A DNA stretch of 64,000 nucleotides from Eukaryota sp. GEM-RC1 (taxonomy: Eukaryota), in assembly GCA_040285855.1 (NCBI GenBank), contig JAUFOQ010000016.1, forward strand, positions 1,860,001 through 1,924,000, read 5' to 3'. Each line of letters opens with the position of its first letter. Positions within the stretch are counted from its first letter, which is position 1. Under the pieces are notes generated by a model. It was not told the origin of the DNA and made no database searches. It saw nothing but the letters and a program-made list of their open reading frames with translations. Positions 1-64,000 of the stretch are shown piece after piece. The translations under genes and the position numbers were made by a program.

Positions 1-1218
1 TGGGTCTTATCAAAGTCGAGGCATCGCAGTATTTAACATTATTTGAAAAAGCCAAAACCCTTCTCCTAGACTCTCTCTACGATCAATTCACTTTACCCTG
101 GTCATTAAACCTCTTTTCAACCACTACTTCTCCTTCAAAGATCCCTTTGGATTGGTACCTCTGGACATTGACTAAAGTTGACCAATATTATTCTCAATTT
201 CACCAAAATCTTTCACTTTTATCTTCTTGTTTCATGGACGTTGTCTCTCATCATTCGTCATCTTCTTTATCACCTATTTCTCTCTCTCCTTCTTCATTTC
301 TCTCTTTAAGTTCAGGAGTTAAAGGAGAGTTCTGTATTTGGTTGGCTCTTTGTTTGATAAGTTCTTGGAAATGTAGTACTGAATGGAGTTTCGAAAGCTT
401 TTCCGCCTGCTTTGAAGCTCTTGATTTGAGTGAAACTAACCCCGTTGAAATGTTGGAAGCTGTGAAGGAATTGAAGACAAATTCAAAATTAAAAGAGTTT
501 TATTTTAAATTTAATTCAGAATTTATTGTTCCTGAGATGTTGAAAAAGCTTATTGGTCTTGAAAGTAAGGTTAAAGACATGGAAACTAGAGTGACTGGTA
601 TGGAAAAAAGGGAAAAAGAAAAGGAAGTTGTGATTAGAAAACTTGAACAAAGGGAAAAAGAAAAAAGAAGTTGTGATTAGAAAACTTGAAGAAGGGAAAA
701 GAGAGCTTGAAAAAAGCAAAAGGGAACTAGAACTAAGGGAGAGGAGAAGGGCCACTGTTAGATTCAACCCTGACTATTGTCAATCAGGGTTTACATTGTC
801 AGAGAACAACAAGAGAGTGAAACAAACTGGATCTAATGGTTGCGTTGAGATTGACATCAATAACCAAACATTTGACAAGTTATCGAATATTTTCAGCTTT
901 AAGTTGTTTTGCGTTAAGCGATGCAATGGATCAGTATTTGGTTTCAAGTCAAAGTCATCGCATGATAGTTTCGTGGGAACATCCACGGGAGATCATTGGT
1001 TTTGGGTAGATGGAGATCCACTTTATGATCCTTGGACTCCAAAAGAACCTCGTATCAACATTACAACTGGGGAATGGTTAACCTTCACTATTGATAATGG
1101 AAAGATATTCGTACGTCCCAGTAACTCTTCACAAACTTATTCTGCATCTATACCTGGTATGGCTTTCTACCTACTTTTACGACGGCCAAATAATGAATGG
1201 AAAATAGAACACATGTGA
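1..1218 (+). CDS. Coiled-coil protein with possible C-terminal SPRY/B30.2-like domain; 5' end probably outside the window; frameshifted
   Basis: ORFs 147-680 and 643-1218 join at the A-run near 662-667, inside a 42-bp (14-aa REKEKEVVIRKLE) tandem repeat whose second copy has one extra A. The C-terminus begins F..GFTLSENNKRV, resembling SPRY/PRY starts. Confidence 0.4.
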
Positions 1219-1413
1219 TAAGAGATTTACTATTTTCTGCATTTTAATGATGAATACAAGATTTAAATAGAGCACAGTGAAGTAATTAAATAAGCAATAT
1301 ACAGTCCGAATTTCGAAGTAACCAGTAGCCTTAATATAATCAGAACAAATGAAGAAACATTGAATATACTACAGAATCAACAAAAGAATCATCTCGACCT
1401 GAGAAACAACGGC

Positions 1414-2791
1414 TCACAGATCCACAGTAGGCTTAATATATCGATTAAACAAGCTCTGAGATTGAACGCTCCAATTAGGTTCCTCAATTGAGATGACGTT
1501 TGTCCTCCTTTTAACTTCATTTTGGTAATTATCAGGAGTAATTCGTAGAACAAATACCTTTGAACCCAACAGCACCCTACTCAGAATAGACTCATACCTA
1601 TTTAAATCACTAACCTTAACTTCGGCCAATTCCTCAGCTGAAACACCCAACAAAGACTCCACAGCCTCATCAAAAGCAGTGGCTGGGATCGTGTTAGAGT
1701 GGTCAGCTATTAGCAGCCTAGCCATGAATCTTTTTAACAGGTGTTTGAACTCCACACCTCTGACAAGCTGACTCCTCCCCTTCAGTCACTTCCATCTTCT
1801 TCTTGCATTGAGGGCAAGCTGGGTACCAGAGGTCAGCATCGTCATCTCTACCCACTGACCTGATCTCAGAAAGAAAAGCCAAGACTCTGACAAACTTAGC
1901 TTCAGTAAAGCCCATTTCTTTAGTAAATATATCATCAACATCTACTTCCAACGTGATACTCTTTTTCTTTACAACCTCTCCAATAGAAGTAACTAAAGGC
2001 TCAGTTCCAGTAAGGTTAGACCCCTCACTAACCCAAGTGAAAAGAGGTTGAGAACTAGACCACGAAGGCTTGGCTTTCTTGAATCGAGAGGAACTAACAA
2101 AAGAAAGTTGGAGAGAGTTTTTAAAGGAGGATACTCTAACTCGATCAATCTTGGCAACGTCACCCACTTCAAACAAGGAATCAAAGTCAACAACAGCTTT
2201 CCCCCAGATAGTAATAGGAACTTCGGTACCAGTACCAGAAGACTCAGGGAGAGTTGAAGAATCACAGACGATGACGTCTAACTTCTGAACTGCTTTCCCG
2301 TACTTCTGGGACATTACTTCAGAGGGAAGGTCTTTTGATTTGATTACGACAAGCACGTCAACAAGATCTCCTGTTGTAATGGTAGGAAGGTCAGCAAGAG
2401 GGGTGGTGGAAGAACTTGAAACAGAGGGAATATCGTCAGCTGGAGGACCAGAAAAGGACTCAATGACAGTTTGTCCAGTTGTAGTAATTTCATAGTCATG
2501 ACCAGTGGTATTGTAGCGAGGATCAGCCATTTTAACTCGGGGATTTGTCAGACGATACACTTGGTCTTCTTCAATGAGGTTACAGAAGCGGTCAGCATCC
2601 GCTCCAAAAGAGGTTACTTTGATTTCAGTGCCTTGGCTATCCTTGCCATGGAAAGAGAAGACAGAATTTGGTTTTTGGGATGAAGTTATGGCACGAAGAG
2701 CGTGTTTTTCAGAGACTCGGATGAGAATATTTACACGTTTGTTTGTGAAGCTTGTTAGGTCTGAAAGAGGGGTGAAGTCGAACTGAGTCAT
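1414..2791 (-). CDS. RPA1: Replication protein A 70 kDa subunit (OB folds, C4 zinc ribbon); one frameshift near 1733
   Basis: OB-fold motifs, WYPACPQCKKK...CQRC, then DHS...TAFDEAVESLLGVSAEEL in the next frame. The break lies in an A5 run. ATG at 2791. Confidence 0.9.
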
Positions 2792-3761
2792 TTTTCTAAT
2801 AAAGAGGAAGAATTGTTGCCAAAACAATTATATTAATTTCCGTTTATCTGATGACAAGTAAAAGGACGGTTGTTGATGTGATTACTGTGGATGTTTTCGG
2901 AAAAAGTGCATTCAAGGAAACTAAAAGTCAATCTCCACTTGGTTTTTCAGAACAATACTCAAACATACTAGACATGTTGAGTCCAATTTGTGTCCTTTGC
3001 AGATTCAATTTATGGTCGACTTGGTAAAGATGTTCTTTGTTTTCTCTAGGATTTTGAGAAAGTTGTCACAAAAAGAATGAACAAGAAATTTGAATTTATG
3101 TTTTGGTTGAATTGTATTATTTTTACAATATTTAAAACTATTCCTAGTATGACTTTAAACGATTTCGGAAAAATCTAAAAACAGAGGATGAACAAACGTT
3201 TTGATCATATGTTATGGTTGAATCAGATCAGTTTTACTGTTCTTAGAACAATTCCCCTAATCATCTCCAAACACCTGTGTTTAGATGAAAGTATATAAAT
3301 ACTGTTTTAATTTTGTTTTTGAATATATCAGCCACACTTTAGATAGATTTTCATCTGTATTGAGTTATCTGTATTGAGTTGTCTGCTGAGATTTTTTGCA
3401 GAGTTGTTTATGACTTTCAATGAATCCGAAAAAACATATTATTTCTATTCGATCACCAGAAATTCGAAAAATTAGCATTTGTTGAAGGTAGAACTATTGT
3501 CATGAATGATATTACACACCGGAAAACTTTTGATTGGAATTAATACTTAAGAACTAAAGTTCAAATACAAGTCAAAAAATAGAAAAAAAACACTTGTCAT
3601 TAAATTTAATTAAAAAGAACTTGAAGATTCAAAAAAAGACGTCGAGCAAACTGAAAGCACTGTTAGTATAAACAAAAGATTAAATATAAACACAACACAA
3701 AGAACCCGACCTCTAACAAATATCCTCAAAGAAAAGAAGTCCCTTCATTACAAGCACTTTC

Positions 3762-5071
3762 TTAGGACTCAGAAAATCCTTTTACGGCATCATAGACAAA
3801 ACCGGCATTGTTCTTAATACAAAACTCTTTGGCAATTAGAAAACTATCAAATTTGACTGGTAGAAACTTCCCAAAAAGTCGATGATTGAGTTTCCCTTCC
3901 CAAACTTGAACAGGATTCTTCCCCTCCCCCCATTGAATCTTATTTTCAACCAAATTTTTAAATTTTCGCATCCCCTTCAAACCTCCTTCCGCATATATAA
4001 ACACTAAATTGCACACACCTTCAATGTCACTTTCTATCGTCATACCTACTCCACTCACCCACCACTCGTGAGCCTTGGCAACGACCTTGAATCTATTATG
4101 CCCATCGTCAAAGTCCTTAAGTTTATAAACAACTGCTTCTACAGCTTCAGTTGCCAGCGCATCTTTCTTAACTTTCTCTTTCCTCTTCTCCTTCTTCTCT
4201 TCCTTAGATAACTGTTGAGCTGCATTACGTTCATGATGGACAAGTTTCCGTTCTTGGATATCAGCAAGAGCAGCCATTGCAGTTAAAGTTGGATTATGAA
4301 CAGCCTTGGCACTTTCAACCAAGGAACGATTGTGTAGAGTAATCCTTTGTTTCTCAGGATCAGCAAGTCCTAGCAAAACAAGCTTCTGCTGCTCTTCTGC
4401 ACGTTCCTGCCTAGCTTTCTTCCTTTCCACTCTTCGTTCCTTCTTTGTCAGGTAATGAGGAACTTCCTTAGTGTCTTTCCCACTAGATTCAAGAGGAAAG
4501 GGAAGAGGGAGAGTGTTGGTGATGGGGGAAGTGTCGATATAAGGTGAGATATCTTGGGGGAAGGTTTCACATTGTGGTAGGAAAGTTTTATCCCACCAAT
4601 TAATAGGAGGATTTAGAATAGACGAGAGATAGTCTGACCAAGCTTTGGACTGGACTTTAGACTTGTCAACTTTAGCCACGTCGTATCCTAAGGAGAGTGC
4701 TTTTTCTAGAGTTGATTGCTCACGTTCTGAGGACAGTTGGGTTGAGATAGATCCTGGTTGAAAGAAGGATAGAGACTTTGGCTTAGAGATATGCTTAGAC
4801 TCCTCGACAAGTGCATCTAAGTCAAGACTGATAAGGGAAGGTTTTGAGGGTTGAGATGGTTGTTGTTTGAGAACTTCAGAAGCTTGCTCTAGTAAAGAGT
4901 CGATATCATCAAGTCCTAGAAGGGCGTCTTCGTCGATTGGGGGAGGTTCTTTTTGTATTTACCAAGAACAAAAAGATCCGGTGAACGAGGACGAGCATTG
5001 TACTCTGGGGAATAGCGTCGAGGTCTTTTAGGATGTTGAGAAGATGATCGTCGGCTTCGTCGACTGTTCAT
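3762..5071 (-). CDS. PRP3: U4/U6 snRNP protein Prp3; one frameshift near 4952
   Basis: PINWWD, YLTKKERR, HHERNA, RFKV..A, EGG.KGMRKFKNL...IQW and VWEG motifs. The frame continues upstream of 4679 to an A-run at about 4950-4954, then to an ATG at 5071. Confidence 0.88.
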
Positions 5072-5410
5072 TCATGTCTAAGAAAAAGTTTGTAGTTTCT
5101 CTGAATTTCTGATCTTCTTAACCGGAGTTTAACACGAACGTCAGTGTTGTCCTTTTACAGTGTCAATACACGGTCGTCTAGGAAAGAGTACAGTACACAA
5201 AAATTTAATACGATTTTCGAATAATCAAACAAACGTTCCTGATTGGAATCATGACAGACACGCCATCTATGAAGTTGACAACATTCCTCCAATTTTTATA
5301 TGGCGTAACGGTACTTAATTGATTGTTTTCACAAAAATTACAGAAAAGAGAATCATGTAATTGTGATTCATGTTATTACACGTACCTAGACTGGTTCTTA
5401 TTACAGTAGT

Positions 5411-6410
5411 AGAATTCCTGTTGGTGTAACAGAAATTCAGCAGAGAAGCATTTTCTCTTTGCCTTTGTGTGTTCGCAAGTTACAGAAGAAGTTTGTTTTG
5501 TTTCACGAAAGCTTGGACTTTAAAAACCGTATTAGCTTGGCTAAGACTAAGAGTCCCGCTTTTTGTGCATTTTTGAATGATATTTCTTCAAGCGCTGCGT
5601 CTTCATTTGTTTCTCGTTTGCCAAGAATTTTTTGTTTTAATCTTAAGGATCATGAATGGCTTATAAACATGAGACTTAGGTTAGGTTTATGGCCTTCAGG
5701 TCTTTTGAAGCATTCTCCATGTCTTTGTGGTCGTTCAAAGGCTTCAAATTTTCATCATTTAGTTAACTGCCATCAATTTATTCATTTTCGATCAATAATC
5801 CACAACAGTATCCGGGATACATGTTTGGATATGTTTAAGGCTAATGGTTTTCATGGAACAATTGAACCTTTACTTGCTAATCTTTCTGATCAGCCAAAAG
5901 TTGATAGAAGTCGTGGTGATTTGATTGGTCCTTGGTTATCTTGTCAGGAAATTATTATGGATTTCACGACTGTTGATCCTTGTAATTCAAGATCAATATC
6001 CAAAATATTTGAAGATGATTTTTCTGCTCTTGAAGTGGCTGAAAAAGGAAAAAATACAAAGTACTGTCACTTAATTAACCAATTGAATGTTGACAGGTAC
6101 AATTCTTTTGTGTTTCAACCTTTTGCGATGTCGATATACGGTAATATTGGACCAGCTGCACAAGGTTTTTTAACCTCCTTTGGTAAATTGTGTTCTGAGT
6201 ATGGTAAAGTTTTCAATGAAAATTTTTGGTTGAGTAGGTTAACGTTTGCGTTGTTTCGTTCAATGCACAGATATTTTAATTCAATTTTAGGTAAGTTGTT
6301 CGGTGATGGACAGAAGGATCATAGTTTAGATACTTTAGTTAGTGTCTGTTAGTTATTAACTTCTGCAAATGCATTTATTTCAATGACTGATCATAAACCC
6401 CGTTTTAATT
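5411..6410 (+). mobile_element. 5'-truncated non-LTR retrotransposon (RLE type, CRE/R2-like C-terminus) with 13-bp TSD
   Basis: ORF 5459-6352 has RLRLG, a CLCG..H...C zinc knuckle, HNSIRD, IEP, RGD..D, AEKGKNTKY and FQPFA...G. Direct repeat TTATTACAGTAGT at 5398-5410 and 6411-6423. Confidence 0.85.
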
Positions 6411-6763
6411 TTATTACAGTAGTTCATTTCATTACTATGCATACTCTGAACTTAGAGGATCTTACAATGCTGTAGATAATGTCTAGTTTAAGCATTTGAG
6501 TTGAAAAGTTCATATTATACGATGTTATTGATACCTTATGTTTTAGACAACAACTGCAGAATAGTTCCTACAAAATCACGATTGAAACTATTGTTCACCA
6601 CTACTGTAAACAGTTTGATTATACACAATGACACTAATGACTCTTTACTGAAATCTATATTTAGCACACATAGGTCTCACAAGTTGAATACATAGATCAA
6701 GACTATTAGTGTAGACAAGAACAAAGAACCATAAATATTGTTACATTTATATAGAAGCTATGA

Positions 6764-7225
6764 CTAGTTTGATCCAGCTTTTGGTATAGGAACTCTGGGA
6801 GGAACTTTCTCAAACCTGGAAATCTTAAATGGCTTCTTACATTCAGAAGCCTGCTTTGAATGACAATCATGTCCAACAGAAGCTTTAGTGTGCTTTATGA
6901 GGAGCTTTTTAGAAGATGCATGAGAAGAACAAGTATTAGACTCTGTTTGATAACGAAATTGAAGGATGTTCTTCGTTTCCAGCGGATCTGAACCAGGGTT
7001 TTTAACACCAAACATTTGGTCGGAGTTCTTTGCTGGACTTTGATGCTTTTTTGTGCGACGTTTTGACGACACAGTGGGTACGTTTTCAGTGTTTAGTATA
7101 CATGATTGGGTTGACTCGAAATCATTTTTAACACGGCGAGAAGGACAACCAAAGACATTGTCTGGTAAGTCGAAAGTGCATGGTTTACTTTTGCCTATTT
7201 CGGCTGTTGTTAAGAGAGGATTCAT
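6764..7225 (-). CDS. CFAP77: Cilia/flagella-associated protein 77-like
   Basis: N-terminus MNPLL..AEIGKSKP..FDLP...FG and C-terminal FKISRFEKVPPRV resemble the CFAP77 family. Confidence 0.65.
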   Translation of the reverse strand: MNPLLTTAEIGKSKPCTFDLPDNVFGCPSRRVKNDFESTQSCILNTENVPTVSSKRRTKKHQSPAKNSDQMFGVKNPGSDPLETKNILQFRYQTESNTCSSHASSKKLLIKHTKASVGHDCHSKQASECKKPFKISRFEKVPPRVPIPKAGSN

Positions 7226-7316
7226 TGACTAGGAGGATGACAATTTTTTCTTGTACGGGAATCGCTCTCAATTTCATTCTTGCATCCGTCAATGTTGCTC
7301 ATGACTTCCCTTTACC

Positions 7317-8645
7317 ATGATGTGTGTTATGAACACACACAGCAACAACAAAAGATTATCGTCCACACTCAAACCATATGATGTCCCTCTGAAACAATGT
7401 AGATCTTCAATAGGTCCACTCGCTGAACTTCGAGGTTCACGGTCATCATCCTTACCCATCCCATCATGTGCCATCACCGAGTTGCATTCCAGCACAGTCA
7501 TTGAATACTACGAGATCATGGACAGTGATGATTTCTGCCCAATACCCCGTCTCAATTCACGGCTTTCCTCCGATCGTCTGACAGTGATGAGTCATGCCGA
7601 CCGGTGTCCTGTCTTTCACGGATACATATACGATTGGTCATTTGAACAGGCAACCCACAGAATCTTTGTAGCCCTCTACCAATGCAATTCCCTCCCTCCC
7701 CATTTCCATGCCCCCTCTTCAATCAAATGGGTTCTTCTAGGATCCCCTAGCTCTGACTACTCCTGCTACCACGAAGAGAACCTCTCCATACTCTCTAAAC
7801 CCTCTCTACGTCCTCCTATCTCTTCCTTCATGTCTGAGTTGGTCCTGTTCACCTTCCAACAATACTTTGAAGACGGTCTTCTCTCCCCATCGCGATCTCT
7901 TCTCTCTGATCCCTACTGGCCTGCCACCATCCCTAAGCTAAGAACTATGCTAGTTGATTGGGTTATGGAACTATCCTCAGTAATCCGTCTCAAGAAGGAA
8001 TGTTTCTATCACGCGATTGAGCTCATTGACAAGGTAGTTCGAGCTTCAACCACTGATTACAACATTTGTCCAAAGAGTAGTAAGTTCCAGTTAGTCTCAT
8101 CTGCTTGTCTTTTCATTTCAACAAAGCTAGTTCAACCAGATAGTAGTCTCATACTGTTTGAGAATCTAACGGAGTCGCTGATTAGTAAAGAAGAGCTCAT
8201 GGTTATGGAAGGTATTTTGCTGAGGATTCTGGATTGGAGGCTGCGTTTCCCAACGATTTTCAATGTCCTTGATGATTTGATTTCTCTAGGTGACGTGATT
8301 GGGCTCAAGAGACGTCATGATCTGTCTATCAGGGTCTATGCCTTGTTGGATTTAGTTGTTGTTCATGAGATGTATCCTCGATTTGACAAGATTTGTCTAG
8401 CTCTAGCAATCATCAACTCTTTTGAACCTGATTTTGTCGACAGTCTCTTAAAGTCAGACCAACTTTCCTTGAATAACGATCTCTTCCACCCAATCACCCT
8501 AGTTGATTCAATTGTTCTAGAGTATACCGAGTTTCTTAAACCTTTGATTGTCTTGAGTCCCTTGGCTAGAACTAGGAATGTAGAGATTCAGGGATATATA
8601 GGTGAATCTGTTTATGAGTTGGTTAACAAGAAACAAAAAGTTTAG
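7317..8645 (+). CDS. Cyclin-family protein
   Basis: Cyclin box LRTMLVDWVMEL...AIELIDK...FQLVSSACLFISTK...MEGILLRILDWRLRFPT. Confidence 0.85.
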   Translation: MMCVMNTHSNNKRLSSTLKPYDVPLKQCRSSIGPLAELRGSRSSSLPIPSCAITELHSSTVIEYYEIMDSDDFCPIPRLNSRLSSDRLTVMSHADRCPVFHGYIYDWSFEQATHRIFVALYQCNSLPPHFHAPSSIKWVLLGSPSSDYSCYHEENLSILSKPSLRPPISSFMSELVLFTFQQYFEDGLLSPSRSLLSDPYWPATIPKLRTMLVDWVMELSSVIRLKKECFYHAIELIDKVVRASTTDYNICPKSSKFQLVSSACLFISTKLVQPDSSLILFENLTESLISKEELMVMEGILLRILDWRLRFPTIFNVLDDLISLGDVIGLKRRHDLSIRVYALLDLVVVHEMYPRFDKICLALAIINSFEPDFVDSLLKSDQLSLNNDLFHPITLVDSIVLEYTEFLKPLIVLSPLARTRNVEIQGYIGESVYELVNKKQKV

Positions 8646-8765
8646 TGAAAGTTGTTGATTGTTTTGTAGGGTTTTTAAATCCTCAAAAATATAAATATTG
8701 TGTTCTTTATTGTTTAAAAAACAGTGCACACCATATAGTACAATCAAAAGACTCTCCAATCAGAT

Positions 8766-9584
8766 CTATCTACTAACAATTCTTCCACACAGCTCAAACA
8801 TTCTAATAGTTTTCTCATTCTTGCAATCGTTAGTCAAACCAGGATTCTCAATACTAGCTAACAACAACTCAATGCATTCTCTTCGTTCTTCTTCACTCAA
8901 ACCACAAGAATCAATAAAACATGATTTAACAAGAAGAATAGGGAGTCGAATGTCGTCTGTAGAGAAGTTGAGCTGTGCTCCTTCAACTACGTCTTCAGCG
9001 AGTTCTTTAGAACAAGAGAAGTCGAGGGTGGTCAAACATTGGTGGAACTCAACTGATTCCATGTCAATGATCTTCCACTTGCTACCTCCAAAGAGACAGA
9101 AGTGAGAGGGATTAAAGGAAGTGAGAGAGCAGTCAGCAGAGTAGAGAAAGAGCCATAGGGAAGTTAACTGGAGAGTCATTACATCAGCAGACATTCCATG
9201 TCTAAGTTTGGGGTCAGAAGAAAGTTTCTCTGAAAGAAGTAGACCACCTCTTTCTATAACAAGAAAGTATGAATTGAGGTCTTCTTCGTACCAGTGATCT
9301 AGCATATTGGCGACATATTGAGATCGAAGAGAGGAAAAGAGTTTTACTTGGTTGTTATAACAGGACTCGCTCTCTATACGTTTAACAAAGACAGGACGAT
9401 TTGTAAAGGGATGGGAGCTTTTCTTATCAACTCCAGCTACGATGTATTGAGAGTCGGTAAAGTCTTCAAAAAGATGATAACGCTTTTTTAACAGACCAAC
9501 AGGAGCTGAAAGAGTTCTAGTTCGTGAAGGAGAGGATGGTGGATTGGTGTACATCCAGCTTTGGTTGGATTGAGGAGGTAACAA
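8766..9584 (-). CDS. Divergent protein-kinase-like protein (probable pseudokinase); start uncertain
   Basis: VFVK, VANMLD, YFLVIERGG and WKIIDME are present. The catalytic-loop HRD is replaced (LTSFNPSHF). Confidence 0.55.
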   Translation of the reverse strand: MLPPQSNQSWMYTNPPSSPSRTRTLSAPVGLLKKRYHLFEDFTDSQYIVAGVDKKSSHPFTNRPVFVKRIESESCYNNQVKLFSSLRSQYVANMLDHWYEEDLNSYFLVIERGGLLLSEKLSSDPKLRHGMSADVMTLQLTSLWLFLYSADCSLTSFNPSHFCLFGGSKWKIIDMESVEFHQCLTTLDFSCSKELAEDVVEGAQLNFSTDDIRLPILLVKSCFIDSCGLSEEERRECIELLLASIENPGLTNDCKNEKTIRMFELCGRIVSR

Positions 9585-9729
9585 TTCTCGCTACATTAGT
9601 TATTCAATGCCATGGGCGCTTCTACATGTAGTTCTTTAAGACCACTGATTTGAACTCGTCTCTCTGTGTTAAGGTCGCAGAAAGTGTACTGATATCGGCA
9701 CAAACTAAGTTAGGATATCACCATCCTCT

Positions 9730-11592
9730 ATGACTGACTTCGCTCCTCTAGAAGACTATGCTATTATTGGAGACACATACTCATGTGCTATCATCAACCA
9801 AAACACTTGCTCTATAGACTTTATGTGTTTACCTTATTTTGACTCTCCTTCAGTCTTCTGTTCCTTACTCGACTCCAAAATTGGTGGACATTGGCAGATA
9901 TCACCTCTTTCTCAGTCTTTCAAAACAAAGTCGATATACCACTTCAACACCAATGTTCTGCTTACACGTGTTGTTGTGGACGGTGGCTTAGCTGAGATCA
10001 GTGATTGGGCTGCGATCTCTGCTGATTCTAATCATCAATCAAAGTTCTTTAGATTCATTAGAGTCTACACTGGCCAAGTTACTTTCCAATCAGAAATGAA
10101 GCCAAGGTTTAACTACGCACAGGATCCCCACTCAACTGAGAAACAAGGGAAGTACAAGGTAATTTGTCGATCATCCACACTAGATCTTGCTCTCTTCTCC
10201 ACTCACCCTCTTGTAGTTGATGACGATACCTCTTCAATCAAATCTGTATTCACTTTGACTGACGGTGATTGTGCTGGATTCCTCTTGACTACTGACACAT
10301 CACGAGACCAATCACAGTCGTCACCTTCTCTTTCCTTCTCTGAGATCCAAACCTCTCTACAGTTCACCATAAACTTCTGGCAAAGCTGGATCTCCAAGGC
10401 TAAATACAATGGAAAATACAGAGAAGCCGTTCTAAGAAGTGCCTTGCTACTCAAACTACTCATCTTCTCTCCTACTGGTGCTGCCATTGCCTCCCCTACA
10501 TTTGGACTTCCTGAATGTGTAGGAGAGGATCGTAACTTCGATTATCGATACTGTTGGCTTCGCGACTCTGCCTTTGTTCTGTACGCTCTGTTAAGACTAG
10601 GATTCACTGAAGAAGCTAACCACTTCATTGTTTACTTAGAAAGGATCATTGATGAAGCAGAGGACTGTGATGGCTGTCTTAAACTAGTACCAGTTTACGA
10701 CATTTGGGGTAAAGAAATACCTGAGGAACAAGAGTTAAGTCATTTAGAAGGGTATAGAAGGTCAAAACCTGTTCGCATTGGAAATGAAGCTAAACATCAG
10801 TATCAACTAGACATCTATGGGGAAATTCTTGACTGTATTTACTTGGCTAATAAATGGTCAGCTCCAATTGGGTACGATACATGGGTAAAGGTTAAGAAGC
10901 TTTCCAGGTATGTTATTAATAACTGGAAGAATCCTGATAATGGTATTTGGGAACCTCGTGGAAGTCAAGAGAAGTCTGCTGTTCAACATTACACGTCATC
11001 CAAGATGATGTCATGGGTCGCTCTTGATCGTTGTATTAGAATGGCGGAGAAAAGAGGATTACCACTGGATTTTCAGTTGTATAAGTCTGTTCGTACTGAC
11101 ATTTACGAAGATGTTATGAATAATGGATATAACCACCAACTGAAGATCTTTACTTCAAGCTATGGTAGTTCCACCTTGGATGCTTCAGTTCTATTAGCAC
11201 CCTTGACTTTCTTTGTTTCTGCCCAAGACAGCAGACTTATAAGTACAATTGAAGCTATATTGAAACCTCCTAGGGAAGGTGGTTTGTTTGTGGATGGTTT
11301 AGTATACCGCTATAACCAAAAGCAGTTTCACGATGGTTTCGCTCCTTGCGAAGGCACGTTCTTCTTGTGTTCGTTTTGGCTAGTTGAGTGTTTAGCCAGG
11401 AGGTCTGTTACTGATAAGGCAAGTTTAGCGACTGCTCAGTTGATCTTGGAAAAACTCTTGTCTTTCAGTAATTCAGTTGGACTTTATTCTGAGGAAATGT
11501 GTTCTGATGGATTTGTAGGGAATCTATGTCAAGCTTTAACACATTTAGCACTTATTTCTGCTTGTTTTAATATTGACAGATATACATCTTAA
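9730..11592 (+). CDS. Glycoside hydrolase family 15 (trehalase/glucoamylase-like)
   Basis: LEDYAIIGD, RNFDYRYCWLRD, VRIGN, QLDIYGE, PDNGIWE, LDAS, EGTF..CSFW, GLYSEE and GN..QALTH motifs. Confidence 0.92.
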   Translation: MTDFAPLEDYAIIGDTYSCAIINQNTCSIDFMCLPYFDSPSVFCSLLDSKIGGHWQISPLSQSFKTKSIYHFNTNVLLTRVVVDGGLAEISDWAAISADSNHQSKFFRFIRVYTGQVTFQSEMKPRFNYAQDPHSTEKQGKYKVICRSSTLDLALFSTHPLVVDDDTSSIKSVFTLTDGDCAGFLLTTDTSRDQSQSSPSLSFSEIQTSLQFTINFWQSWISKAKYNGKYREAVLRSALLLKLLIFSPTGAAIASPTFGLPECVGEDRNFDYRYCWLRDSAFVLYALLRLGFTEEANHFIVYLERIIDEAEDCDGCLKLVPVYDIWGKEIPEEQELSHLEGYRRSKPVRIGNEAKHQYQLDIYGEILDCIYLANKWSAPIGYDTWVKVKKLSRYVINNWKNPDNGIWEPRGSQEKSAVQHYTSSKMMSWVALDRCIRMAEKRGLPLDFQLYKSVRTDIYEDVMNNGYNHQLKIFTSSYGSSTLDASVLLAPLTFFVSAQDSRLISTIEAILKPPREGGLFVDGLVYRYNQKQFHDGFAPCEGTFFLCSFWLVECLARRSVTDKASLATAQLILEKLLSFSNSVGLYSEEMCSDGFVGNLCQALTHLALISACFNIDRYTS

Positions 11593-11730
11593 TAGTTGTT
11601 TTGATTTTGATTGCATTGTGTCATGTTCTCTTTAGTGAAGCTGTGTAATAGCATTGAATCACTATACTACTGTTGATGAGGGTGTTCAAACGAATCGAGA
11701 TTGAGTTTGATTTGGAGATCGAATTTCCAA

Positions 11731-11994
11731 ATGACCAAATTCCCTGCTAACAAGTGCAACAACTGTGGATTCGGATCTAAGGCCAACGACTGTGTTAAAT
11801 GTGGAAAGTGGTGTGGTAGTACAAAGATTCCCGCTGTTCTCTGTAACAACTGTGGGTTCGGATCTAAGTCAGATAACTGTGCTAAGTGCAACCGCTGGTG
11901 TGGTTCAACCAAGGTTCCCGCGTTCCTCTGCAATGGTTGTGGTTTTGGTTCCGCTCAATCTAATTGCTGCAAGTGTGGGCGAAGAGCAACATGA
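11731..11994 (+). CDS. PHF5/Rds3-like triple zinc-finger protein (3 x 29-aa repeat)
   Basis: 87 aa with six CxxC pairs; unit TK.PA..CN.CGFGS...C.KC..WCGS occurs three times. Confidence 0.65.
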   Translation: MTKFPANKCNNCGFGSKANDCVKCGKWCGSTKIPAVLCNNCGFGSKSDNCAKCNRWCGSTKVPAFLCNGCGFGSAQSNCCKCGRRAT

Positions 11995-12820
11995 GATGTT
12001 TTAGTATGCACGACTCTCATTATGTAAATTTGAATATTTGTACACCTTGCTAATAATCTGATATTTAGGACTTTGTAACTACTAATCACGAAGTTAGAGA
12101 TATACAGTCAGTGTGTCTATACTTGTTTCTAACTTCTTAGTATGCACTTAAAGCAGTATCAACATAAGTTGACGGTTAGCAAACAAATTGATGTACCATT
12201 TTATGTCATTTAAAATTGGATTTTTTCATTCATACATTCTAAACTGACGCAGCTCCAGATCTTCAAAAATCCGTGAAAATTTCCATCTAGAATCCAAAAG
12301 AGAATCATCAAAAGGTTGGAACACATATTTGGAATACATGATTTTCGATTTAGTTCTTCTATTTGAGAGTCATACTTGGAATGCTTGAGTTTGTCAACAG
12401 CAATTAACGGATTGAAAGAAGAATAAAGTATTCTACTGGCACAAACATCTTATTACAAGCATCGAATGTGATAAATTTAATAATATGATTGACTGGATTT
12501 ATGCCTCCATGTGTCGAATATCAATATCCCTTCTTTTTTGATCTGAAGATACTTTTTCTGAAAAATGATTCAAAACTGGCTCAACTATACTAGTAGAGTG
12601 AGAACCATCTGCTTTAAACGTTCAATAACCAATCCCACTGTTGACGTGACAACGAATCCAAAGTGATGCAGACCATTATACTGTAGTCTTAATGTACTAC
12701 ACGTAGTGATATATGTGTGAAAAATACAATTAAAATGAAACACGATCAATCTTTTTATATGGTGTACGCAGAACTAGAAAATTGTACACCAATGCAAGCA
12801 AAATTTAAAAGTAATAAAAA

Positions 12821-13708
12821 CTATTGGTTAGCACACTGTTGACCACCCTGTTCTTCATCTCCAGAGCTGTCTTCATCACATTCTTCTACATATTCCTCAT
12901 CTTCAGACTCATCATCTTCGAAATCATAAGCAAACTGAGAAGATTCTCCTAAGAAAGCTGAAACAGCCTTTTCAATGGTTGATTTAATGATATGAGCAGT
13001 TTCATACTGCATTTCCATTTCCTCTTGAGTTTGTTTGGTTACTTCATCGGGGTTGGGAATATCTGTGAAAAACTTGAAGAACGTATCCTTCTCCAGTATA
13101 GAAGACTTTCCTTCCTTCCAGGGAATCTCTGCACAAGCCTCTATGTGGTCGAGAACGTCGTCTTCCTTATCGGACATGAATAGGGTTTTGGTGAGGGTAC
13201 ATTCACTAAAGAGAGGGTTATCGCCGAAAACAAATTCAAGGGAGAAGCCTATATCTCCGTCAGTGAGGGAATGGTAGCGAACGTCCTTAAGAGCATCGAG
13301 AGCAGGGACGTCGTCGTCTTCGATTAGATTAGAGACCAGGGGGGTGTTGCGGAGAACAATGGTCCAGAAGGATGGTACTCCGGCAGTGGTTTCTTCTGTC
13401 TCTTCATCAGAGACTTCTTCTACTCCTCCTTCAGCACGAGCTGCCTCCCAATCGGCTTCTGATGGTTCAACCTGACCGGAGATAATTTCGGCACGTTTTC
13501 GGAAGATTGGGTCTAGATTTTGTTCATGTTTTGCCATAAGTTCAGCAAGTTGATGTCGGAACTTAACCATTTCTTCATCGATTTCTTCTTGGTTACGCTT
13601 AAGAGTATTGACAGAAGCTTTAACAGGAATGGGAAGGTTTTCAACAAGACCGCTGCTTTGACCAAACAGGTAGGAAGTTAAAGCAGATTCAAAGCCTTGG
13701 AGATCCAT
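12821..13708 (-). CDS. NAP1: Nucleosome assembly protein (NAP1 family)
   Basis: GVPSFW, D...L..L.D, FSLEFVF..NPLF...LTK, IPWKEGK, TFFKFF, acidic tail and terminal CANQ (CaaX-like). ATG at 13708. Confidence 0.92.
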   Translation of the reverse strand: MDLQGFESALTSYLFGQSSGLVENLPIPVKASVNTLKRNQEEIDEEMVKFRHQLAELMAKHEQNLDPIFRKRAEIISGQVEPSEADWEAARAEGGVEEVSDEETEETTAGVPSFWTIVLRNTPLVSNLIEDDDVPALDALKDVRYHSLTDGDIGFSLEFVFGDNPLFSECTLTKTLFMSDKEDDVLDHIEACAEIPWKEGKSSILEKDTFFKFFTDIPNPDEVTKQTQEEMEMQYETAHIIKSTIEKAVSAFLGESSQFAYDFEDDESEDEEYVEECDEDSSGDEEQGGQQCANQ

Positions 13709-13742
13709 TTTAAGAAAAAAAACTGAATTGATTCTGTTCCAC

Positions 13743-13953
13743 AAAAACTGGGTTTATGATCAATCAGTGAAATAAATGCTTTTGCAGAAGTTAATAACTA
13801 ACAGACACTAACTAAAGTATCTAAACTATGATCCTTCTGTCCATCACCGAACAACTTACCTAAAATTGAATTAAAATATCTGTGCATTGAACGAAACAAC
13901 GCAAACGTTAACCTACTCAACCAAAAACTTTCATTGAAAACTTTACCGTACTC
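13743..13953 (-). mobile_element. ~210-bp 3' end fragment of the same non-LTR retrotransposon
   Basis: Near-identical to about 6197-6406 (EYGKVFNE.FWLSRLTFALFRSMHRY...VSVC plus 3' UTR). Confidence 0.9.
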
Positions 13954-14525
13954 CATAAAGAACACTTGTACTAGTAGTTTCTGCATTAAAAAATGGAGTG
14001 AATTAGACATCAAATATTTTACAACATCACAAGAATGATCATTGGGTGTGTATACGCCTCATTGACATAAATTATCAATGTCAATAACGTGATAATCTTC
14101 TGCTCGGTGTGGTTTTAATTGACGAAAAGATTAAAGTTTGACTGGTTTACTAATACATTACAAAACAGTTCTTGTTTCTTCATATTCATGTGTTATTGAA
14201 GGCCCGGGACTTAATCGTATTAGCCCCCTGTTTACTAGGGGGGACCATTGTGGGGGGGACTTATCCGTGTAGTCCTCTTTCCTCTTTCCAAAGTGTAGAA
14301 CGAATAATATAGTTTCACATGGTTTTGTCTTGTTAAGTTAAAGATTTCCTTGGTAACTGATACACTGGTTTGTCTAACTAGTCTCATTAGCAATTTAGTC
14401 TCAGTGAGACTAATTCTAAAATTGACCTTTGTAATCCAAATAAACTCTGTATATTTTTCTAAATATTTTTTCTTTTTCCTACGCCCTAGCTTTATGGACT
14501 AATTACAAGCTTCGTCTTGACCAAC

Positions 14526-15208
14526 CAGGGGCGAGAAAAAATATATTTATATTGTGTTTATTGCAATAAATATCTACATTATTTATTTATTTATTGTTCT
14601 GTGAGTTACCGACAATATATTTATTGTTGGTCGAAACAATAAACTATATTATTGCAATATATTTCAATATATTCAAATATATTGGTGTCCTATTTTGTCT
14701 ATTTTTACAGTAATACATTGTGCCATTTTTGAAGAAATATAGTGTAAAGTGATCGACTGGAGGTTGCTGAGCACGATACAATTCTATCTGAGTCTTCTTT
14801 ACTGAACATAAGGCAATTGTTACCCACTACTTTTCAAATCTGTACTTGAAACGATTTGTCCTGCTTAATACGACGGAAATCCAAACTGTTCTTTTGTTGT
14901 GCAATTGGAGTTACTCCAAAAGAGTATCTTCAATGAAAGTTTTAATCACTACACAATCTATTGAGCTCCTTTAGGACGATGACGAGTCTGAGTAACATTT
15001 GATATATCATAAAAAATGTTAGAGCTGTTCTTGTCCGATTATTAGAAACTAAATCAAATTAACCAATATTTATTGACAATAAATCCATACAATATTTGTT
15101 TTCGACAACAATAACAATATATTTATTTCTGTCAAAAACAATAACAATAGATTTATTTTTATCGAAAACAATAAACAATATATTTAAATAAATATTTTCA
15201 CACCCCTG
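14526..15208. mobile_element. hAT-type non-autonomous DNA transposon (683 bp)
   Basis: Imperfect TIRs CAGGGGCGAGAAAA / TTTTCACACCCCTG, perfect 8-bp TSD TGACCAAC at 14518-14525 and 15209-15216, and AT-rich subterminal repeats in inverted orientation. Confidence 0.85.
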
Positions 15209-15640
15209 TGACCAACCGTTGCAGCATTTGGTTTTGTTTAAGCACTCATCCCTCGACCTTAGTATTCTATTGTTATTACCTCCGTTGAAGATAAATGGGA
15301 TTTCGATTGTATTTCGGACAGTACAGAAGCTTAGGTTAGACGTGGACTGTCTTTGGATTTTGATGAACATTTAAACATTACTCTAATGTTCATTGCTTGA
15401 AGAAGTTGTTGGAAAATAAGCTCACTGTTTTGGTACAAAGAATCCTGATCAATAGATGTTTTCAACACATATTAGTAAACAATGATAAAGTAACCTTTCA
15501 GTCTCAGTGATACTAATTAGACCAGTACACATGGCCATGTTTAGACTGAAATTTTGGATCTCTGTCTACTTCACAGCCTACGTAGTATAGGACACCACTC
15601 AGGTCGTTTCTTTCATTTCACGTTTACAAGCTAATTGCTG

Positions 15641-16342
15641 ATGTCTTCAAACAGCCTCCTCAAATCAGATTTTTCCACCTTTGCCACCATAATATGCGAC
15701 CTCTGTCGCAAACTTCATACATCTGCTTCAACTCTTGTACTGTCAATTAGTTTGTATGCAGATTGCATTTCCTCTGACTGGCAACCTAATGATTCGATAA
15801 CCTGTGAGATTATGGCTGCTGCTTCTATCCTACTTGCGTCGAAACATAACGAGGATTTGGTCAAATCTAGAGACATCTGCATTGCCCTTGTCTCTCTGAA
15901 AGTTCTTCGCCCCGAATCTCATAGATATTCTGAACTAGTAGTCGGTTTAGTTCGAAATTCTCAGTCTGAGGACACTTTATACGATCAGTTTAGGTTACTT
16001 GTTGGCAAAGCTGAGCTCATTCTTATTCGCCAGTTGTCATTCCGTCTCAATCCAACAAATCCCTTCACAATGTTAGCTCAAAAGACTGCTACGGACGAAG
16101 TGTCGTTGAACGAGTTCCGTCAACTTTACCCTCTACTTTTAACTTGTCTAGCTGATAGTGATGCCCATTATGTTGTTCGAGAGTGTGAGTCTTCAAAGTT
16201 ATTGGACATTCTGAAAACATTGTCTCAAATTTTGTCCACAGAATCACGGGAAACAACGAAGAGTCTGGCGGAATCAGTTTTAGAAATGACTCCTGAAGGT
16301 CCAACTATCCTCAACGCTGTCTTCCGATGTTTTTTAGTCTAA
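15641..16342 (+). CDS. Divergent cyclin-fold protein (transcription-cyclin-like)
   Basis: AAASILLASKHNE...KSRDI and AELILIRQLSFRLNPTNPF resemble the cyclin T/K/L N-terminal box. Confidence 0.6.
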   Translation: MSSNSLLKSDFSTFATIICDLCRKLHTSASTLVLSISLYADCISSDWQPNDSITCEIMAAASILLASKHNEDLVKSRDICIALVSLKVLRPESHRYSELVVGLVRNSQSEDTLYDQFRLLVGKAELILIRQLSFRLNPTNPFTMLAQKTATDEVSLNEFRQLYPLLLTCLADSDAHYVVRECESSKLLDILKTLSQILSTESRETTKSLAESVLEMTPEGPTILNAVFRCFLV

Positions 16343-16472
16343 TAGTCTGTTTTATGCCACCATTCCACTTGAATGCACATACTGTATCTTTATGGATGTG
16401 TATTGAAAATTTTTGGAGTGCCTTTTGGAAACTACGTTTATTGAATCCCTAATTTTATTTCCGTATTGTACA

Positions 16473-16934
16473 CTAATCAAGATTTAATTCCATTCGCTTA
16501 TGAATAACACCAACTTCAATAAAAAAAGCACCCGTTTCACTAAATCCTGCTCGTTCATAGAAACGCATGGCTTCTGACCTTGCATTAAGCCACAGAGATT
16601 TGATATCGTTGGATTTTGCATGATCAACAAGACCACGCATCAGTTTAAGACCAAAACCTTTATTCTGAAGATCTCGGTCAACTGCCATTTGAAAAACTTT
16701 TCCACAATACTCACCCTTACAACAAAGAGAAACACAGGCAACGACTTTAGAATTACGCATGAGAGCAAGATGTATCGATGATTGGTCGAGTTTGTTTCGT
16801 TCAGAGCCCAAGGCCATGCCCAAAGGTTTCCTTAGCAGTTTATAACGTACATCCAGTAGCTCTTCAAAAAAAGGATCATCTTGGCTTACTAATGATAAGG
16901 ACGGTTCATCAGCATCTGATGAAGATACAGTCAT
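16473..16934 (-). CDS. GNAT acetyltransferase (YjcF/ElaA-like)
   Basis: MAVDRDLQNKGFG acetyl-CoA motif and LNAR..A..FYERAGF...G..F.EVGVIHKRM. Confidence 0.88.
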   Translation of the reverse strand: MTVSSSDADEPSLSLVSQDDPFFEELLDVRYKLLRKPLGMALGSERNKLDQSSIHLALMRNSKVVACVSLCCKGEYCGKVFQMAVDRDLQNKGFGLKLMRGLVDHAKSNDIKSLWLNARSEAMRFYERAGFSETGAFFIEVGVIHKRMELNLD

Positions 16935-17396
16935 CCAAAGAAAATTCGATATTCCTTTAGTTTGTTCTTCAGAACTGCTTCTATCTGTGGTTTGATTGTA
17001 CTAGTGACCGTTAATCATGTGTTATTACTTGAAAGACTAACAGTGAATGTTGGTACAATATCATGTACCAATTAGTACATCTCATTTAGTATTTTCATCC
17101 ATATTTTACATTCAATATACAGCACAATTGTTTCTATAGTACTATTCCCTGGTTTAATATTAGCTATCTACAGAACATCGTTGTAGAGACTTTAAGTCAG
17201 AGCAGCGACTAAGCAACAAACTGTGAGTAATTATTTTATCACCAAATTACAAGAGAGATGAGAAGAATAAAAAAGACACTAGTTTATTTACCATTGAAGC
17301 AAGGTCGAGCTACTGATAGCAGGAACTAATGTATTTATTGACCTTAGAATTGAGACCTTCAGTATTTCGCCAATAAAGAGACAAGAAAGAACGAAA

Positions 17397-17886
17397 TTAT
17401 GCAACGATTTGAGCAGCAGTGGCGGAGCGGTACTTCCAGGTGGGAGGAAGTTGACGGGCTCCCTTATAGTAGCGTACTAAACGATGGATTCTGGATTCGA
17501 TAAGGATGAGTCTGAACTTGGAGTCCTTGTCCTTGCGGTTTCGCTCCAAATGTTTACGAACAGAGACGGCCTTCTTAATCAAATGATAAAGATCTTCAGG
17601 GATTTCAGGGGCAAGACCGTTCATCTTAAGGATTCTCAAGATTTTGCTGCCAGTGATCGAGTTGATCTGACCAACACCATGGGAATCACGAAGGATTAAA
17701 CCAATTTGCGAGGGAGTAACACCTTTCTTGGCAAGCTTACAGATGTCTTTTACCAGATCTTGGGGAGAAACCTTGAGCCAAGAGGGAGCACTCTTACGAT
17801 ATGGGATGGCGGAACCAGAAATACCTTTACCTGTGATGAGACAAGTCAGACAATGAGAACACACCAAAGGAATGAAGACGGACCAT
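17397..17886 (-). CDS. RPS13: 40S ribosomal protein S13 (uS15); 34-nt intron 17831-17864
   Basis: Exon 1 (17865-17886) MVRLHSFG and exon 2 (17397-17830) [10 protein letters not shown]...[19 protein letters not shown]. The spliced product is 151 aa. GT...AG intron with a CTGAC branch-like motif. Confidence 0.95.
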
Positions 17887-18433
17887 TTATAAGACGGGTA
17901 CCAAAAAAAGGAAAATGTATGCATTGCCTACAAACTCTCCGCTTCCTTGCAGTCTGTCACTCCAAATTGTATAGGATACTTATCTGAGGGTCCCATTTGT
18001 CCTTCTCAATGGAAAGAAATCATGTTCCTTCTGGCACACTAATTCAATCAATCTCAATATATACATGTTGAACTAAATGTTTCTCATTCATTCATTGACA
18101 CTTGTTGTTCTACCTTACAGCTGCAGATTCTTCAACTTATACAGCTTTGTCTTCTATTGTAGTCTCTAACAGATGTTGTTTTCCTGAGTGCACGTACATT
18201 GTTAGTATGTGTCTGATAGTCTTTATTTTTCTACGGACTGGTTTTAGTTTGTGAATATTAAACTGAACGACTGTTGATGTTGTTGTTCAGGGAATAAATC
18301 TACCAATCACCCATTTTCTCATTCGAAGATCACGATAATGTTCTGTGACGGAGTGGTAATAGGTTTCATAAAAGAACTACATGTATCATCAGCTAAAGGG
18401 TTGAACATACAAATCTAATACTCCTCCTTTCAC

Positions 18434-19052
18434 ATGGTTAGACCAAAGAAAATCCCTCCCCCCAAGCTTAAGAAACTACTAAATCCCAATGACAACAGAA
18501 TGTTTGTATCATCTTTTCCTTTGATCACAGAGTTAAGGATAAAACCTCTGTTAAAAAGCCCCCACTGACTCTGATTCAGCACTAACTCACACTCGACATG
18601 TTCCTCAGGTGTCATCATCGTTCTTCTTTGCTCACAACTCTGCTCTAGGACCTCCCTATCATGTCATTTGCGACACCAATTTTATTCATTTCTCTGTGAA
18701 GAATAAGTTGACTATTGATCAAGCCCTTATTGATTGTCTCCACGCCAAAGTGATACCTCTTGTCACTGATTGTATCATTGCCGAACTTGAAAAACTGGGA
18801 CAAAAGTACAGAGTTGCGTTAAGGATGGCCAAATCCTCAATGTTTCAGCGACTGCCATGTACACATAAGGGTACTTATGCTGATGATTGTATTTGCGAAC
18901 GTGCGACTGCTCATCCAATATATATCATTGGAACTTGTGATCGTGATCTGAAAAGAAGGATTCGTAAATTACCCGGAATTCCGATCATGTGTATCAAGGC
19001 CCGTAAGTACACAATTGAAAGATTACCTGAAGCACTTAATGCCCCCATGTAG
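18434..19052 (+). CDS. FCF1: rRNA-processing PIN nuclease Fcf1/Utp24; 29-nt intron 18502-18530; frameshift near 18560
   Basis: VPQVSS.FF..N..LGPPYHV.CDTNF, C.HKGTYADDC and T.DRDLKRRIRK.PG.P motifs. Confidence 0.93.
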
Positions 19053-19261
19053 TTTTTATTTAGTTTCTTTAGATTTTCTCTATTTTACAGATTTTGGCGT
19101 GTGTTCCTTGTAGCTGAACTAGCACTTGGATCAAACGAACTCAACTCTTTCTATGTTAGATTAACGTAAAACAGATTGTACGATGAAGTTAGTATAGCCA
19201 AATACAAAATTCATTTGAAATTCAAATTCAATATTAAGGCCTCGAAATCGTGTTCCAAACA

Positions 19262-20179
19262 TTAAAGATAACTCATTGGTGATAACTTGAACTCAGGATA
19301 TCCGATATCTCTACTGAGCCATGAATCAAAGTCGTCTCTTTCTGGTTGTCGAAGCTTCTTATTTGGCGGTTCTTTGTTTCTGTTCTGATAGGGATAACTT
19401 ATGTTATTTCGATTTTGAGAGTTTTCTTGAGAAAGGGTACATAAAAAATTGAGTCTTTGAGCAGTTTTCCCTAATTCAGCAGATAATGTTTGACTTTCAG
19501 AAAGAGCTCTCTCTGCTGGTGATAATGGGATAGGATCTTCAACCATTTCCCACAAATGTCTTAAAACATTCTGTCCAGTTCGTATTTGTGATACTTGGCT
19601 GTTGCTATTTTGGTTTACTTTTTGGGAGGGAGTATTGTTAACTTGATTAGCCAGTTTTTTCAGTGTATGTTTGGCTCTAGCTATGAACTGTTTTTTTGGA
19701 ACAGGCATTATATCTCTAAATTTTGGAGATTTGGGTGAATGTGAACATCGTATTGGAGATTTTTTGATGTTAACAGGTAAAGGCATTTGTTGGGATAAGG
19801 TTGATGCATATGCTTCAGCAGGCTGATTACTTGCACTATTGGGTTTACTCATGAAACTTCTTTCATTGAAGTGTGACTGCAACTTAATCCCAGTTCCTCT
19901 TAATCCATGAACAAATAACCCTTTGTGCATAGAACCTACTGTCATTTGATTTCGGCTTTTTCGATTACGCTCATAGTTGAGGATGTATTCAATCATCTTT
20001 CGTGGCTTTTGAGGACTGTTGGGAACCTGAAGAGTGTTGATATTTTCTTTTTCTGGTGTATCACTAACTTCAATACGTTTATCCATAAGTTCATGCAGTG
20101 TCGGTGGAGTGAGTGTAGAGACCTCTTTAAGTACAGATTCGATGTCATCTGGGATATATATAGGATCGGAATCATCCAT
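19262..20179 (-). CDS. Hypothetical protein
   Basis: 305-aa ATG ORF, divergent from SKA1 with 46 bp between starts; no recognised motif. Confidence 0.6.
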   Translation of the reverse strand: MDDSDPIYIPDDIESVLKEVSTLTPPTLHELMDKRIEVSDTPEKENINTLQVPNSPQKPRKMIEYILNYERNRKSRNQMTVGSMHKGLFVHGLRGTGIKLQSHFNERSFMSKPNSASNQPAEAYASTLSQQMPLPVNIKKSPIRCSHSPKSPKFRDIMPVPKKQFIARAKHTLKKLANQVNNTPSQKVNQNSNSQVSQIRTGQNVLRHLWEMVEDPIPLSPAERALSESQTLSAELGKTAQRLNFLCTLSQENSQNRNNISYPYQNRNKEPPNKKLRQPERDDFDSWLSRDIGYPEFKLSPMSYL

Positions 20180-20225
20180 TTAAGTAGCATAATATTTTGC
20201 CGGAATCTGGTATTTCCTCTTCAAA

Positions 20226-21031
20226 ATGACATCTCTAAATTCGTTAACTGATCTTCAGTCTTATTTTGATGACAAGCTTCAGTATCTACACAACTTGCTT
20301 CAGTTTCGATCAATAGACTCATCGCATCCAGTCCTTCCTGAGCTCTCCCATCAATTAGCAGATGTTGAAGATTCACTGAAGGAAATACTGCAGCTTCCTG
20401 CTGAATTAGATAATATTCGCACTCTGCTGTCATCTCTCAAAGTTTATGCCGAATCTCAATCTGAGTACATTTCTTCTATTGAATCGAAACTTGCTAATAG
20501 CTTTATGTCGCGACCACATTCCGGTATTCAGCCTAACTCCCAAAAACCCAGAGTTGTGCTACAGTCTTCTATCCAGAATCATCAAGAAACACCTCAACCA
20601 CAGAGTGAACCTGTAGCATCTGCTTCATTGAGTGGATCATCAACACAGTATCAACAGTCTAAGTCATCCCCTGTTGAAATTAGTTTTATTACACAGACTC
20701 AATTGGACACATTACCACATTATCTCAAAGGAAGATTAACCGTCGAAAAAATCAACTCAGCTGTTACAGACCTCAACAAGATTCTCAGAAGAAAGTTTCT
20801 GATCATGAAAAAGGGCTCTAAGGCTGGATCCAAGTACCGTGAGCAAGCAAAGAAGTTATTACACACGGAGGCCCTCAGTGTTTTGTTTTTAGTGAACTTA
20901 AAGATTGTACAAATATCAGACCAGATCCAAAAGGGAAAAAGATGCTTGATTTATTGCGAAGTCTTAAGTTAATAGATGAGATTAGGGATGACGGATGCGA
21001 TCATTCAAAATATATTGCAGTAACTCAATAA
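20226..21031 (+). CDS. SKA1: Spindle and kinetochore-associated protein 1; frameshift near 20850
   Basis: N-terminal coiled coil and FIT...LDTLPHYLKGRLTVEKIN. The shifted frame gives FVFSELKD...GKKMLDLLRSLKLIDEIR...SKY, stop at 21029-21031. Confidence 0.8.
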
Positions 21032-21276
21032 AATGAAACCAGACTCTACGATGTTGTTTTTGTGTAGGAAAACATCTTCTTTGTTGTGAGCATGTGAACA
21101 AAATAACAGTTGTTGAAATAGATCCACTCAGAGTAACTATGACGTGCGGTACACGAAGAACATCAGAGTTTCGAGGCAAAACGCCCCATTATCAGAGAAG
21201 AATCTCATCATAGTGGAGTCTTCTTCCAATGAAGGAAGAAAAGTGGTTTCAATTTCTCAACTTTCGCAAAAGTGTG

Positions 21277-24200
21277 ATGTTTCCTTTCCGGCGAAACCGG
21301 AAACACACTGACGGCGATGACCTGTCTCCCTCTTCTTTTAGTGTGATAATTTCGGAACTCTGTCGCATAGAAAAAACTACTTCTTTAACTATTTCTCTTC
21401 CAGTTTCGTGTTCAATTGATACAGTTGTTCCCCATCTTTCCAGTCTACTTATAAATGAGCTTATTTCCTATATTGAGCCTTCCCTTTCTGCATCTGTTCT
21501 TCACAGCCCTTTAGAGTGCTATACTGCAGTTCTTGGTCTCCTACGAACCTCATGCAACCAGAAAGTAATCTGTCAGTCTGACATACCCGCAATCTGTGCT
21601 TTTCGTATAGCCGTTTCTTTGAATGATTCTGACAGTTCTATATCTGATTTGGCCCACTCTACCATCGTACGATGTGCTGGCTACTTTCCAGCAGAAACAC
21701 TTAATTCTCTCTGTGATTTTTTCTTCTTTTGCCTGCAAACAGATTCCCCTGTCTTCCTTCACTGATTCCTTCTCCACTACACTTATCAAACTATCACCTC
21801 TATCTGCCTTAATCAAAGCTCATAATCGGTTCATAGAATCCAACGAGTCAGATCTCTCTACTCTGACGCCGTGTTGTTTCTCCAGCTTAACCATTCTTTG
21901 CAAGGTCTTTGTCTTCGCATTCGCATCTCACTCTTCCTTTACTCTGTCCTTATCCCAACTAGGAACATCAGACTCTGAGCTAACCTTCCTCTTCGTCAAG
22001 TTCCTCAATCTCTTCACTCTCCGTCCTTTAGATCACTTATCTCCAACACTTACTATTAGACTTGTTCACACCATTGCCTCCATCACTGCAGTCCTCATCA
22101 CCATCCCTGGTTGCCTAGGCATCTTCATTGACCAAGAAGGTCTCTCTTCTCTCACTACCATCTCCTACTACCTCTTCAACACTCCGCCCTCCTCCTGTCT
22201 CTTCATCTCTGCCATCTCTCTCCCATCCAGAGACTTTGCTAAATGGATCCTGAACCTCTCATCTAATGATAGATTCTCTAAGTTCGAATGCTCACTCTCA
22301 ACTTGTGTGGTTATGTGCATCGCCTCACTTTTGGTGTGTCAACTGGTGACGCATCAAAATCCACCGCTCTACGAAATCCTGAGATTCTCTCTCATTTGTC
22401 TATACTTTATTCTAGAGCTCAACGTACAGATTCATCTCACAAACACTTTTTACAAGTTATAATCATCAAGGTAATACATGCGATTGTTGATTCCCACCCC
22501 TCTAACTTGTTCGTCTGTTCAACCAGCTGTCCTAGAGCCATTGCTAGTCTTTTCTCATCAGTTCCTTCTTTATTGAATGCGCCTGTCCGTAAGTCTCTCT
22601 TTTCTCTTCTTTCGTCTATATCTAGATCTGCAGCAGGGTGTCTGGATATGGAGGGAAGAGTTGATGGTGGTGACGTGGCATTGTCTGGGATAGCTGAGAT
22701 GACTGCTCTGGCTTCTGTTTTGAATGTTGTTAATCAGGAATTCTTGGATTTTAATTATACGAATTATTTAGATTTTGTGGGAGATTTTTACACGTCGTTT
22801 TGTGACGGTCTTCGGTCTTTTTCAAAGGCTTCTGCTATGCAGCTTTCAGTTTCTCTTGGTGAATCAGGAGTTTTGACCCAATCAATTCGATTGGCAGCTT
22901 CCTATCACGTTGTGATTATGTCATTTGACCCTGATGAGCCTGACATCCCAGACAAATTAGTGTCTTCTCTACAAGCACTACTCAAGTTCATTTCAATTAT
23001 TTCTGTTCACTCAATTGTTCTCCCCTTAATCCTCTCCAAGGATTGTTTCTCCATTCTGAGGCTAATGTTTGTTAGTCATTCGGTTATACAGTCAAGCTCA
23101 GCAACTGCTGTGCAGTCCTTGGTTAACACAATATGTAGATATAGCAAGGAAGATTCTCATGCAATAGTGTCGACGTATTTCTTTGATTGTTTGCTCGGTC
23201 TGATTGAAAACGTCACCAGTTCAAAAATCAAAAGCGCCACTTCATTACTACTATTCATTGCCCAAGCTATCGAACAACCACAAACCAATCTAAAGTTCTT
23301 CAAAGAAGGAATCCTCTGTTCAAATCTAACCACACGTCTATTCAACCTCTTCATTTCAAACCCTCTCCTATCAGATTCAATCTCTATATGTATGGCCTCT
23401 GTTTTCAACCAGTTTCATTCTCTCTACGATTCTCTTGTACGTTCTCCAGCTATTGAGTCGTTTATTGGTAGTCCTGGGTTAGTAAAGGATCTTCCTTCCG
23501 AAGTTGATGAGTGGGTGAGCTTCTTTAATGACGTGACTAACAGTCAGCAGTTTATTCTTCAGTTGTTACGGATGTCGTCGGGGTCACCTAGGTTGGAAAA
23601 TCATGATGATGTGATACTTTCCTCTTCTGGAAGTTGCATATTGTCTTGTGCTGTTAATATTTTACTCACTGTGGTTCTATCAAATACTGAACTTGTCCCT
23701 TTAACTGAAGAACTTCTGGATATAGTTGCTTGTCTGGCTTGTAAGCCATCTGTAGCGCTATATCTTTCTCAATCATTTGTTCACGTTAACGCTATCCACA
23801 CTCTGCTTGAGCTCTACTCTCGTAGTGATGACGAATTTGAAATTATTCAGAATAATTTGGAAGGTTTCATTGTGGCGGTGTTTTCCAATTATTCAGATCC
23901 GTTTGCGGTCAAACTTCTATGTCAACGATTGTTGTCCTGTGATGAAGTTACCAAGTCTTTTATGATTAGTCTAATGTCCCGAATTGATCCAATAGTTCCC
24001 ACCTTTTTAGTAGAAAACTCTGAGGTTTTGTTGTCAGATGCTTCAGTTGATCCATTTGAACTCAGTGATCCGTCAATAATTAAAAAAGTAGAGTTTTCTA
24101 ATTCATTTGTGTTTTCTGCGTGGATGAAGATTTCAACCACAAATTTTAAATCTTCGCTGTCACTTCTTTCTGAACACAACAACCTTTTTGCCTTTGGAAA

Positions 24201-27200
24201 TAGTCGATAACGCTGTTGTTCTGGCTGTCTCCGATTCAAACGGTCATAATCACGTATACCCCTTGACTTCCATTGACTTCATGAACGAATCAGTTTCTTC
24301 CTGGAATCACTATAGCTTCTGCCTTTACCGTGTACGCTTGACCTACAAACTTCAATGTTACTTCAATGGACAGCCATGTGGTTCTTGTCATTCCCTTTCG
24401 AATCAAGTTCATAAGAAGTTGTTTAAATGTGTTAATAATATGTGGGTTCCAAAGTTTTTAGTTACTAGATATGCAGCAGTTAGTGGGCTTCAGATTTATT
24501 CAGATACGCTGAATGAAAAGTTTCTACAGTTTCTCCATCATTGTGGTCCAAATAGAATGTCTTTTATGACCTACGATAACAGTCCAATCATTTCTGATGG
24601 AATAGGTGTCGTGCCCACTGTTGTTGGTGGTATAACCGCTGTTTCTCAGCATGCAGAGTTATCAGAAGTCAACAGACCTTCCTTTGATTACACTCCTGTC
24701 TTTGAGCTCTACAATCACCACTCTACCGTTGAGTGCCTTTCAATCACGACTGCTCTCAACTCTCTTTATCGTTACGGAGGATTAGAATGGATCCTCCACT
24801 TATTCTCTACTGTTCAATCTAAGCATCACCTATCAATGACTATTCGATTACTTCTCCACTACTGTAAGTCTTTTGATTTCCGTTCGAATTTGTCTTCTAG
24901 GAGGTTCTCAGGAATGGTTTGTAAGGGTTTATCATTGGTTTTCTCATCGCTCAATAATCTAGGAGAGTCTTTCGGATTCCTGGAGAAGAGCTCATTGATT
25001 GAGTTGATGGGTTTGATTGGACTGGAGATGAATGATTACTTTGATTTTGATGTTTTTGACTCTTTCCTTGATTCGATCCTTATTATGATTGATTTCGACC
25101 CTGATCTTGTCGTTTCCTTCTTCGATGCTCTTGTAGAATCACAACGAGAAGAGTTGCACTCATTCTTCCCATCAGTTTTATCATTTTTGGCAAGAATTTC
25201 CTTTACTAAACAAATCGAACAATCAATCAAAAATTTCTTTGATTTTCTTCTGACCAAACGTGACCCTGATATGATTAAGAAACGTCTTCAAGATTGCATA
25301 GTTATCCTCAATTGTGCAATCACATATCCTTCAACTTCAGTTCCACCTTCAAATACCTTGTCATGTACCAATTTAATTCTGTATATATTTCAACATTTAG
25401 CTCATCAAGCTTGCAATCTTTGTTCTGATAGATTGATTGAGTTCATTAAGCCTTCCATTCTATTGCCTTTCTTGAATAAGAAAGTTCATAATCAAAAGGT
25501 ATCAGTTGCTGTAATCAGAGTTGCTCTTGATTTTGCCTGTCACTCCGCTGAATGGCTCAAGTTATCACGTGATGCCAATGCTAACCTTTGGCCCTGCCTC
25601 AACTCTTTTGTCTCTCTTCTCCACCCCCGTTTGCTTCCCAGCTACTCCTGTTTGCTTCTTTTAATGCTATTGGATACTTTTCTTTGGATTTAAAATGGTC
25701 TTGGAATGCTGATTTTATTCCAAATATTGATAAGATCAAGAATGATTTCTTTTCAAAAGAAGTCTTGAAGAATCCGTTGGAAGTCACGTCATCAAGTGCT
25801 GAAGCTAGATGTCTTTTGCTGTCCTTTGCTCTCTTGAAATCTTTGTTTTGTGGTCGTCAATCAGATCTGAATGTGGCAGAGTTGGTGTTAAACGTCTTTT
25901 GGACATGGTTTTCATTTAAACTACCTCCAACAGTTACTTTTAAAACCAAGAACTGGGGTTCACTACCTAAAAGAATTGACAATCTGGGCAAATACATTGG
26001 TGATTTAGTCCTTCTTTGTAATGACAATCACTCTGACTCTCGATTCTTTGTCCAGGCTGGGTTCTCAGTAGAGGCTTTGCTAATGGAAGAATACGACTAT
26101 GACGTTTCCAATGATGTGACTTCTGAGCTGATGACGTCATCGTCTCCTGTTGTTGAGACGATTTCTGGGTTCAATCAGTTCTCTGACGAGATGATTGATG
26201 AGCAGATTCGTGATTTCCCATTGGAAACTCCAATCAATTCTGATTGCGAGGATGATTCTGAGATGACGTCACCTTCCATATCCATGTCTTCTTCGATTTC
26301 TAGTTCTCTACTTCGTCTATGTTCAGCATTTGCTTGTGTTTTGTTACTAAACGGGGATGAAACCCGAACTAGAAGCTTTTTAGTAGCAATGCTTCCACCC
26401 AAGAAATCATATGTGAGTCATGACGTCACCACTATCACGTCTACATTTCAATCAATTTGTATTAATCTTTCCTCTCATTTACAACCGTTTCTTCAAACAA
26501 TGCCTTTTAATTCCTCTTTTCTTTCTGCACTTAATGTTGCTATTTCTGTTATTTCTAATAGAATTTTAGCTCTAATCAAACTGATTGTTGAAGGAAATAA
26601 TAATGTTTCTGCGGGATTGGAATTAAGCATATGGTATTTGAGCTGGATTTTTGGAATTTTTTCTTCAATCAACAAGGCAATTGTTTTAAAAGTTCTAAAA
26701 TCAGGAGCTCTATCCGATATTTTCTACTCTATTCCTCTTTTGGTAAGTTACTCGTCATTGCAATCAGATGATTGCTCTGATGACGTGATTGGGGGTGTTA
26801 TTTGCAAGAATCTCTACCTTTTCTTACATTGTCCAGATGAACGAGTTTTCAAGCTTATTTTGAGGTTCTTGCTTTGCACAACACTACCCAGCCTTCTTCT
26901 CGTCAACCTGATCTCTTCTCCACGTCGCAATCAATCAAATATAATGGAGATTGCAAATGGTTTCTCTTTTGACCAAGCTTTCATTGTTTGGCAAAAGTCT
27001 TTGAATTCGCCCCGGCCTTGATTACTCCGTTTATGGAAAGTGTAAAGCAATCATTCGAATCTCGTCATTCCTATGACGCTCTCTCGTCAGACAAGGGATT
27101 TACCTTACTAAAACAAGACTCCAGTTTCAGCTTCAAGAATTGGGTATTGTCAGAGGGTGACGTGCTGCGGAGTTGCCTCTTTCCTATTTCGATCACTACA

Positions 27201-28334
27201 TCAAAATCAGTCATTGATGATTGTAACAAGCTTTTGAAGAATCTTTCCCAGCATTTCTCTAGTACCAGAAACTCTATTCTTAACGACAACTCACAGGTTA
27301 AAGCCTTCACATCCTACTACAAATCTGCTGTAAACAAAGCCAAAGCACAGATTTCTATTAATAGAAATTTGGTTAAACGTAGGTGCACCCAATTAATTCG
27401 AACTAGAATCGAGTCGATGGCTGCTTGGCGATTGTTATGGTCTCTGTATCATCTGGATGACGTCAACAAATCATTTAGAGGTTATCGACAATCACGTCAT
27501 TTGAGCTCTAATCTCACTCGATCAAATCTGACTGTCGATTACGCCTTTTTGACCAAGTTTCCTCCATTGCCAACTGATCCTGACGAGTTAACTGCTGACG
27601 ACGAACTTTCCTCAGTCATTTCTGATGGACGAAACCTTCCTGTTTCGAGATGCATCAACACTTTATCATGTGCCTGTCAACTTCAATCACTTTTCGGAAG
27701 TGAATTCACTCCACGAGGGTATTGTACCCAAATGAATCAAGTTGTTCTGACCTCCATCTCGTCACTTTCCACTTTCATTTGTGACCCTGATGAGACTTTG
27801 GAAGGTCTCTATCACGTGGGATTGATTGCTAATACTCTTGATCCAATACCTTCCTTACTGGCGGTGACTTCCTCTAAACTACATATCATTGCACATTGTT
27901 GTATTAACAAACAGCGAGTGCAATCAATTCCACAGAATCAATTACTGTCAGAAGGTCAAAAACTAGCACTCAAACTAGGAACTTTACCACCTACGTTTTT
28001 AAACCCGTTGGAAAGTTTAGATTTGTCTTTTTCCCATTCAAATTCTTCCCCAGATATTTTCTTTAGGCTATGTCAACGACGACTTGTTCATCGAAATTCA
28101 TTAGTTTCTGTTAAGCCTAGATCATCTGCGCACGAAGCTATTGGATTAGAGCTGTTTGTCGCAACAGGAAACAGTCAGATTGCTGGAGGTGTGGGTAAGT
28201 TTGATTCTGTGTTCTTTATTTTTGAAAACGAGAGGTCGCGTGATTTTGTAGCCAATGCTTTAAAACCGTCACATAATTTCAGTGAGAAGTCGTCTAATTT
28301 CACAAGTGCGCGTGAGTTTTTTGCTGCATCTTGA
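21277..28334 (+). CDS. Very large neurobeachin/BEACH-family-like protein (ARM-like, ConA-like, PH-like), no BEACH domain visible; five frameshifts
   Basis: Six overlapping ORFs tile the region. Motifs: FVFSAWMK, WNHYSF...CYFNG, LYRYGGLEWILHLF, and at the end R...IGLELF...SVFFIF....RD. Confidence 0.55.
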
Positions 28335-29172
28335 TTGATTGATTTGATTTCTTTGTGTTGACGTAGTGTGTACAGATAAATTATTTTGAAAAATTCACAT
28401 GTTATAATTCCACATTTACTACAGTAAGCAGTGTAATTTGTGTGGGTCAGAATAATTCTTCACAAATTTCTGAGAATCGAATTGGAATTATTAGATAATT
28501 AGATCACTCTAATTTTCAACATTAGGAATTCTATTTCTTGTTGCAGTAAGTAATTATTTATTCTAAAGGTACAGTAATAGACTAAACAACCAAAATTTGA
28601 TATCATTAAAACAACACCTATGCTATCAAATATTACACCAGCTTTGTCCTCAAAGAGGAACTCACAGCTAGTGAAGCTTTGGAGATGATTAGGGGAATTG
28701 TAATAAAAATACTAAAAACGATACGATTTAACCATAACAGTAATATAGTCCAAAGCAAATTCAGATATTTGGTGTAGGTACACTTCATCAAAAATCAATT
28801 TACCGAACTACGACAGTGTTCTCTTCAAGGACATCATCTTAATTTTGTTCTACATTATCTCTGACAAGAAAATTGTCTTGTTTTTACCCTAGAAAGTTTT
28901 TAAAAAAAATGTATATTTGCCAGTAATCAGTGGGAGAGCTGTGACTGTTCCCAACTTCCTGCAGTATTTTCAGCAAGTCCGTAAAAGATCAGGTTATTGC
29001 TGAAATTGTCTTTCATTCTCATTGCATATGTAAATCTGCTCCAAATATTGTCTTATTACACCAGATGTTGGTTTCCTTAGAAACATCAAAACAATTGGAG
29101 TTTCTATAGTTAATGTAGTTCATCAGCATCAGTTGTGTGAATGGTGCAAACAATCTAGAAAGACAAAAAATT

Positions 29173-29255
29173 TCGGACCTCTGGGAATTGAACCCAGGAC
29201 ATTTCGATTACTACAAATCTACAGTCGAATGCTCTACCAACTGAGCTAAGATCCG
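29173..29255 (-). tRNA. tRNA-Tyr(GTA) with 10-nt intron (29209-29218)
   Basis: Cloverleaf CGGATCT-TA-GCTCAGTTGGTAGAGC-A-TTCGA-CTGTAG[intron]A-TCGAA...CTGGG-TTCAATT-CCCAG-AGGTCCG-A, with C1:G72 and A73 and a downstream T-run. Confidence 0.95.
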
Positions 29256-29333
29256 CTTACGTTCTCCTTGTTTGTTTTTGGAAGCTTGCTTCCTGGCCTA
29301 AGAAGTTATATCAGTTTTGGGGGGTATGTGTAG

Positions 29334-29513
29334 TAGGGCTGTGCAGGTTCGGGTTTAGGTTTCAAACCAAACCATTTTTTACAAAACCTAGCTGAACCTA
29401 AACCTAAAACTTAAAAACCTAGTGGAACCTAAACCCATTTTTGGAAAAACAAACCAAACCTAAACCAGGTTTGGGGTTTGAGACTTTTTGAAACCCAAAC
29501 CTGCATAGTCCTA
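29334..29513. mobile_element. hAT-type MITE (180 bp)
   Basis: 23-bp imperfect TIRs TAGGGCTGTGCAGGTTCGGGTTT / AAACCCAAACCTGCATAGTCCTA. Flanks ATGTGTAG and ATATGTAG (7/8 TSD). Internal AAACC repeats. Confidence 0.85.
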
Positions 29514-29836
29514 ATATGTAGTTGAAACTTGGGCTTGATTTTTGGTGATTAGCGCTGAAAATATCAATCAATTACCCCTGTCAATATGGAACATCATTCA
29601 CCTAAAATAGACACCCATCATCTACTTGTTCTCCGACCAGGACGAACAAATCAGACTGGTATCGTTACTGCAATTAGTCTGATTGAGACTAATTACCATG
29701 TGAGACTAATTTCCAAAACACGTTAAGTAAATCACGAGTATATGGAAATTTTGGCAATTTTTGGGAGTTGGCCCAAAGTTTGTTTTCCAGCCTTTGTTTT
29801 TTTCGATGTTTTTTACAGATCCAATCTAGGTTCTAC

Positions 29837-30349
29837 CAGTGTTCGAAATTTCCCACGTGTTTTTCAAAAGACACCGTGTCGGTGTTAACACGCGTGTCCA
29901 CACGGTGTCTTTGATGTGTCTTTTGGGTGTTTTTGCGTGTTTTTTCGGAAAAAATTTTTCATCAACTATATAGAGTTTGACTATCAAAACATACTTTTGG
30001 GCCAGTTCTTGCCTTTATCTGACATCCCATCACTGAATCTTGGATTCTGTGGTTCTGTTGAGTTGAATTGTGTTCTAGGTCTGTTTGACAACGCATCATG
30101 TCAGTATTTTGGCCACTTTCTGTTGGCATTGCGGTCTATTGTGGTATAACATATAGAAAAACATTCAAGTCGAACAGTGTTGAGGGAAATAAAAGGGTAC
30201 TTTCGAAGTTTTCTAGGTTTTTTGCAGAAAAACACGTACACACGCGGTGTCTTTTTGCGTGTTTTTCTGCGTGTTTTTCAAAAGACACCGTGTCCGTGTC
30301 CAAACGTGTCTGCGTGTCCAAACGTGTCCACGCGTGTCTTCGAACACTG
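29837..30349. mobile_element. hAT-type non-autonomous element (513 bp)
   Basis: Perfect 11-bp TIR CAGTGTTCGAA, perfect 8-bp TSD GGTTCTAC (29829-29836, 30350-30357), and many subterminal CGTGT/GTGTC motifs. Confidence 0.9.
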
Positions 30350-30628
30350 GGTTCTACTAGTAGTGTGGTAATACACGTCTACTGCATTAAATTCAAATAC
30401 AATCAGTACAACACTCAACAATTTCCATAACACTACTAGCGTCTCCCTTAGAGAAATAGTCATAAATATGACTTCTTTTATTACCAGCAGTTGACATCAA
30501 AAAACAAACACTGGGAAGGGAAATGTGGTGTGCCCACTTTTGTTTTCCCACTGTTTTTCCACCCAACGTTTTTGAAAATACGGGTAATTCATTGCCTCGT
30601 GATGATACTCTAATTTAAATTGCAAAAA

Positions 30629-30702
30629 TGTTTTCGGGGAGGTTCGAACTCCCGACCATCTGTGTGTTAGACAGATATCCTAACCAACTAGACCACGAAA
30701 AC
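30629..30702 (-). tRNA. tRNA-Val(AAC)
   Basis: GTTTTCG...TCTGT-CTAACAC-ACAGA...GGGAG-TTCGAAC-CTCCC-CGAAAAC-A followed by a T-run. Confidence 0.95.
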
Positions 30703-30899
30703 TGCTTAACGACTTTGGTATGAGAATCCAACACATCTTTGCAGAACAATTTTGACCAAAGAAGACAATTGATTTAACACCACTGGAGTTATCTAAGTCT
30801 CACAACTGCCTCCAAAACTGAATCACCTCTACATTACTCAGTGAAAACGATAAGAATACAAACAGTAACAGAAACATAATAAATTGTGTTTATTAAAAC

Positions 30900-32332
30900 C
30901 TACCGTTTTAAAAGAGCAACCCCTGATTCTCCAACAATAACTAAACCACGTTCATCTTGAGTGAAAAAAGTCTGCTTCGGTCTTGATATTCTAACCAAAT
31001 CGACAGAAATTTCAACTTTTTGAGTTGGATCAAAAGGCTTTGTATCTAAAACCCAAATACTTTTGTTACAACAACCAGACATTAAAAACCACTTCTAGAA
31101 CCAGAAACAGAGCTACATTCAAGAGAGACATTTAGTGGAGGATTAGCAGGATTCCGTAGATTCCAGGAGAGAACAACATTAGAAGAATATGAAGCACATA
31201 CCAAGGATCCGTTTTCTAAACAAACAATGTCAGTAATATTTCCATCAGTTACAGATTGTTCAAGAATAGAAACGCACTTCGACTGTTTAATATCAAATAC
31301 TTGAACGTTATTATTTGAATCTCCAATAAATACTAAACTTCCATCCACGTGACACCTAATCACTTTGGGAATCACGTCATCAAGATGATATTCTTTTATG
31401 ATAGACTTGCTCTGAGCATTTAATAGTAAAGCTCTATCGTTTCCAATAACAAGGAAATGAAGAGGAACTACTGTTAAAGAAGATGAACGGAAGTTATCTA
31501 ATTCAAGATCAAAAGGAGATAATGAAATCTGTTCAACAAAGGAATCTGAAATTAATTCGTAATATTTTAAATGTTGAGAAGTAGTGAAGAGCAATCCTGG
31601 TTTAGAAAGTCTGTTCATTGAATGGAAATCTATTGGAGTTCCAATAAAGTCAAAGAAATTCTTGATTTGACCTCCAAATGACGTGAACATCAACTCCTGA
31701 TTGTGAACAAAAGCCAAGTAATCAGAATCAAGTACTTGAGACACGTGTGTAAAAGACGGATTAGGAAGGTCAAAATAAATAGGATCAGCTGTACTAAAAT
31801 CCTTAGCAAAAGGTATTGATGGTCTAGCTTTGATAAGCTTTTTCCTTTCAACAGTCAAAGCCTTGTTGATTGTGATTAATTCTTCATGAAAGTCTATAGT
31901 TGAAGTAGGCTCAGTGATGACGTCAGAGGGCTCAGAAGGTGATTGTAATTGAGCTTTCAGTAAGTCTCTTTCTGACATTAGGTCTTGAATGACTTTCTGG
32001 CTTTGTTGGTTCTTAAATTCCGCTTCTTTTAACTCTTCACGTGCAGTGGCAAGGGAGAGTCGTAGAGAATGAGTTTCAAGAATGAGAGCTTCCCATTCAC
32101 TGTGTAGGTGACCAAGAAGACCAGGAATAGACATGGTATCAGGTTGTCTTGGTTCTGTTAGAGTAGCACTCTTAAGTTCAATTAAGTCATTGGGAGAAAG
32201 AGAAGTGTTGGTAATGGGACAACGCTGGCCAGTTTCATCAAGGTATTTTAGAACAAGTTCACGTTCAAAGACATAACCTGTTGGAGAAACAACAGGGTGT
32301 TTTGGTATTGTGTTGGATATTGAGCAAAACAT
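30900..32332 (-). CDS. PRP19: Pre-mRNA processing factor 19 (U-box, coiled coil, WD40), copy 1; frameshift near 31089
   Basis: MFCSIS...PVVSP.GYVFERELV.KY...CPIT, SIPGLL.....EWEAL.LET..LR. It has GG where copy 2 has GGG. Confidence 0.93.
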
Positions 32333-34024
32333 TTTGTTGGAAGATTCAATTAAATGCCAAGCAAATGCTCAGTTTCTTATTGGTGTCAAGAACGTTGTTT
32401 AGCAGTTATATTGCATCATAAAGGGAAACTACCAGGTGCTGTGTATTGTAGATCTGAAGCAGGTAAGCCAACATTAGATCCATTCTCTGCTCTGTATCTT
32501 GTCTTGTGAGATTGACCATAGCTGTTTGATTCATCGTAATAAGCTTTTATTGTCTCCAACAGAATGTAACTGTGAAGAATCACTGTCATTTGAACAATCC
32601 AAGGACTTTGTTCTTCAATCTCTATGTACTTACTACTCAATGGCTTTAAGTACCATGGAACTTCATTTTGATGTTTATTTTCAGTTGTATCAATCATCAG
32701 TTTATTGCACAGTTATTCATACTGATATTTTGTTATTTCCATTTGTTTTTGTTTCAAAGAAGAGTGTTTACATTTCCACTTCTAGTAGTGATCCTGTTTG
32801 TGACCTTGAGGTGCTCAATAATATCCAACTCTCTTACTGCTTGGAGAAGATGTTAGTTATTTGTTTAGTTACTGATCATGAGGTTGACTTCTTGAGTTTG
32901 AACATTGATGACGTTTTGGAACTTGACAAGGAGTTTGAAGTGGTTTACAAGAGTTAGGTCACGAACTGGTTCAATCAACTGCGTTGTGATTACAGTCTTT
33001 ACCATTCATGTAAGACCATCTGTTTCCAACTCAAGCAACTGTTCTAAATTCTAGAGTACTACTCTAAAGTGATGTTGTCTCAACCACTACTCAGTGTTTA
33101 GAATGAGGGGCTCGGATTTTGAATCATAGTCCTGCTGCTATGACACTGTAGTAGTCTGTATAATCTGATCACTTTCAAAACCTTGTGTAGTTTAGTAATT
33201 TTGATTGAAAATTGAGGTAACAATTACTGGTACGGTGATGTACATAAAGCTTTTTGTTTTACAAACAAAATTTTACTCTGGGTTTTTAGTTCATCGTTTT
33301 TAGGGGAATATGGAAAAACTGGAGAGAAAGACTATTATTAGAAAAACAATCAAATGCTAAAAGACCATCGATTGTGTAGCTACGGTAAACTGACAGCACT
33401 GAATCCTATTTCCAAAATTTAAGTGTATTACAATATGTGTACGAGGCAACCACACAACAAGAAACAAAGGATAAATACAACTATTAAAACAAACTTCCTA
33501 AAGTCGAAACGTAGTTACATGTACCACAACAGCCAAGTAGAAGAACTACTATTTCAGTAGAAAGAGGTCGCAAATGGCTGAAAGTACATATTAATGTGTC
33601 TTTGTGAATTTAAAGTAATTTTCAACTTACGTTTTTTATGATACAGTATGTATTGCTGTGTCCTTCATTTTCCAAGCTTACTTCAATTTCAGAGCAAATC
33701 AGGAGAGCAGTAGTTATCTATACCTTCAGTCAAATACACGTCAAGGAGACTATCATCATCCACGGATTGACTTAAGTAACTACATAAAAGAAGTGTTAGA
33801 TTCTAACACCCCAACTGCTCTAAATAATTGCGTCGCTTAAATTTTTGGTCATGTCATTGCTGTCCACAAAGAGCTGGCATGTCTATAATGCTAGTAATCG
33901 CCAGAAGGTGCTGGTGGATGAACATACAGCTCAACAAAAAGAAAACAATCTTCAAGACACTATTTGAAACAGCGAGCTCAAAAACGACTTAATCGTTTAA
34001 GAAACAAGGCTGGACTGTCTCCAC

Positions 34025-36707
34025 ATGCTTTTGAAGACCCCAGTACGGACAGCCTCCAAAGTTCCCCCTGACTCAATGAACAGAAAACGAAGAGGACTTC
34101 CGCTTGTTCCTCCTGTCTCTACTCCTTCTAAAAGACCAAGTTTCCAAGATACAGAGGACCCAATGTCTTCTACCAGGATTGCACCAATTCTTAAAGATAT
34201 CCCCTCTTGATTTACTCTTTGGTTATTTGTATGTTTCCCAACACCAAGATCATCCTTCTTTACATTGGATCTATTGTTGTGTTTGTAGGCTTAAACTACG
34301 TTTTCTCCACATACCTTCTATTCCTTCCTCTTCGATCAAAGTTCGATGTTACTGTAATCTTCTGGGAATCCTCTCTCCCTTACATCTTGCTTCTCTTTTA
34401 TGGTTCCTGGGCTATCCCTCACGCTCTCGTCAGCTACATTGTTCTAAGACAAGCAGTTTTTAGAATGCTTTGGGGGACCAGTACTTTGTTCTATCTAGCA
34501 ATCGTACAAGCAACATTTGCCATCACTACCTCTCTCATTGCTCGTAATCGCTATAAGTTAGACTTCCGAAGGCCTAAGCGAGAAGATATCGTTGCATATG
34601 TTCCGTATATCTTTGTTGGTCCTTTTATTGCGTATTGGTTTGCCATACTTTGGGTTCACTTGATTGAGGATTTCCCTATAACAATATTGGAAGGTGTTTT
34701 AATCTGGATGACTGTGAGCTCTTTTACGTTCGCTTTGATTGCACCCTTCTTTGGTCAGATTTTGTATTGTTTTGATCATTTAATTCTCAAATACACGCCG
34801 TATTTTGCCAGTGCGATTCCTTCTCAATATAGAACTTCTTCTATGGACCATGGCTGTTTCTATTGTATACATCCACCCTTTAAGGAAATTCTAATGCATT
34901 TGGTGATCATTATCGTCTCTGGGATCTATTTTGGTCTTCTTCTTTGGGTATCCGCCATTGACTCTCCTTTCTACCAATTTGTTCTTGTTCCTTTTGGTTT
35001 CATCTTCCTCTATCTCGGGTTTCGTCCAACTGTAACTTGGGTTTGACTACGTTCTTGCTCTAATTCCAGCTATTCAGTTTATTCATTGTTATTCTGCTCA
35101 TGGCCGTTCTCTTTGGAGTTGAATTATTCCCAGGTATAGGCGTAACTTTCTTCTCTCTTGGGGGAGGTCTCCTTGTTCTGTTCGCTGCCATTAACTCCGA
35201 CGATCTTCGAAGAACAAAGAAGGAAGTGGAGGATCGGTTGAAAAGTAAAGTTGACAGAAGGACGCAGCAACTAGAAGTGTCCAGAAATCATTTGGCTGCT
35301 TTTCTTGATACCATTAGTAAGTTACCTGCAGGGATTAGCCACGAAATCAAGACATCCTTGAACCATTGTGTATCTTCTCTAGAGATTCTATGTCAGGATG
35401 AGGCCAAGTGTTTGCATTCCCAATGTTCACGACCTCTGCACGGGCTTCACTTCTTAGTTGATGATTTGCTATTCAAGTATACTAATCTTGACCTTACTGG
35501 AACTTCATCTTTGAATGTTCTGTCCTTGGTTGAATCCGTTTCAAACTCTTTGATATTGTTAATACATGATGTACATCTTGAGTACTATGAAACTTCTTTT
35601 CATTCATTTGAGTATATTGTTTCAAGTCATGACCTTGGACTTACTAAATTGTTTCAGTTCATGTTTAGGCAATTGTTCTGGACTAAAACACGTGTAATCA
35701 TGAAGGTATCTCAACAATTGATTGATGATTCTCTTTTGTTTTCCTTTTCTGGAGAAGATAGTTTCAATCACTTGACCTCGTCACGTGTTGGTCGTCGAAG
35801 TTCTGTCGATGCTAGTGTTGTTGATTTACTGGAAATGTCACATCAACTAGCCGATTCATTAGGATTTACCTTTATTCATTCGTTTAATCCTGACTCTGGT
35901 CATTTAGTATTGGAGTTGAGCTTTTCGAGCTTTGTTATAGAGAAAAGAGATCGATCTGAGGTGTTGTCTCTAATTTCTGATAGATTCTCCTCCTTTGCTA
36001 TCCACTCCTTGTCTGAAACAACACGGGATTACCTTTGTCTACTGCTCTCTCCTATATTATCTTTAGTAGAAGATATTGAAAAGGAAAAAGACATTGACTC
36101 TGACCGCAATTTGATCATTATTGATGAAAACACTATGAGTGCTGATGATATTGATCGACTCTTAGCTCAAATCAATTCGAAAAAAGAAGGTGGTTTCCCG
36201 ATCTTTATAGGCAATTCTTTCAGAAGAAATTGTATTGCTCAGCCTCTTATTTCAACTCGTTTCTTTAACTTTTTCAACCGTTTGCTTTCCACTTCAGCTT
36301 CTCACGATCTTCCTCCAGTTCTTGTGGTTGATGATAACAAAATGAATGTAAAGCTTCTGCAGGCTCTGCTTAGATCACAACAATTGGCCTCTGACAGTGC
36401 TTTTGATGGGGAAGAAGCTTTTCTAAGGTGTAAAAAGAGAATTAATGAAGGGAATCCTTATTTTTTAATTTTGATGGATATTTTGATGCCAAAAATGGAT
36501 GGTGTGGAGGCGACTAAACTCATTCGTGCTTTTGAACGTACCTTCCAAATACAGACTTCTTCTGCTATCCTGGCAGTGAGTGCACACGCAGAAGCTAACT
36601 CAAAAATTATGGATGATGTTAGATCTGTGGGATTTAACGAATTCGTTTCTAAGCCTTTAAAACTGAGTCAATTGAAGCATTTTCTTGTTAAGTATGGCAT
36701 TTCTTAA
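34025..36707 (+). CDS. Membrane hybrid histidine-kinase-like protein (multi-TM, HisKA, degenerate HATPase, receiver); two frameshifts
   Basis: Multiple hydrophobic helices, VDRRT.QL linker, H-box ISHEIKTSLN, and receiver VLVVDDN...LILMDILMPKMDG...AVSA...FVSKP. Frames join at the C-run near 34203 and the G-run near 35040. Confidence 0.8.
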
Positions 36708-37409
36708 TCAATTTTTTCTTCATTGTTGAACTCTTCACTGTGAGACCCATGGTTGTAAGTTGAGGTGAGTCGTTTGATTTTTCATCGGTCAGTTTTATTT
36801 TACTTCATTCAACAAGTGGTTTTTTAATTTTCATGGTTTAAAGTTGTTTTCAACCGGTAATCTCTTTTTAGCAAACCTCCTTTGAAAACGTGATCAAGTG
36901 TTACGACTTTTGACTGCCTTACGGTCATGAAAAATGTGACTGAAATTGATATGATTTTGAGTAATATTAGCTACTACAGTAGTATTAGATGTGTATATCA
37001 ATCAAATGGCTCATAAAATTCACCGAAATTCAGTCTCGAGTTGTCTTAAATTTCAATCCTAATCTGAGTCGCCTATAGGTTTCATTGATGCTTGCTTGTT
37101 CTGCTCTACAATCGATTTGTCCTGGGTTTGTAAGGTGTCGTGATGTAGAAGATGCTGAGTTTGAATCTGATAGACTTCAAGATGTAAGAATACGCATAGT
37201 TGTTTCCTTTGGACAAAACATAGATTACACGTGAAAACGTTTTTATCAAACAACTAGAATAATGATCGCCTTTTTAATTTCAAGTGTTAATATTTATGGA
37301 GGAAAGAAAAGAGATTTTTTCAGAAAATACAAACATCCACAACAAATAAAAATAATTACTATACACGAAAAAAGAATTCGTTTTTTCAAAAATACCCGAT
37401 ACTCTAAAT

Positions 37410-39194
37410 CTATAAATTAAATAATCGGACAACTGAATCAGCCCCAGCAGTCGCAATCAATGAGCTATTTGAATGAGTACAGATTCCCCAAATAGAAGCA
37501 TCCTGATTTACTACATGGTGACTAGGAATATCAGAAATCATACTGCCATCCAATGCAGTTAAACGAAGTGTCGAATCATGCGAGGAAGAAACCAAAATGT
37601 TAGGGTTAGAACCCAGAAAAGTAACGTCTGAACAACTCTCAGCATGAACCTTCTTCCGCCAAATCAATCGTGGTTGACGAGTATCAATCAAACAAATACT
37701 TCCATCAGTCATTGCAGTCGCCATTAAACAAGTTTTAGGATGAGATGTTAGAGTGGAAATAGTAGTAGAAGGATCTTCTAAAGGTAACTCTAATGATGAC
37801 GTGACTTCTAACCGTGATAAGTCTACGAATTGAACCATTTGTTCACAAGCTACAGCTAGTAAGTGTATATAACAGGGCATGAAGGAGAGAGTAGAAAGAC
37901 CAGGTTTTAAAGGTACAACACTGATTCCATCCATTCCGATTCCCAAGGATTGCTCTTCACTAATTTTACTTAAATCATAGAACACGACAGTACCATCAGC
38001 TCCGCAAGAAGCAACTATATCATCGTGACTCGGATGAGCGGAAACTTGCCAGACAGCATCAGCGTGTTTAAACAAACATCCAGAGTAATAGGGAAGTCCT
38101 GTTTTGCATTCTGGAAAAGGATCTGCAGTGGGAAGATCAAACAAATGAACAGAACCATCTAAAGATCCAGCAAGTACTTTCTCACCATTGTTTAGAAAAC
38201 AAGAAGTTAACACTGGACTTTCTGATCCTCGTAGAATAGCCAGAGGTTTATAGTTGACATTGGAGGAGGAAGGTAAGGCGACAGAAGCAGACCAGAGTTG
38301 GATAAGTCCATCTTCTCCTCCAGATAGGAATGAATTAGAATTAGGAGCAAACTGAACGGTTCTAACTGCAGCTAAATGACCCCTGAGAGCAGCTGAACAT
38401 TGAAAAGAAGTGTAGTCAGTATTAGAAAAGTCTGTTGAAACTCCAAGATCTGATAACAATGAACAAATCTCTTTCTCATCATTATATGAGTTAGTCGGGG
38501 GTTCTTCAGGTTCATCAATTAAAGAAACATTTACTGGGAAGGACTCTGTACAAGGAGAGACTAGCTCAGAAGAGTCAATGGGTGTTCTGTAAGGTGTGGT
38601 GTTGGTTCCATCGGGATTACAAGGAGAAGAAACGGGGGAAGGGGGGAGTTTGTCTGGGGAAGCAGCAAGGACAGTGAGAGTAGGTTGAGGAGAAGCAATG
38701 AGGCGTTCTCTTATAGCACTTCCATGAGCAGCAGACAGACCAAGAGAAGAAATGACTAAGGAAATAGCGGATTTAGCAGAGTCTGAAGAGTTTGCAACAA
38801 GGATGCGGAGAACATCGAGAAGAGAAGTAGATAGAGAAGGGAACAAAGATAGAAGTTCACGATCAGCAGAGGGCATGGAATGTTGAGGCTGTGGCGTACT
38901 CATGACAGATGTGGTCTTGGGTAGAGTTAGTTCAATTGAAGCTCGTTGATTGGCTAGTAACTCAGCATACTTTTCACGTTCTTCTTTGAGAGTAGTTTCA
39001 AGCACAGAAATGTCTCGAGCAAGAAGTGAATTTGCCTGATTAGCTTTATTTAAAGCAGTTTGCAGTGAAGTTGTAGTTTCATTAAATTGTTTTTGTTGAC
39101 TGTCAAATTCTGCGCGTTCTCTATCAATAGTTCGTAGCTCAAGTTGAAGAACTGAAAGAGCGGCGGCCGCAGAAAGATTCCCTGGTGCTTTCAT
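37410..39194 (-). CDS. Striatin-family WD40 protein
   Basis: N-terminal LQ.E....RERAEF...I..LE..LKEER.KY striatin coiled coil and C-terminal WD40 repeats ending IATAGADSVVRLF. Confidence 0.8.
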   Translation of the reverse strand: MKAPGNLSAAAALSVLQLELRTIDRERAEFDSQQKQFNETTTSLQTALNKANQANSLLARDISVLETTLKEEREKYAELLANQRASIELTLPKTTSVMSTPQPQHSMPSADRELLSLFPSLSTSLLDVLRILVANSSDSAKSAISLVISSLGLSAAHGSAIRERLIASPQPTLTVLAASPDKLPPSPVSSPCNPDGTNTTPYRTPIDSSELVSPCTESFPVNVSLIDEPEEPPTNSYNDEKEICSLLSDLGVSTDFSNTDYTSFQCSAALRGHLAAVRTVQFAPNSNSFLSGGEDGLIQLWSASVALPSSSNVNYKPLAILRGSESPVLTSCFLNNGEKVLAGSLDGSVHLFDLPTADPFPECKTGLPYYSGCLFKHADAVWQVSAHPSHDDIVASCGADGTVVFYDLSKISEEQSLGIGMDGISVVPLKPGLSTLSFMPCYIHLLAVACEQMVQFVDLSRLEVTSSLELPLEDPSTTISTLTSHPKTCLMATAMTDGSICLIDTRQPRLIWRKKVHAESCSDVTFLGSNPNILVSSSHDSTLRLTALDGSMISDIPSHHVVNQDASIWGICTHSNSSLIATAGADSVVRLFNL

Positions 39195-39263
39195 TTATCA
39201 GCAAGTGAAAGGGTGATAGTGTTGGTGGAAAATTCTGGCTCCTCAAACGTCAACTCCAAAATC

Positions 39264-40202
39264 ATGTCTGACTCGATATCGTCTCAAATTGTGGATGTTT
39301 CTCACAAGGCAGATGCATCTGGGTATCTCTGTAAGTTTCCTGTTATTTTTGACAAAGCTCCATTGTTCCCTAACGACAACACCCTTTGTGGCCTAGTTCT
39401 TCGCCAGAGTAACTCTGTTCTTTTCAAAAAACCCAAGATTAACAAGGCTTTACTTGATGACGTACCATCAAACCCTTTCTTACCTCATCACCCCGATTCC
39501 TTTGTTACAGAACTCTCGCACTTTTACAACCTACTCTTAAACAAGTTTGTTGCTGTTCCCTGTCATTGTCTACTAGTGACGAAACAGTTTCTTCCACAAT
39601 GGCTTCCAGTGTGCTATATTGATTGTGAAGCCGTCGATCGCGTTTTAAAGGACATTGATGGCTTTGTTTTCTTTAACAACGGCCTCAACAGTGGAACAAG
39701 TCAACCTCACAAACACCTGCAGTTCATCCCACTTCCTCTTTCAAAAGAGGTGAACTGTCCACTACGAACTATGGTAGCCTCTATGAATGTTGACTTCTAT
39801 TCAGTTGCAACAATCAATCAGTTTTCATTCAAGCATGCTGTTGTTAAGTTCAAACACTTGGATTATACTCGACCAGACTTCCCAATGTTGATCCTGCGTG
39901 CCTATCAAGACATTGCATTGTTCTTAGGGATCAAGCCCTTCCTGTCACAGTATAGTGATTACTTAGCTCATGATTTTGATGATTTGCAGATTTATCATCA
40001 TGTTGAGCATTTGTTGCCAAGTTATTCCTTCATTGTTTTACGAGATTTTGTATTTATTACACTTCGAAAGTCATCTAATGCTTTCGGAATTGATCTTAAT
40101 TCTAGTGCATTCATGGGATCAATTTATGTCAAAACTAATGAGCAGTTTGAATTTGTTCGTGAAAATGGAATTATTAAAATATTAGAAGAATTGGCTGAAT
40201 AA
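39264..40202 (+). CDS. Ap4A phosphorylase / ATP adenylyltransferase (Apa1/2 family)
   Basis: NPFLP, LLNKF...P.H.LLVT..F..Q and FFNNG.NSG.SQPHKHLQF. Confidence 0.88.
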   Translation: MSDSISSQIVDVSHKADASGYLCKFPVIFDKAPLFPNDNTLCGLVLRQSNSVLFKKPKINKALLDDVPSNPFLPHHPDSFVTELSHFYNLLLNKFVAVPCHCLLVTKQFLPQWLPVCYIDCEAVDRVLKDIDGFVFFNNGLNSGTSQPHKHLQFIPLPLSKEVNCPLRTMVASMNVDFYSVATINQFSFKHAVVKFKHLDYTRPDFPMLILRAYQDIALFLGIKPFLSQYSDYLAHDFDDLQIYHHVEHLLPSYSFIVLRDFVFITLRKSSNAFGIDLNSSAFMGSIYVKTNEQFEFVRENGIIKILEELAE

Positions 40203-40514
40203 TTTCCCCTCCCATTTCCCCTTTAATACCGTTAGTTTTATCGTAAAGGTATTCCACAGAGTAGAATCTCTGCTTAATATAAAACATGTACAAATTAAGT
40301 TCAATGAATAGTAATGAATCACCATTGCCTATTAAAAAACCCGTAAAATTTGTTCTCATTTTGTTAAAATTTCTGGAAAAATCACCAGTCACTTCCGGAG
40401 GAAGATCTCGAAGAAAATGATTACTTTTTCCTGCGAAACAGGCCTGTGACATTGCAAGAGACACGTATTAGCCAACATCTAAATCCAAGATTTCTCTTAA
40501 TTGGGAATAAATGG

Positions 40515-41382
40515 AATTATTCTTGTTTTCTAACAATTTCTTGGTCTCAGTAGTGTTTACTTTGAATTTCACGGACTTTTTGTGGACCTCGAAGATTATT
40601 AATTCTGATTATTGCTCTGATTTCCTAGCGAATGGCAAAGGAAAAACTAATATGAAATCACAATTAAACAAGATTGTTTTTATACATTACCTAACCTTCA
40701 TTCTGGCCTAGCAAAATCAAAATTGATCTCACAAGAACGCGACTGAATCCTTGGATGATCTTGGATAAGTTGACAATACAGTTAATAAAGTTGTATCTTT
40801 AGAGAAGCTTCTAAGGTGTATTGTTTCCATATTACTAACTAAAGTCACACTCAACCAAAAATGCCATGATTGAACTAATACATGAGCATGGCTTCCAAAT
40901 TGTACAGATGCAATTAGATCTTTGATATTCGAACGACTTAAAAAAACTTAATTATTCTTGTTTTCTAACAATTTCTTGGTCTCAGTAGTGTTTACTTTGA
41001 ATTTCACGGACTTTTGTGGACCTCGAAGATTATTAATTCTGATTATTGCTCTGATTTCCTAGCGAATGGCAAAGGAAAAACTAATATGAAATCACAATTA
41101 AACAAGATTGTTTTTATACATTACCTAACCTTCATTCTGGCCTAGCAAAATCAAAATTGATCTCACAAGAACGCGACTGAATCCTTGGATGATCTTGGAT
41201 AAGTTGACAATACAGTTAATAAAGTTGTATCTTTAGAGAAGCTTCTAAGGTGTATTGTTTCCATATTACTAACTAAAGTCACACTCAACCAAAAATGCCA
41301 TGATTGAACTAATACATGAGCATGGCTTCCAAATTGTACAGATGCAATTAGATCTTTGATATTCGAACGACTTAAAAAAACT
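40515..41382. repeat. Tandem duplication of a ~434-bp unit
   Basis: 40515-40948 and 40950-41382 appear identical except for a T5/T4 run. Confidence 0.95.
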
Positions 41383-41518
41383 GAAGTTATTAACGAGGAA
41401 GTTTAAACAAACAAAAATGCCATGATTGAACTAATACATGAGCATGGCGGTGTACATGGAGTACATGGCGACCATTTACATCTGTTAATCTGTTCTTCTT
41501 CTGAATTGTCCAGAGAAA

Positions 41519-41845
41519 CTAAGATATACCATCAAGCTCTTGCTCAAGATGTTCCAATTGTATCTGAAGATTGGAAATTTTGAATAATGTTACGTAAACA
41601 ATGTGATCCGTAGTAAATGGTATTCTAGTTGGTGGGTTTGAATACATCACAAAGTCGAAACAAAGTTCCCAAAACGGCTGTTGGGTCAGCCACTGGGAAT
41701 GCCCAGGCTCGTAAAGAGCGTACAGTCTCGCAAGAAGACAGCCATATACAGCAATCCGTTGTTTGGAACAGAACTGTTCATCAATGGCCAGACACACATG
41801 GGGCTCGAAGAATTTGCCAATGGTGGTACCGAGTGTAATGGTCAT
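41519..41845 (-). CDS. Truncated paralog of the Fanzor N-terminus (108 aa; may be a pseudogene)
   Basis: Colinear with the first ~95 aa of the 48706 protein: KFF.P, QF, AV...LLAR, WLT.Q.FW..CF.FV..S.P, PF..D..VY..L. Confidence 0.8.
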   Translation of the reverse strand: MTITLGTTIGKFFEPHVCLAIDEQFCSKQRIAVYGCLLARLYALYEPGHSQWLTQQPFWELCFDFVMYSNPPTRIPFTTDHIVYVTLFKISNLQIQLEHLEQELDGIS

Positions 41846-43111
41846 GTGGTGATTTTGATGATTTACATTCAGTTTCCATTCAATTTTAGAAGGTTTTTTA
41901 TCTTAACTATTTTATTCAAAAGAATATACATCCGTGAATGTGGTCAACGCCAATTGAATGTAATGGGTTGTGAATTCGTAATCTTACTCTATGTTTCATA
42001 CAGATACACATTTAAGAAACATTGATTGGTCATATGTTTCATGCATTTCACAACTTCTGTAAGCTGTGGGACTTCCTCTACCAGTAAGAATTATCAATTA
42101 CAATTTGTAACTTGGTCTCTTACATTCTATAGTCTTGGACTTCACATTTGGAGCCCAACACTAACCTTTCTTCTCTTCACACACTTTCCTTCTCAAAATA
42201 CTGTTCATAGCACTTCCTTTCTCCTTCTGTTCTCCTCTTTTGCTTTGATATAAATAAGGGACTACGGCTTTGGTAGAGACGTTGTGCTGGAGGAAGATTC
42301 TGTTGTTGTGGTGATACTCCTTCATGTATCTCAGATATACTTGCTGTCTTGTGTTCCTCATAGCTATCTCTTTCTTTGGTATACTGTATCATCTTGAATG
42401 ACGGCAATTTATCACTGCCTTGTCTTTGAACTCACCAGTATCATCAGTAGAATAGCCCGCCTTTTAGCTTTTATTTCACTTTTTATGAGTCATGACTTTG
42501 TTTTCCGATATTTACGTGGGTGTACAGTGTTCGTGATCAGTTCATGAACCACTGTTCTTCACATGATATATGTAAGATGGTGTTAGACTATGGTACTTTC
42601 AGCACTAGCTATTTATTGAGAATATACATACGTTTACCTAATAAAACGATCACACATATCTGCTATACACAGAGCTTCGATAACTCGGGACTACACACAA
42701 AGGAAATGGAGAAATTGGCTTACCACATAAGAACCCAAGATGGTTGTTATCTAGACATAAGTAGTTTCAAGCAGCCCTTAGGTTTACAAGTAACAAGACT
42801 GACATGTAATGTTTGGCATTGATCATGTCAAAAGTGTATACCAGTTTGAAGGAGTCAGGAGAGTCAAGGATTATGAGTTTGGACACACTATTACAGAGAC
42901 ACTGGAAGGAAAAGACGGATATGAATGCATTTTGATGTGAACAGTCTGTGGGAAAGAGCTGTAAGAAAGTTGTGAAATATGCATTTCAGGTGAAAAGCAC
43001 AGTAGTAGTAGAAGAATATGACAAAATTATTTTCAAGACTTACTTATTTTCATTACATTTGGGAGGGAGGGTGGGTTTCTTCCTCTCGTGTACACCTCTT
43101 TTGAACGTTCT

Positions 43112-43399
43112 CAATGTAGGATGAGTTCCAGCTCTCCTCTCTCTACACCGCTCCAACTGCACCGCTCCAATGTATTGTGGGTTCTTCTGTATCTCCAATT
43201 TCGTTCCGTTCAGACTTCACTAAAGCTTTGATTGCAAAGGGATTGGGGATGAAGTATCCAATGTAGGATGAGTTCCAGCTCTCCTCTCTCTACACCGCTC
43301 CAACTGCACCGCTCCAATGTATTGTGGGTTCTTCTGTATCTCCAATTCCGTTCCGTTCAGACTTCACTAAAGCTTTGATTGCAAAGGGATTGGGGATGA
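43112..43399. repeat. Tandem duplication, 147-bp period
   Basis: 43112-43252 and 43259-43399 are near-identical (one substitution seen). Confidence 0.95.
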
Positions 43400-43543
43400 C
43401 GTAGTTGTAGTTGTAGTTTTATATGTATTTTGACTGGGCCAATGTCTTTTGATTGTTGAGCCTAGTCATGTTGGGTTTTCCTTCTTTATTCGTTTTCACT
43501 GTGTGATTTTGAATTTAGAATGAAAGTCTCAAATAAATACAAC

Positions 43544-44116
43544 TCAACAACCGCAACCTGAGCGACGCTGTAATAGATTTAAAGTCTCATCTGAATCACA
43601 CGACTCAACCTGAGCTGATACACACAAATCTGCAATAGTTTCAAACACTTCAACAACACTATCGTTAAGTTTGGCTGAAGTATCAAAATACGGCATTTTC
43701 TTCAACACTGCAAACTCCTCAGCTTGAGTAGTGCTGATAACACGTTGCGCAGTCAGGTCAGTTTTGTTACCAACTATCAGAGCCTGGAAGTTCTCAGGAC
43801 AATGTGATTGAGCTTCTTGTATCCAAGATGACATAGATTCAAAAGAAGACCGATTGGTCACGTCAAATACAAAGATGACTGCTTGAGCTTGACGAAATGA
43901 ACTCAAAGTAATAGAACGGAAGCGCTCCTGTCCACCTGTATCGAAAAGACGTAAAGTTATTGATTTGTCTCGAACAGATACTACTCTAGACATATAATTG
44001 ATTCCAATAGTTGAAACTGTATTTGCAGGAAATTCCCCATTGAGAAAGGTGTGCAGTAAGCTTGTTTTTCCCACACCGGAATCACCAATTAACAGGAGAG
44101 AAACTGAAGAAGTCAT
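43544..44116 (-). CDS. Rab-family small GTPase
   Basis: GDSGVGKT, STIG, DTGGQERFRSIT, GNKTD, TSAK and a C-terminal CGC. Confidence 0.93.
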   Translation of the reverse strand: MTSSVSLLLIGDSGVGKTSLLHTFLNGEFPANTVSTIGINYMSRVVSVRDKSITLRLFDTGGQERFRSITLSSFRQAQAVIFVFDVTNRSSFESMSSWIQEAQSHCPENFQALIVGNKTDLTAQRVISTTQAEEFAVLKKMPYFDTSAKLNDSVVEVFETIADLCVSAQVESCDSDETLNLLQRRSGCGC

Positions 44117-44154
44117 AGAGAGGTTTTGGTGATTAGTTCAATTCTCAATTCAAG

Positions 44155-45255
44155 ATGACCACACCATCTCTTGTTCTATCGTTGTCGTTAGATTCTTTGT
44201 TTGCACTTTCCTTCAATGGTGAACACAGTTCTCTAGATCCTCAATTATGTGTTGCCAAAAATTTCTCATACGATCAACTCACCGTAACTGTCCTTTTCCT
44301 TCCTAGTATACCTTCAGCTTCTTTATCCTCTTTTCCTCCATGTATACAGCAGCTCCCAGGTCTTGATTCTCTCACCAACGATCCCTCTTCAATCTCTTCA
44401 ATCCTTTCCCACCGTACATCCTTTGTTGTAGCACCCCATTCTCACAACATTGCAACTCCTTTCGTTTCTCTTTCAAAACAGATTAATTGTTGCTTTGTCC
44501 TAGTTACCCCTGGACATTCTGTTACTCTAAATCTCTTCCAACAACCCTTTCGTCACTTAGTTTTTCCTTTTCCTTTTATCAGTACTCTTCTTTCAGAGCA
44601 GGAGCCCAAACTGAAGGGGAAATTGAGTCGACCGAATGAGTGTATCTTTTGTTTGGGGAAGTTTGGGTCATTATTGCGAAGTTTTGACCGATGTCACGTT
44701 TCTTTAGTTCAAAATTCAAAATTTCAAATATTTCCGCATTTTTCTATTTACTCTGTTGAACATTTGAATTTGCGCCAATTTGTTGATAATTATGACGTTG
44801 ATCCGATTTTTGAACTCTGCAAACTAGTTTCGATCAATTTCTTTGAAAATTTTGCAGATTCGGATGATTTCTTTGTTTGTTTTTCTGAGTTTTCCTCCAA
44901 GTCATCAACTGAACATGTTGTTTTTGATCTCTTTCCAATCAAATCTGATGGGTCACAACTTTTTCTGCACTCATTGCAAAATCAATCAATTCTGATTGAA
45001 GAAATACCTGCTGTTTCCGATCTTAATTCTTCTATCACGTCATTGGACCCTTCTTGTCAATTTGGACTGGTGTTCTTGTTTTCTAGAGATTTCTCAGCTA
45101 TTTACCTCCTCAAAAGTCATCAAAAGTCAATCAAAAGTGATCTCATCAAACACGTGGTCTTGCCGTTTCTGGACGACTGGGACACGGAAAAGGGTGATTA
45201 TAAATCTGTTTTTGATAACTTCCAAAAGTTTTTTAAAGGAGTATTTGGTTTTTAG
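44155..45255 (+). CDS. Hypothetical protein
   Basis: 366-aa ATG ORF, divergent from the Rab gene with 38 bp between starts. Confidence 0.6.
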   Translation: MTTPSLVLSLSLDSLFALSFNGEHSSLDPQLCVAKNFSYDQLTVTVLFLPSIPSASLSSFPPCIQQLPGLDSLTNDPSSISSILSHRTSFVVAPHSHNIATPFVSLSKQINCCFVLVTPGHSVTLNLFQQPFRHLVFPFPFISTLLSEQEPKLKGKLSRPNECIFCLGKFGSLLRSFDRCHVSLVQNSKFQIFPHFSIYSVEHLNLRQFVDNYDVDPIFELCKLVSINFFENFADSDDFFVCFSEFSSKSSTEHVVFDLFPIKSDGSQLFLHSLQNQSILIEEIPAVSDLNSSITSLDPSCQFGLVFLFSRDFSAIYLLKSHQKSIKSDLIKHVVLPFLDDWDTEKGDYKSVFDNFQKFFKGVFGF

Positions 45256-46263
45256 TCTGTGATTTTCGTTTTCAGAACAACTTTATTTCTAAAATTGCGA
45301 ATTATGCTGTAACTCCAACAGTCCATCATTACTGTTATTTTCTTGTTTAGTTCACTTTATAGTCATTATTATGACTTCTTCTCTGGTTGAATGTGTTATG
45401 TTCTCGTCATAATATGAATTACGTGAACACGGTGTATATTGTCTCCTTGTACTTCGTGTTTTTTAATACCATTTTGGGTAATATATCTAGTTACTTCCCA
45501 AAAATACCGAACTGCCCTGTTTTCTTGAATTTTTCCTGTTCTTTGATAGTGCAACAGTTACTCCAAAATAGAAACTGGCTGTCACAAAATATATAAAGAA
45601 GTGACTTGTGCCTATTATTTTTATAATGCAACTGTTTTTGAAGCTGGAATGGAGTGTTCAAGTTTTATAAAGTACAACTTTTCATTCGCTTGGCAGGTAA
45701 AACAAACGGTCAAATTAGGTTGAATCATACAAATGTTCATGATCGTTTCTGTGTTCAAAAATAACAATTAGCCTGGATTAAACTACTGTAATTAAATCCC
45801 AGGCTATTATAAAATTCAGACTATTTAAACCGTTTAATGTCACTAAGGTATGTATAAAGGAGTCCGTGTCCGTATTCAATTCTCAATTTTCAAAAGTGGT
45901 ATTCATAATTTGTTTTATCATTTGTTCTGACTGATTTGAAAACCTCTTGAAGATCAATCAAACTCTGATCTGAAGATTCCACATGCATGAAGTGTTTCAT
46001 CACTGTTACTACATTGTAGTAGCAGTTTTTGAACCAAATCTTCAACATTGTTAAAAAGAGTCTCAATGACTCAAGAAGTAGTGGGCCGCCATGGTTTAAA
46101 GGCACTGTTCAAAGAAGCAAATTCTGTTGTTATATCTCTTTACAAAATGTTTGTAATTGTTTGCACAATTCATTAGCATTAGTGTTAACAGCTTAGAATG
46201 AATGTTAATAAAACTACATGTAATTACTGTTTTTGAAGACTGAATTTTCCATTTTTTCAACTA

Positions 46264-48456
46264 ATGAGTAAACTAGTCTTCAACAGCATTAAAGGACATC
46301 CCACTACTTTGGCCTGTGCTATTGCATCTGAGCGAAAAGAACTACCAGCGTCCTTCAACTATGTGGATTATCAACATTTCCCTGTTGTTTTAGACACGGC
46401 AAGAGGTCCTTTAGTGGATCCCATTGCACTACTCTATGTCATTGATCCTTCCCTGTTCCCTGCTTCCCAGCTATCCCACATCTTCACTCTCATCAATCAA
46501 TGTGTTTACTTCCTCTCCAAGGCTCGTCTTTTCCTAGCAAATGCCACTGGTTCTGCTTCGATTAAACCTGATCTAGTAGAACGTTCCAGTCAATTCATAT
46601 CCGATTTCATCAACTCTCTATCATCTAACATTTCTTCTCCCAATCACTTCTTCATTGGAGATTCCCTTACTGCTGCTGATATCGTGATCTTTTCCTACCT
46701 CTTCCCCTTCCTTTCATCTCAGTCAAACCTCTTTTCATCACCCCCTGAACCTCTTGTATCTTGGTTTAATCATCTCTCTTCAATCTCCTCCTTCCATAAC
46801 GCCATCGCTCTTGTCTGTAGCACCCCTGAACACGTTCTCTCTTCCCTTAAACTTTTCATTGAAGTTCTCCCTTCAGAAGTCCAACCCCACCAACTTTCCA
46901 CCCCCTCCAAAACCCCCGTCTACATCACCACTCCTATCTACTACGTCAATGGCACCCCCCACGTTGGTCATGTTTACACTACCCTACTATGCGACGTTGT
47001 CTCTAGATGGTATAGAACCAGAGGACTTCCTGTTTACTTCCAAACTGGTACTGACGAACATGGTCAGAAGGTAGCAGAGTCTGCAATTGCTAAGGGTTTA
47101 ACACCTAAACAAATGTGTGATGAGGTTTCAACTATGTTTAAGGACGTTTTTGATAACTTTAATTTGAGTTATGATCGATTTATCAGAACCACTGACGAAG
47201 ATCACGGTAAGGCTGTTGCTGTTATGTGGAATAAGCTCAAAGACAACGGGCACATCTACATGGGTGTCCACGAGGGCTGGTACTGCCTTTCAGATGAGGC
47301 CTTCTTGACAGAGAGTCAGGTGGAGGACAAGGAGATCAATGGAGAGGTTGTTAAGGTCTCCAAAGAGAGTGGAAATAAGGTTGTAAGATTCAAAGAAGAG
47401 AATTATATGTTTAGGTTATCATCTTTCCAAGACAAGTTGTTAGAGTATTTCGAAAAGAACCCTGATTTCATTGTTCCAAAGTTTAGACAGTCTGAAGTTG
47501 AACAATTTATCAGATCTGGTCTTTGTGACTTCTCTGTGTCAAGATCTAATGTTTCATGGGGAATCAAAGTTCCTGACGATCCTTCTCACACAATCTATGT
47601 CTGGATAGATGCCCTTACTAACTACTTGACTGGTATTGGCTTTCCTAATGAGAATAAAGGATGGCCAGCTGACGTCCACGTACTAGCTAAGGATATCACG
47701 CGATTCCATGCTATCTATTGGCCAGCAATGCTCATGGGAGCGGGACTAGAGATTCCAAAGAAGTTAGTTATTCACGGATGGTGGACTGCTAATAAGACCA
47801 AAATTTCAAAAAGTTTGGGAAATGTATTTGATCCTTTTGAAGTAGCTCAGAAGCACGGTCTGGATGTTCTTCGTTACTTCTTGTGTCGTGAAGCCTCCAT
47901 GGCTACTGACGGTGATTACAGTGAGAATGCTTTGATTGCTAGAAAGAACAGTGATTTGGCCAATGATCTCGGAAACCTTCTATGTAGAGCTGTTTCTGTC
48001 TCTCTGGTTCCCAATCAAACTGTCCCTACGTGTGGGGAGTTGATTGAAGAGGATAACGTGATTGTGAGTGCAGTTAATAACCTGCCTATTTTGTATGATC
48101 AGGCTTTAGAGAACTTCAATATCCAAGGAGGTTTGAAGGAAGTTTGGTGTGTCTTGGATCTTTTGAATAAGTATATCGTTGATCAAGCTCCTTGGAGGAC
48201 TATGAAAGTGGGATCAGATGAAGCCAAGGCAAGGGTAGAAACAAACATGTATGTATTGGCTGAGTCACTGAGAATTGTTGCTTGTTGTTTATCTTCAGTT
48301 ATGCCTCAAGTTTGTGATATAATCTTTGATCAACTTGCTGTTCCTAAAGAGTTAAGGACAGGTGATGATAGTTTTAATTTTGGACTGTTACCAGCTGGGT
48401 TGAAGTATCCTGAAGAAAAAGCTATTCTTTTTGAGAAAACGAAGTTAGAGGAATAA
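46264..48456 (+). CDS. Methionyl-tRNA synthetase with N-terminal GST-like domain
   Basis: FFIGDSLTAADI (GST-C-like), YITTPIYYVNGTPHVGH, GTDEHGQK, YVWIDAL, KDITRFH, KISKSLGN, LANDLGNL. Confidence 0.95.
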   Translation: MSKLVFNSIKGHPTTLACAIASERKELPASFNYVDYQHFPVVLDTARGPLVDPIALLYVIDPSLFPASQLSHIFTLINQCVYFLSKARLFLANATGSASIKPDLVERSSQFISDFINSLSSNISSPNHFFIGDSLTAADIVIFSYLFPFLSSQSNLFSSPPEPLVSWFNHLSSISSFHNAIALVCSTPEHVLSSLKLFIEVLPSEVQPHQLSTPSKTPVYITTPIYYVNGTPHVGHVYTTLLCDVVSRWYRTRGLPVYFQTGTDEHGQKVAESAIAKGLTPKQMCDEVSTMFKDVFDNFNLSYDRFIRTTDEDHGKAVAVMWNKLKDNGHIYMGVHEGWYCLSDEAFLTESQVEDKEINGEVVKVSKESGNKVVRFKEENYMFRLSSFQDKLLEYFEKNPDFIVPKFRQSEVEQFIRSGLCDFSVSRSNVSWGIKVPDDPSHTIYVWIDALTNYLTGIGFPNENKGWPADVHVLAKDITRFHAIYWPAMLMGAGLEIPKKLVIHGWWTANKTKISKSLGNVFDPFEVAQKHGLDVLRYFLCREASMATDGDYSENALIARKNSDLANDLGNLLCRAVSVSLVPNQTVPTCGELIEEDNVIVSAVNNLPILYDQALENFNIQGGLKEVWCVLDLLNKYIVDQAPWRTMKVGSDEAKARVETNMYVLAESLRIVACCLSSVMPQVCDIIFDQLAVPKELRTGDDSFNFGLLPAGLKYPEEKAILFEKTKLEE

Positions 48457-48705
48457 TGGAAAAATCTTAGTTCTTCTGAATCAATAAATATCCAGATGGA
48501 TCATGTTTTTCTGTCATCTTGCAGAAGATCTACAAACTCCACCAGGACAAGCTAGCACATGTAGTAAAGATTTGGATAAGAACATTCGACAAACAGAAGC
48601 TTGGTGTTGTATCATTTTCAGATGTTGACGCAATGAAACATACTGTAGTTCCTCCATAAACCCAACATACAATAAAATCCACAATATTTCATAAATTTAT
48701 TGAAC

Positions 48706-50504
48706 ATGACTACCACGACCTCCACGGTCACGTGTTCACTTGCCAAGTTTTTTGACCCGCCAGCTCGGGCAGTGATGAACAGGCAATTTCGGTACCTTCG
48801 AGACGTTGCTGTTCAGTCAACTTTACTGGCCCGGGTGTTTGTGCTCCAGCACCCCCACTTAGCACGCTGGTTGACTGACCAGCGTTTCTGGTACCAGTGC
48901 TTTGGGTTCGTTGCTCACTCTGAGCCGAAAGTAAACCGCCCCTTTGAGAACGACAATGGAGTGTACACTGCACTGCATCTGTCGTCGAGTCTTCCGCCAG
49001 TATCCATTTGGCCGTTCCCCCCTCTTGGCCGACACAAACCGACACGCTGGTGTTACTCACAACTCTTGAGTGATAGGTCACGACAGTTGTCTGAAGCTTT
49101 TCAACAACTGATGGCCGATGGTCCAGTCAGTTGGAAGCTGAACTTCTTCCGGACCGCTGCTGTATTCCTCGACTGCCCGACCCCTAAGGGATACGCTTCT
49201 GCTGTTGTACGTGGTGCTCAACCTGGAGCATCACTGCAGCAATGGTGGAATGCTCATCACCAGCAAACTCTGGCCACCTTTAATCACTTAGTCGGGGATG
49301 TTGTCCTGTTCAATAATCTATTGACAGAACGGTCTGTTGCACTCAATGAAACGAACACCTCATTTCTGTTCGCAGCTGGACTGAACCTGTTGTCCGCTCT
49401 CGAGGATGCTGCGCCAGATTGTATGCGCCGCCATGCTCTAGTTCCAATGGCCAGCTATGCTCCAGTGTTTGTATCATTCTCTCAGGAAGTGGAGAGACAC
49501 TTCACAGAGTTCAACTTCTCAAGTACTCTCAAAAGTAACCCACTGAAAACGTTTAGAAAACGCCCCCGTTTCCAGACTTACACCCTGGCCTCTGATGGTG
49601 TAAGTTTGAGGATAACTTTTCCACAAAGCCGAAAAAAACAAGGAATCGCCCTACCAAGGAGCAGTTTGAGTCAAGGAGGGCAAGTGGCTCCGAAGACTTC
49701 AAGGTTAAGTCTCGAAAGAGAAAGTGTAACCTACAGAAGAAAGTGGCTCCGTCACGACGACGTGCGAGAACAGCTGATTTCGAACCTCCTCCTGATGAAG
49801 ATTGGTTATGGTGTGCAATTGATCCCAACCACAGTAACCTATGTGGTTGGTCTATTGGAACCAACACTGACTATTTATTGGACTCTGGTATTACACTGGC
49901 ACCAAAAGCCAAGGCTATCAATACTGTTATGTTTGGTGCTTTGAGCAACTCTACGTCGAACACCTATTCCGTTCAGAACATGTACCTGTATCTGCTCGAG
50001 ATATCGACCACTATTGTTGATCAATATATGAGTAAGAACAGTCTAGAACGGCGTTTATTAAATGGGAACAGGCCCAACCTACGGAGAAACAAGTTCGACT
50101 TCTTCATAAGAAAACAGAAACGATTTGATTTATTTGCTCAAAATTTGAAAAATATGGCACAAGGAAGCCAAATCAGAGTTTGGTTTGGGACAGGAGGTGC
50201 TAGCCCATCTAGGCAGCAAGTGAAGTCTCCAAGAAAGGGATTCCTTCAATATCTCAAAAGATTCTTTCCCGTTATTATGGGCGATGAATACTTCACTTCC
50301 GCAAAAACTAACTGCTGTAAAGTGAGGCATCAGTTGATATATCATGAAGTAGATGGAGTAAGAAGAGTGAATCACGCCATATTTCGATGTCCAACATGTG
50401 CTCAGGTTTGGTCAAGAGATATTTCAGCCTCCAGAAATCAACTTGAGATCGCTATAGAGGGTTACTTATTTGGAACTAGGCCTGAAGCTTTCCAACGTAC
50501 TTAA
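48706..50504 (+). CDS. Fanzor (TnpB-derived RNA-guided endonuclease, Fanzor1-like); one frameshift near 49617-49638
   Basis: SDGVSLRITF (TDG-type motif), RuvC-I AIDP, VWFG, DEYFTS, CC...CPTC, RuvC-III WSRDISASRN and terminal RP.AF.R. Restoring one base gives about 599 aa. Confidence 0.88.
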
Positions 50505-50600
50505 TTATTATCTATGTATTGGCCGATGAAATTCAAGTTACCTTGAATGGAGGCCGTAATGTGGTGCTTCGGCAGAAAAGAGGTGAGTATGAAGAAGCTT
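50505..50600 (+). ncRNA. Candidate Fanzor omegaRNA (scaffold plus guide; boundaries approximate)
   Basis: GGCC(50521)/GGCC(50552) enclose a perfect ATTCAAG-TTAC-CTTGAAT hairpin, followed by TGC-TTCG-GCA (cUUCGg tetraloop, 50565-50574), directly after the stop codon. Confidence 0.6.
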
Positions 50601-50871
50601 TCTTTGAAAGTGTAAAGTATGCATTTCTTGGAAAATCCACAGTAAGTTAATACACTTTGTTTTTTGTGATACTTCGCTTACAAATGATTTAACCAACAGC
50701 ATCTTTACCATTGTATGGGTTAAACCCATGTGAATGGACATCGTTCGTTCTCCTACTTTTAGTAGTAGAGTAATACTGTTACTGTTATTGTACTAGACTA
50801 CTAGAGGTTTATAGCTGACCATCCAAATTTGACAAACAAATTTTTCTTAACATAATTTGACCCTGTCCGAA

Positions 50872-52050
50872 ATGCAATGCCTAGACAAACAACTTGACTC
50901 TCTTTATTTTACCCGAGATTATATCTTTCCTGTGGATAATTCGGTACTTCTTTGTAAACGAGATGAAGTTCTTCTGCAACTTACCAACTTAGAATCCAAC
51001 AATCAATTACCGAAAGCTCTCCTATGGTTTTATAGAGGTAGAACGCTTGCTGGATCAAAATCTGATCTTGAATTAGCCGAAGCTTACATCTCTAAAGCAA
51101 TCAAACTGGATTCATCTCTTGTTCATGCATACTTCTATCTAGCTGATATTCACACTCTTCGCCAGCAATGGAACTCAGCCCAACAGCTTCTTGAAACGTC
51201 CGTTTGTAAGTATCCCACACCGCAAGCTTTAAGACTTCTGTCTAGAGTTATCAGACAAAAGACTCCACCATCAATTGACAGATCTGTTTCGTTAGCTAAA
51301 GAAGCTCTAGATCTTGAAGTCAACTCTTCTGAAGGATGGCTTGTTTACGCATTGGCACTCACTACTAAGTTCTTTCATAGTACGCTTCCAACTCCACAGT
51401 CTCTAGAAAAGTGTCTATCTGCCTTTAACATGGCTTGTAAACTAGGACAACTCTACAATCCTGACCTGTTTTTTAATAGGGGGCAAGTTTTTAAATATTT
51501 AGAACGCTATCAAGAAGCACTCGATGACTTCAGCAAAGCACTGCAGCTCGATTCTACTTTATTAATATCATCCACAGAAATATCTTCAATAGTTCAATTC
51601 TTGAAATCCATATCAAGCACTCTAAATCGTTTCGAATCCAACCTCAAGAAAAAGAAACGAGATAAGTTACTAGCGGGATTTCGACAAGAAGAGACTTTGT
51701 ATTCTACACACAATATTCCTCCATTTGGAAAGCCTCTTGCACTTAAAGTATTTGCTCTTCTATCATCCACAGACAAAATCCCTTCTTCAGTGTTTTGTTA
51801 TGACTCTGAACTGTCGTGGATCGTGCTTTCTGTCTATAATGTAAAGATTGAGAGCTTTAAAGTGGGTCAGACCCTGATGCTTTATAATGCAAGGGTAGTA
51901 GATGATGAAATTCACTGGGAAGATGAACTTTTCAAATTTCGAGTGATACGGATTGTCAACATTTCTGATCTCAACATAATAGGGACAAACATTGGTTCTC
52001 ACCACCTGTCAGCTCCAATATGCACTGTTAACAGTGTGGAAAAACTATAA
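50872..52050 (+). CDS. TTC5: Tetratricopeptide repeat protein 5 (TPR + OB)
   Basis: LDSLY..RD.IF, AE..ISKAIKLD, SVSLAKEAL.L, NPDLFFNR...KYLE.Y.EAL..F..A..LD, and a C-terminal OB-like D....VLSVYN. Confidence 0.85.
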   Translation: MQCLDKQLDSLYFTRDYIFPVDNSVLLCKRDEVLLQLTNLESNNQLPKALLWFYRGRTLAGSKSDLELAEAYISKAIKLDSSLVHAYFYLADIHTLRQQWNSAQQLLETSVCKYPTPQALRLLSRVIRQKTPPSIDRSVSLAKEALDLEVNSSEGWLVYALALTTKFFHSTLPTPQSLEKCLSAFNMACKLGQLYNPDLFFNRGQVFKYLERYQEALDDFSKALQLDSTLLISSTEISSIVQFLKSISSTLNRFESNLKKKKRDKLLAGFRQEETLYSTHNIPPFGKPLALKVFALLSSTDKIPSSVFCYDSELSWIVLSVYNVKIESFKVGQTLMLYNARVVDDEIHWEDELFKFRVIRIVNISDLNIIGTNIGSHHLSAPICTVNSVEKL

Positions 52051-52055
52051 AAAAA

Positions 52056-52583
52056 CTAAAATCTGCGCTTATTATATCCAGTATTTCGCTTCTTCTTACC
52101 AGCACGCCTTCGCCCTTCAACATCGGCATATTTACGATTAAGTATTTCCTTCAGTTCAGCGTTTTGTAAAAGTGTATCAACAGTTCTACCGCGGGCTTTT
52201 GACTTAGTAGTAACAGCAGTACTAGTAGAAACTCCGCCATTTTCAAAAGCAGAGGCAATGACTGTACCAACTTGAAACACTTGGTCTTTGGTATCTTTTT
52301 TCTTGGGGACACGATAATGTCTACGAACAGGGTCAAACTGACCACGTAGACGGATTAGTTCGCGGTCCATTTCAATTTCAGGTGTGATTTCTGGAGCGGA
52401 CATGTTGAACCATCCATCACCTGCAGAAAGACGCTTATCATTCGAAGAGTTTGACTTAGACTTGGATTTAGACTTAGATTTGCTTTCTGGAAGGAAGGAA
52501 GCAGATTCAAATGTCGATTCAGTTTGAGGACGAGATAAAGGAGTTTTGGTATCTAGAAGAGACAAGACACTCTCTTCGTCCAT
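52056..52583 (-). CDS. FCF2: rRNA-processing protein Fcf2/DNTTIP2-like
   Basis: AGDGWFNM.APEITPE...D...IRLR...DP.RHY and FQVGTVI.SA.E. Likely ATG at 52583. Confidence 0.85.
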   Translation of the reverse strand: MDEESVLSLLDTKTPLSRPQTESTFESASFLPESKSKSKSKSKSNSSNDKRLSAGDGWFNMSAPEITPEIEMDRELIRLRGQFDPVRRHYRVPKKKDTKDQVFQVGTVIASAFENGGVSTSTAVTTKSKARGRTVDTLLQNAELKEILNRKYADVEGRRRAGKKKRNTGYNKRRF

Positions 52584-54254
52584 ACAAGATCTGAACGTCA
52601 GAGAGACATTATTTAAGAAGTCTGTAAGCATTAGAGATGAATTTTGCAGAGTTGCAACTAGAACCACTTGCCATAACGCCAATACATCCATAAGCTTATG
52701 GAATTTTTTCTCATACAGTGTGTTCTTTTCAGTGGTATGTCTACTTCCATAAGTTACAACTACGTCTATATAAATCCAAATCATTTGTTATCATTCACGA
52801 AAAGTCTATAGCACTACAATGTACATCTGAGATCTGAAGGTGCTGCAGTTTGGTTAGAACAAGACAATTGATTATGAAAGTACAGTATATATTATGTAAT
52901 TCATAAATGATTTTTTGTCTTCAGCCTCGAATAGGAGTCGTTGTTTCCAAATCAAAAGAAAAGAGTACTAAAAGTGGTCCTGCAATAGAATAGTAAAAAA
53001 AAATCAATCTAAACTTTATTCGGTGCCCAATAAGATTACATTCCTGCAAAAGCATGAAATTGCAAAAACAAACAAATAATACTAAGATTAAATCCAAACG
53101 ACTTCATCACCATCCGGTAAAAGATTACGTTTTTCAACATTAACCTTGACACCAAACTTGTACAATTTCTCAACTAGTCAAGAGAAATAGAAAGGCATAT
53201 TCCGATTTAGGCAAGACACTATGCGGTTTTTCCATTCAGCCATTCTAAACTTACACTTCTCTTCTTTACACAGTTCTTCGAACTAAAATAGAATAGTTAT
53301 TCAACTAAGCACCACACTGCCCTATAGACGGAATAACAAGCAATTATTTATTAACCAAGCACACTTTGTGATCAAAATTGCAGTTTTGTCAAATGTCCAA
53401 ACTGAATAGAAATAAAATGCATAAAAATGTGTTTACTGATTCTAGTAAGTCAGATTCGCACATTATAACACTCACTTATATTTTGCGGTTGTTAGTGAAA
53501 ATAGAACTCTTTTACAAACTAATGTCTCTTTCCTGCGACATTCTTCAGCCTCACAACATGTCGAATCATCGAATCGTTTCAAAGTGCTTCTAAAGGTACA
53601 TTTAGAGAGATACTCCAGAGTAAATGAGTATATAGTATTTTATTTCTCGCCGCTTACATTTTATGAATCAGTAAGTTAATCTAGTGCTTTTATAGAGGAA
53701 AGAGTTCTAATTATACGGATGTTTTGAAGAATCTTAATGAAAATTCATAATCCAAGTTTTTATGGCAAATTTAATGAAATAATTTTTTTCATCTCCAAAG
53801 CTTTATTAGCAGTGAGTTCCTTTTATGAGGACAAAGCTGTTGTAAGATTCGATAGCAACGGGTGTTGCTTTAAAGAAATCAAATTTTAGTTGTTTGATCT
53901 ATTACACCTCTAATAAAATAAAGAGTCTAAAACTCAATATCATCAAAACAAACGGTGTCAGTTCTATTTGGAACCAACACTAGCTGATCCTAAACATGTT
54001 CTAATAGAACCAACACTAAACCTTTACTTTGTTTGAGAATTAAAGGCATTTATAGTTAGATAATGATAAGTTTGTTACTTGTCAAGAAAACTGAACCACT
54101 TTTAAGACATTGAATGTGATTAACAGCCATCACAAATGATGCATTACTCTTACAATGTGGGAGCTAGTAAATGATATTCTGCACTAGAAATTAAATAACA
54201 GATCTAGATCAATCGATAATCCTTGTGTTAAATCATTGACCGATTTAATGATAA

Positions 54255-55165
54255 TCAAAATTCCTCTTCATCGGGATGTCCTCCAAGAGATATACATCCT
54301 CTAACATTGTTGACAAAAGCACGTGTTAAATCTGTTAGAGAGGTTCCACCCAAAAACGAAGTCCAAGAAACCAAATGTAACGGGGGATCATCATGTTCAT
54401 GAGTCACCTTGGCAGAAATCTCTGCTTTCCTCTTAACAAAGGACTGAATGTCTCTAATTTCCAGTTCAACTTGATAAGTAGTATCCTGCAGTTCCTCATT
54501 TTTAAAAATTTCAACTCTAGTCAAATCAAATCTCCACAACTCAAAAAAATAAGATATTCGATGTTTTCTGCGTTCTTCACGAATATTATCAAGATTGGGA
54601 TGAGCGCAAGGCTCTTCAAGAGAAGCTGACAGCCTCCAGTCCAGTCCATGGTGTTTGGACACAAAATTTAGATCCTCAACTCTCACCTTTTTTATACACT
54701 TGATGATATTTCCCCCACTATCAACAGATGCTCGTACCTTTTCTCCTTTACCAAAAATCCAATCACGTTCAATGAACTGACGAACATGTATTGGTGAACC
54801 TCCATATCCAGGAACTTGTGATTGTTTGTGTCTCTCATTAAGAGATATATTGATTCTTTCAAAGACTTCAGTGGGTATGGCTGTAAGGAAGTGGTAAGGA
54901 TGTACAAAGGAAGGGTCTGAAAACACAACAGCTTCAGAGTTAATAGTAGGAATGTCTTTTGCGAACCTCTGATGGGTCTTTTTAGAGATAAGGACGCCTA
55001 ATTTGGCTTCAATTTCAACATATGGTTTGTCACAGTGTCTGTAAATGAACTCTGCAACTTCTCGTTCAATGTCAAATAAAGGAGCTTCACCAAACTAAGA
55101 TCAGCTACTATATCACAATGACAAACAATTGAAGGTGAGCAACAGATGACAGATGAAGTATTCAT
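54255..55165 (-). CDS. CET1: mRNA 5'-triphosphatase, Cet1-type (CYTH/TTM); 32-nt intron 55095-55126
   Basis: Spliced MNTSSVICCSPSI|FGEAP..., motif A EIEAK, KVRASVD, IKKVRV.DL, DWRLSASLE, R.K.RISY, DLT.V and motif C YQVELE. Confidence 0.85.
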
Positions 55166-55229
55166 GTTTAAGACAACTGGAATCTAAGAAGAAAGAAAAG
55201 ATTTCTCAATTTTGTATTTTCCGAATCCT

Positions 55230-56525
55230 ATGCAGCTCTCTCTTAAACACGGCCGTGACATACAAAGTGTTACTGTATCTCCAACAGATACTGTTGAATC
55301 ACTCAAACAACAGATCTATTCCATTTTCTCGGTTCCTCCTGAAAATCAGAAATTGATCGGAAAAGGTGGAATGATCAGGAAGGATACAGCCTCTCTATCT
55401 GAAATCAACTTGACCGAAAACTCCACAATCACAGTCATTGGTAGTGCCCAGCCAAAACCTATCTTCTCTTCAGAAAAGCCTCTTTTGTTGAAGATATCCC
55501 TCAATCTCAGTCCCAATCACTTATCCAAGTCCCAGCACGTGGTTTAACCAATCTAGGTAATACTTGTTACTTATCCTCGGTATTACAACTTCTTGTACGT
55601 ATTCCTCACCTCACTACTTCTCTAAAGAACGCCCCTTCGTTACCTCCCTTGATAACCACACTTCGTGACACTCTCTCTCAAATATCTTCTTCTGGATCAG
55701 CTGTTTCTCCTTTTGCTTTGATCTCTGCCTTTCGATCTTGCTATCCCCAGTTCGCTGAAAGAACTGAGCAAGGTTTCTACGCTCAACAAGATGCTGAAGA
55801 AGCAATCTCTTCCTTGATTGCTAGTATCCGTGACCTACCCACCATCCCTAACGTTCCTCGTCTCACTGCTTCTTCATCTCATCCCCCTCTTACAAACCTC
55901 TCTCATCAACTGTTTGGAATGGAGATGGCAGGGAAAATGACAAACATTGGCAATGAGGCGGAAGTCATTGAAGTACCACCTCAAATCATAACTAGTATTA
56001 AAGTTACAATCTCTCCTGAAGATGACTATATGGAACAAGCAGTAGGAAGCTTTTTGAATGGAACTGTGGAGAAGAGAAGTGACTTGACTGGAGAAAACTC
56101 TTTGTTTTCCATTCAGAACCAATTCACGTCATTATCACCCTATCTTTTTGTGTCGTTTGTAAGGTTCGAGTGGAGACAGGATATCTCTCAACGAGTTAAA
56201 ATATTAAAAAAACTAACATTCCCCTTCAGTTTCGATCCAGTTGACTTTTTGTACAGATGAGCTCAAACAGGTTATCCATTCTAGAAGAGAACTGAGTCCT
56301 ACAGCAGCTACTTATGAGTTGACTGGAGTCGTTGCTCATGTCGGCCGCAGTGCTTCTGGAGGTCATTACATGGCTTGGACTAAGGTGCAAAGTGAAGAGA
56401 AGACAGAGTGGGTGCACTTTGATGATGCAAAGGTAGCTGTGGTCAAGGAGGAGAAGATTAAAGAGTTGGTGGGTGGAGGTGATCAACCAATTGCCTACAT
56501 TTTGTTGTATAGACTGTGTGTATAA
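55230..56525 (+). CDS. USP14: Proteasome-associated deubiquitinase USP14/Ubp6; about three frameshifts
   Basis: Ubl domain (VPPENQKL), Cys box GLTNLGNTCYL near 55541, QQDAEE, His box H.GRSASGGHY and FDD. Confidence 0.9.
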
Positions 56526-57979
56526 GTGTTCAGTGAATAAATAGCAGTTTTCAGTCAAATGTTTGTTTAAAGAATCTCACGTTTTACTTTAATCCTAATT
56601 ACAAATGTATACAGTGAGATTCACGTTGACTGCTTCTAAAAACGGATTATGAAGACAAATTTTTTTAAAATAATCATAATCCAAAACTAAAAGAAACAGA
56701 TCCAGTGAGATTAATTGATTAAAAGAATTGATTAAAAATGTTTCTTAACAGATATACACATTTTATACACAAACTGTATTTACAGTGTAATACGATACTC
56801 GAATAATGTGAATACAACAGTCAATTTAAGATATCCAAAACAAAAACTCTCCCATCAACTTAACTGGAGCCTAAAGAAGCAGTTTCCAAGTCTACTGATT
56901 AAGGGTAAGGCTCATCAGGATCTAATGCTTCATAATCCGACCACTCATCACCAGAGTGAATAAAATGTACAAGAGTTTGCGGTGATTCAATGTCACTCAA
57001 ATTCACTGGAGATCCTGGTTGAACAACTGTTGACCAAGGCTCTTGAAAAGAGATGACGTCATCGTTGGAGTTGATAACGTGTTCTGATTAATAGAAGAAG
57101 GTATCAGAGGACTTTCAAAGATCAAATCTGACTTAAGAATAGGCATTTGTAATATGTAGTTGGAAAAAAGAGACAAAATAATAATTACTACTGTTGCATC
57201 AATTACTAAGTTTAAATTAGTAAATTTAGTAATTTGATCGCAAACTTAGTAAAGTCAGTAGTCCGTTCTAATCATAAACAATCCTGATTCGTTTCAAATA
57301 ATTAAACTTGAAAATTTCACACAAATCAGTCAGTAGCATGTGTGTGATTAAACCTAACTCTTGTAAACCACTTCAAACTCCTTGTCAAGTTCCAAAACGT
57401 CATCAATGTTCAAACTCAGGAAGTCAACCTCATGATCAGTAACCAAACAAATCACTAACATCTTCTCCAAGCAGTAAGAGAGCTGGATATTATTGAGCAC
57501 CTCAAGGTCACAAACAGGATCACTACTAGAAGTGGAAATGTAAACACTCTTCTTTGGAAACAAAAACAAATGGAAATAACAAAATATCAGTATGAATAAC
57601 TGTGCAATAAACTGATGATTGATACAACTGAAAATAAACATCAAAATGAAGTTCCATGGTACTTAAAGCCATTGAGTAGTAAGTACATAGAGATTGAAGA
57701 ACAAAGTCCTTGGATTGTTCAAATGACAGTGATTCTTCACAGTTACACTCTGTTGGAGACAATAAAAGCTTATTACGATGAATCAAACAGCTGTGGTCAA
57801 TCTCACAAAGCAAGATACAGAGCAGAGAATGGATTTAATGTTGGCTTACCTGCTTCAGATCTACAATACACAGCACCTGGTAGTTTCCCTTTATGATGCA
57901 ATATAACTGCTAAACAACGTTCTTGACACCAATAAGAAACTGAGCTTTTACTGGGCATTTAATTGAATCTTCCAACAAA

Positions 57980-59413
57980 ATGTTTTGCTCAATATCCAAC
58001 ACAATACCAAAACACCCTGTTGTTTCTCCAACAGGTTATGTCTTTGAACGTGAACTTGTTCTAAAATACCTTGATGAAACTGGCCAGCGTTGTCCCATTA
58101 CCAACACTTCTCTTTCTCCCAATGACTTAATTGAACTGAAGAGTTCTACTCTAACAGAACCAAGACAACCTGATACCATGTCCATTCCTGGTCTTCTTGG
58201 TCACCTACACAGCGAATGGGAAGCTCTCATTCTTGAAACTCATTCTCTACGACTCTCTCTTGCTACTGCACGTGAAGAGTTAAAAGAAGCGGAATTTAAG
58301 AACCAACAAAGCCAGAATGTCATTCAAGACCTAATGTCAGAAAGAGACTTACTCAAAGCGCAATTACAATCACCTTCTGAGCCCTCTGACGTCATCACTG
58401 AGCCTGCTTCAACTATAGACTTTCATGAAGAATTAATCACAATCAATAAGGCTTTGACTGTTGAAAGGAAAAAGCTTATTAAAGCTAGGCCATCAATACC
58501 TTTTGCTAAGGACTTTAGTAAAGTTGATCCTATTTATTTTGACCTTCCTAATCCGTCTTTTACACACTTGTCTCAAGTACTTGATTCGGATTACTTGGCT
58601 TTTGTTCACAATCAGGAGCTGATGTTCACGTCATTTGGAGGTCAAATCAAGAATTCCTTTGACTTTATTGGAACTCCAATAGATTTTCATTCAATGAACA
58701 GACTTTCTAAACCAGGATTGCTCTTCACTACTTCTCAAAGTTTAACATATTACGAATTAATTTCAGATTCCTTTGTTGAACAGATTTCATTATCTCCTTT
58801 TGATCTTGAATTAGATAACTTCCTTTCAGCTTCTTTAACAGTAGTTCCTCTTCATTTCCTTGTTATTGGAAATGATAGAGCTTTACTATTAAATGCTCAG
58901 AGCAAGTCTATCATAAAAGAATATCATCTTGATGACGTGATTCCCAAAGTTATTAGATGTCATGTTGATGGAAGTTTAGTATTTATTGGAGATTCAAATA
59001 ATAACGTTCAAGTATTTGATATTAAACAGTCGAAGTGTGTTTCTATTCTTGAACAATCTGTAACTGATGGAAATATTACTGACATTGTTTGTTTAGAAAA
59101 CGGATCCTTGGTATGTGCATCATATTCTTCTAATGTTGTTCTCTCTTGGAATCTACGGAATCCTGCTAATCCTCCACTAAATGTCTCTCTTGAATGTAGC
59201 TTTGTTTCTGGTTCTAGAACTGGGTTTTTGATGTCAGGTTGTTGTAACAAGAGTATTTGGGTTTTAGATACAAAGCCTTTTGATCCAGCTCAAAAAGTTG
59301 AAATTTCTGTTGATTTGGTTAGAATATCAAGACCAAAACAGACTTTTTTCACTCAAGATGAATGTGGATTAGTTATTGTTGGAGAATCAGCGGTTGCTCT
59401 TTTGAAACGGTAG
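57980..59413 (+). CDS. PRP19: Pre-mRNA processing factor 19, copy 2 (intact, 477 aa)
   Basis: Same motifs as copy 1, in an uninterrupted frame. Confidence 0.93.
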   Translation: MFCSISNTIPKHPVVSPTGYVFERELVLKYLDETGQRCPITNTSLSPNDLIELKSSTLTEPRQPDTMSIPGLLGHLHSEWEALILETHSLRLSLATAREELKEAEFKNQQSQNVIQDLMSERDLLKAQLQSPSEPSDVITEPASTIDFHEELITINKALTVERKKLIKARPSIPFAKDFSKVDPIYFDLPNPSFTHLSQVLDSDYLAFVHNQELMFTSFGGQIKNSFDFIGTPIDFHSMNRLSKPGLLFTTSQSLTYYELISDSFVEQISLSPFDLELDNFLSASLTVVPLHFLVIGNDRALLLNAQSKSIIKEYHLDDVIPKVIRCHVDGSLVFIGDSNNNVQVFDIKQSKCVSILEQSVTDGNITDIVCLENGSLVCASYSSNVVLSWNLRNPANPPLNVSLECSFVSGSRTGFLMSGCCNKSIWVLDTKPFDPAQKVEISVDLVRISRPKQTFFTQDECGLVIVGESAVALLKR

Positions 59414-59611
59414 GTTTTAATAAACACAATTAGTTATGTTTCTGTTACTGTTTGTATTCTTATCGTCTTCACTGAAGAATGTAGAGGGGATTCAGTTTTG
59501 GAGGCAGTTGTGACACTTAGATAGCTCCAGTGGTGTCAAATCAATTGTCTTCTTTAGTATAACATTGATGTGCAAAGATGTGTTGGATTCTCAACCATAA
59601 GCAACTAAGAA

Positions 59612-59684
59612 GTTTTCGTGGTCTAGTTGGTTAGGATATCTGTCTAACACACAGATGGTCGGGAGTTCGAACCTCCCGAAAACA
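59612..59684 (+). tRNA. tRNA-Val(AAC), copy 2
   Basis: Identical to 30629-30702 except one C missing in the C-run at the T-stem/acceptor junction. Confidence 0.9.
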
Positions 59685-60379
59685 TTTTTTGTTTATGAAA
59701 GATGTTGACGTTCTGACAATGAGATGATTAGGACGTTATTGTAACATTAAAACTAACATTATCTTTCATTGGACAGTGTCCAATAAATTGTTTTGATACT
59801 AATAGAAATATTTGATGAGAGAACGATTGACATGAATATTGTTTTCCTCTTGCATTTTACAGCACCTTGATGCCAGTTTGAATCACATCTCTGTGAACCG
59901 ATACATGAATTTGAGATGGTTTAGTAATTCATCAATGAGTATTTTTCTGCAGTGTGTAGAACAAAATTGACATAGGAATTGTTTATGTGTTGAAGCGACT
60001 GCACAACAATGAACCAATATCATACGGCTATTAAAACAAATTGATATCAGATAATCAACAAAACATTACAGTAAAGTAATTGAAAAGGGGGCATTAAGGT
60101 CAAAATCCATATCTAAAACTTTTACAAAAACAGAAACTAAATACAAGTACTGCAATGGCTGCCCAAATCTACTGAATAGTTACTCCCATATAACTTGGCC
60201 TAAATCCCGTCAAAATAGCGGTATACATGTCTACGCTTATTTATTTCATAACATCAATTATTTCGTTAGGTATTGTTTTACTCGGTGGCATGGGATTTTG
60301 TTGCAATTTCAGAGAGTTTTCAATTATAGAGGTTGCAATTGGAGAGAGTTTACTGTCTAGTAATTGTTTTAAACCCGAA

Positions 60380-62378
60380 ATGTCTCGGCTTTCTGAAGCC
60401 TCTGAGCTTCGGTCATTAGCTAATTCTCTATTGAAAGTCCGTCAACTTGATGGAGCTAAGAAAGCACAAGACGAACGAGAACGCCTTCTTTCAGAGGCCA
60501 CCACTCTTCTTCAATCAGCTATATCCAAGTTCTCAGGTGAATCCCAACCACAGCACTCCACTTATCAATCCCAACCACAACACTCTTCTTTCCAATCATT
60601 TCCTCCTAGACCAACCAAACGTTCTTTTTTTAGAAGATGCTGCTCAATTAGCTGGAACCCCTCCTCAAATCGTTTCTCATGCTAGAAAATACCTATCTGG
60701 TGCATTATCTGATACTGAAGCTGATTCTCCCGTTGATAATCTCTATTCGTCTCTTCTCTCTGCTGCTAATGAAGCTGAATCACACTCTAAAGAGGAGTTT
60801 GATCAACTAAAGACTCGCCAAGACTCCCTAGAGTCCTCACTTACTGACCTCTCCTCTCACTCCACCTCTCTAGAAAATATGATTTCTCATTTGAATAAGT
60901 CTATTGCTTCATTGTCTGATGGTTTATCTTCATTGAATGTTTCCGAAATGAGAAGTCAAATTAAAGAAAATCAAGATTTGTCTGTTAGTTCATTGTCAAA
61001 AGTTGAAAATTTATCAAAAGTGATTGCAAAACACGGTGAAGTCGTTGAAAGTCTCCCTGCTTTATTGAAAAATACAGCTCATAACACGTGTAAGAAGCTC
61101 TTGGCTAATCACGAGGACAAATTAGCCACGTGGCAGGCTGAGGTTGAAAAGAAAGTATCTGAAGTATCTCGTTCAGAATCAAATTACATGAAATTAGACC
61201 AATTTTCAAATTACAAGACTGATTTAATTCAAAAATGTGAAAATGTAATTAATGATGCACTATCAAATTACTCTGCTAAATTTATTAAAAAAGCTGTTAA
61301 ATCCTCAGAATCCAGTTTGAATGAGAAACTTTCCCAATTTGAAGTTAGAATAGAAGAGCTCTCCAGTCGTGGATTGAATCAACACGTGACAGAAGAGCTC
61401 ACGGAACGAGTGAGTGAGTGTTCAGAAAGAATGTCGAGATATGAAAGAATCTTAAAGGAGTTCAAAGGGAATATGAATAACTTGGATTCGAATTATTCCC
61501 AGTTAGGAAGTGATTTTCAAATTGTGATTAAAAATTTAAAAAAAGTTGGAGAGTCTGTCAATGAATCACAACGGTATCTTGAGTCTGAACTTCAGAAAAG
61601 GGATGATACTCAAAGATTGTTTGAGACAGAGTTGCAAAAGACAGATGAAAAGCAGAGGTATTTTGAGTTGCAATTACAGAAGAAAGATGAAAAACAAAGA
61701 CTTTTCGAGACTGAACTTCAAAAGATAGATGAGAAACACAGATTTTTCGAATCGGAACTTCAGAAAAAAGACCAAATCATTTCGAAATTGGCTCAGAAAC
61801 AGGAAAATTTATTCAATTACCAGCAATCAAATATCCAAACAGTAGATTCACTCCATCCAGTGATCTCTTCTCTAGAGTCAAGAATTCAAGATTTAGAGAA
61901 GTTTATCCACACAAATGAGCAAAAAGAAAGCGCGGAGAAGCTTATACAGTCCGTTTTGGAAAGAGTAGAGCAATCAAAAGAGGAAAAAAAGCCAAAAAGT
62001 CGAAAGTCCAGTCAAAAACACAATCCAATGACGAGTGTAGCTCGTGATGTTCAAGATCTTCTGAGTGATGGACAGTTTACACTCAAAAAATCAACACCAA
62101 TGAAAAGTTTCCATGACAGTTCTAGAGTTGCTCAATCTCCAAAATTTGAGGATTATTTAGTTTCTAATTATCATAATGATTTTGAAACTGTCGAAAGTGG
62201 TTTAAAGACAAGGAAACAACTTCAAGAAGAAGCAAAACTGCTGACGTCATCGCCACGTCAGACTAGGCCGGAGCCCTATCAACCCACTGATTTTGGAACT
62301 CCTAGTCTTTTTACTCCAGCTACAAGGGAGTTTGAGAACAGAGTGCGAGATATTCGGAAGAACTTATCGCAGTTGTGA
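60380..62378 (+). CDS. Long coiled-coil protein with 14-aa repeats; frameshift in the T-run near 60625-60631
   Basis: MSRLSEASELR... joins the 60447 ORF. Five QR.FE.ELQK.DEK-like repeats at about 61570-61775. Confidence 0.65.
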
Positions 62379-62555
62379 TTGTTTTTGTGTAGATTATGTA
62401 TTTTATTGGTCGTTTTTGTGAACGAAGCTTTTCATCCATTATAAACCTTTAAAGAAAGTTTTTCAGTATTTCAATTAAGAACTTTTAGGTTAAAACTGGA
62501 CAATTATACCGTAATTTAAGTAACAGAGGACATTAGGATGGCTTACTTAAAGTGT

Positions 62556-62840
62556 TTTCACAGACCTTTTCAATCCTTCAAGTATTGTTTGTACGGAAAT
62601 TTCGGTTTTTCTACCAAAGGGTTTTTAAATCTATTTCAAAATTTGTGTTCAGAATTTGGCAAGAAGTTTAACAGATCGTACTGGAAGAGTAAATTTGCTT
62701 TTTCGATTTTAAGATCGATGTATAGATATCTTGATTCCATTTTGTCCAAGTTGTTTGGTGGTAACTACTTTTCGGAATTAGGTAGTTCGTTTGATAATTT
62801 CTTTTCGGAATTAGGTAGTTCGTTTGATAATTTGTTTTAG
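62556..62840 (+). mobile_element. Diverged 3' fragment of a related RLE non-LTR retrotransposon
   Basis: FQSF..CLYGNFG...KGFL..F..LCSEFGKKFN..YW....F...RSMYRY..SILSKLFG aligns to the end of the 5459 ORF. Contains a 33-bp tandem duplication at 62768-62833. Confidence 0.8.
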
Positions 62841-63091
62841 TAGTCTTTATTTATTGGTTATTTTCTTGTTGTGTGTTTTTCTCTGTCCACATAAATCCGC
62901 TTTTTATACTTCAAGCAATTATGTATGTGATAAATTTCTATTCCAATTCAACATTACAGGTTTTGTTAATTGTTGATTTAAGAACTTTAGTTGTGCAACA
63001 TACGGATTGGAAGCAAATACTTGAGCTGATCATGACTCATGATTTAACTGAGTGGAGGCAAAAAGTCAAATACTTTTCACCTCAATTACAC

Positions 63092-63760
63092 ATGGCTCTC
63101 AATATTGATTTGGCTTCTTTCGAATCTCAGGTCAACTCCTTTGGCAATTCTATCAGCCAACAACTACAATCTCTTGTTAATGACCACACAACAGAAATGT
63201 CATCACTTCACAACACACATGAGAATCTCGCATCGGAACGTGAACATCTCCAGGCGTTAGTTGAGGAGATGAAAGTCAAATTAGCTGATGAAACCAAATC
63301 CATTGAACATCTTGAGGATCAAATCATTCACACATCATCCTCTAACAGCGTCATTAAGCCTCAGATTGTTGAACTGGAGCAGAAACTAGAACGAGCCAAC
63401 GTCAATGTCGAAGCTAAGGAACATTTCCTTCTCGAACAACGAAAGAAAACTGACCAATATCTATGTAGACTAAATCAGGGGCCTACAATCTTCCGCCAAC
63501 ATTTAGGTCTTTGGTTTGAGAACTTCTCTGGTAAGCTGAAAGTCAACTTTTCCTATCTTGATCCTCTATCGCCCTCGAGGACGTTCTATTTTGTGATTTC
63601 CTTGAACAACGACCTCTACTCGCTCTGTGAGTCTGTCCCTCGTTTGCCTAAAGAAATTCAGGATAAATTGGTTTCAGAACTAAATGAATCCAATCAGCTG
63701 GCAGCCTTTGCAATCAAAATGAGACAGGAATTTGTGAATATTTTAAAATCCAAAGTGTAG
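63092..63760 (+). CDS. SPC25: Kinetochore Ndc80-complex subunit Spc25
   Basis: Coiled coil followed by F.QHLGLWFE....LKVNF..LDP..P.R.F.F.I.....Y.L.ES.P.L...LN..N.L..F...MR..F. Alternative ATG at 63032. Confidence 0.8.
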   Translation: MALNIDLASFESQVNSFGNSISQQLQSLVNDHTTEMSSLHNTHENLASEREHLQALVEEMKVKLADETKSIEHLEDQIIHTSSSNSVIKPQIVELEQKLERANVNVEAKEHFLLEQRKKTDQYLCRLNQGPTIFRQHLGLWFENFSGKLKVNFSYLDPLSPSRTFYFVISLNNDLYSLCESVPRLPKEIQDKLVSELNESNQLAAFAIKMRQEFVNILKSKV

Positions 63761-64000
63761 TTTTTTGTATTTTTTCTGTTTAATTTTCTTCATGTTTGAA
63801 TCCTCTCTGATTCACTTTTTTTGTTGGATTTCGTGGTAGGTTCAGCAATTGTCGAGTTTGTCAGCGTCTTCGTTCGTAGTAATTTGTATTTTTTACTTTT
63901 TTTGTTTCTATTGTTCAAAGACTTAGATGATTCTCTAATGAATCAGTGATATTTGAAATTCTTCATTGGAAACCATAAACGCTGAAGCTAAATCTATGGT

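Follow-up and report, generated by a model that had tools for sequence, protein, structure and literature searches.

A stand-alone Fanzor1 N-terminal open reading frame in a skoliomonad genome is very probably a relic joined tail to tail with a decayed BRCT sequence

Does an intact open reading frame that matches only the beginning of a Fanzor, an RNA-guided nuclease carried by transposons, encode a small protein in its own right, or is it debris of a lost element? We addressed this question for a 108-aa ORF, running from ATG to TAG on the minus strand at 41519-41845 of a 64,000-nucleotide stretch of Eukaryota sp. GEM-RC1 DNA (the window). We judge, with a probability of about 0.88, that it consists of the 5′-most ~90 codons of a Fanzor1 gene from a family of its own, placed tail to tail with a decayed BRCT sequence, and that a deletion or rearrangement left it behind without a function. 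This reading follows from the homology to Fanzor1, the point at which that homology ends, the overlap with the BRCT sequence, a sibling copy with 91% identity and the lack of further Fanzor sequence in the window. Genes are densely packed in this eukaryotic DNA, among them those for Ap4A phosphorylase, a striatin-like protein, a Ras-family GTPase, MetRS and a TTC5-like protein, and the ORF sits in a 3.3-kb gap without host genes (40202 to 43544). The closest named relatives of the window proteins come from Eukaryota sp. GEM-RC1, TZLM1-RC and TZLM3-RCL, which match by name the skoliomonads, free-living metamonads, described in excerpts of PMC11316075. Statements that reach beyond the window are based on annotated proteins.

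Residues 2-93 of the ORF align without gaps to residues 5-96 of a Fanzor encoded on the plus strand 6.9 kb away (48706-50504), with 36 of 92 residues identical (39%; E 4e-18, within the window). This bears out the colinearity reported in the initial annotation, and the pair of Trp-rich motifs quoted there is present as written. Comparison of ORF residues 1-93 with 11 family members by hhalign gave a probability of 99.3 and an E-value of 7e-21, and the ORF is 37.5% identical over 96 columns to P0055, a full-length relative whose structure we modelled; the ORF thus carries homology to the Fanzor1 N-terminus. Pfam and NCBIfam returned no match for it, its ESM Atlas matches were all below 0.8, and no relative was seen in viral contigs (0/53 pattern matches) or metagenome contigs (0/322 and 0/121). 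We assign the Fanzor1-derived 5′ fragment, codons 1 to ~90, to 41575-41845 (minus strand), from homology reaching residue 87-93 and from the modelled relative. Its left limit (± ~10 nt) is taken from the meeting point of the Fanzor and BRCT matches.

The neighbouring gene is a Fanzor1 of family 1 with RuvC D/E/D residues and a four-Cys finger (PF07282, E 7.8e-6). It serves as the point of reference and is not the parent of the ORF. Codon identity between the two is 54, 60 and 23% at positions 1, 2 and 3, respectively (93 codons); the third positions are saturated, so that the ORF is no decayed copy of the neighbour. The N-terminus of the ORF is 33-40% identical to three Fanzor families, which are 52-56% identical to one another. 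The distance between ORF and neighbour reflects long divergence under selection, and the existence of a sibling copy, P0069, indicates that this divergence took place in a full-length parent.

P0069 is a 99-aa protein annotated in Eukaryota sp. GEM-RC1 on another contig, and shares with ORF residues 15-58 a 44-residue stretch in which 40 residues are identical (91%). It has an Arg at the conserved Trp52, stops where the ORF has the conserved Trp59 and begins with an unrelated N-terminus; it is known as a protein model only, and its locus could exceed that model. Among proteins of 59-189 aa P0069 was the sole match, and no second copy with the end or the tail of the ORF was found. A near-identical full-length parent, named in the initial annotation, together with a lack of transcription, as the sign of a simple deletion remnant, was not seen among 10 candidates scored (annotated proteins of 190-2000 aa), which is weak evidence. 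In a phylogenetic tree the ORF and P0069 form a clade (97/98) whose stem, at 0.57, is as long as those of other families. Their terminal branches measure 0 for the ORF and 0.11 for P0069, an asymmetry that is not significant over only 44 shared residues. Several residues of the ORF that are odd relative to the neighbour recur in P0058, P0078 and P0063, fragments from TZLM1-RC that continue into downstream Fanzor motifs. P0058 and P0078, with several residues in common with the ORF, were considered as its sister group and set aside, as the tree does not resolve this. GEM-RC1 contains at least four Fanzor1 families, namely those of P0001, P0002/P0033, P0060/P0105 and the ORF. Thus, the suggestion of a relic of another family holds, given the saturated third positions and the sibling, but the family is at least the fourth and not the second.

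To what kind of enzyme did the fragment belong? Among 1.84 billion representatives, a profile search picked out 34 proteins, and all 11 that were looked up are from Eukaryota sp. GEM-RC1, TZLM1-RC and TZLM3-RCL. The catalytic D, E and D residues and the four-Cys finger are present in P0001, P0033, P0044, P0055, P0056 and P0105. In the relatives, TS is separated from the first Cys by four residues instead of two, and full-length relatives match PF07282 with E-values of 9e-7 to 6e-4. The model of P0055, built with 40 sequences, had a pLDDT of 73 (block means within residues 1-120 were 78-93); an earlier model of P0044 with 12 sequences was unusable (pLDDT 40, best Foldseek E 0.14). All seven Foldseek matches of the P0055 model with E<=0.001 were chains of SpuFz1, PpFz1 or GtFz1 (E 2.4e-10 to SpuFz1). 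Z-scores were 15.0-17.9 against Fz1 entries, the highest being for GtFz1 (rmsd 7.6, 439 aligned), versus 11.7 for the next entry. The full-length relatives are thus predicted to have the overall Fz1 fold, and they are like SpuFz1 (8gkh, 9ceu-9cez), GtFz1 (9cer) and PpFz1 (9cf0, 9cf1) in fold, RuvC D/E/D residues and four-Cys finger. In sequence, these families and their skoliomonad host are distant from the solved Fz1s: the structural matches show 11-13% identity, and a search of the PDB by sequence gave no Fanzor match for them.

The skoliomonad Fanzor1 families are multi-copy and divergent, with clusters of 8, 3, 28, 10, 14 and 3 members among P0001-P0106. With lengths of ~590-640 aa and intact catalytic motifs, they are candidate new Fz1 enzymes. 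We found no literature on metamonad or skoliomonad Fanzors, and the locus tables of Fanzor surveys may list these families; the family of the ORF itself is undescribed. We also noted P0076 (277 aa), in which a Fanzor N-terminal piece appears by eye to follow a protease-like region, and P0065 (1232 aa), an ORF made up of tandem repeats in which the Fanzor N-terminus is matched repeatedly but weakly.

A one-base frame break near 49616, where a short T run is followed by an A7 run, divides the neighbouring Fanzor gene in two. All seven annotated family-1 models that span the break, one of which is probably the window's own copy, are discontinuous there. Six skip it as a small intron, which removes a strand conserved in other families, and one is out of frame. 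A systematic homopolymer error is the most likely cause, since housekeeping genes show the same errors; a real -1 shift common to family 1 is the less favoured, though conceivable, reading. The RPA1-like gene (1414-2791, minus strand) and the USP14/Ubp6-like gene (55230-56260, plus strand) are each split over two frames at a short homopolymer, indicating residual one-base errors in the assembly. The GEMRC genome is 48% repetitive and was assembled from Nanopore reads with Illumina correction, according to excerpts of PMC11316075. Some Fanzor fragments in the databases are therefore probably artefacts of one-base homopolymer errors, not true truncations, and counts of N-terminal fragments must be read with care. 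The truncation of the ORF does not stem from such an error, because no frame continues.

Opposite the end of the ORF lies a decayed, incomplete BRCT-coding frame at 41407-41583 (plus strand, 58 codons from stop to stop). PF00533 matches its residues 2-56 at profile positions 20-73 of 78 (E 0.0029), and the match runs through the conserved C-terminal BRCT Trp. The frame does not amount to a complete BRCT domain: it scores 18.3 bits against a curated cut-off of 21.3, and profile positions 1-19 and 74-78 are absent. Taken alone, the Pfam value is moderate, since it came after scans of ~24 frames and proteins and the motif was first spotted by eye. In the ESM Atlas the frame fell on BRCT clusters at 0.91, with nine of the ten best family matches to the same family or clan; phmmer gave no BRCT match in the PDB. 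When parts of the frame were searched with Pfam, residues 23-58 scored E 0.19, residues 1-37 and 29-58 gave nothing, and without the part that overlaps the ORF the BRCT match vanished. From its sequence, the frame appears to be the relic of a BRCT gene. Its start is contained in a near-perfect 434-bp tandem duplication (99% identical) with a third copy of 41 bp (40515-41448, plus strand), which represents rearranged remains of the same decayed gene. The 434-bp repeat was also considered as a relic of a retroelement or of an IS200 TnpA and rejected, as neither tblastn with 15 retroelement proteins nor Pfam on its short frames gave a match.

The two sequences meet inside the ORF. ORF codons 88-108 face BRCT-frame residues 38-59 on the other strand, and codons 91-92 face the conserved BRCT Trp (41572-41574). 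The similarity to Fanzor is lost over codons 87-93, just short of the Trp-Pro loop seen in most families, and the BRCT frame ends two codons past its conserved Trp. Thus, both sequences appear to have been cut, meeting near 41575. Two coding sequences cut in mid-domain point to a deletion or rearrangement; had a transposon inserted here, one of its ends would mark the joint. The acidic tail, codons ~91-108 with the stop (41519-41574, minus strand), is the antisense of BRCT-frame residues 38-56. It had been described as unrelated, and it is indeed not derived from Fanzor; it is not free-standing either, but the opposite strand of the BRCT relic. Its length is ordinary for an antisense frame: antisense open runs of >=20 codons were found at 28% of 1645 sampled positions of window genes, with a median of 10 and a mean of 15 codons.

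We propose that a full-length element of the ORF's Fanzor1 family once stood at this locus. A break would have taken away all that lay past codon ~90, namely the rest of REC, most of WED, RuvC, TNB and the omegaRNA end, and at the joint the BRCT sequence would have been severed directly past its Trp. The antisense BRCT strand would then have supplied the last ~18 codons, with the frame closing at the first chance stop. In favour of a relic, the flanking DNA is locally rearranged and the window contains five retroelement fragments. An intact frame requires no selection to explain it, since about half of neutral runs keep it: in simulated decay with an assumed 0.1 indels per substitution, the 87-codon frame was intact in 50% of runs at 2% change per copy (~4 differences in 44 residues), 71% at 1% and 36% at 3%.

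The remainder of the element was not found in the window. A family HMM run over the whole window (--max, six frames) matched only the neighbour and the ORF, with the next best match at E 0.13, in agreement with the earlier observation that no RuvC follows the ORF. The hallmark of Fanzor1, a C-terminal D...[TS][TS]..C4 zinc finger...RD motif (Bao and Jurka 2013), is absent from the ORF and from the DNA 3′ of it in any frame. Nor did we see the omegaRNA-like hairpins whose lack had been reported: none of 12 folded 120-nt windows downstream had z < -1.44, a test of low power, since the neighbour's own 3′ region reached only z -1.92 (best of 8). Rfam gave no match at E<=1 in 40000-51000, and the DNA 3′ of the ORF was not significantly similar to the 3′ end of the neighbour (p 0.42, a weak test). 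This DNA is accounted for by the BRCT relic. Upstream, one of nine windows (42121-42240) folds at z -2.81. Two candidates picked out by eye, a decayed Fanzor 3′ end on the plus strand at 42800-43010 and a shared upstream motif, were rejected as not significant (blastn E 0.18, shuffle p 0.12-0.56, no HMM match).

What the fragment covers was read from the P0055 model, onto which the ORF maps as a strand (3-8) and helices at 15-45, 47-54, 56-67 and 83-95. The other strands of the N-terminal half, at 250-301, are outside its reach, and it stops ahead of the long helix 111-147. The matched stretch would thus be one WED strand and four REC helices, so that "N-terminal domain", as the ORF was first described, overstates it: the complete REC lobe (WED and REC) is not there, and the ORF holds only ~15% of a Fanzor1-size protein. 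In SpuFz1, residues 21-25 are in WED and the TAM contacts are R96, Q129, Q130, N133 and R291, as given in excerpts of PMC10432273; residue 1 of the P0055 model aligns to SpuFz1 residue 20. By this end-to-end offset, the ORF would keep the loop Arg and end before the TAM-reading helix. Taken from the same offset and not from a residue-level alignment, the loop Arg74 may be the counterpart of the Arg that anchors DNA in Fz1, R85 in GtFz1 and R96 in SpuFz1 (excerpts of PMC11423790 and PMC10432273). OmegaRNA binds RuvC/TNB and the RuvC-WED junction according to the former source; these being absent, the ORF is without omegaRNA-binding surfaces. By analogy with Fz1 structures, any peptide made from it would amount to part of a helical bundle, unable to load omegaRNA or read the TAM.

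We consider it very unlikely that an accidental fragment was expressed and kept as a nuclease-less mini-protein, which would damp cutting by full-length Fanzors, either through competition for the TAM-proximal DNA groove or by swapping into their REC lobe. We give as little credence to a host-kept N-terminal peptide (WED strand, four REC helices, DNA-anchoring Arg) that would be expressed and, as a natural anti-Fanzor, restrain the genome's several active Fanzor1 families in dominant-negative fashion. The open frame retains its ATG and most conserved residues, including Arg74, which speaks for such a protein and against a relic, and several Fanzor families with intact catalytic motifs are present in the same genome. 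N-terminal-only pieces make up 12 of the 34 library matches, with ends at profile positions 37 to 182 (the repetitive P0065 was left out of the fragment count and kept in the denominator), and all three RuvC motifs are present in only three. Four of these 12 pieces end at positions 94-110, close to position 96 of the ORF, which again weighs against a relic. However, the four represent different families, their tails are unrelated, and annotation probably misses pieces shorter than ~100 aa, so that survivors would accumulate at the length of the ORF. The C-terminus of the ORF is an accidental by-product of the antisense fusion, the one candidate for a second copy (P0069) does not share its end, and the ORF is absent among annotated proteins, although four neighbouring host genes are annotated. 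It also stops short of the TAM-reading helix, by the offset, and is without the omegaRNA interface. A decoy role would require an unguided partial helical bundle to rival the intact enzyme, and nothing in our results suggests this. The proposal of a retained regulator or decoy has thus gained no positive support.

The ORF corresponds to neither a TldR nor a Fanzor ghost locus. TldR proteins, nuclease-dead TnpB repressors with a complete fold and a guide RNA that have lost catalysis alone, are the nearest known precedent for a useful non-cutting protein of the TnpB family. In contrast to their full-length TnpB fold with an inactivated RuvC, the ORF has 108 aa and no RuvC fold, and the RNA-binding lobe is wholly absent. 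Judged on titles and the starts of abstracts, the literature searched contained no report of an N-terminal-only Fanzor regulator, and excerpts of bioRxiv 2023.08.09.552727 offered nothing of relevance. Fanzor ghost loci, in which omegaRNA lies between inverted repeats without a gene (134 copies; excerpts of PMC10432273), are likewise nuclease-less derivatives of a Fanzor element. However, they keep both ends and the guide RNA, whereas the ORF appears to be a one-off, and keeps a 5′ coding piece with its 3′ side lost and replaced. Partial copies are normal for Fanzor1, as 19 of 42 SpuFz loci in S. punctatus are full-length according to the same excerpts. Truncated CRe-1/2/3 copies, as described in part of PMC3627910, have lost their 5′ ends and kept their 3′ ends, the opposite of the ORF.

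Less likely still is that the ORF is an internally deleted Fanzor with a later helix as its tail, or the first exon of a spliced gene. MAFFT sets the tail on a conserved Gln-Leu...Asp-Gly helix (family residues ~128-142), but the placement shifts with the sequence set, and we rejected it because matches of the tail to Fanzor residues 90-330 were not significant against shuffles (p 0.07-0.73, six tests). Moreover, the same bases encode the conserved C-terminal half of the BRCT on the opposite strand, and no downstream Fanzor exon was found in any frame. The least likely reading, an assembly misjoin between two repeats with a longer Fanzor at the true locus, could draw on the uncorrected one-base errors in housekeeping genes and on the 99%-identical tandem duplication that the joint adjoins, but the visible errors are short homopolymers and not joins, intact host genes lie on both sides of the 3.3-kb gap, and long-read coverage is 119x if the window is from the GEMRC genome published in PMC11316075, as stated in excerpts of that source.

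As an ordinary relic the ORF matters little, being one more partial Fanzor copy. It would show how fusion to an unrelated pseudogene, tail to tail, can produce a seemingly intact mini-ORF that ends in a novel tail. Of more use is the family context gained along the way, with several divergent multi-copy Fanzor1 families in skoliomonad genomes. Were the ORF a functional mini-protein after all, it would be the first natural Fanzor regulator in the literature searched, and would provide an off-switch for Fanzor editors.

Other features of the window were noted in passing. At 34231-36707, an ORF for a membrane protein precedes one whose product carries a response-regulator domain at its C-terminus (PF00072, E 2e-16); the two probably form a single hybrid histidine kinase that the assembly has split. 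Five 3′ fragments of one protein family (a 37-member cluster), found by tblastn, lie at 5477-6349, 13744-13953, 62550-62768, 2936-3175 and 53145-53282; we take the family, by eye and with no Pfam match, to resemble the restriction-like endonuclease end of non-LTR retrotransposons. A 2.3-kb inverted duplication (30624-32959 and 57352-59689, 96% identical) carries a gene labelled Prp19-like by eye, with ORFs of 416 and 477 aa in the two copies. Just downstream of the GTPase gene, a 145-bp unit is present in two tandem copies that are 99% identical (43112-43403), and a dispersed non-coding repeat occurs in three partial copies with 84-85% identity (3210-3271, 28574-28739 and 53789-53905).

Follow-up and report, generated by a model that had tools for sequence, protein, structure and literature searches.

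Fanzor1 elements that carry no transposase of their own are the published norm. Spu-1 of Spizellomyces punctatus occupies 42 loci with no transposase between its repeats, and the loci of GtFz1, NlovFz2 and MmeFz2 have neither repeats nor transposase, according to Saito 2023 (PMC10432273). Several TIR-less or unclassified Fanzor families appear in Bao and Jurka 2013 (PMC3627910), and non-autonomous associations of Fanzor in Jiang 2023 (PMC10530073). In characterised Fanzor1 systems, the element supplies the scaffold from its right end, and the adjoining flank supplies the guide (Saito 2023, PMC10432273; Yoon 2023, PMC10711439).

The locus analyzed here belongs to GEM-RC1, a free-living anaerobic flagellate which, together with TZLM1-RC and TZLM3-RCL, is assigned to the genus Skoliomonas in the genome report (PMC11316075). 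The window, the whole 64,000-nucleotide stretch of DNA under analysis, comes from a compact, intron-poor eukaryote. Within it, a Fanzor gene runs on the plus strand from its ATG at 48706 to its stop at 50504, preceded by the host methionyl-tRNA synthetase gene MetRS (46264..48456, +; Pfam tRNA-synt_1g, E=4e-102) and followed by the host gene TTC5 (50872..52050, +; Pfam TTC5_OB, E=4e-12, plus TPR repeats). The 5' flank (48457..48705, 249 bp) comprises the MetRS 3' end and the putative left end of the element. Coordinates bear out that the three genes are co-oriented, with spacers of 249 and 367 bp. The placement is nevertheless not unusually tight, contrary to the initial annotation: the flanks of the Fanzor gene are long for the GEM-RC1 genome, because ten other gaps between adjacent host ORFs of the window measure only 5-256 bp. 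Absence of a transposase holds for the whole window, since none of the ~95 reading frames scanned contains a transposase Pfam domain; of the 113 frames in the window that reach 75 aa, those outside the scan are mostly antisense or overlapping frames within genes. The Fanzor gene does not form one ORF as first described. It is split by a one-base frameshift, the 5' frame covering 48706-49944 and the 3' frame being open over 49596-50504, with a -1 shift joining them. The remark that its 5' half looked GC-rich was well founded: at 51.0% GC, it is the richest 915-bp stretch of the window, compared with a maximum of 45.8% among 1226 other stretches of that length. GC3 in this half (157/305, 0.51) exceeds that of 12 host ORFs (2088/5917, 0.35; p=2e-8), while in the 3' half (119/294) the difference from host ORFs is not significant (p=0.07).

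Translation, alignment and structural modeling identify the gene as a Fanzor1, a predicted RNA-guided DNA cutter, which without the shift would encode a protein of ~599 residues. Its 5' half (48706..49620, +, 305 codons), delimited by translation, alignment, the P0031 model and GC content, holds an N-terminal WED strand, the REC domain, an SDG motif (49591-49599) and a further WED strand. The 3' half (49620..50504, +, 294 codons), recognized by Pfam PF07282, alignment and a motif census, includes a basic, NLS-like linker and carries the split RuvC D-E-D triad, intact in this copy: the RuvC-I Asp of a DPN motif (49821-49823, +), the RuvC-II Glu at a shifted site within DEYFTS (50286-50288, +) and the RuvC-III Asp (50418-50420, +). 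A C-terminal zinc finger (50313-50399, +) is made of CC-x3-H and CxxC. PF07282 is present in all 14 aligned family members. Yoon 2023 (PMC10711439) places an alternative RuvC-II glutamate of Fanzor just upstream of the zinc finger, at a distance of six residues. Here the glutamate lies at this alternative site with nine residues to the first Cys, three more than is usual in Fanzor. The same paper describes a Fanzor1 “TDG” feature, a motif plus strand in the WED domain, which reads SDG here and SNG, TDG or TNG in relatives. It also calls the RuvC-I DPG motif “near exclusive” to Fanzor, not absolute. DPN instead stands in this subfamily and across almost the entire skoliomonad clade to which it belongs; a sister skoliomonad family carries DPG, and in the motif census a few unrelated matches are DPN as well. 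As the motif is only near exclusive, and fold and tree place the protein within Fanzor1, we regard DPN as a derived variant that does not disqualify it.

The fold was assessed on a relative standing in for this protein: P0031, which is intact and 48% identical to it, was modeled with AlphaFold2 (mean pLDDT 84.3). Foldseek matched the model to SpuFz1, PpFz1 and GtFz1 (E=2e-12 to 8e-9), and its top seven matches are all Fanzor1, whereas mimivirus Fanzor2 reached only E=6e-3. VIA-align ranked GtFz1 first (Z=17.0 over 454 residues, rmsd 6.7; next 13.2). The nearest ESM Atlas clusters contain PF07282 and PF26935 and are mostly from giant viruses (score 0.98). A sequence search of the PDB returned no match for the 3' half, and a profile gave only weak C-terminal matches.

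This gene is one copy among many. A protein search returned 11 clusters, all of them from GEM-RC1, TZLM1-RC and TZLM3-RCL. P0017 corresponds to this locus at 589/589 positions, apart from a 10-residue gap, and belongs to a 90% cluster of eight members, seven of which are named GEM-RC1 proteins; the eighth, a 56-aa Logan piece, differs at 29/43 positions, is unrelated and was excluded. With P0117 and P0269, two further GEM-RC1 copies from another cluster, the subfamily totals nine loci on five contigs in the GEM-RC1 protein set, at 92-99% identity. Five full-length copies are 97.3-99.3% identical, and all six copies with a complete RuvC keep the D-E-D triad. Among related subfamilies, TZLM1-RC has clusters of 18 and 17 members, and TZLM3-RCL clusters of 10, 41, 14, 9 and 4, with many of the annotated members fragmentary; cluster sizes of this kind with many fragments are a transposon pattern. 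No related loci were found in metagenome contigs, viral contigs, prokaryote genomes or plasmids. In TZLM1-RC, there is no MetRS-TTC5 synteny, because the two orthologues sit on separate contigs, and no Fanzor locus tag adjoins either gene among the members listed (15/18 and 15/17). A quick, midpoint-rooted tree was built from 60 C-terminal regions, comprising 21 skoliomonad rows and 39 longer non-skoliomonad matches. The 21 skoliomonad rows group together (SH-aLRT 99), as do 19 DPN-type rows (98). The tree displays young bursts limited to single species and no one-to-one orthologues across species. We conclude that the family is long-resident, repeatedly amplifying and mobile, and not a fixed host gene.

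Other subfamilies have gene models with additional segments. The P0005/P0034 family of TZLM1-RC is a Fanzor1 subfamily with an extra N-terminal, zinc-knuckle-like CxxC-x4-H-x4-C segment. P0008, also from TZLM1-RC, is a single-copy model of 1478 aa in which a truncated Fanzor is joined to a glutaminase-ankyrin protein, which probably reflects either genes merged during prediction or an insertion where a gene starts.

The locus is probably one copy of a young, multicopy Fanzor1 family, non-autonomous and moved in trans, whose predicted nuclease would cut empty sites. A helper transposase acting in trans would move the Fanzor1 element, itself devoid of a transposase. The predicted RNA-guided nuclease would then cut empty copies of the insertion site, and repair would restore the element. 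By analogy with characterised systems, the right end would give rise to the omegaRNA, and the host DNA that follows, here the spacer before TTC5, would provide the guide. Such a guide would differ in each copy, aimed at that copy's own empty site, and would therefore not be fixed. Two options had been offered at the outset, a non-autonomous element mobilised in trans and a domesticated Fanzor with a fixed guide; the former fits the data, and the latter does not withstand nine dispersed, near-identical loci.

The ends of such an element were sought in both flanks, and in agreement with the initial annotation, no TIR/TSD pair from this single copy performs better than shuffled controls. Candidate left ends, both TA-flanked and neither significant, lie at 48641-48642 and 48668-48669. 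The best pair, TA-flanked 48668/50792, matches at 14/20 positions, a value equalled or exceeded in 29/100 shuffles; the TA-flanked pair 48641/50644 reaches 12/20, and 50/200 shuffles reach 13. A candidate right end of 40 nt that ends in TA (right end A, 50606..50644, +) attains a score reached in 1/150 shuffles. It is 77.5% like 42965-43004, in inverted-repeat orientation, 1.1 kb upstream of a second Fanzor fragment. This likeness, one of many comparisons, is no more than suggestive support for the pair 48641/50644. A chance expectation of zero obtained for one such pattern was disregarded, as the pattern had been derived from its own two matches. Joining the flanks at ends A yields an open frame of 83 codons; however, 11/544 TA pairs give at least 84, no family match was obtained, and the join was discarded. 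Two structured regions are omegaRNA candidates. A hairpin just past the stop codon (50512..50558, +) may form the omegaRNA stem, with a fold energy over 50515-50560, an interval chosen afterwards, of z=-3.0 (2/200 shuffles), compared with z=-1.6 for the wider 50505-50600. Three adjacent stems (50714..50808, +) are an alternative candidate for the omegaRNA or the right end, with z=-2.67 (2/200 shuffles) over 50690-50830, likewise a chosen interval. Rfam returned no match for the candidate omegaRNA region. For a young cut-and-paste family, the lack of a significant TIR/TSD pair counts against our preferred reading.

The frameshift was localized by junction scoring against nine relatives. A T4 run, one base short, is the best-supported place for the -1 shift (49617..49620, +; score 371); an A7 run (49632-49638, +) ranks second (325). 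Five database gene models instead bridge the junction with a 29-nt GT..AG intron (49600..49628, +, from alignment and the P0031 model). Since the segment encodes ten residues that are conserved in intact relatives and correspond to a WED beta-strand (299-305) in the P0031 model, the “intron” is likely a gene-prediction patch; the predicted effect on the fold was judged from that model. Gene models differ among copies, with the 29-nt intron in five, another intron in one and out-of-frame read-through in one. The shift is directly visible in two copies only, this locus and P0269, because the T run sits inside the modeled intron. The P0014 copy is explained only if its A run is one base shorter than in this copy. 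Intact relatives from the other two species have an uninterrupted frame across the junction.

Host genes of the same window are broken in a similar manner. In RPA1, a break at an A run divides the C-terminal Pfam domain between two frames, and Prp19 has one copy broken where its paralogue is intact. Frame breaks, mostly at short homopolymer runs, were located at ~1720 (RPA1), 4960 (Prp3), 18540 (Fcf1) and 60630, in a ubiquitin hydrolase (55445-56525) and, as five frame changes, in a large unassigned gene of 7 kb (21229-28334). Six further frame overlaps of the window all contain runs of at least four identical bases, which weighs little given how common such runs are. The assembly was made from R9.4 nanopore reads corrected with Illumina data, according to the assembly description in PMC11316075. 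Essential genes in the window are split likewise, which makes a homopolymer error in assembly the likely cause of the Fanzor frameshift. Given so many frame breaks, pseudogenes or recoding cannot be called reliably from the GEM-RC1 assembly.

Against an assembly error count the occurrence of the same shift in two copies and of the same intron model in four more, as well as a textbook GTAAGT donor and a length of 29 nt equal to that of a probable host intron in Fcf1, so that a shared real mutation or a real intron behind the frameshift is possible. The main rival is a real frameshift inherited from the subfamily founder. The copies would then be passive hitchhikers without active nuclease, whose omegaRNA might serve other Fanzor subfamilies in that genome. 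Beyond the distribution of the shift, the Illumina correction of the assembly (PMC11316075) and the presence of an intact 596-aa member, P0257, in another GEM-RC1 subfamily are consistent with this scenario. It does not, however, account for essential single-copy genes frameshifted in the same window, for the triad retained wherever the RuvC is whole, or for an A-run length that varies among copies, and we consider it unlikely. Improbable is a regulatory device, either a genuine 29-nt intron or a programmed -1 ribosomal frameshift, that would limit the amount of full-length nuclease. The segment does combine its GTAAGT donor with a TAAC branch-like motif and an AG acceptor, and an A AAA AAA slippery heptamer stands in the right phase. 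Splicing, though, would remove the ten residues predicted to form the WED strand, the gene models of the copies disagree, and both host introns examined (2/2) end in CACAG, unlike the 29-nt segment. As for recoding, homology favors the T run over the A run as the site of the shift, and no stimulatory structure was detected downstream (z=+0.25). An assembly error remains our preferred account of the junction.

The sister of the DPN clade is a TZLM3-RCL cluster of nine models, including P0263, P0261, P0258, P0259 and P0128, in which an EXO1-like nuclease precedes a DPG-type Fanzor1. The EXO1-like part matches Exonuclease 1 structures (E=6e-43), and its acidic catalytic residues appear to be kept in the alignment. 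P0263 contains both the nuclease and the Fanzor1 in full; P0261 and P0258 extend from the nuclease into the likely N-terminus of Fanzor. The Fanzor1 part of these models has an intact triad and is preceded by DVEPNPG, which we take to be a 2A-like motif without the final Pro. Judged from the gene models, a repeated EXO1-Fanzor1 fusion is predicted in Skoliomonas TZLM3-RCL. A full-text search whose scope excludes most subscription papers returned no paper with “Fanzor” and “XPG” together, and if the fusion is real, this family is more novel than the main element.

This sister lineage bears on a further alternative, in which the family spreads without any dedicated transposase, its copies being copied into RNA-guided breaks that the fused EXO1 of the sister family resects. 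The failure to find TIR/TSD at this locus, the lack of a transposase domain both in the window and in 29 related proteins scanned, the repeated EXO1-Fanzor1 gene model next to it in the tree and the transposase-less state of Spu-1, GtFz1, NlovFz2 and MmeFz2 (Saito 2023, PMC10432273) all accord with it. Yet homing copies into the same allelic site and leaves new loci unexplained, and the EXO1 family was seen in another species only, making such spread very improbable for the family studied here. Extended to the skoliomonad Fanzor1 clade at large, as a long-resident lineage that would spread by nuclease breaks and EXO1 resection without a cut-and-paste transposase, the idea is still improbable; if true, the EXO1 fused to the sister Fanzor would be a natural version of engineered Cas-Exo1 editors. 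Domestication, with the guide fixed on a virus or transposon, is scarcely credible despite the position between two housekeeping genes, the missing TIR/TSD signal and the intact triad, as it is contradicted by the dispersal and identity of the nine copies, a codon bias unadapted to the host (GC3 0.51 vs 0.35), MetRS and TTC5 being unlinked in TZLM1-RC, and a tree of species-limited bursts. Many near-identical dispersed copies, part of what the initial annotation had itself named as speaking against domestication, are present (nine loci, five contigs); copy number had already largely refuted this option, and domestication is not supported.

Further repeats and fragments occur in the window. A 108-aa 5' fragment of another Fanzor1 subfamily (41519..41845, -; tblastn E=1e-14 to 1e-19), ~39% identical to the main Fanzor1, is followed by a 435-bp tandem duplication (40515-41391); a 147-bp tandem duplication lies at 43112-43403. 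An inverted 2.3-kb duplication, 96% identical, carries Prp19 (30624-32959 and 57352-59689), and the copy in 30624-32959 is frameshifted near 31085. In three fragments (5390-6352, 2984-3151 and 13744-13953), the motifs resemble those of the restriction-like endonuclease at the C-terminal end of non-LTR retrotransposons; none of the three has a Pfam match, and model P0167 contains a related piece fused to a Fanzor fragment. A short AT-rich repeat occurs three times (28574-28739, 53789-53905 and 3210-3271; 84-85% identity) and is possibly a MITE. Two genes of bacterial-type families were observed in this protist, a GH15 trehalase-like gene (9730-11592) and one that resembles a hybrid kinase and includes a response-regulator domain (35100-36707).

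Collectively, these results add a young, apparently active Fanzor1 radiation of at least ten subfamilies in three Skoliomonas species. A full-text search for “Fanzor” and “metamonad” returned no paper, while survey supplements could still list such taxa. Being compact (~600 residues), mostly catalytically intact as far as their residues predict, and of soda-lake origin, these proteins merit consideration for genome-editing screens. The near-complete assemblies, with their young dispersed copies, also bring the role of Fanzor for its transposon within reach of testing, since aligning the copies would reveal ends, TAM and guides directly. The finding offers no evidence of a domesticated RNA-guided defence gene in a eukaryote.

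Among described systems, SpuFz1/Spu-1 (PDB 8gkh, 9ceu) is the top Foldseek match. As portrayed in Saito 2023 (PMC10432273) and Bao and Jurka 2013 (PMC3627910), Spu-1 resembles this locus in its length of ~2-2.3 kb, a Fanzor1 as sole ORF, a multicopy state with partial copies and the absence of a transposase inside; unlike here, where no repeats are significant, its inverted repeats of 30-33 nt and TA duplication are clear. Identity to SpuFz1 in the structural alignment is ~13%, and RuvC-I reads DPN here versus DPG there. GtFz1 of Guillardia theta (PDB 9cer) is the best VIA-align match (Z=17.0), and its loci are reported without inverted repeats and transposase (PMC10432273), in keeping with the lack of significant repeats and of a transposase domain here; its third catalytic residue is Asn (Xu 2024, PMC11423790), in contrast to the canonical Asp of this protein. 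SfAV and the compact insect-virus Fanzor1s, as far as PMC10711439 details them, are likewise non-autonomous, with only a Fanzor1 of ~600 residues, but have clear TIRs, TTAN duplications and a viral location, whereas no viral locus was found for this family. With Fanzor2 and IS607 TnpB (ApmFz2, PDB 9b0l), this protein shares a C-terminal zinc finger and a RuvC whose glutamate is shifted. The structural match is nonetheless weak (E=6e-3, TM 0.22) and no serine recombinase lies nearby, and unlike Fanzor2, this family has the Fanzor1 TDG-like motif together with an enlarged REC.

Follow-up and report, generated by a model that had tools for sequence, protein, structure and literature searches.

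In the published description of SpuFz1, the Fanzor1 of Spizellomyces punctatus, the RNA is a 75-nt two-stem scaffold that lies after the stop codon and ahead of the inverted repeat, in which scaffold C6 pairs with loop G20 and a pseudoknot is lacking (PMC10432273). Fanzor1 RNAs as a group are reported to have three stems and no pseudoknot, with the terminal inverted repeat (TIR) and the target-site duplication (TSD) included in the RNA; the pseudoknot of TnpB and Fanzor2 reRNAs is reported to join an apical loop to the bases flanking the guide (PMC10711439). According to the structural report on three solved Fz1 RNAs, SL1 consists of seven pairs and the remainder varies, PpFz1 having a four-pair SL2 and an RNA of 75 nt (PMC11423790). 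The protein signature described for Fanzor1 comprises a DPG-type RuvC-I, a glutamate relocated to a position before the zinc finger, and the RuvC-III aspartate (PMC10711439). A long TSD without a TIR is known in the Fanzor1 elements MCi-2 and CRe-1 to -3 (PMC3627910), and Fanzor RNAs may sit far downstream of the gene (PMC10530073).

We analysed a stretch of 64,000 nt of Eukaryota sp. GEM-RC1 (hereafter, the window), of which positions 50505–50600 had been flagged in an initial annotation as a candidate omegaRNA directly downstream of a Fanzor stop codon. The following features were identified in the gene that ends at this stop:

48706–49638 (+): 5' half of the Fanzor1 gene (REC/WED region), 45% identity to relative P0001 over 246 aa by tblastn
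49591–49599 (+): SDG, a variant of the Fanzor1 TDG motif, from motif position
49632–49638 (+): run of seven A (A7), site of a frame shift, from comparison with relatives
49639–50504 (+): 3' half of the Fanzor1 gene, including RuvC, zinc finger and stop; fold model with pLDDT 87
49821, 50286 and 50418 (+): RuvC residues D (DPN), E (DEY) and D (RDI)
50313 and 50388 (+): zinc finger, CC and CPTC
50478 (+): RPEAF motif
50502–50504 (+): Fanzor stop codon

As judged from its motifs and from fold models, the gene upstream of the flagged stretch is a near-intact Fanzor1. The D-E-D triad, which is conserved in relatives, and the zinc-finger cysteines are all intact, and the gene carries the Fanzor1 RuvC signature, namely the DPG-type RuvC-I, the relocated glutamate and the RuvC-III aspartate. 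It also shows the enlarged REC and the TDG motif in WED (here SDG, at 49591), and its closest fold is Fz1. The best fold match for the 3'-half model was SpuFz1 (E 1e-9), and for both this model and that of the full-length relative P0004 (pLDDT 90), SpuFz1 and PpFz1 ranked first, above Fanzor2 and TnpB. Profile A6, in which distant relatives dominate, matched SpuFz1 at E 1e-54, whereas a single-protein search gave no SpuFz1-type match. No in-frame stop was present in the approximately 600 codons of the gene (two frames, 48706–50504). The GC content was 52% in 48709–49600 and 42% in 49640–50504, compared with approximately 37% for the host.

The only frameshift in the gene lies at A7, where the relatives P0129, P0003 and P0004 are colinear and unbroken. 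It is likely to be a homopolymer error of the assembly, because other genes show such breaks too: the USP14-like host gene, at a distance of 5 kb, is shifted in frame twice, both times in a T-run, and one of the two copies of Prp19 is frameshifted in a G-run. A programmed −1 frameshift at 49600–49638 was ruled out, as relatives read across in one frame, and so was a 29-nt intron at the same position, which would remove the conserved strand after SDG. The USP14-like gene (55230–56525) is read in three frames, with its breaks in T-runs a sign of homopolymer errors in the assembly, and the Prp19 gene region is duplicated in inverted orientation at 30624–32959 and 57352–59689, with 96% identity.

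A search with the 3' half detected 106 proteins at E ≤ 0.001, the best eight with 42–60% identity. The best ten matches, when looked up, were all from Eukaryota sp. TZLM1-RC, TZLM3-RCL or GEM-RC1, which are classed in the literature as skoliomonad metamonads. The relatives are multi-copy, with clusters of up to 14 members, and many of them are fragments. No related loci were found in metagenome contigs, viral contigs or prokaryote genomes, viral scans with the queries P0042, P0033 and A8 gave no match, and a full-text search found no published account of this metamonad Fanzor1 family, although supplementary Fanzor catalogues may list its proteins. The window itself holds a second Fanzor relic (41845–41570 on the − strand, and 40515–41391), which covers the N-terminal ~90 codons only, is 40% identical to the Fanzor1 gene and is followed by a 435-bp tandem duplication; its 3' end was looked for in the window and not found. 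Positions 42100–43100 contain reading frames that are degenerate and have no Pfam match, on either strand, and 43112–43403 is a 145-bp tandem duplication.

Downstream of the gene, folding analysis gave three candidate structures:

50521–50555 (+): nested stem, GGCC/GGCC around a 7-bp hairpin at 50531–50548 (loop UUAC), candidate SL1
50565–50574 (+): 3-bp cUUCGg hairpin (50565–67/50572–74), pair probability 0–0.3
50578–50629 (+): third predicted stem, with an 8-bp outer and a 6-bp inner part (50597–50611), candidate terminal stem

The motifs listed in the initial annotation were all located correctly (GGCC at 50521–24 and 50552–55, GTAA at 50556–59, CTTCGG at 50567–72 and GAAAAGAG at 50575–82), and the perfect 7-bp stem 50531–37/50542–48 with its loop TTAC (50538–41) was confirmed in the sequence. 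The nested stem was robust, appearing in all eight folding contexts containing it with pair probabilities of 0.97–0.98 for the 7-bp stem and 0.82–1.0 for GGCC. The 7-bp hairpin is the only perfect hairpin of at least 7 bp between 49851 and 50824; the 64 kb hold 45 of them, so that such a hairpin would fall no further than ~60 nt from the stop by chance in approximately 4% of cases. On the coding strand, 50505–50600 folded at z −1.58, a value matched by 10 of 200 shuffles; for the opposite strand the z-score was −3.24. The best 60-nt part, 50500–50559 (z −2.95), ranked 169th among the 6394 60-nt windows of the 64 kb. The nested hairpin is thus real as a predicted fold, and the stability of the flagged 96 nt is only modest. 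Rfam gave no significant match for the flagged stretch (three matches, E 3.4–7.1), and the exact 16-mer of the hairpin had 93 matches in viral contigs, none beside a Fanzor and with flanks at chance level.

The other parts of the proposed RNA fared differently. The cUUCGg tetraloop hairpin is not supported as a firm element: it has just three pairs with probabilities of 0.0–0.3, and its bases pair more often with 50480–88 or 50580–84. A pseudoknot between the TTAC loop and GTAA had also been suggested. The complement is present, yet 17% of the 4-mers in the window have a complement within the next 40 nt; moreover, the pairing would take up all four loop bases, and its partner strand would begin 0 nt after the GGCC helix. 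Pairing every base of a 4-nt loop is sterically implausible. For this reason, and because Fanzor1 RNAs are reported without a pseudoknot, we rejected it. The scaffold end placed at 50575–50585 is doubtful, since the predicted structure continues to ~50630, beside a 10-bp direct repeat, and the stem predicted at 50578–50629 takes up the bases put forward as the guide.

As a yardstick, we fetched 35 giant-virus Fanzor1 loci and, after dropping six duplicates, examined 29, which belong to a few related subfamilies. In 26 of the 29 loci, a hairpin of seven pairs, preceded by a leader that contains C and with CG as the last bases of its loop, was found 29–130 nt after the RP motif, and the SL1 helix covaried in 7 of 7 pairs (9 sequences). 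The viral elements ended 113–231 nt after RP, with scaffolds of 83–122 nt; the automatic call of the end was corrected for L096 and L098 and is doubtful for L113 and L124. Nineteen viral ends folded at z −0.3 to −5.7 (median −3.63), six of them weaker than −2. The viral right ends often overlap the last 20–30 codons.

Measured against these loci, the flagged hairpin fits in position, starting 27 nt after the stop and 53 nt after RP, and it has the seven pairs of SL1 (50531–50548) and a loop that begins with UUA. It lacks the leader C and the loop CG, which also occur in SpuFz1 and PpFz1 and are common yet not universal (GtFz1 and 3 of the 29 viral loci deviate). An SL1 scorer trained on 19 viral loci gave the flagged hairpin at most 0.4, against 16.6–24.7 for the training loci. 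Two covariance models did not detect it; this is weak evidence, because the models also score poorly across viral subfamilies, giving other subfamilies only 10–16 bits or missing them. The candidate scaffold folds at z −1.3 to −2.4, weaker than the viral median, which counts against it. The proposal of an omegaRNA right after the Fanzor stop is supported as to the gene, the position and the 7-bp hairpin, and unsupported as to the pseudoknot, the UUCG hairpin and the end at 50575–85. The omegaRNA reading is supported by the identity of the upstream gene as a Fanzor1, as Fanzor1 omegaRNAs are reported to come from this position (PMC10432273), in agreement with the 29 viral loci. An omegaRNA very probably lies somewhere in 50470–50830, and the flagged hairpin is probably part of it.

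The reading that we prefer, with a probability of roughly 0.45, is that the flagged stretch forms the 5' part of the omegaRNA scaffold, with the 7-bp hairpin as SL1, no pseudoknot and an end near 50631. The boundary in this proposal would consist of the terminal stem 50578–50629 and an element end at ~50631, giving a three-stem scaffold of ~110 nt. It is linked to a direct repeat:

50632–50641 (+): right 10-bp copy, candidate target-site duplication or guide start
48674–48683 (+): left 10-bp copy, overlapping an AATAAA and 22 nt upstream of the start codon

The third stem ends 2 nt before the right copy. Its pair probability was 0.79–0.94 in three of the four contexts containing it and 0.05 in the longest, a loss that counts against the 50631 boundary; its inclusion shifted z from −1.1/−1.4 to −2.3/−2.4. 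The distance from RP to the ~50631 end, 153 nt, and the scaffold length of 108 nt both lie within the viral ranges and count for this end, as does the agreement of the three-stem shape and of a TSD inside the scaffold with the Fanzor1 description (PMC10711439). The flagged stretch does not use host codons, which counts for a non-coding scaffold. The direct repeat itself was not significant, an equal match occurring in 13% of 333 control stretches (p 0.13–0.28), and no terminal inverted repeats of the element were found (best inverted repeat p 0.72–0.77). When 48684–50641 was removed in silico, the upstream AATAAA came to be followed by a U-rich tract (0.5% of background; post hoc). This empty-site argument is weak because AATAAA was seen at just 7 of the 29 ORF ends of the host. 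Nine candidate guides were compared with the rest of the window, and the best match, 13/15, was uninformative.

If the locus works as SpuFz1, GtFz1 and PpFz1 do, transcription would continue past the element end and the transcript would be trimmed to a small RNA, SL1 would dock on the RuvC/TNB surface and the terminal stem would sit against WED. The ~15 nt that follow, derived from flanking host DNA, would guide cleavage of element-free alleles beside a TAM; the guide would start at 50632, or at 50642 if the duplication belongs to the scaffold.

Several other candidate ends and flanks were rejected. A TA-flanked TIR at 48643/50642, an inverted repeat at 48668/50772 and a match of 50606–44 to 42965–43004, taken as a TIR (p 0.1) or a coding relic (p 0.05), were not significant. 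A host gene split by the element was discarded, as neither flank peptide has homologs and downstream codon use is non-host. A 210-bp repeat (6197/13744) considered as a ghost element appears by eye to be a LINE 3' fragment (folding z 0.04); this fragment, which we take to be of the restriction-like-endonuclease LINE type, occupies 5669–6406 (+), and 13744–13953 (−) is a 5'-truncated copy of 210 bp with 97% identity. Between MetRS and the Fanzor gene, an open frame of 59 codons at 48480–48659 (+) contains a loop that resembles an EF-hand (match at E 0.077 in Pfam and 0.88 in the Atlas) and is followed by AATAAA. No homologs of this frame were found, and it may be a small host gene marking the left boundary.

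A more compact RNA, with SL1 and a short terminal stem formed either by the UUCG hairpin or by a helix of 50480–88 with 50566–73, would end at ~50574 and take its guide from 50575–50590; we consider this unlikely. In the helix version, the stem would close a GtFz1-like multiloop beginning in the last codons. Both the four-pair SL2 and 75-nt RNA of PpFz1 and the 75-nt scaffold of SpuFz1 directly after the stop, as reported, are precedents for such a form, and a weak hairpin could be stabilized by protein binding. The closing helix of 50480–50488 with the cUUCGg strand had a probability of 0.99–1.0 when folding started at 50460–50478 (z −2.0), but only 0.01–0.12 in longer contexts, and the UUCG hairpin stays at 0–0.3. 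The guide would moreover pair into 50578–50629, the z-score of 50505–50575 is only −1.28, the RP-to-end distance of 96 nt is below every measured viral end (at least 113), and no end signature is present at ~50574.

Similarly improbable is that the omegaRNA lies further downstream, in the following module:

50655–50808 (+): hairpin 50663–50684 (loop TACTTCG), then hairpins 50714–30, 50732–50 and 50757–806

Here, 50663–50684 would be SL1, the hairpins to 50808 would complete a GtFz1-sized RNA of ~150 nt, the guide would start from ~50809, and the flagged hairpin would belong to the 3' UTR or serve as an accessory extension on the 5' side. The loop TACTTCG, with the conserved CG as its last bases, is identical to that of the viral locus L109, and the hairpin has the best SL1 score near the gene, ranking 17th of 127,940 positions; this score, 10.5, is nevertheless below that of all training loci, and the leader C is absent. 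A refined descriptor matched three places in 128 kb, of which the two outside this module belong to a single LINE repeat, but it was chosen after the match had been seen, and the descriptor fixed beforehand expects 0.09–0.6 chance matches per 400 nt. The segment 50706–50808 folds at z −3.03, the best of nine segments tried, although the SL1 register has a probability of only 0–0.27 and the covariance models give 3.2 bits. A location far downstream is known for Fanzor RNAs (PMC10530073), but the distance from RP, 185 nt, exceeds the viral range, and the candidate inverted repeat 48668–88/50772–92 is not significant.

Less likely than either of these is a lineage with a rewired guide RNA, or a structured tail of ~300 nt (50512–50810) forming one RNA, in a TIR-less element; the whole tail folds at z −2.45, with 3 of 200 shuffles as good. 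A locus with no functional RNA appears just as doubtful. It would be a decaying or 3'-truncated copy whose hairpins arose by chance in flanking DNA or in a relic frame (50486–50647), in keeping with the modest z-scores, the many comparable hairpins in the window, the absent SL1 signature, the frameshifted gene and the many fragmentary relatives. Against this, the triad and zinc finger are intact, no stops are present, the frameshift resembles an assembly error and the tail folds better than most shuffles. The relic frame matches 42972–43004 in 9 of 11 aa, but this is not significant (p 0.05–0.1), and the frame has non-host codon use and no Pfam, Atlas or homolog match.

This locus adds a divergent, catalytically intact Fanzor1 family, with 42–60% identity to skoliomonad proteins and ~20% to the solved Fanzor1s. 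Such divergent families are candidate compact genome editors, and this one tests the range of variation permitted in the Fanzor1 RNA core. Under the less likely reading of a rewired guide RNA, it would represent a divergent multi-copy Fanzor1 lineage of anaerobic metamonads that moves without terminal inverted repeats, and its SL1 would have lost the leader-C/loop-G contact, which is retained close to the active site in other Fanzor1 RNAs. The overall design is already published, and the find is an ordinary one unless the RNA proves to lack this conserved SL1 contact. Separately, the covarying 7-bp viral SL1, with its TCA leader, loop CG and GGTGTAAA-type end, is usable as a detector of Fanzor1 SL1.

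Finally, we compared the locus with the known systems. For an element with a 10-bp duplication that lacks inverted repeats, MCi-2 and CRe-1 to -3 are a reported precedent (PMC3627910); no transposase or Helitron end was identified at the window element, and its repeat is not significant. With the reRNAs of TnpB and Fanzor2, as described, the candidate shares an origin from the 3' end of the element, but their pseudoknot uses guide-adjacent bases, whereas TTAC and GTAA would pair in the middle of the scaffold, and the window protein is a Fanzor1 (PMC10711439). The right ends of the giant-virus loci (L094–L128) resemble the window in the spacing from RP to the first hairpin and to the end, and in scaffold size; the flagged stretch has neither their TCA leader, nor the CG that closes their loop, nor their sharp end of the GGTGTAAA type. 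The omegaRNAs of PpFz1 and GtFz1 showed no sequence similarity to the flagged stretch by eye (Table S3), while a 7-bp SL1 is common to both and to the window hairpin; as described, the short SL2 of PpFz1 and the several stems and ORF-end overlap of GtFz1 are models for the rival boundaries (PMC11423790). SpuFz1 (PMC10432273; PDB 8GKH/9CEY) differs in its sequence, with ~20% identity to the window gene, in its 30-nt inverted repeats, of which none were found in the window element, and in its SL1, which has the loop UURUCG and a UCC leader, compared with the loop UUAC and no UCC leader in the window hairpin, whose RNA is only predicted. It is like the window locus, as far as described, in its DPN and DE..TS catalytic motifs, in an ORF that ends just after RPExF, and in a non-coding tail whose first hairpin has 7 bp and which lacks a pseudoknot.
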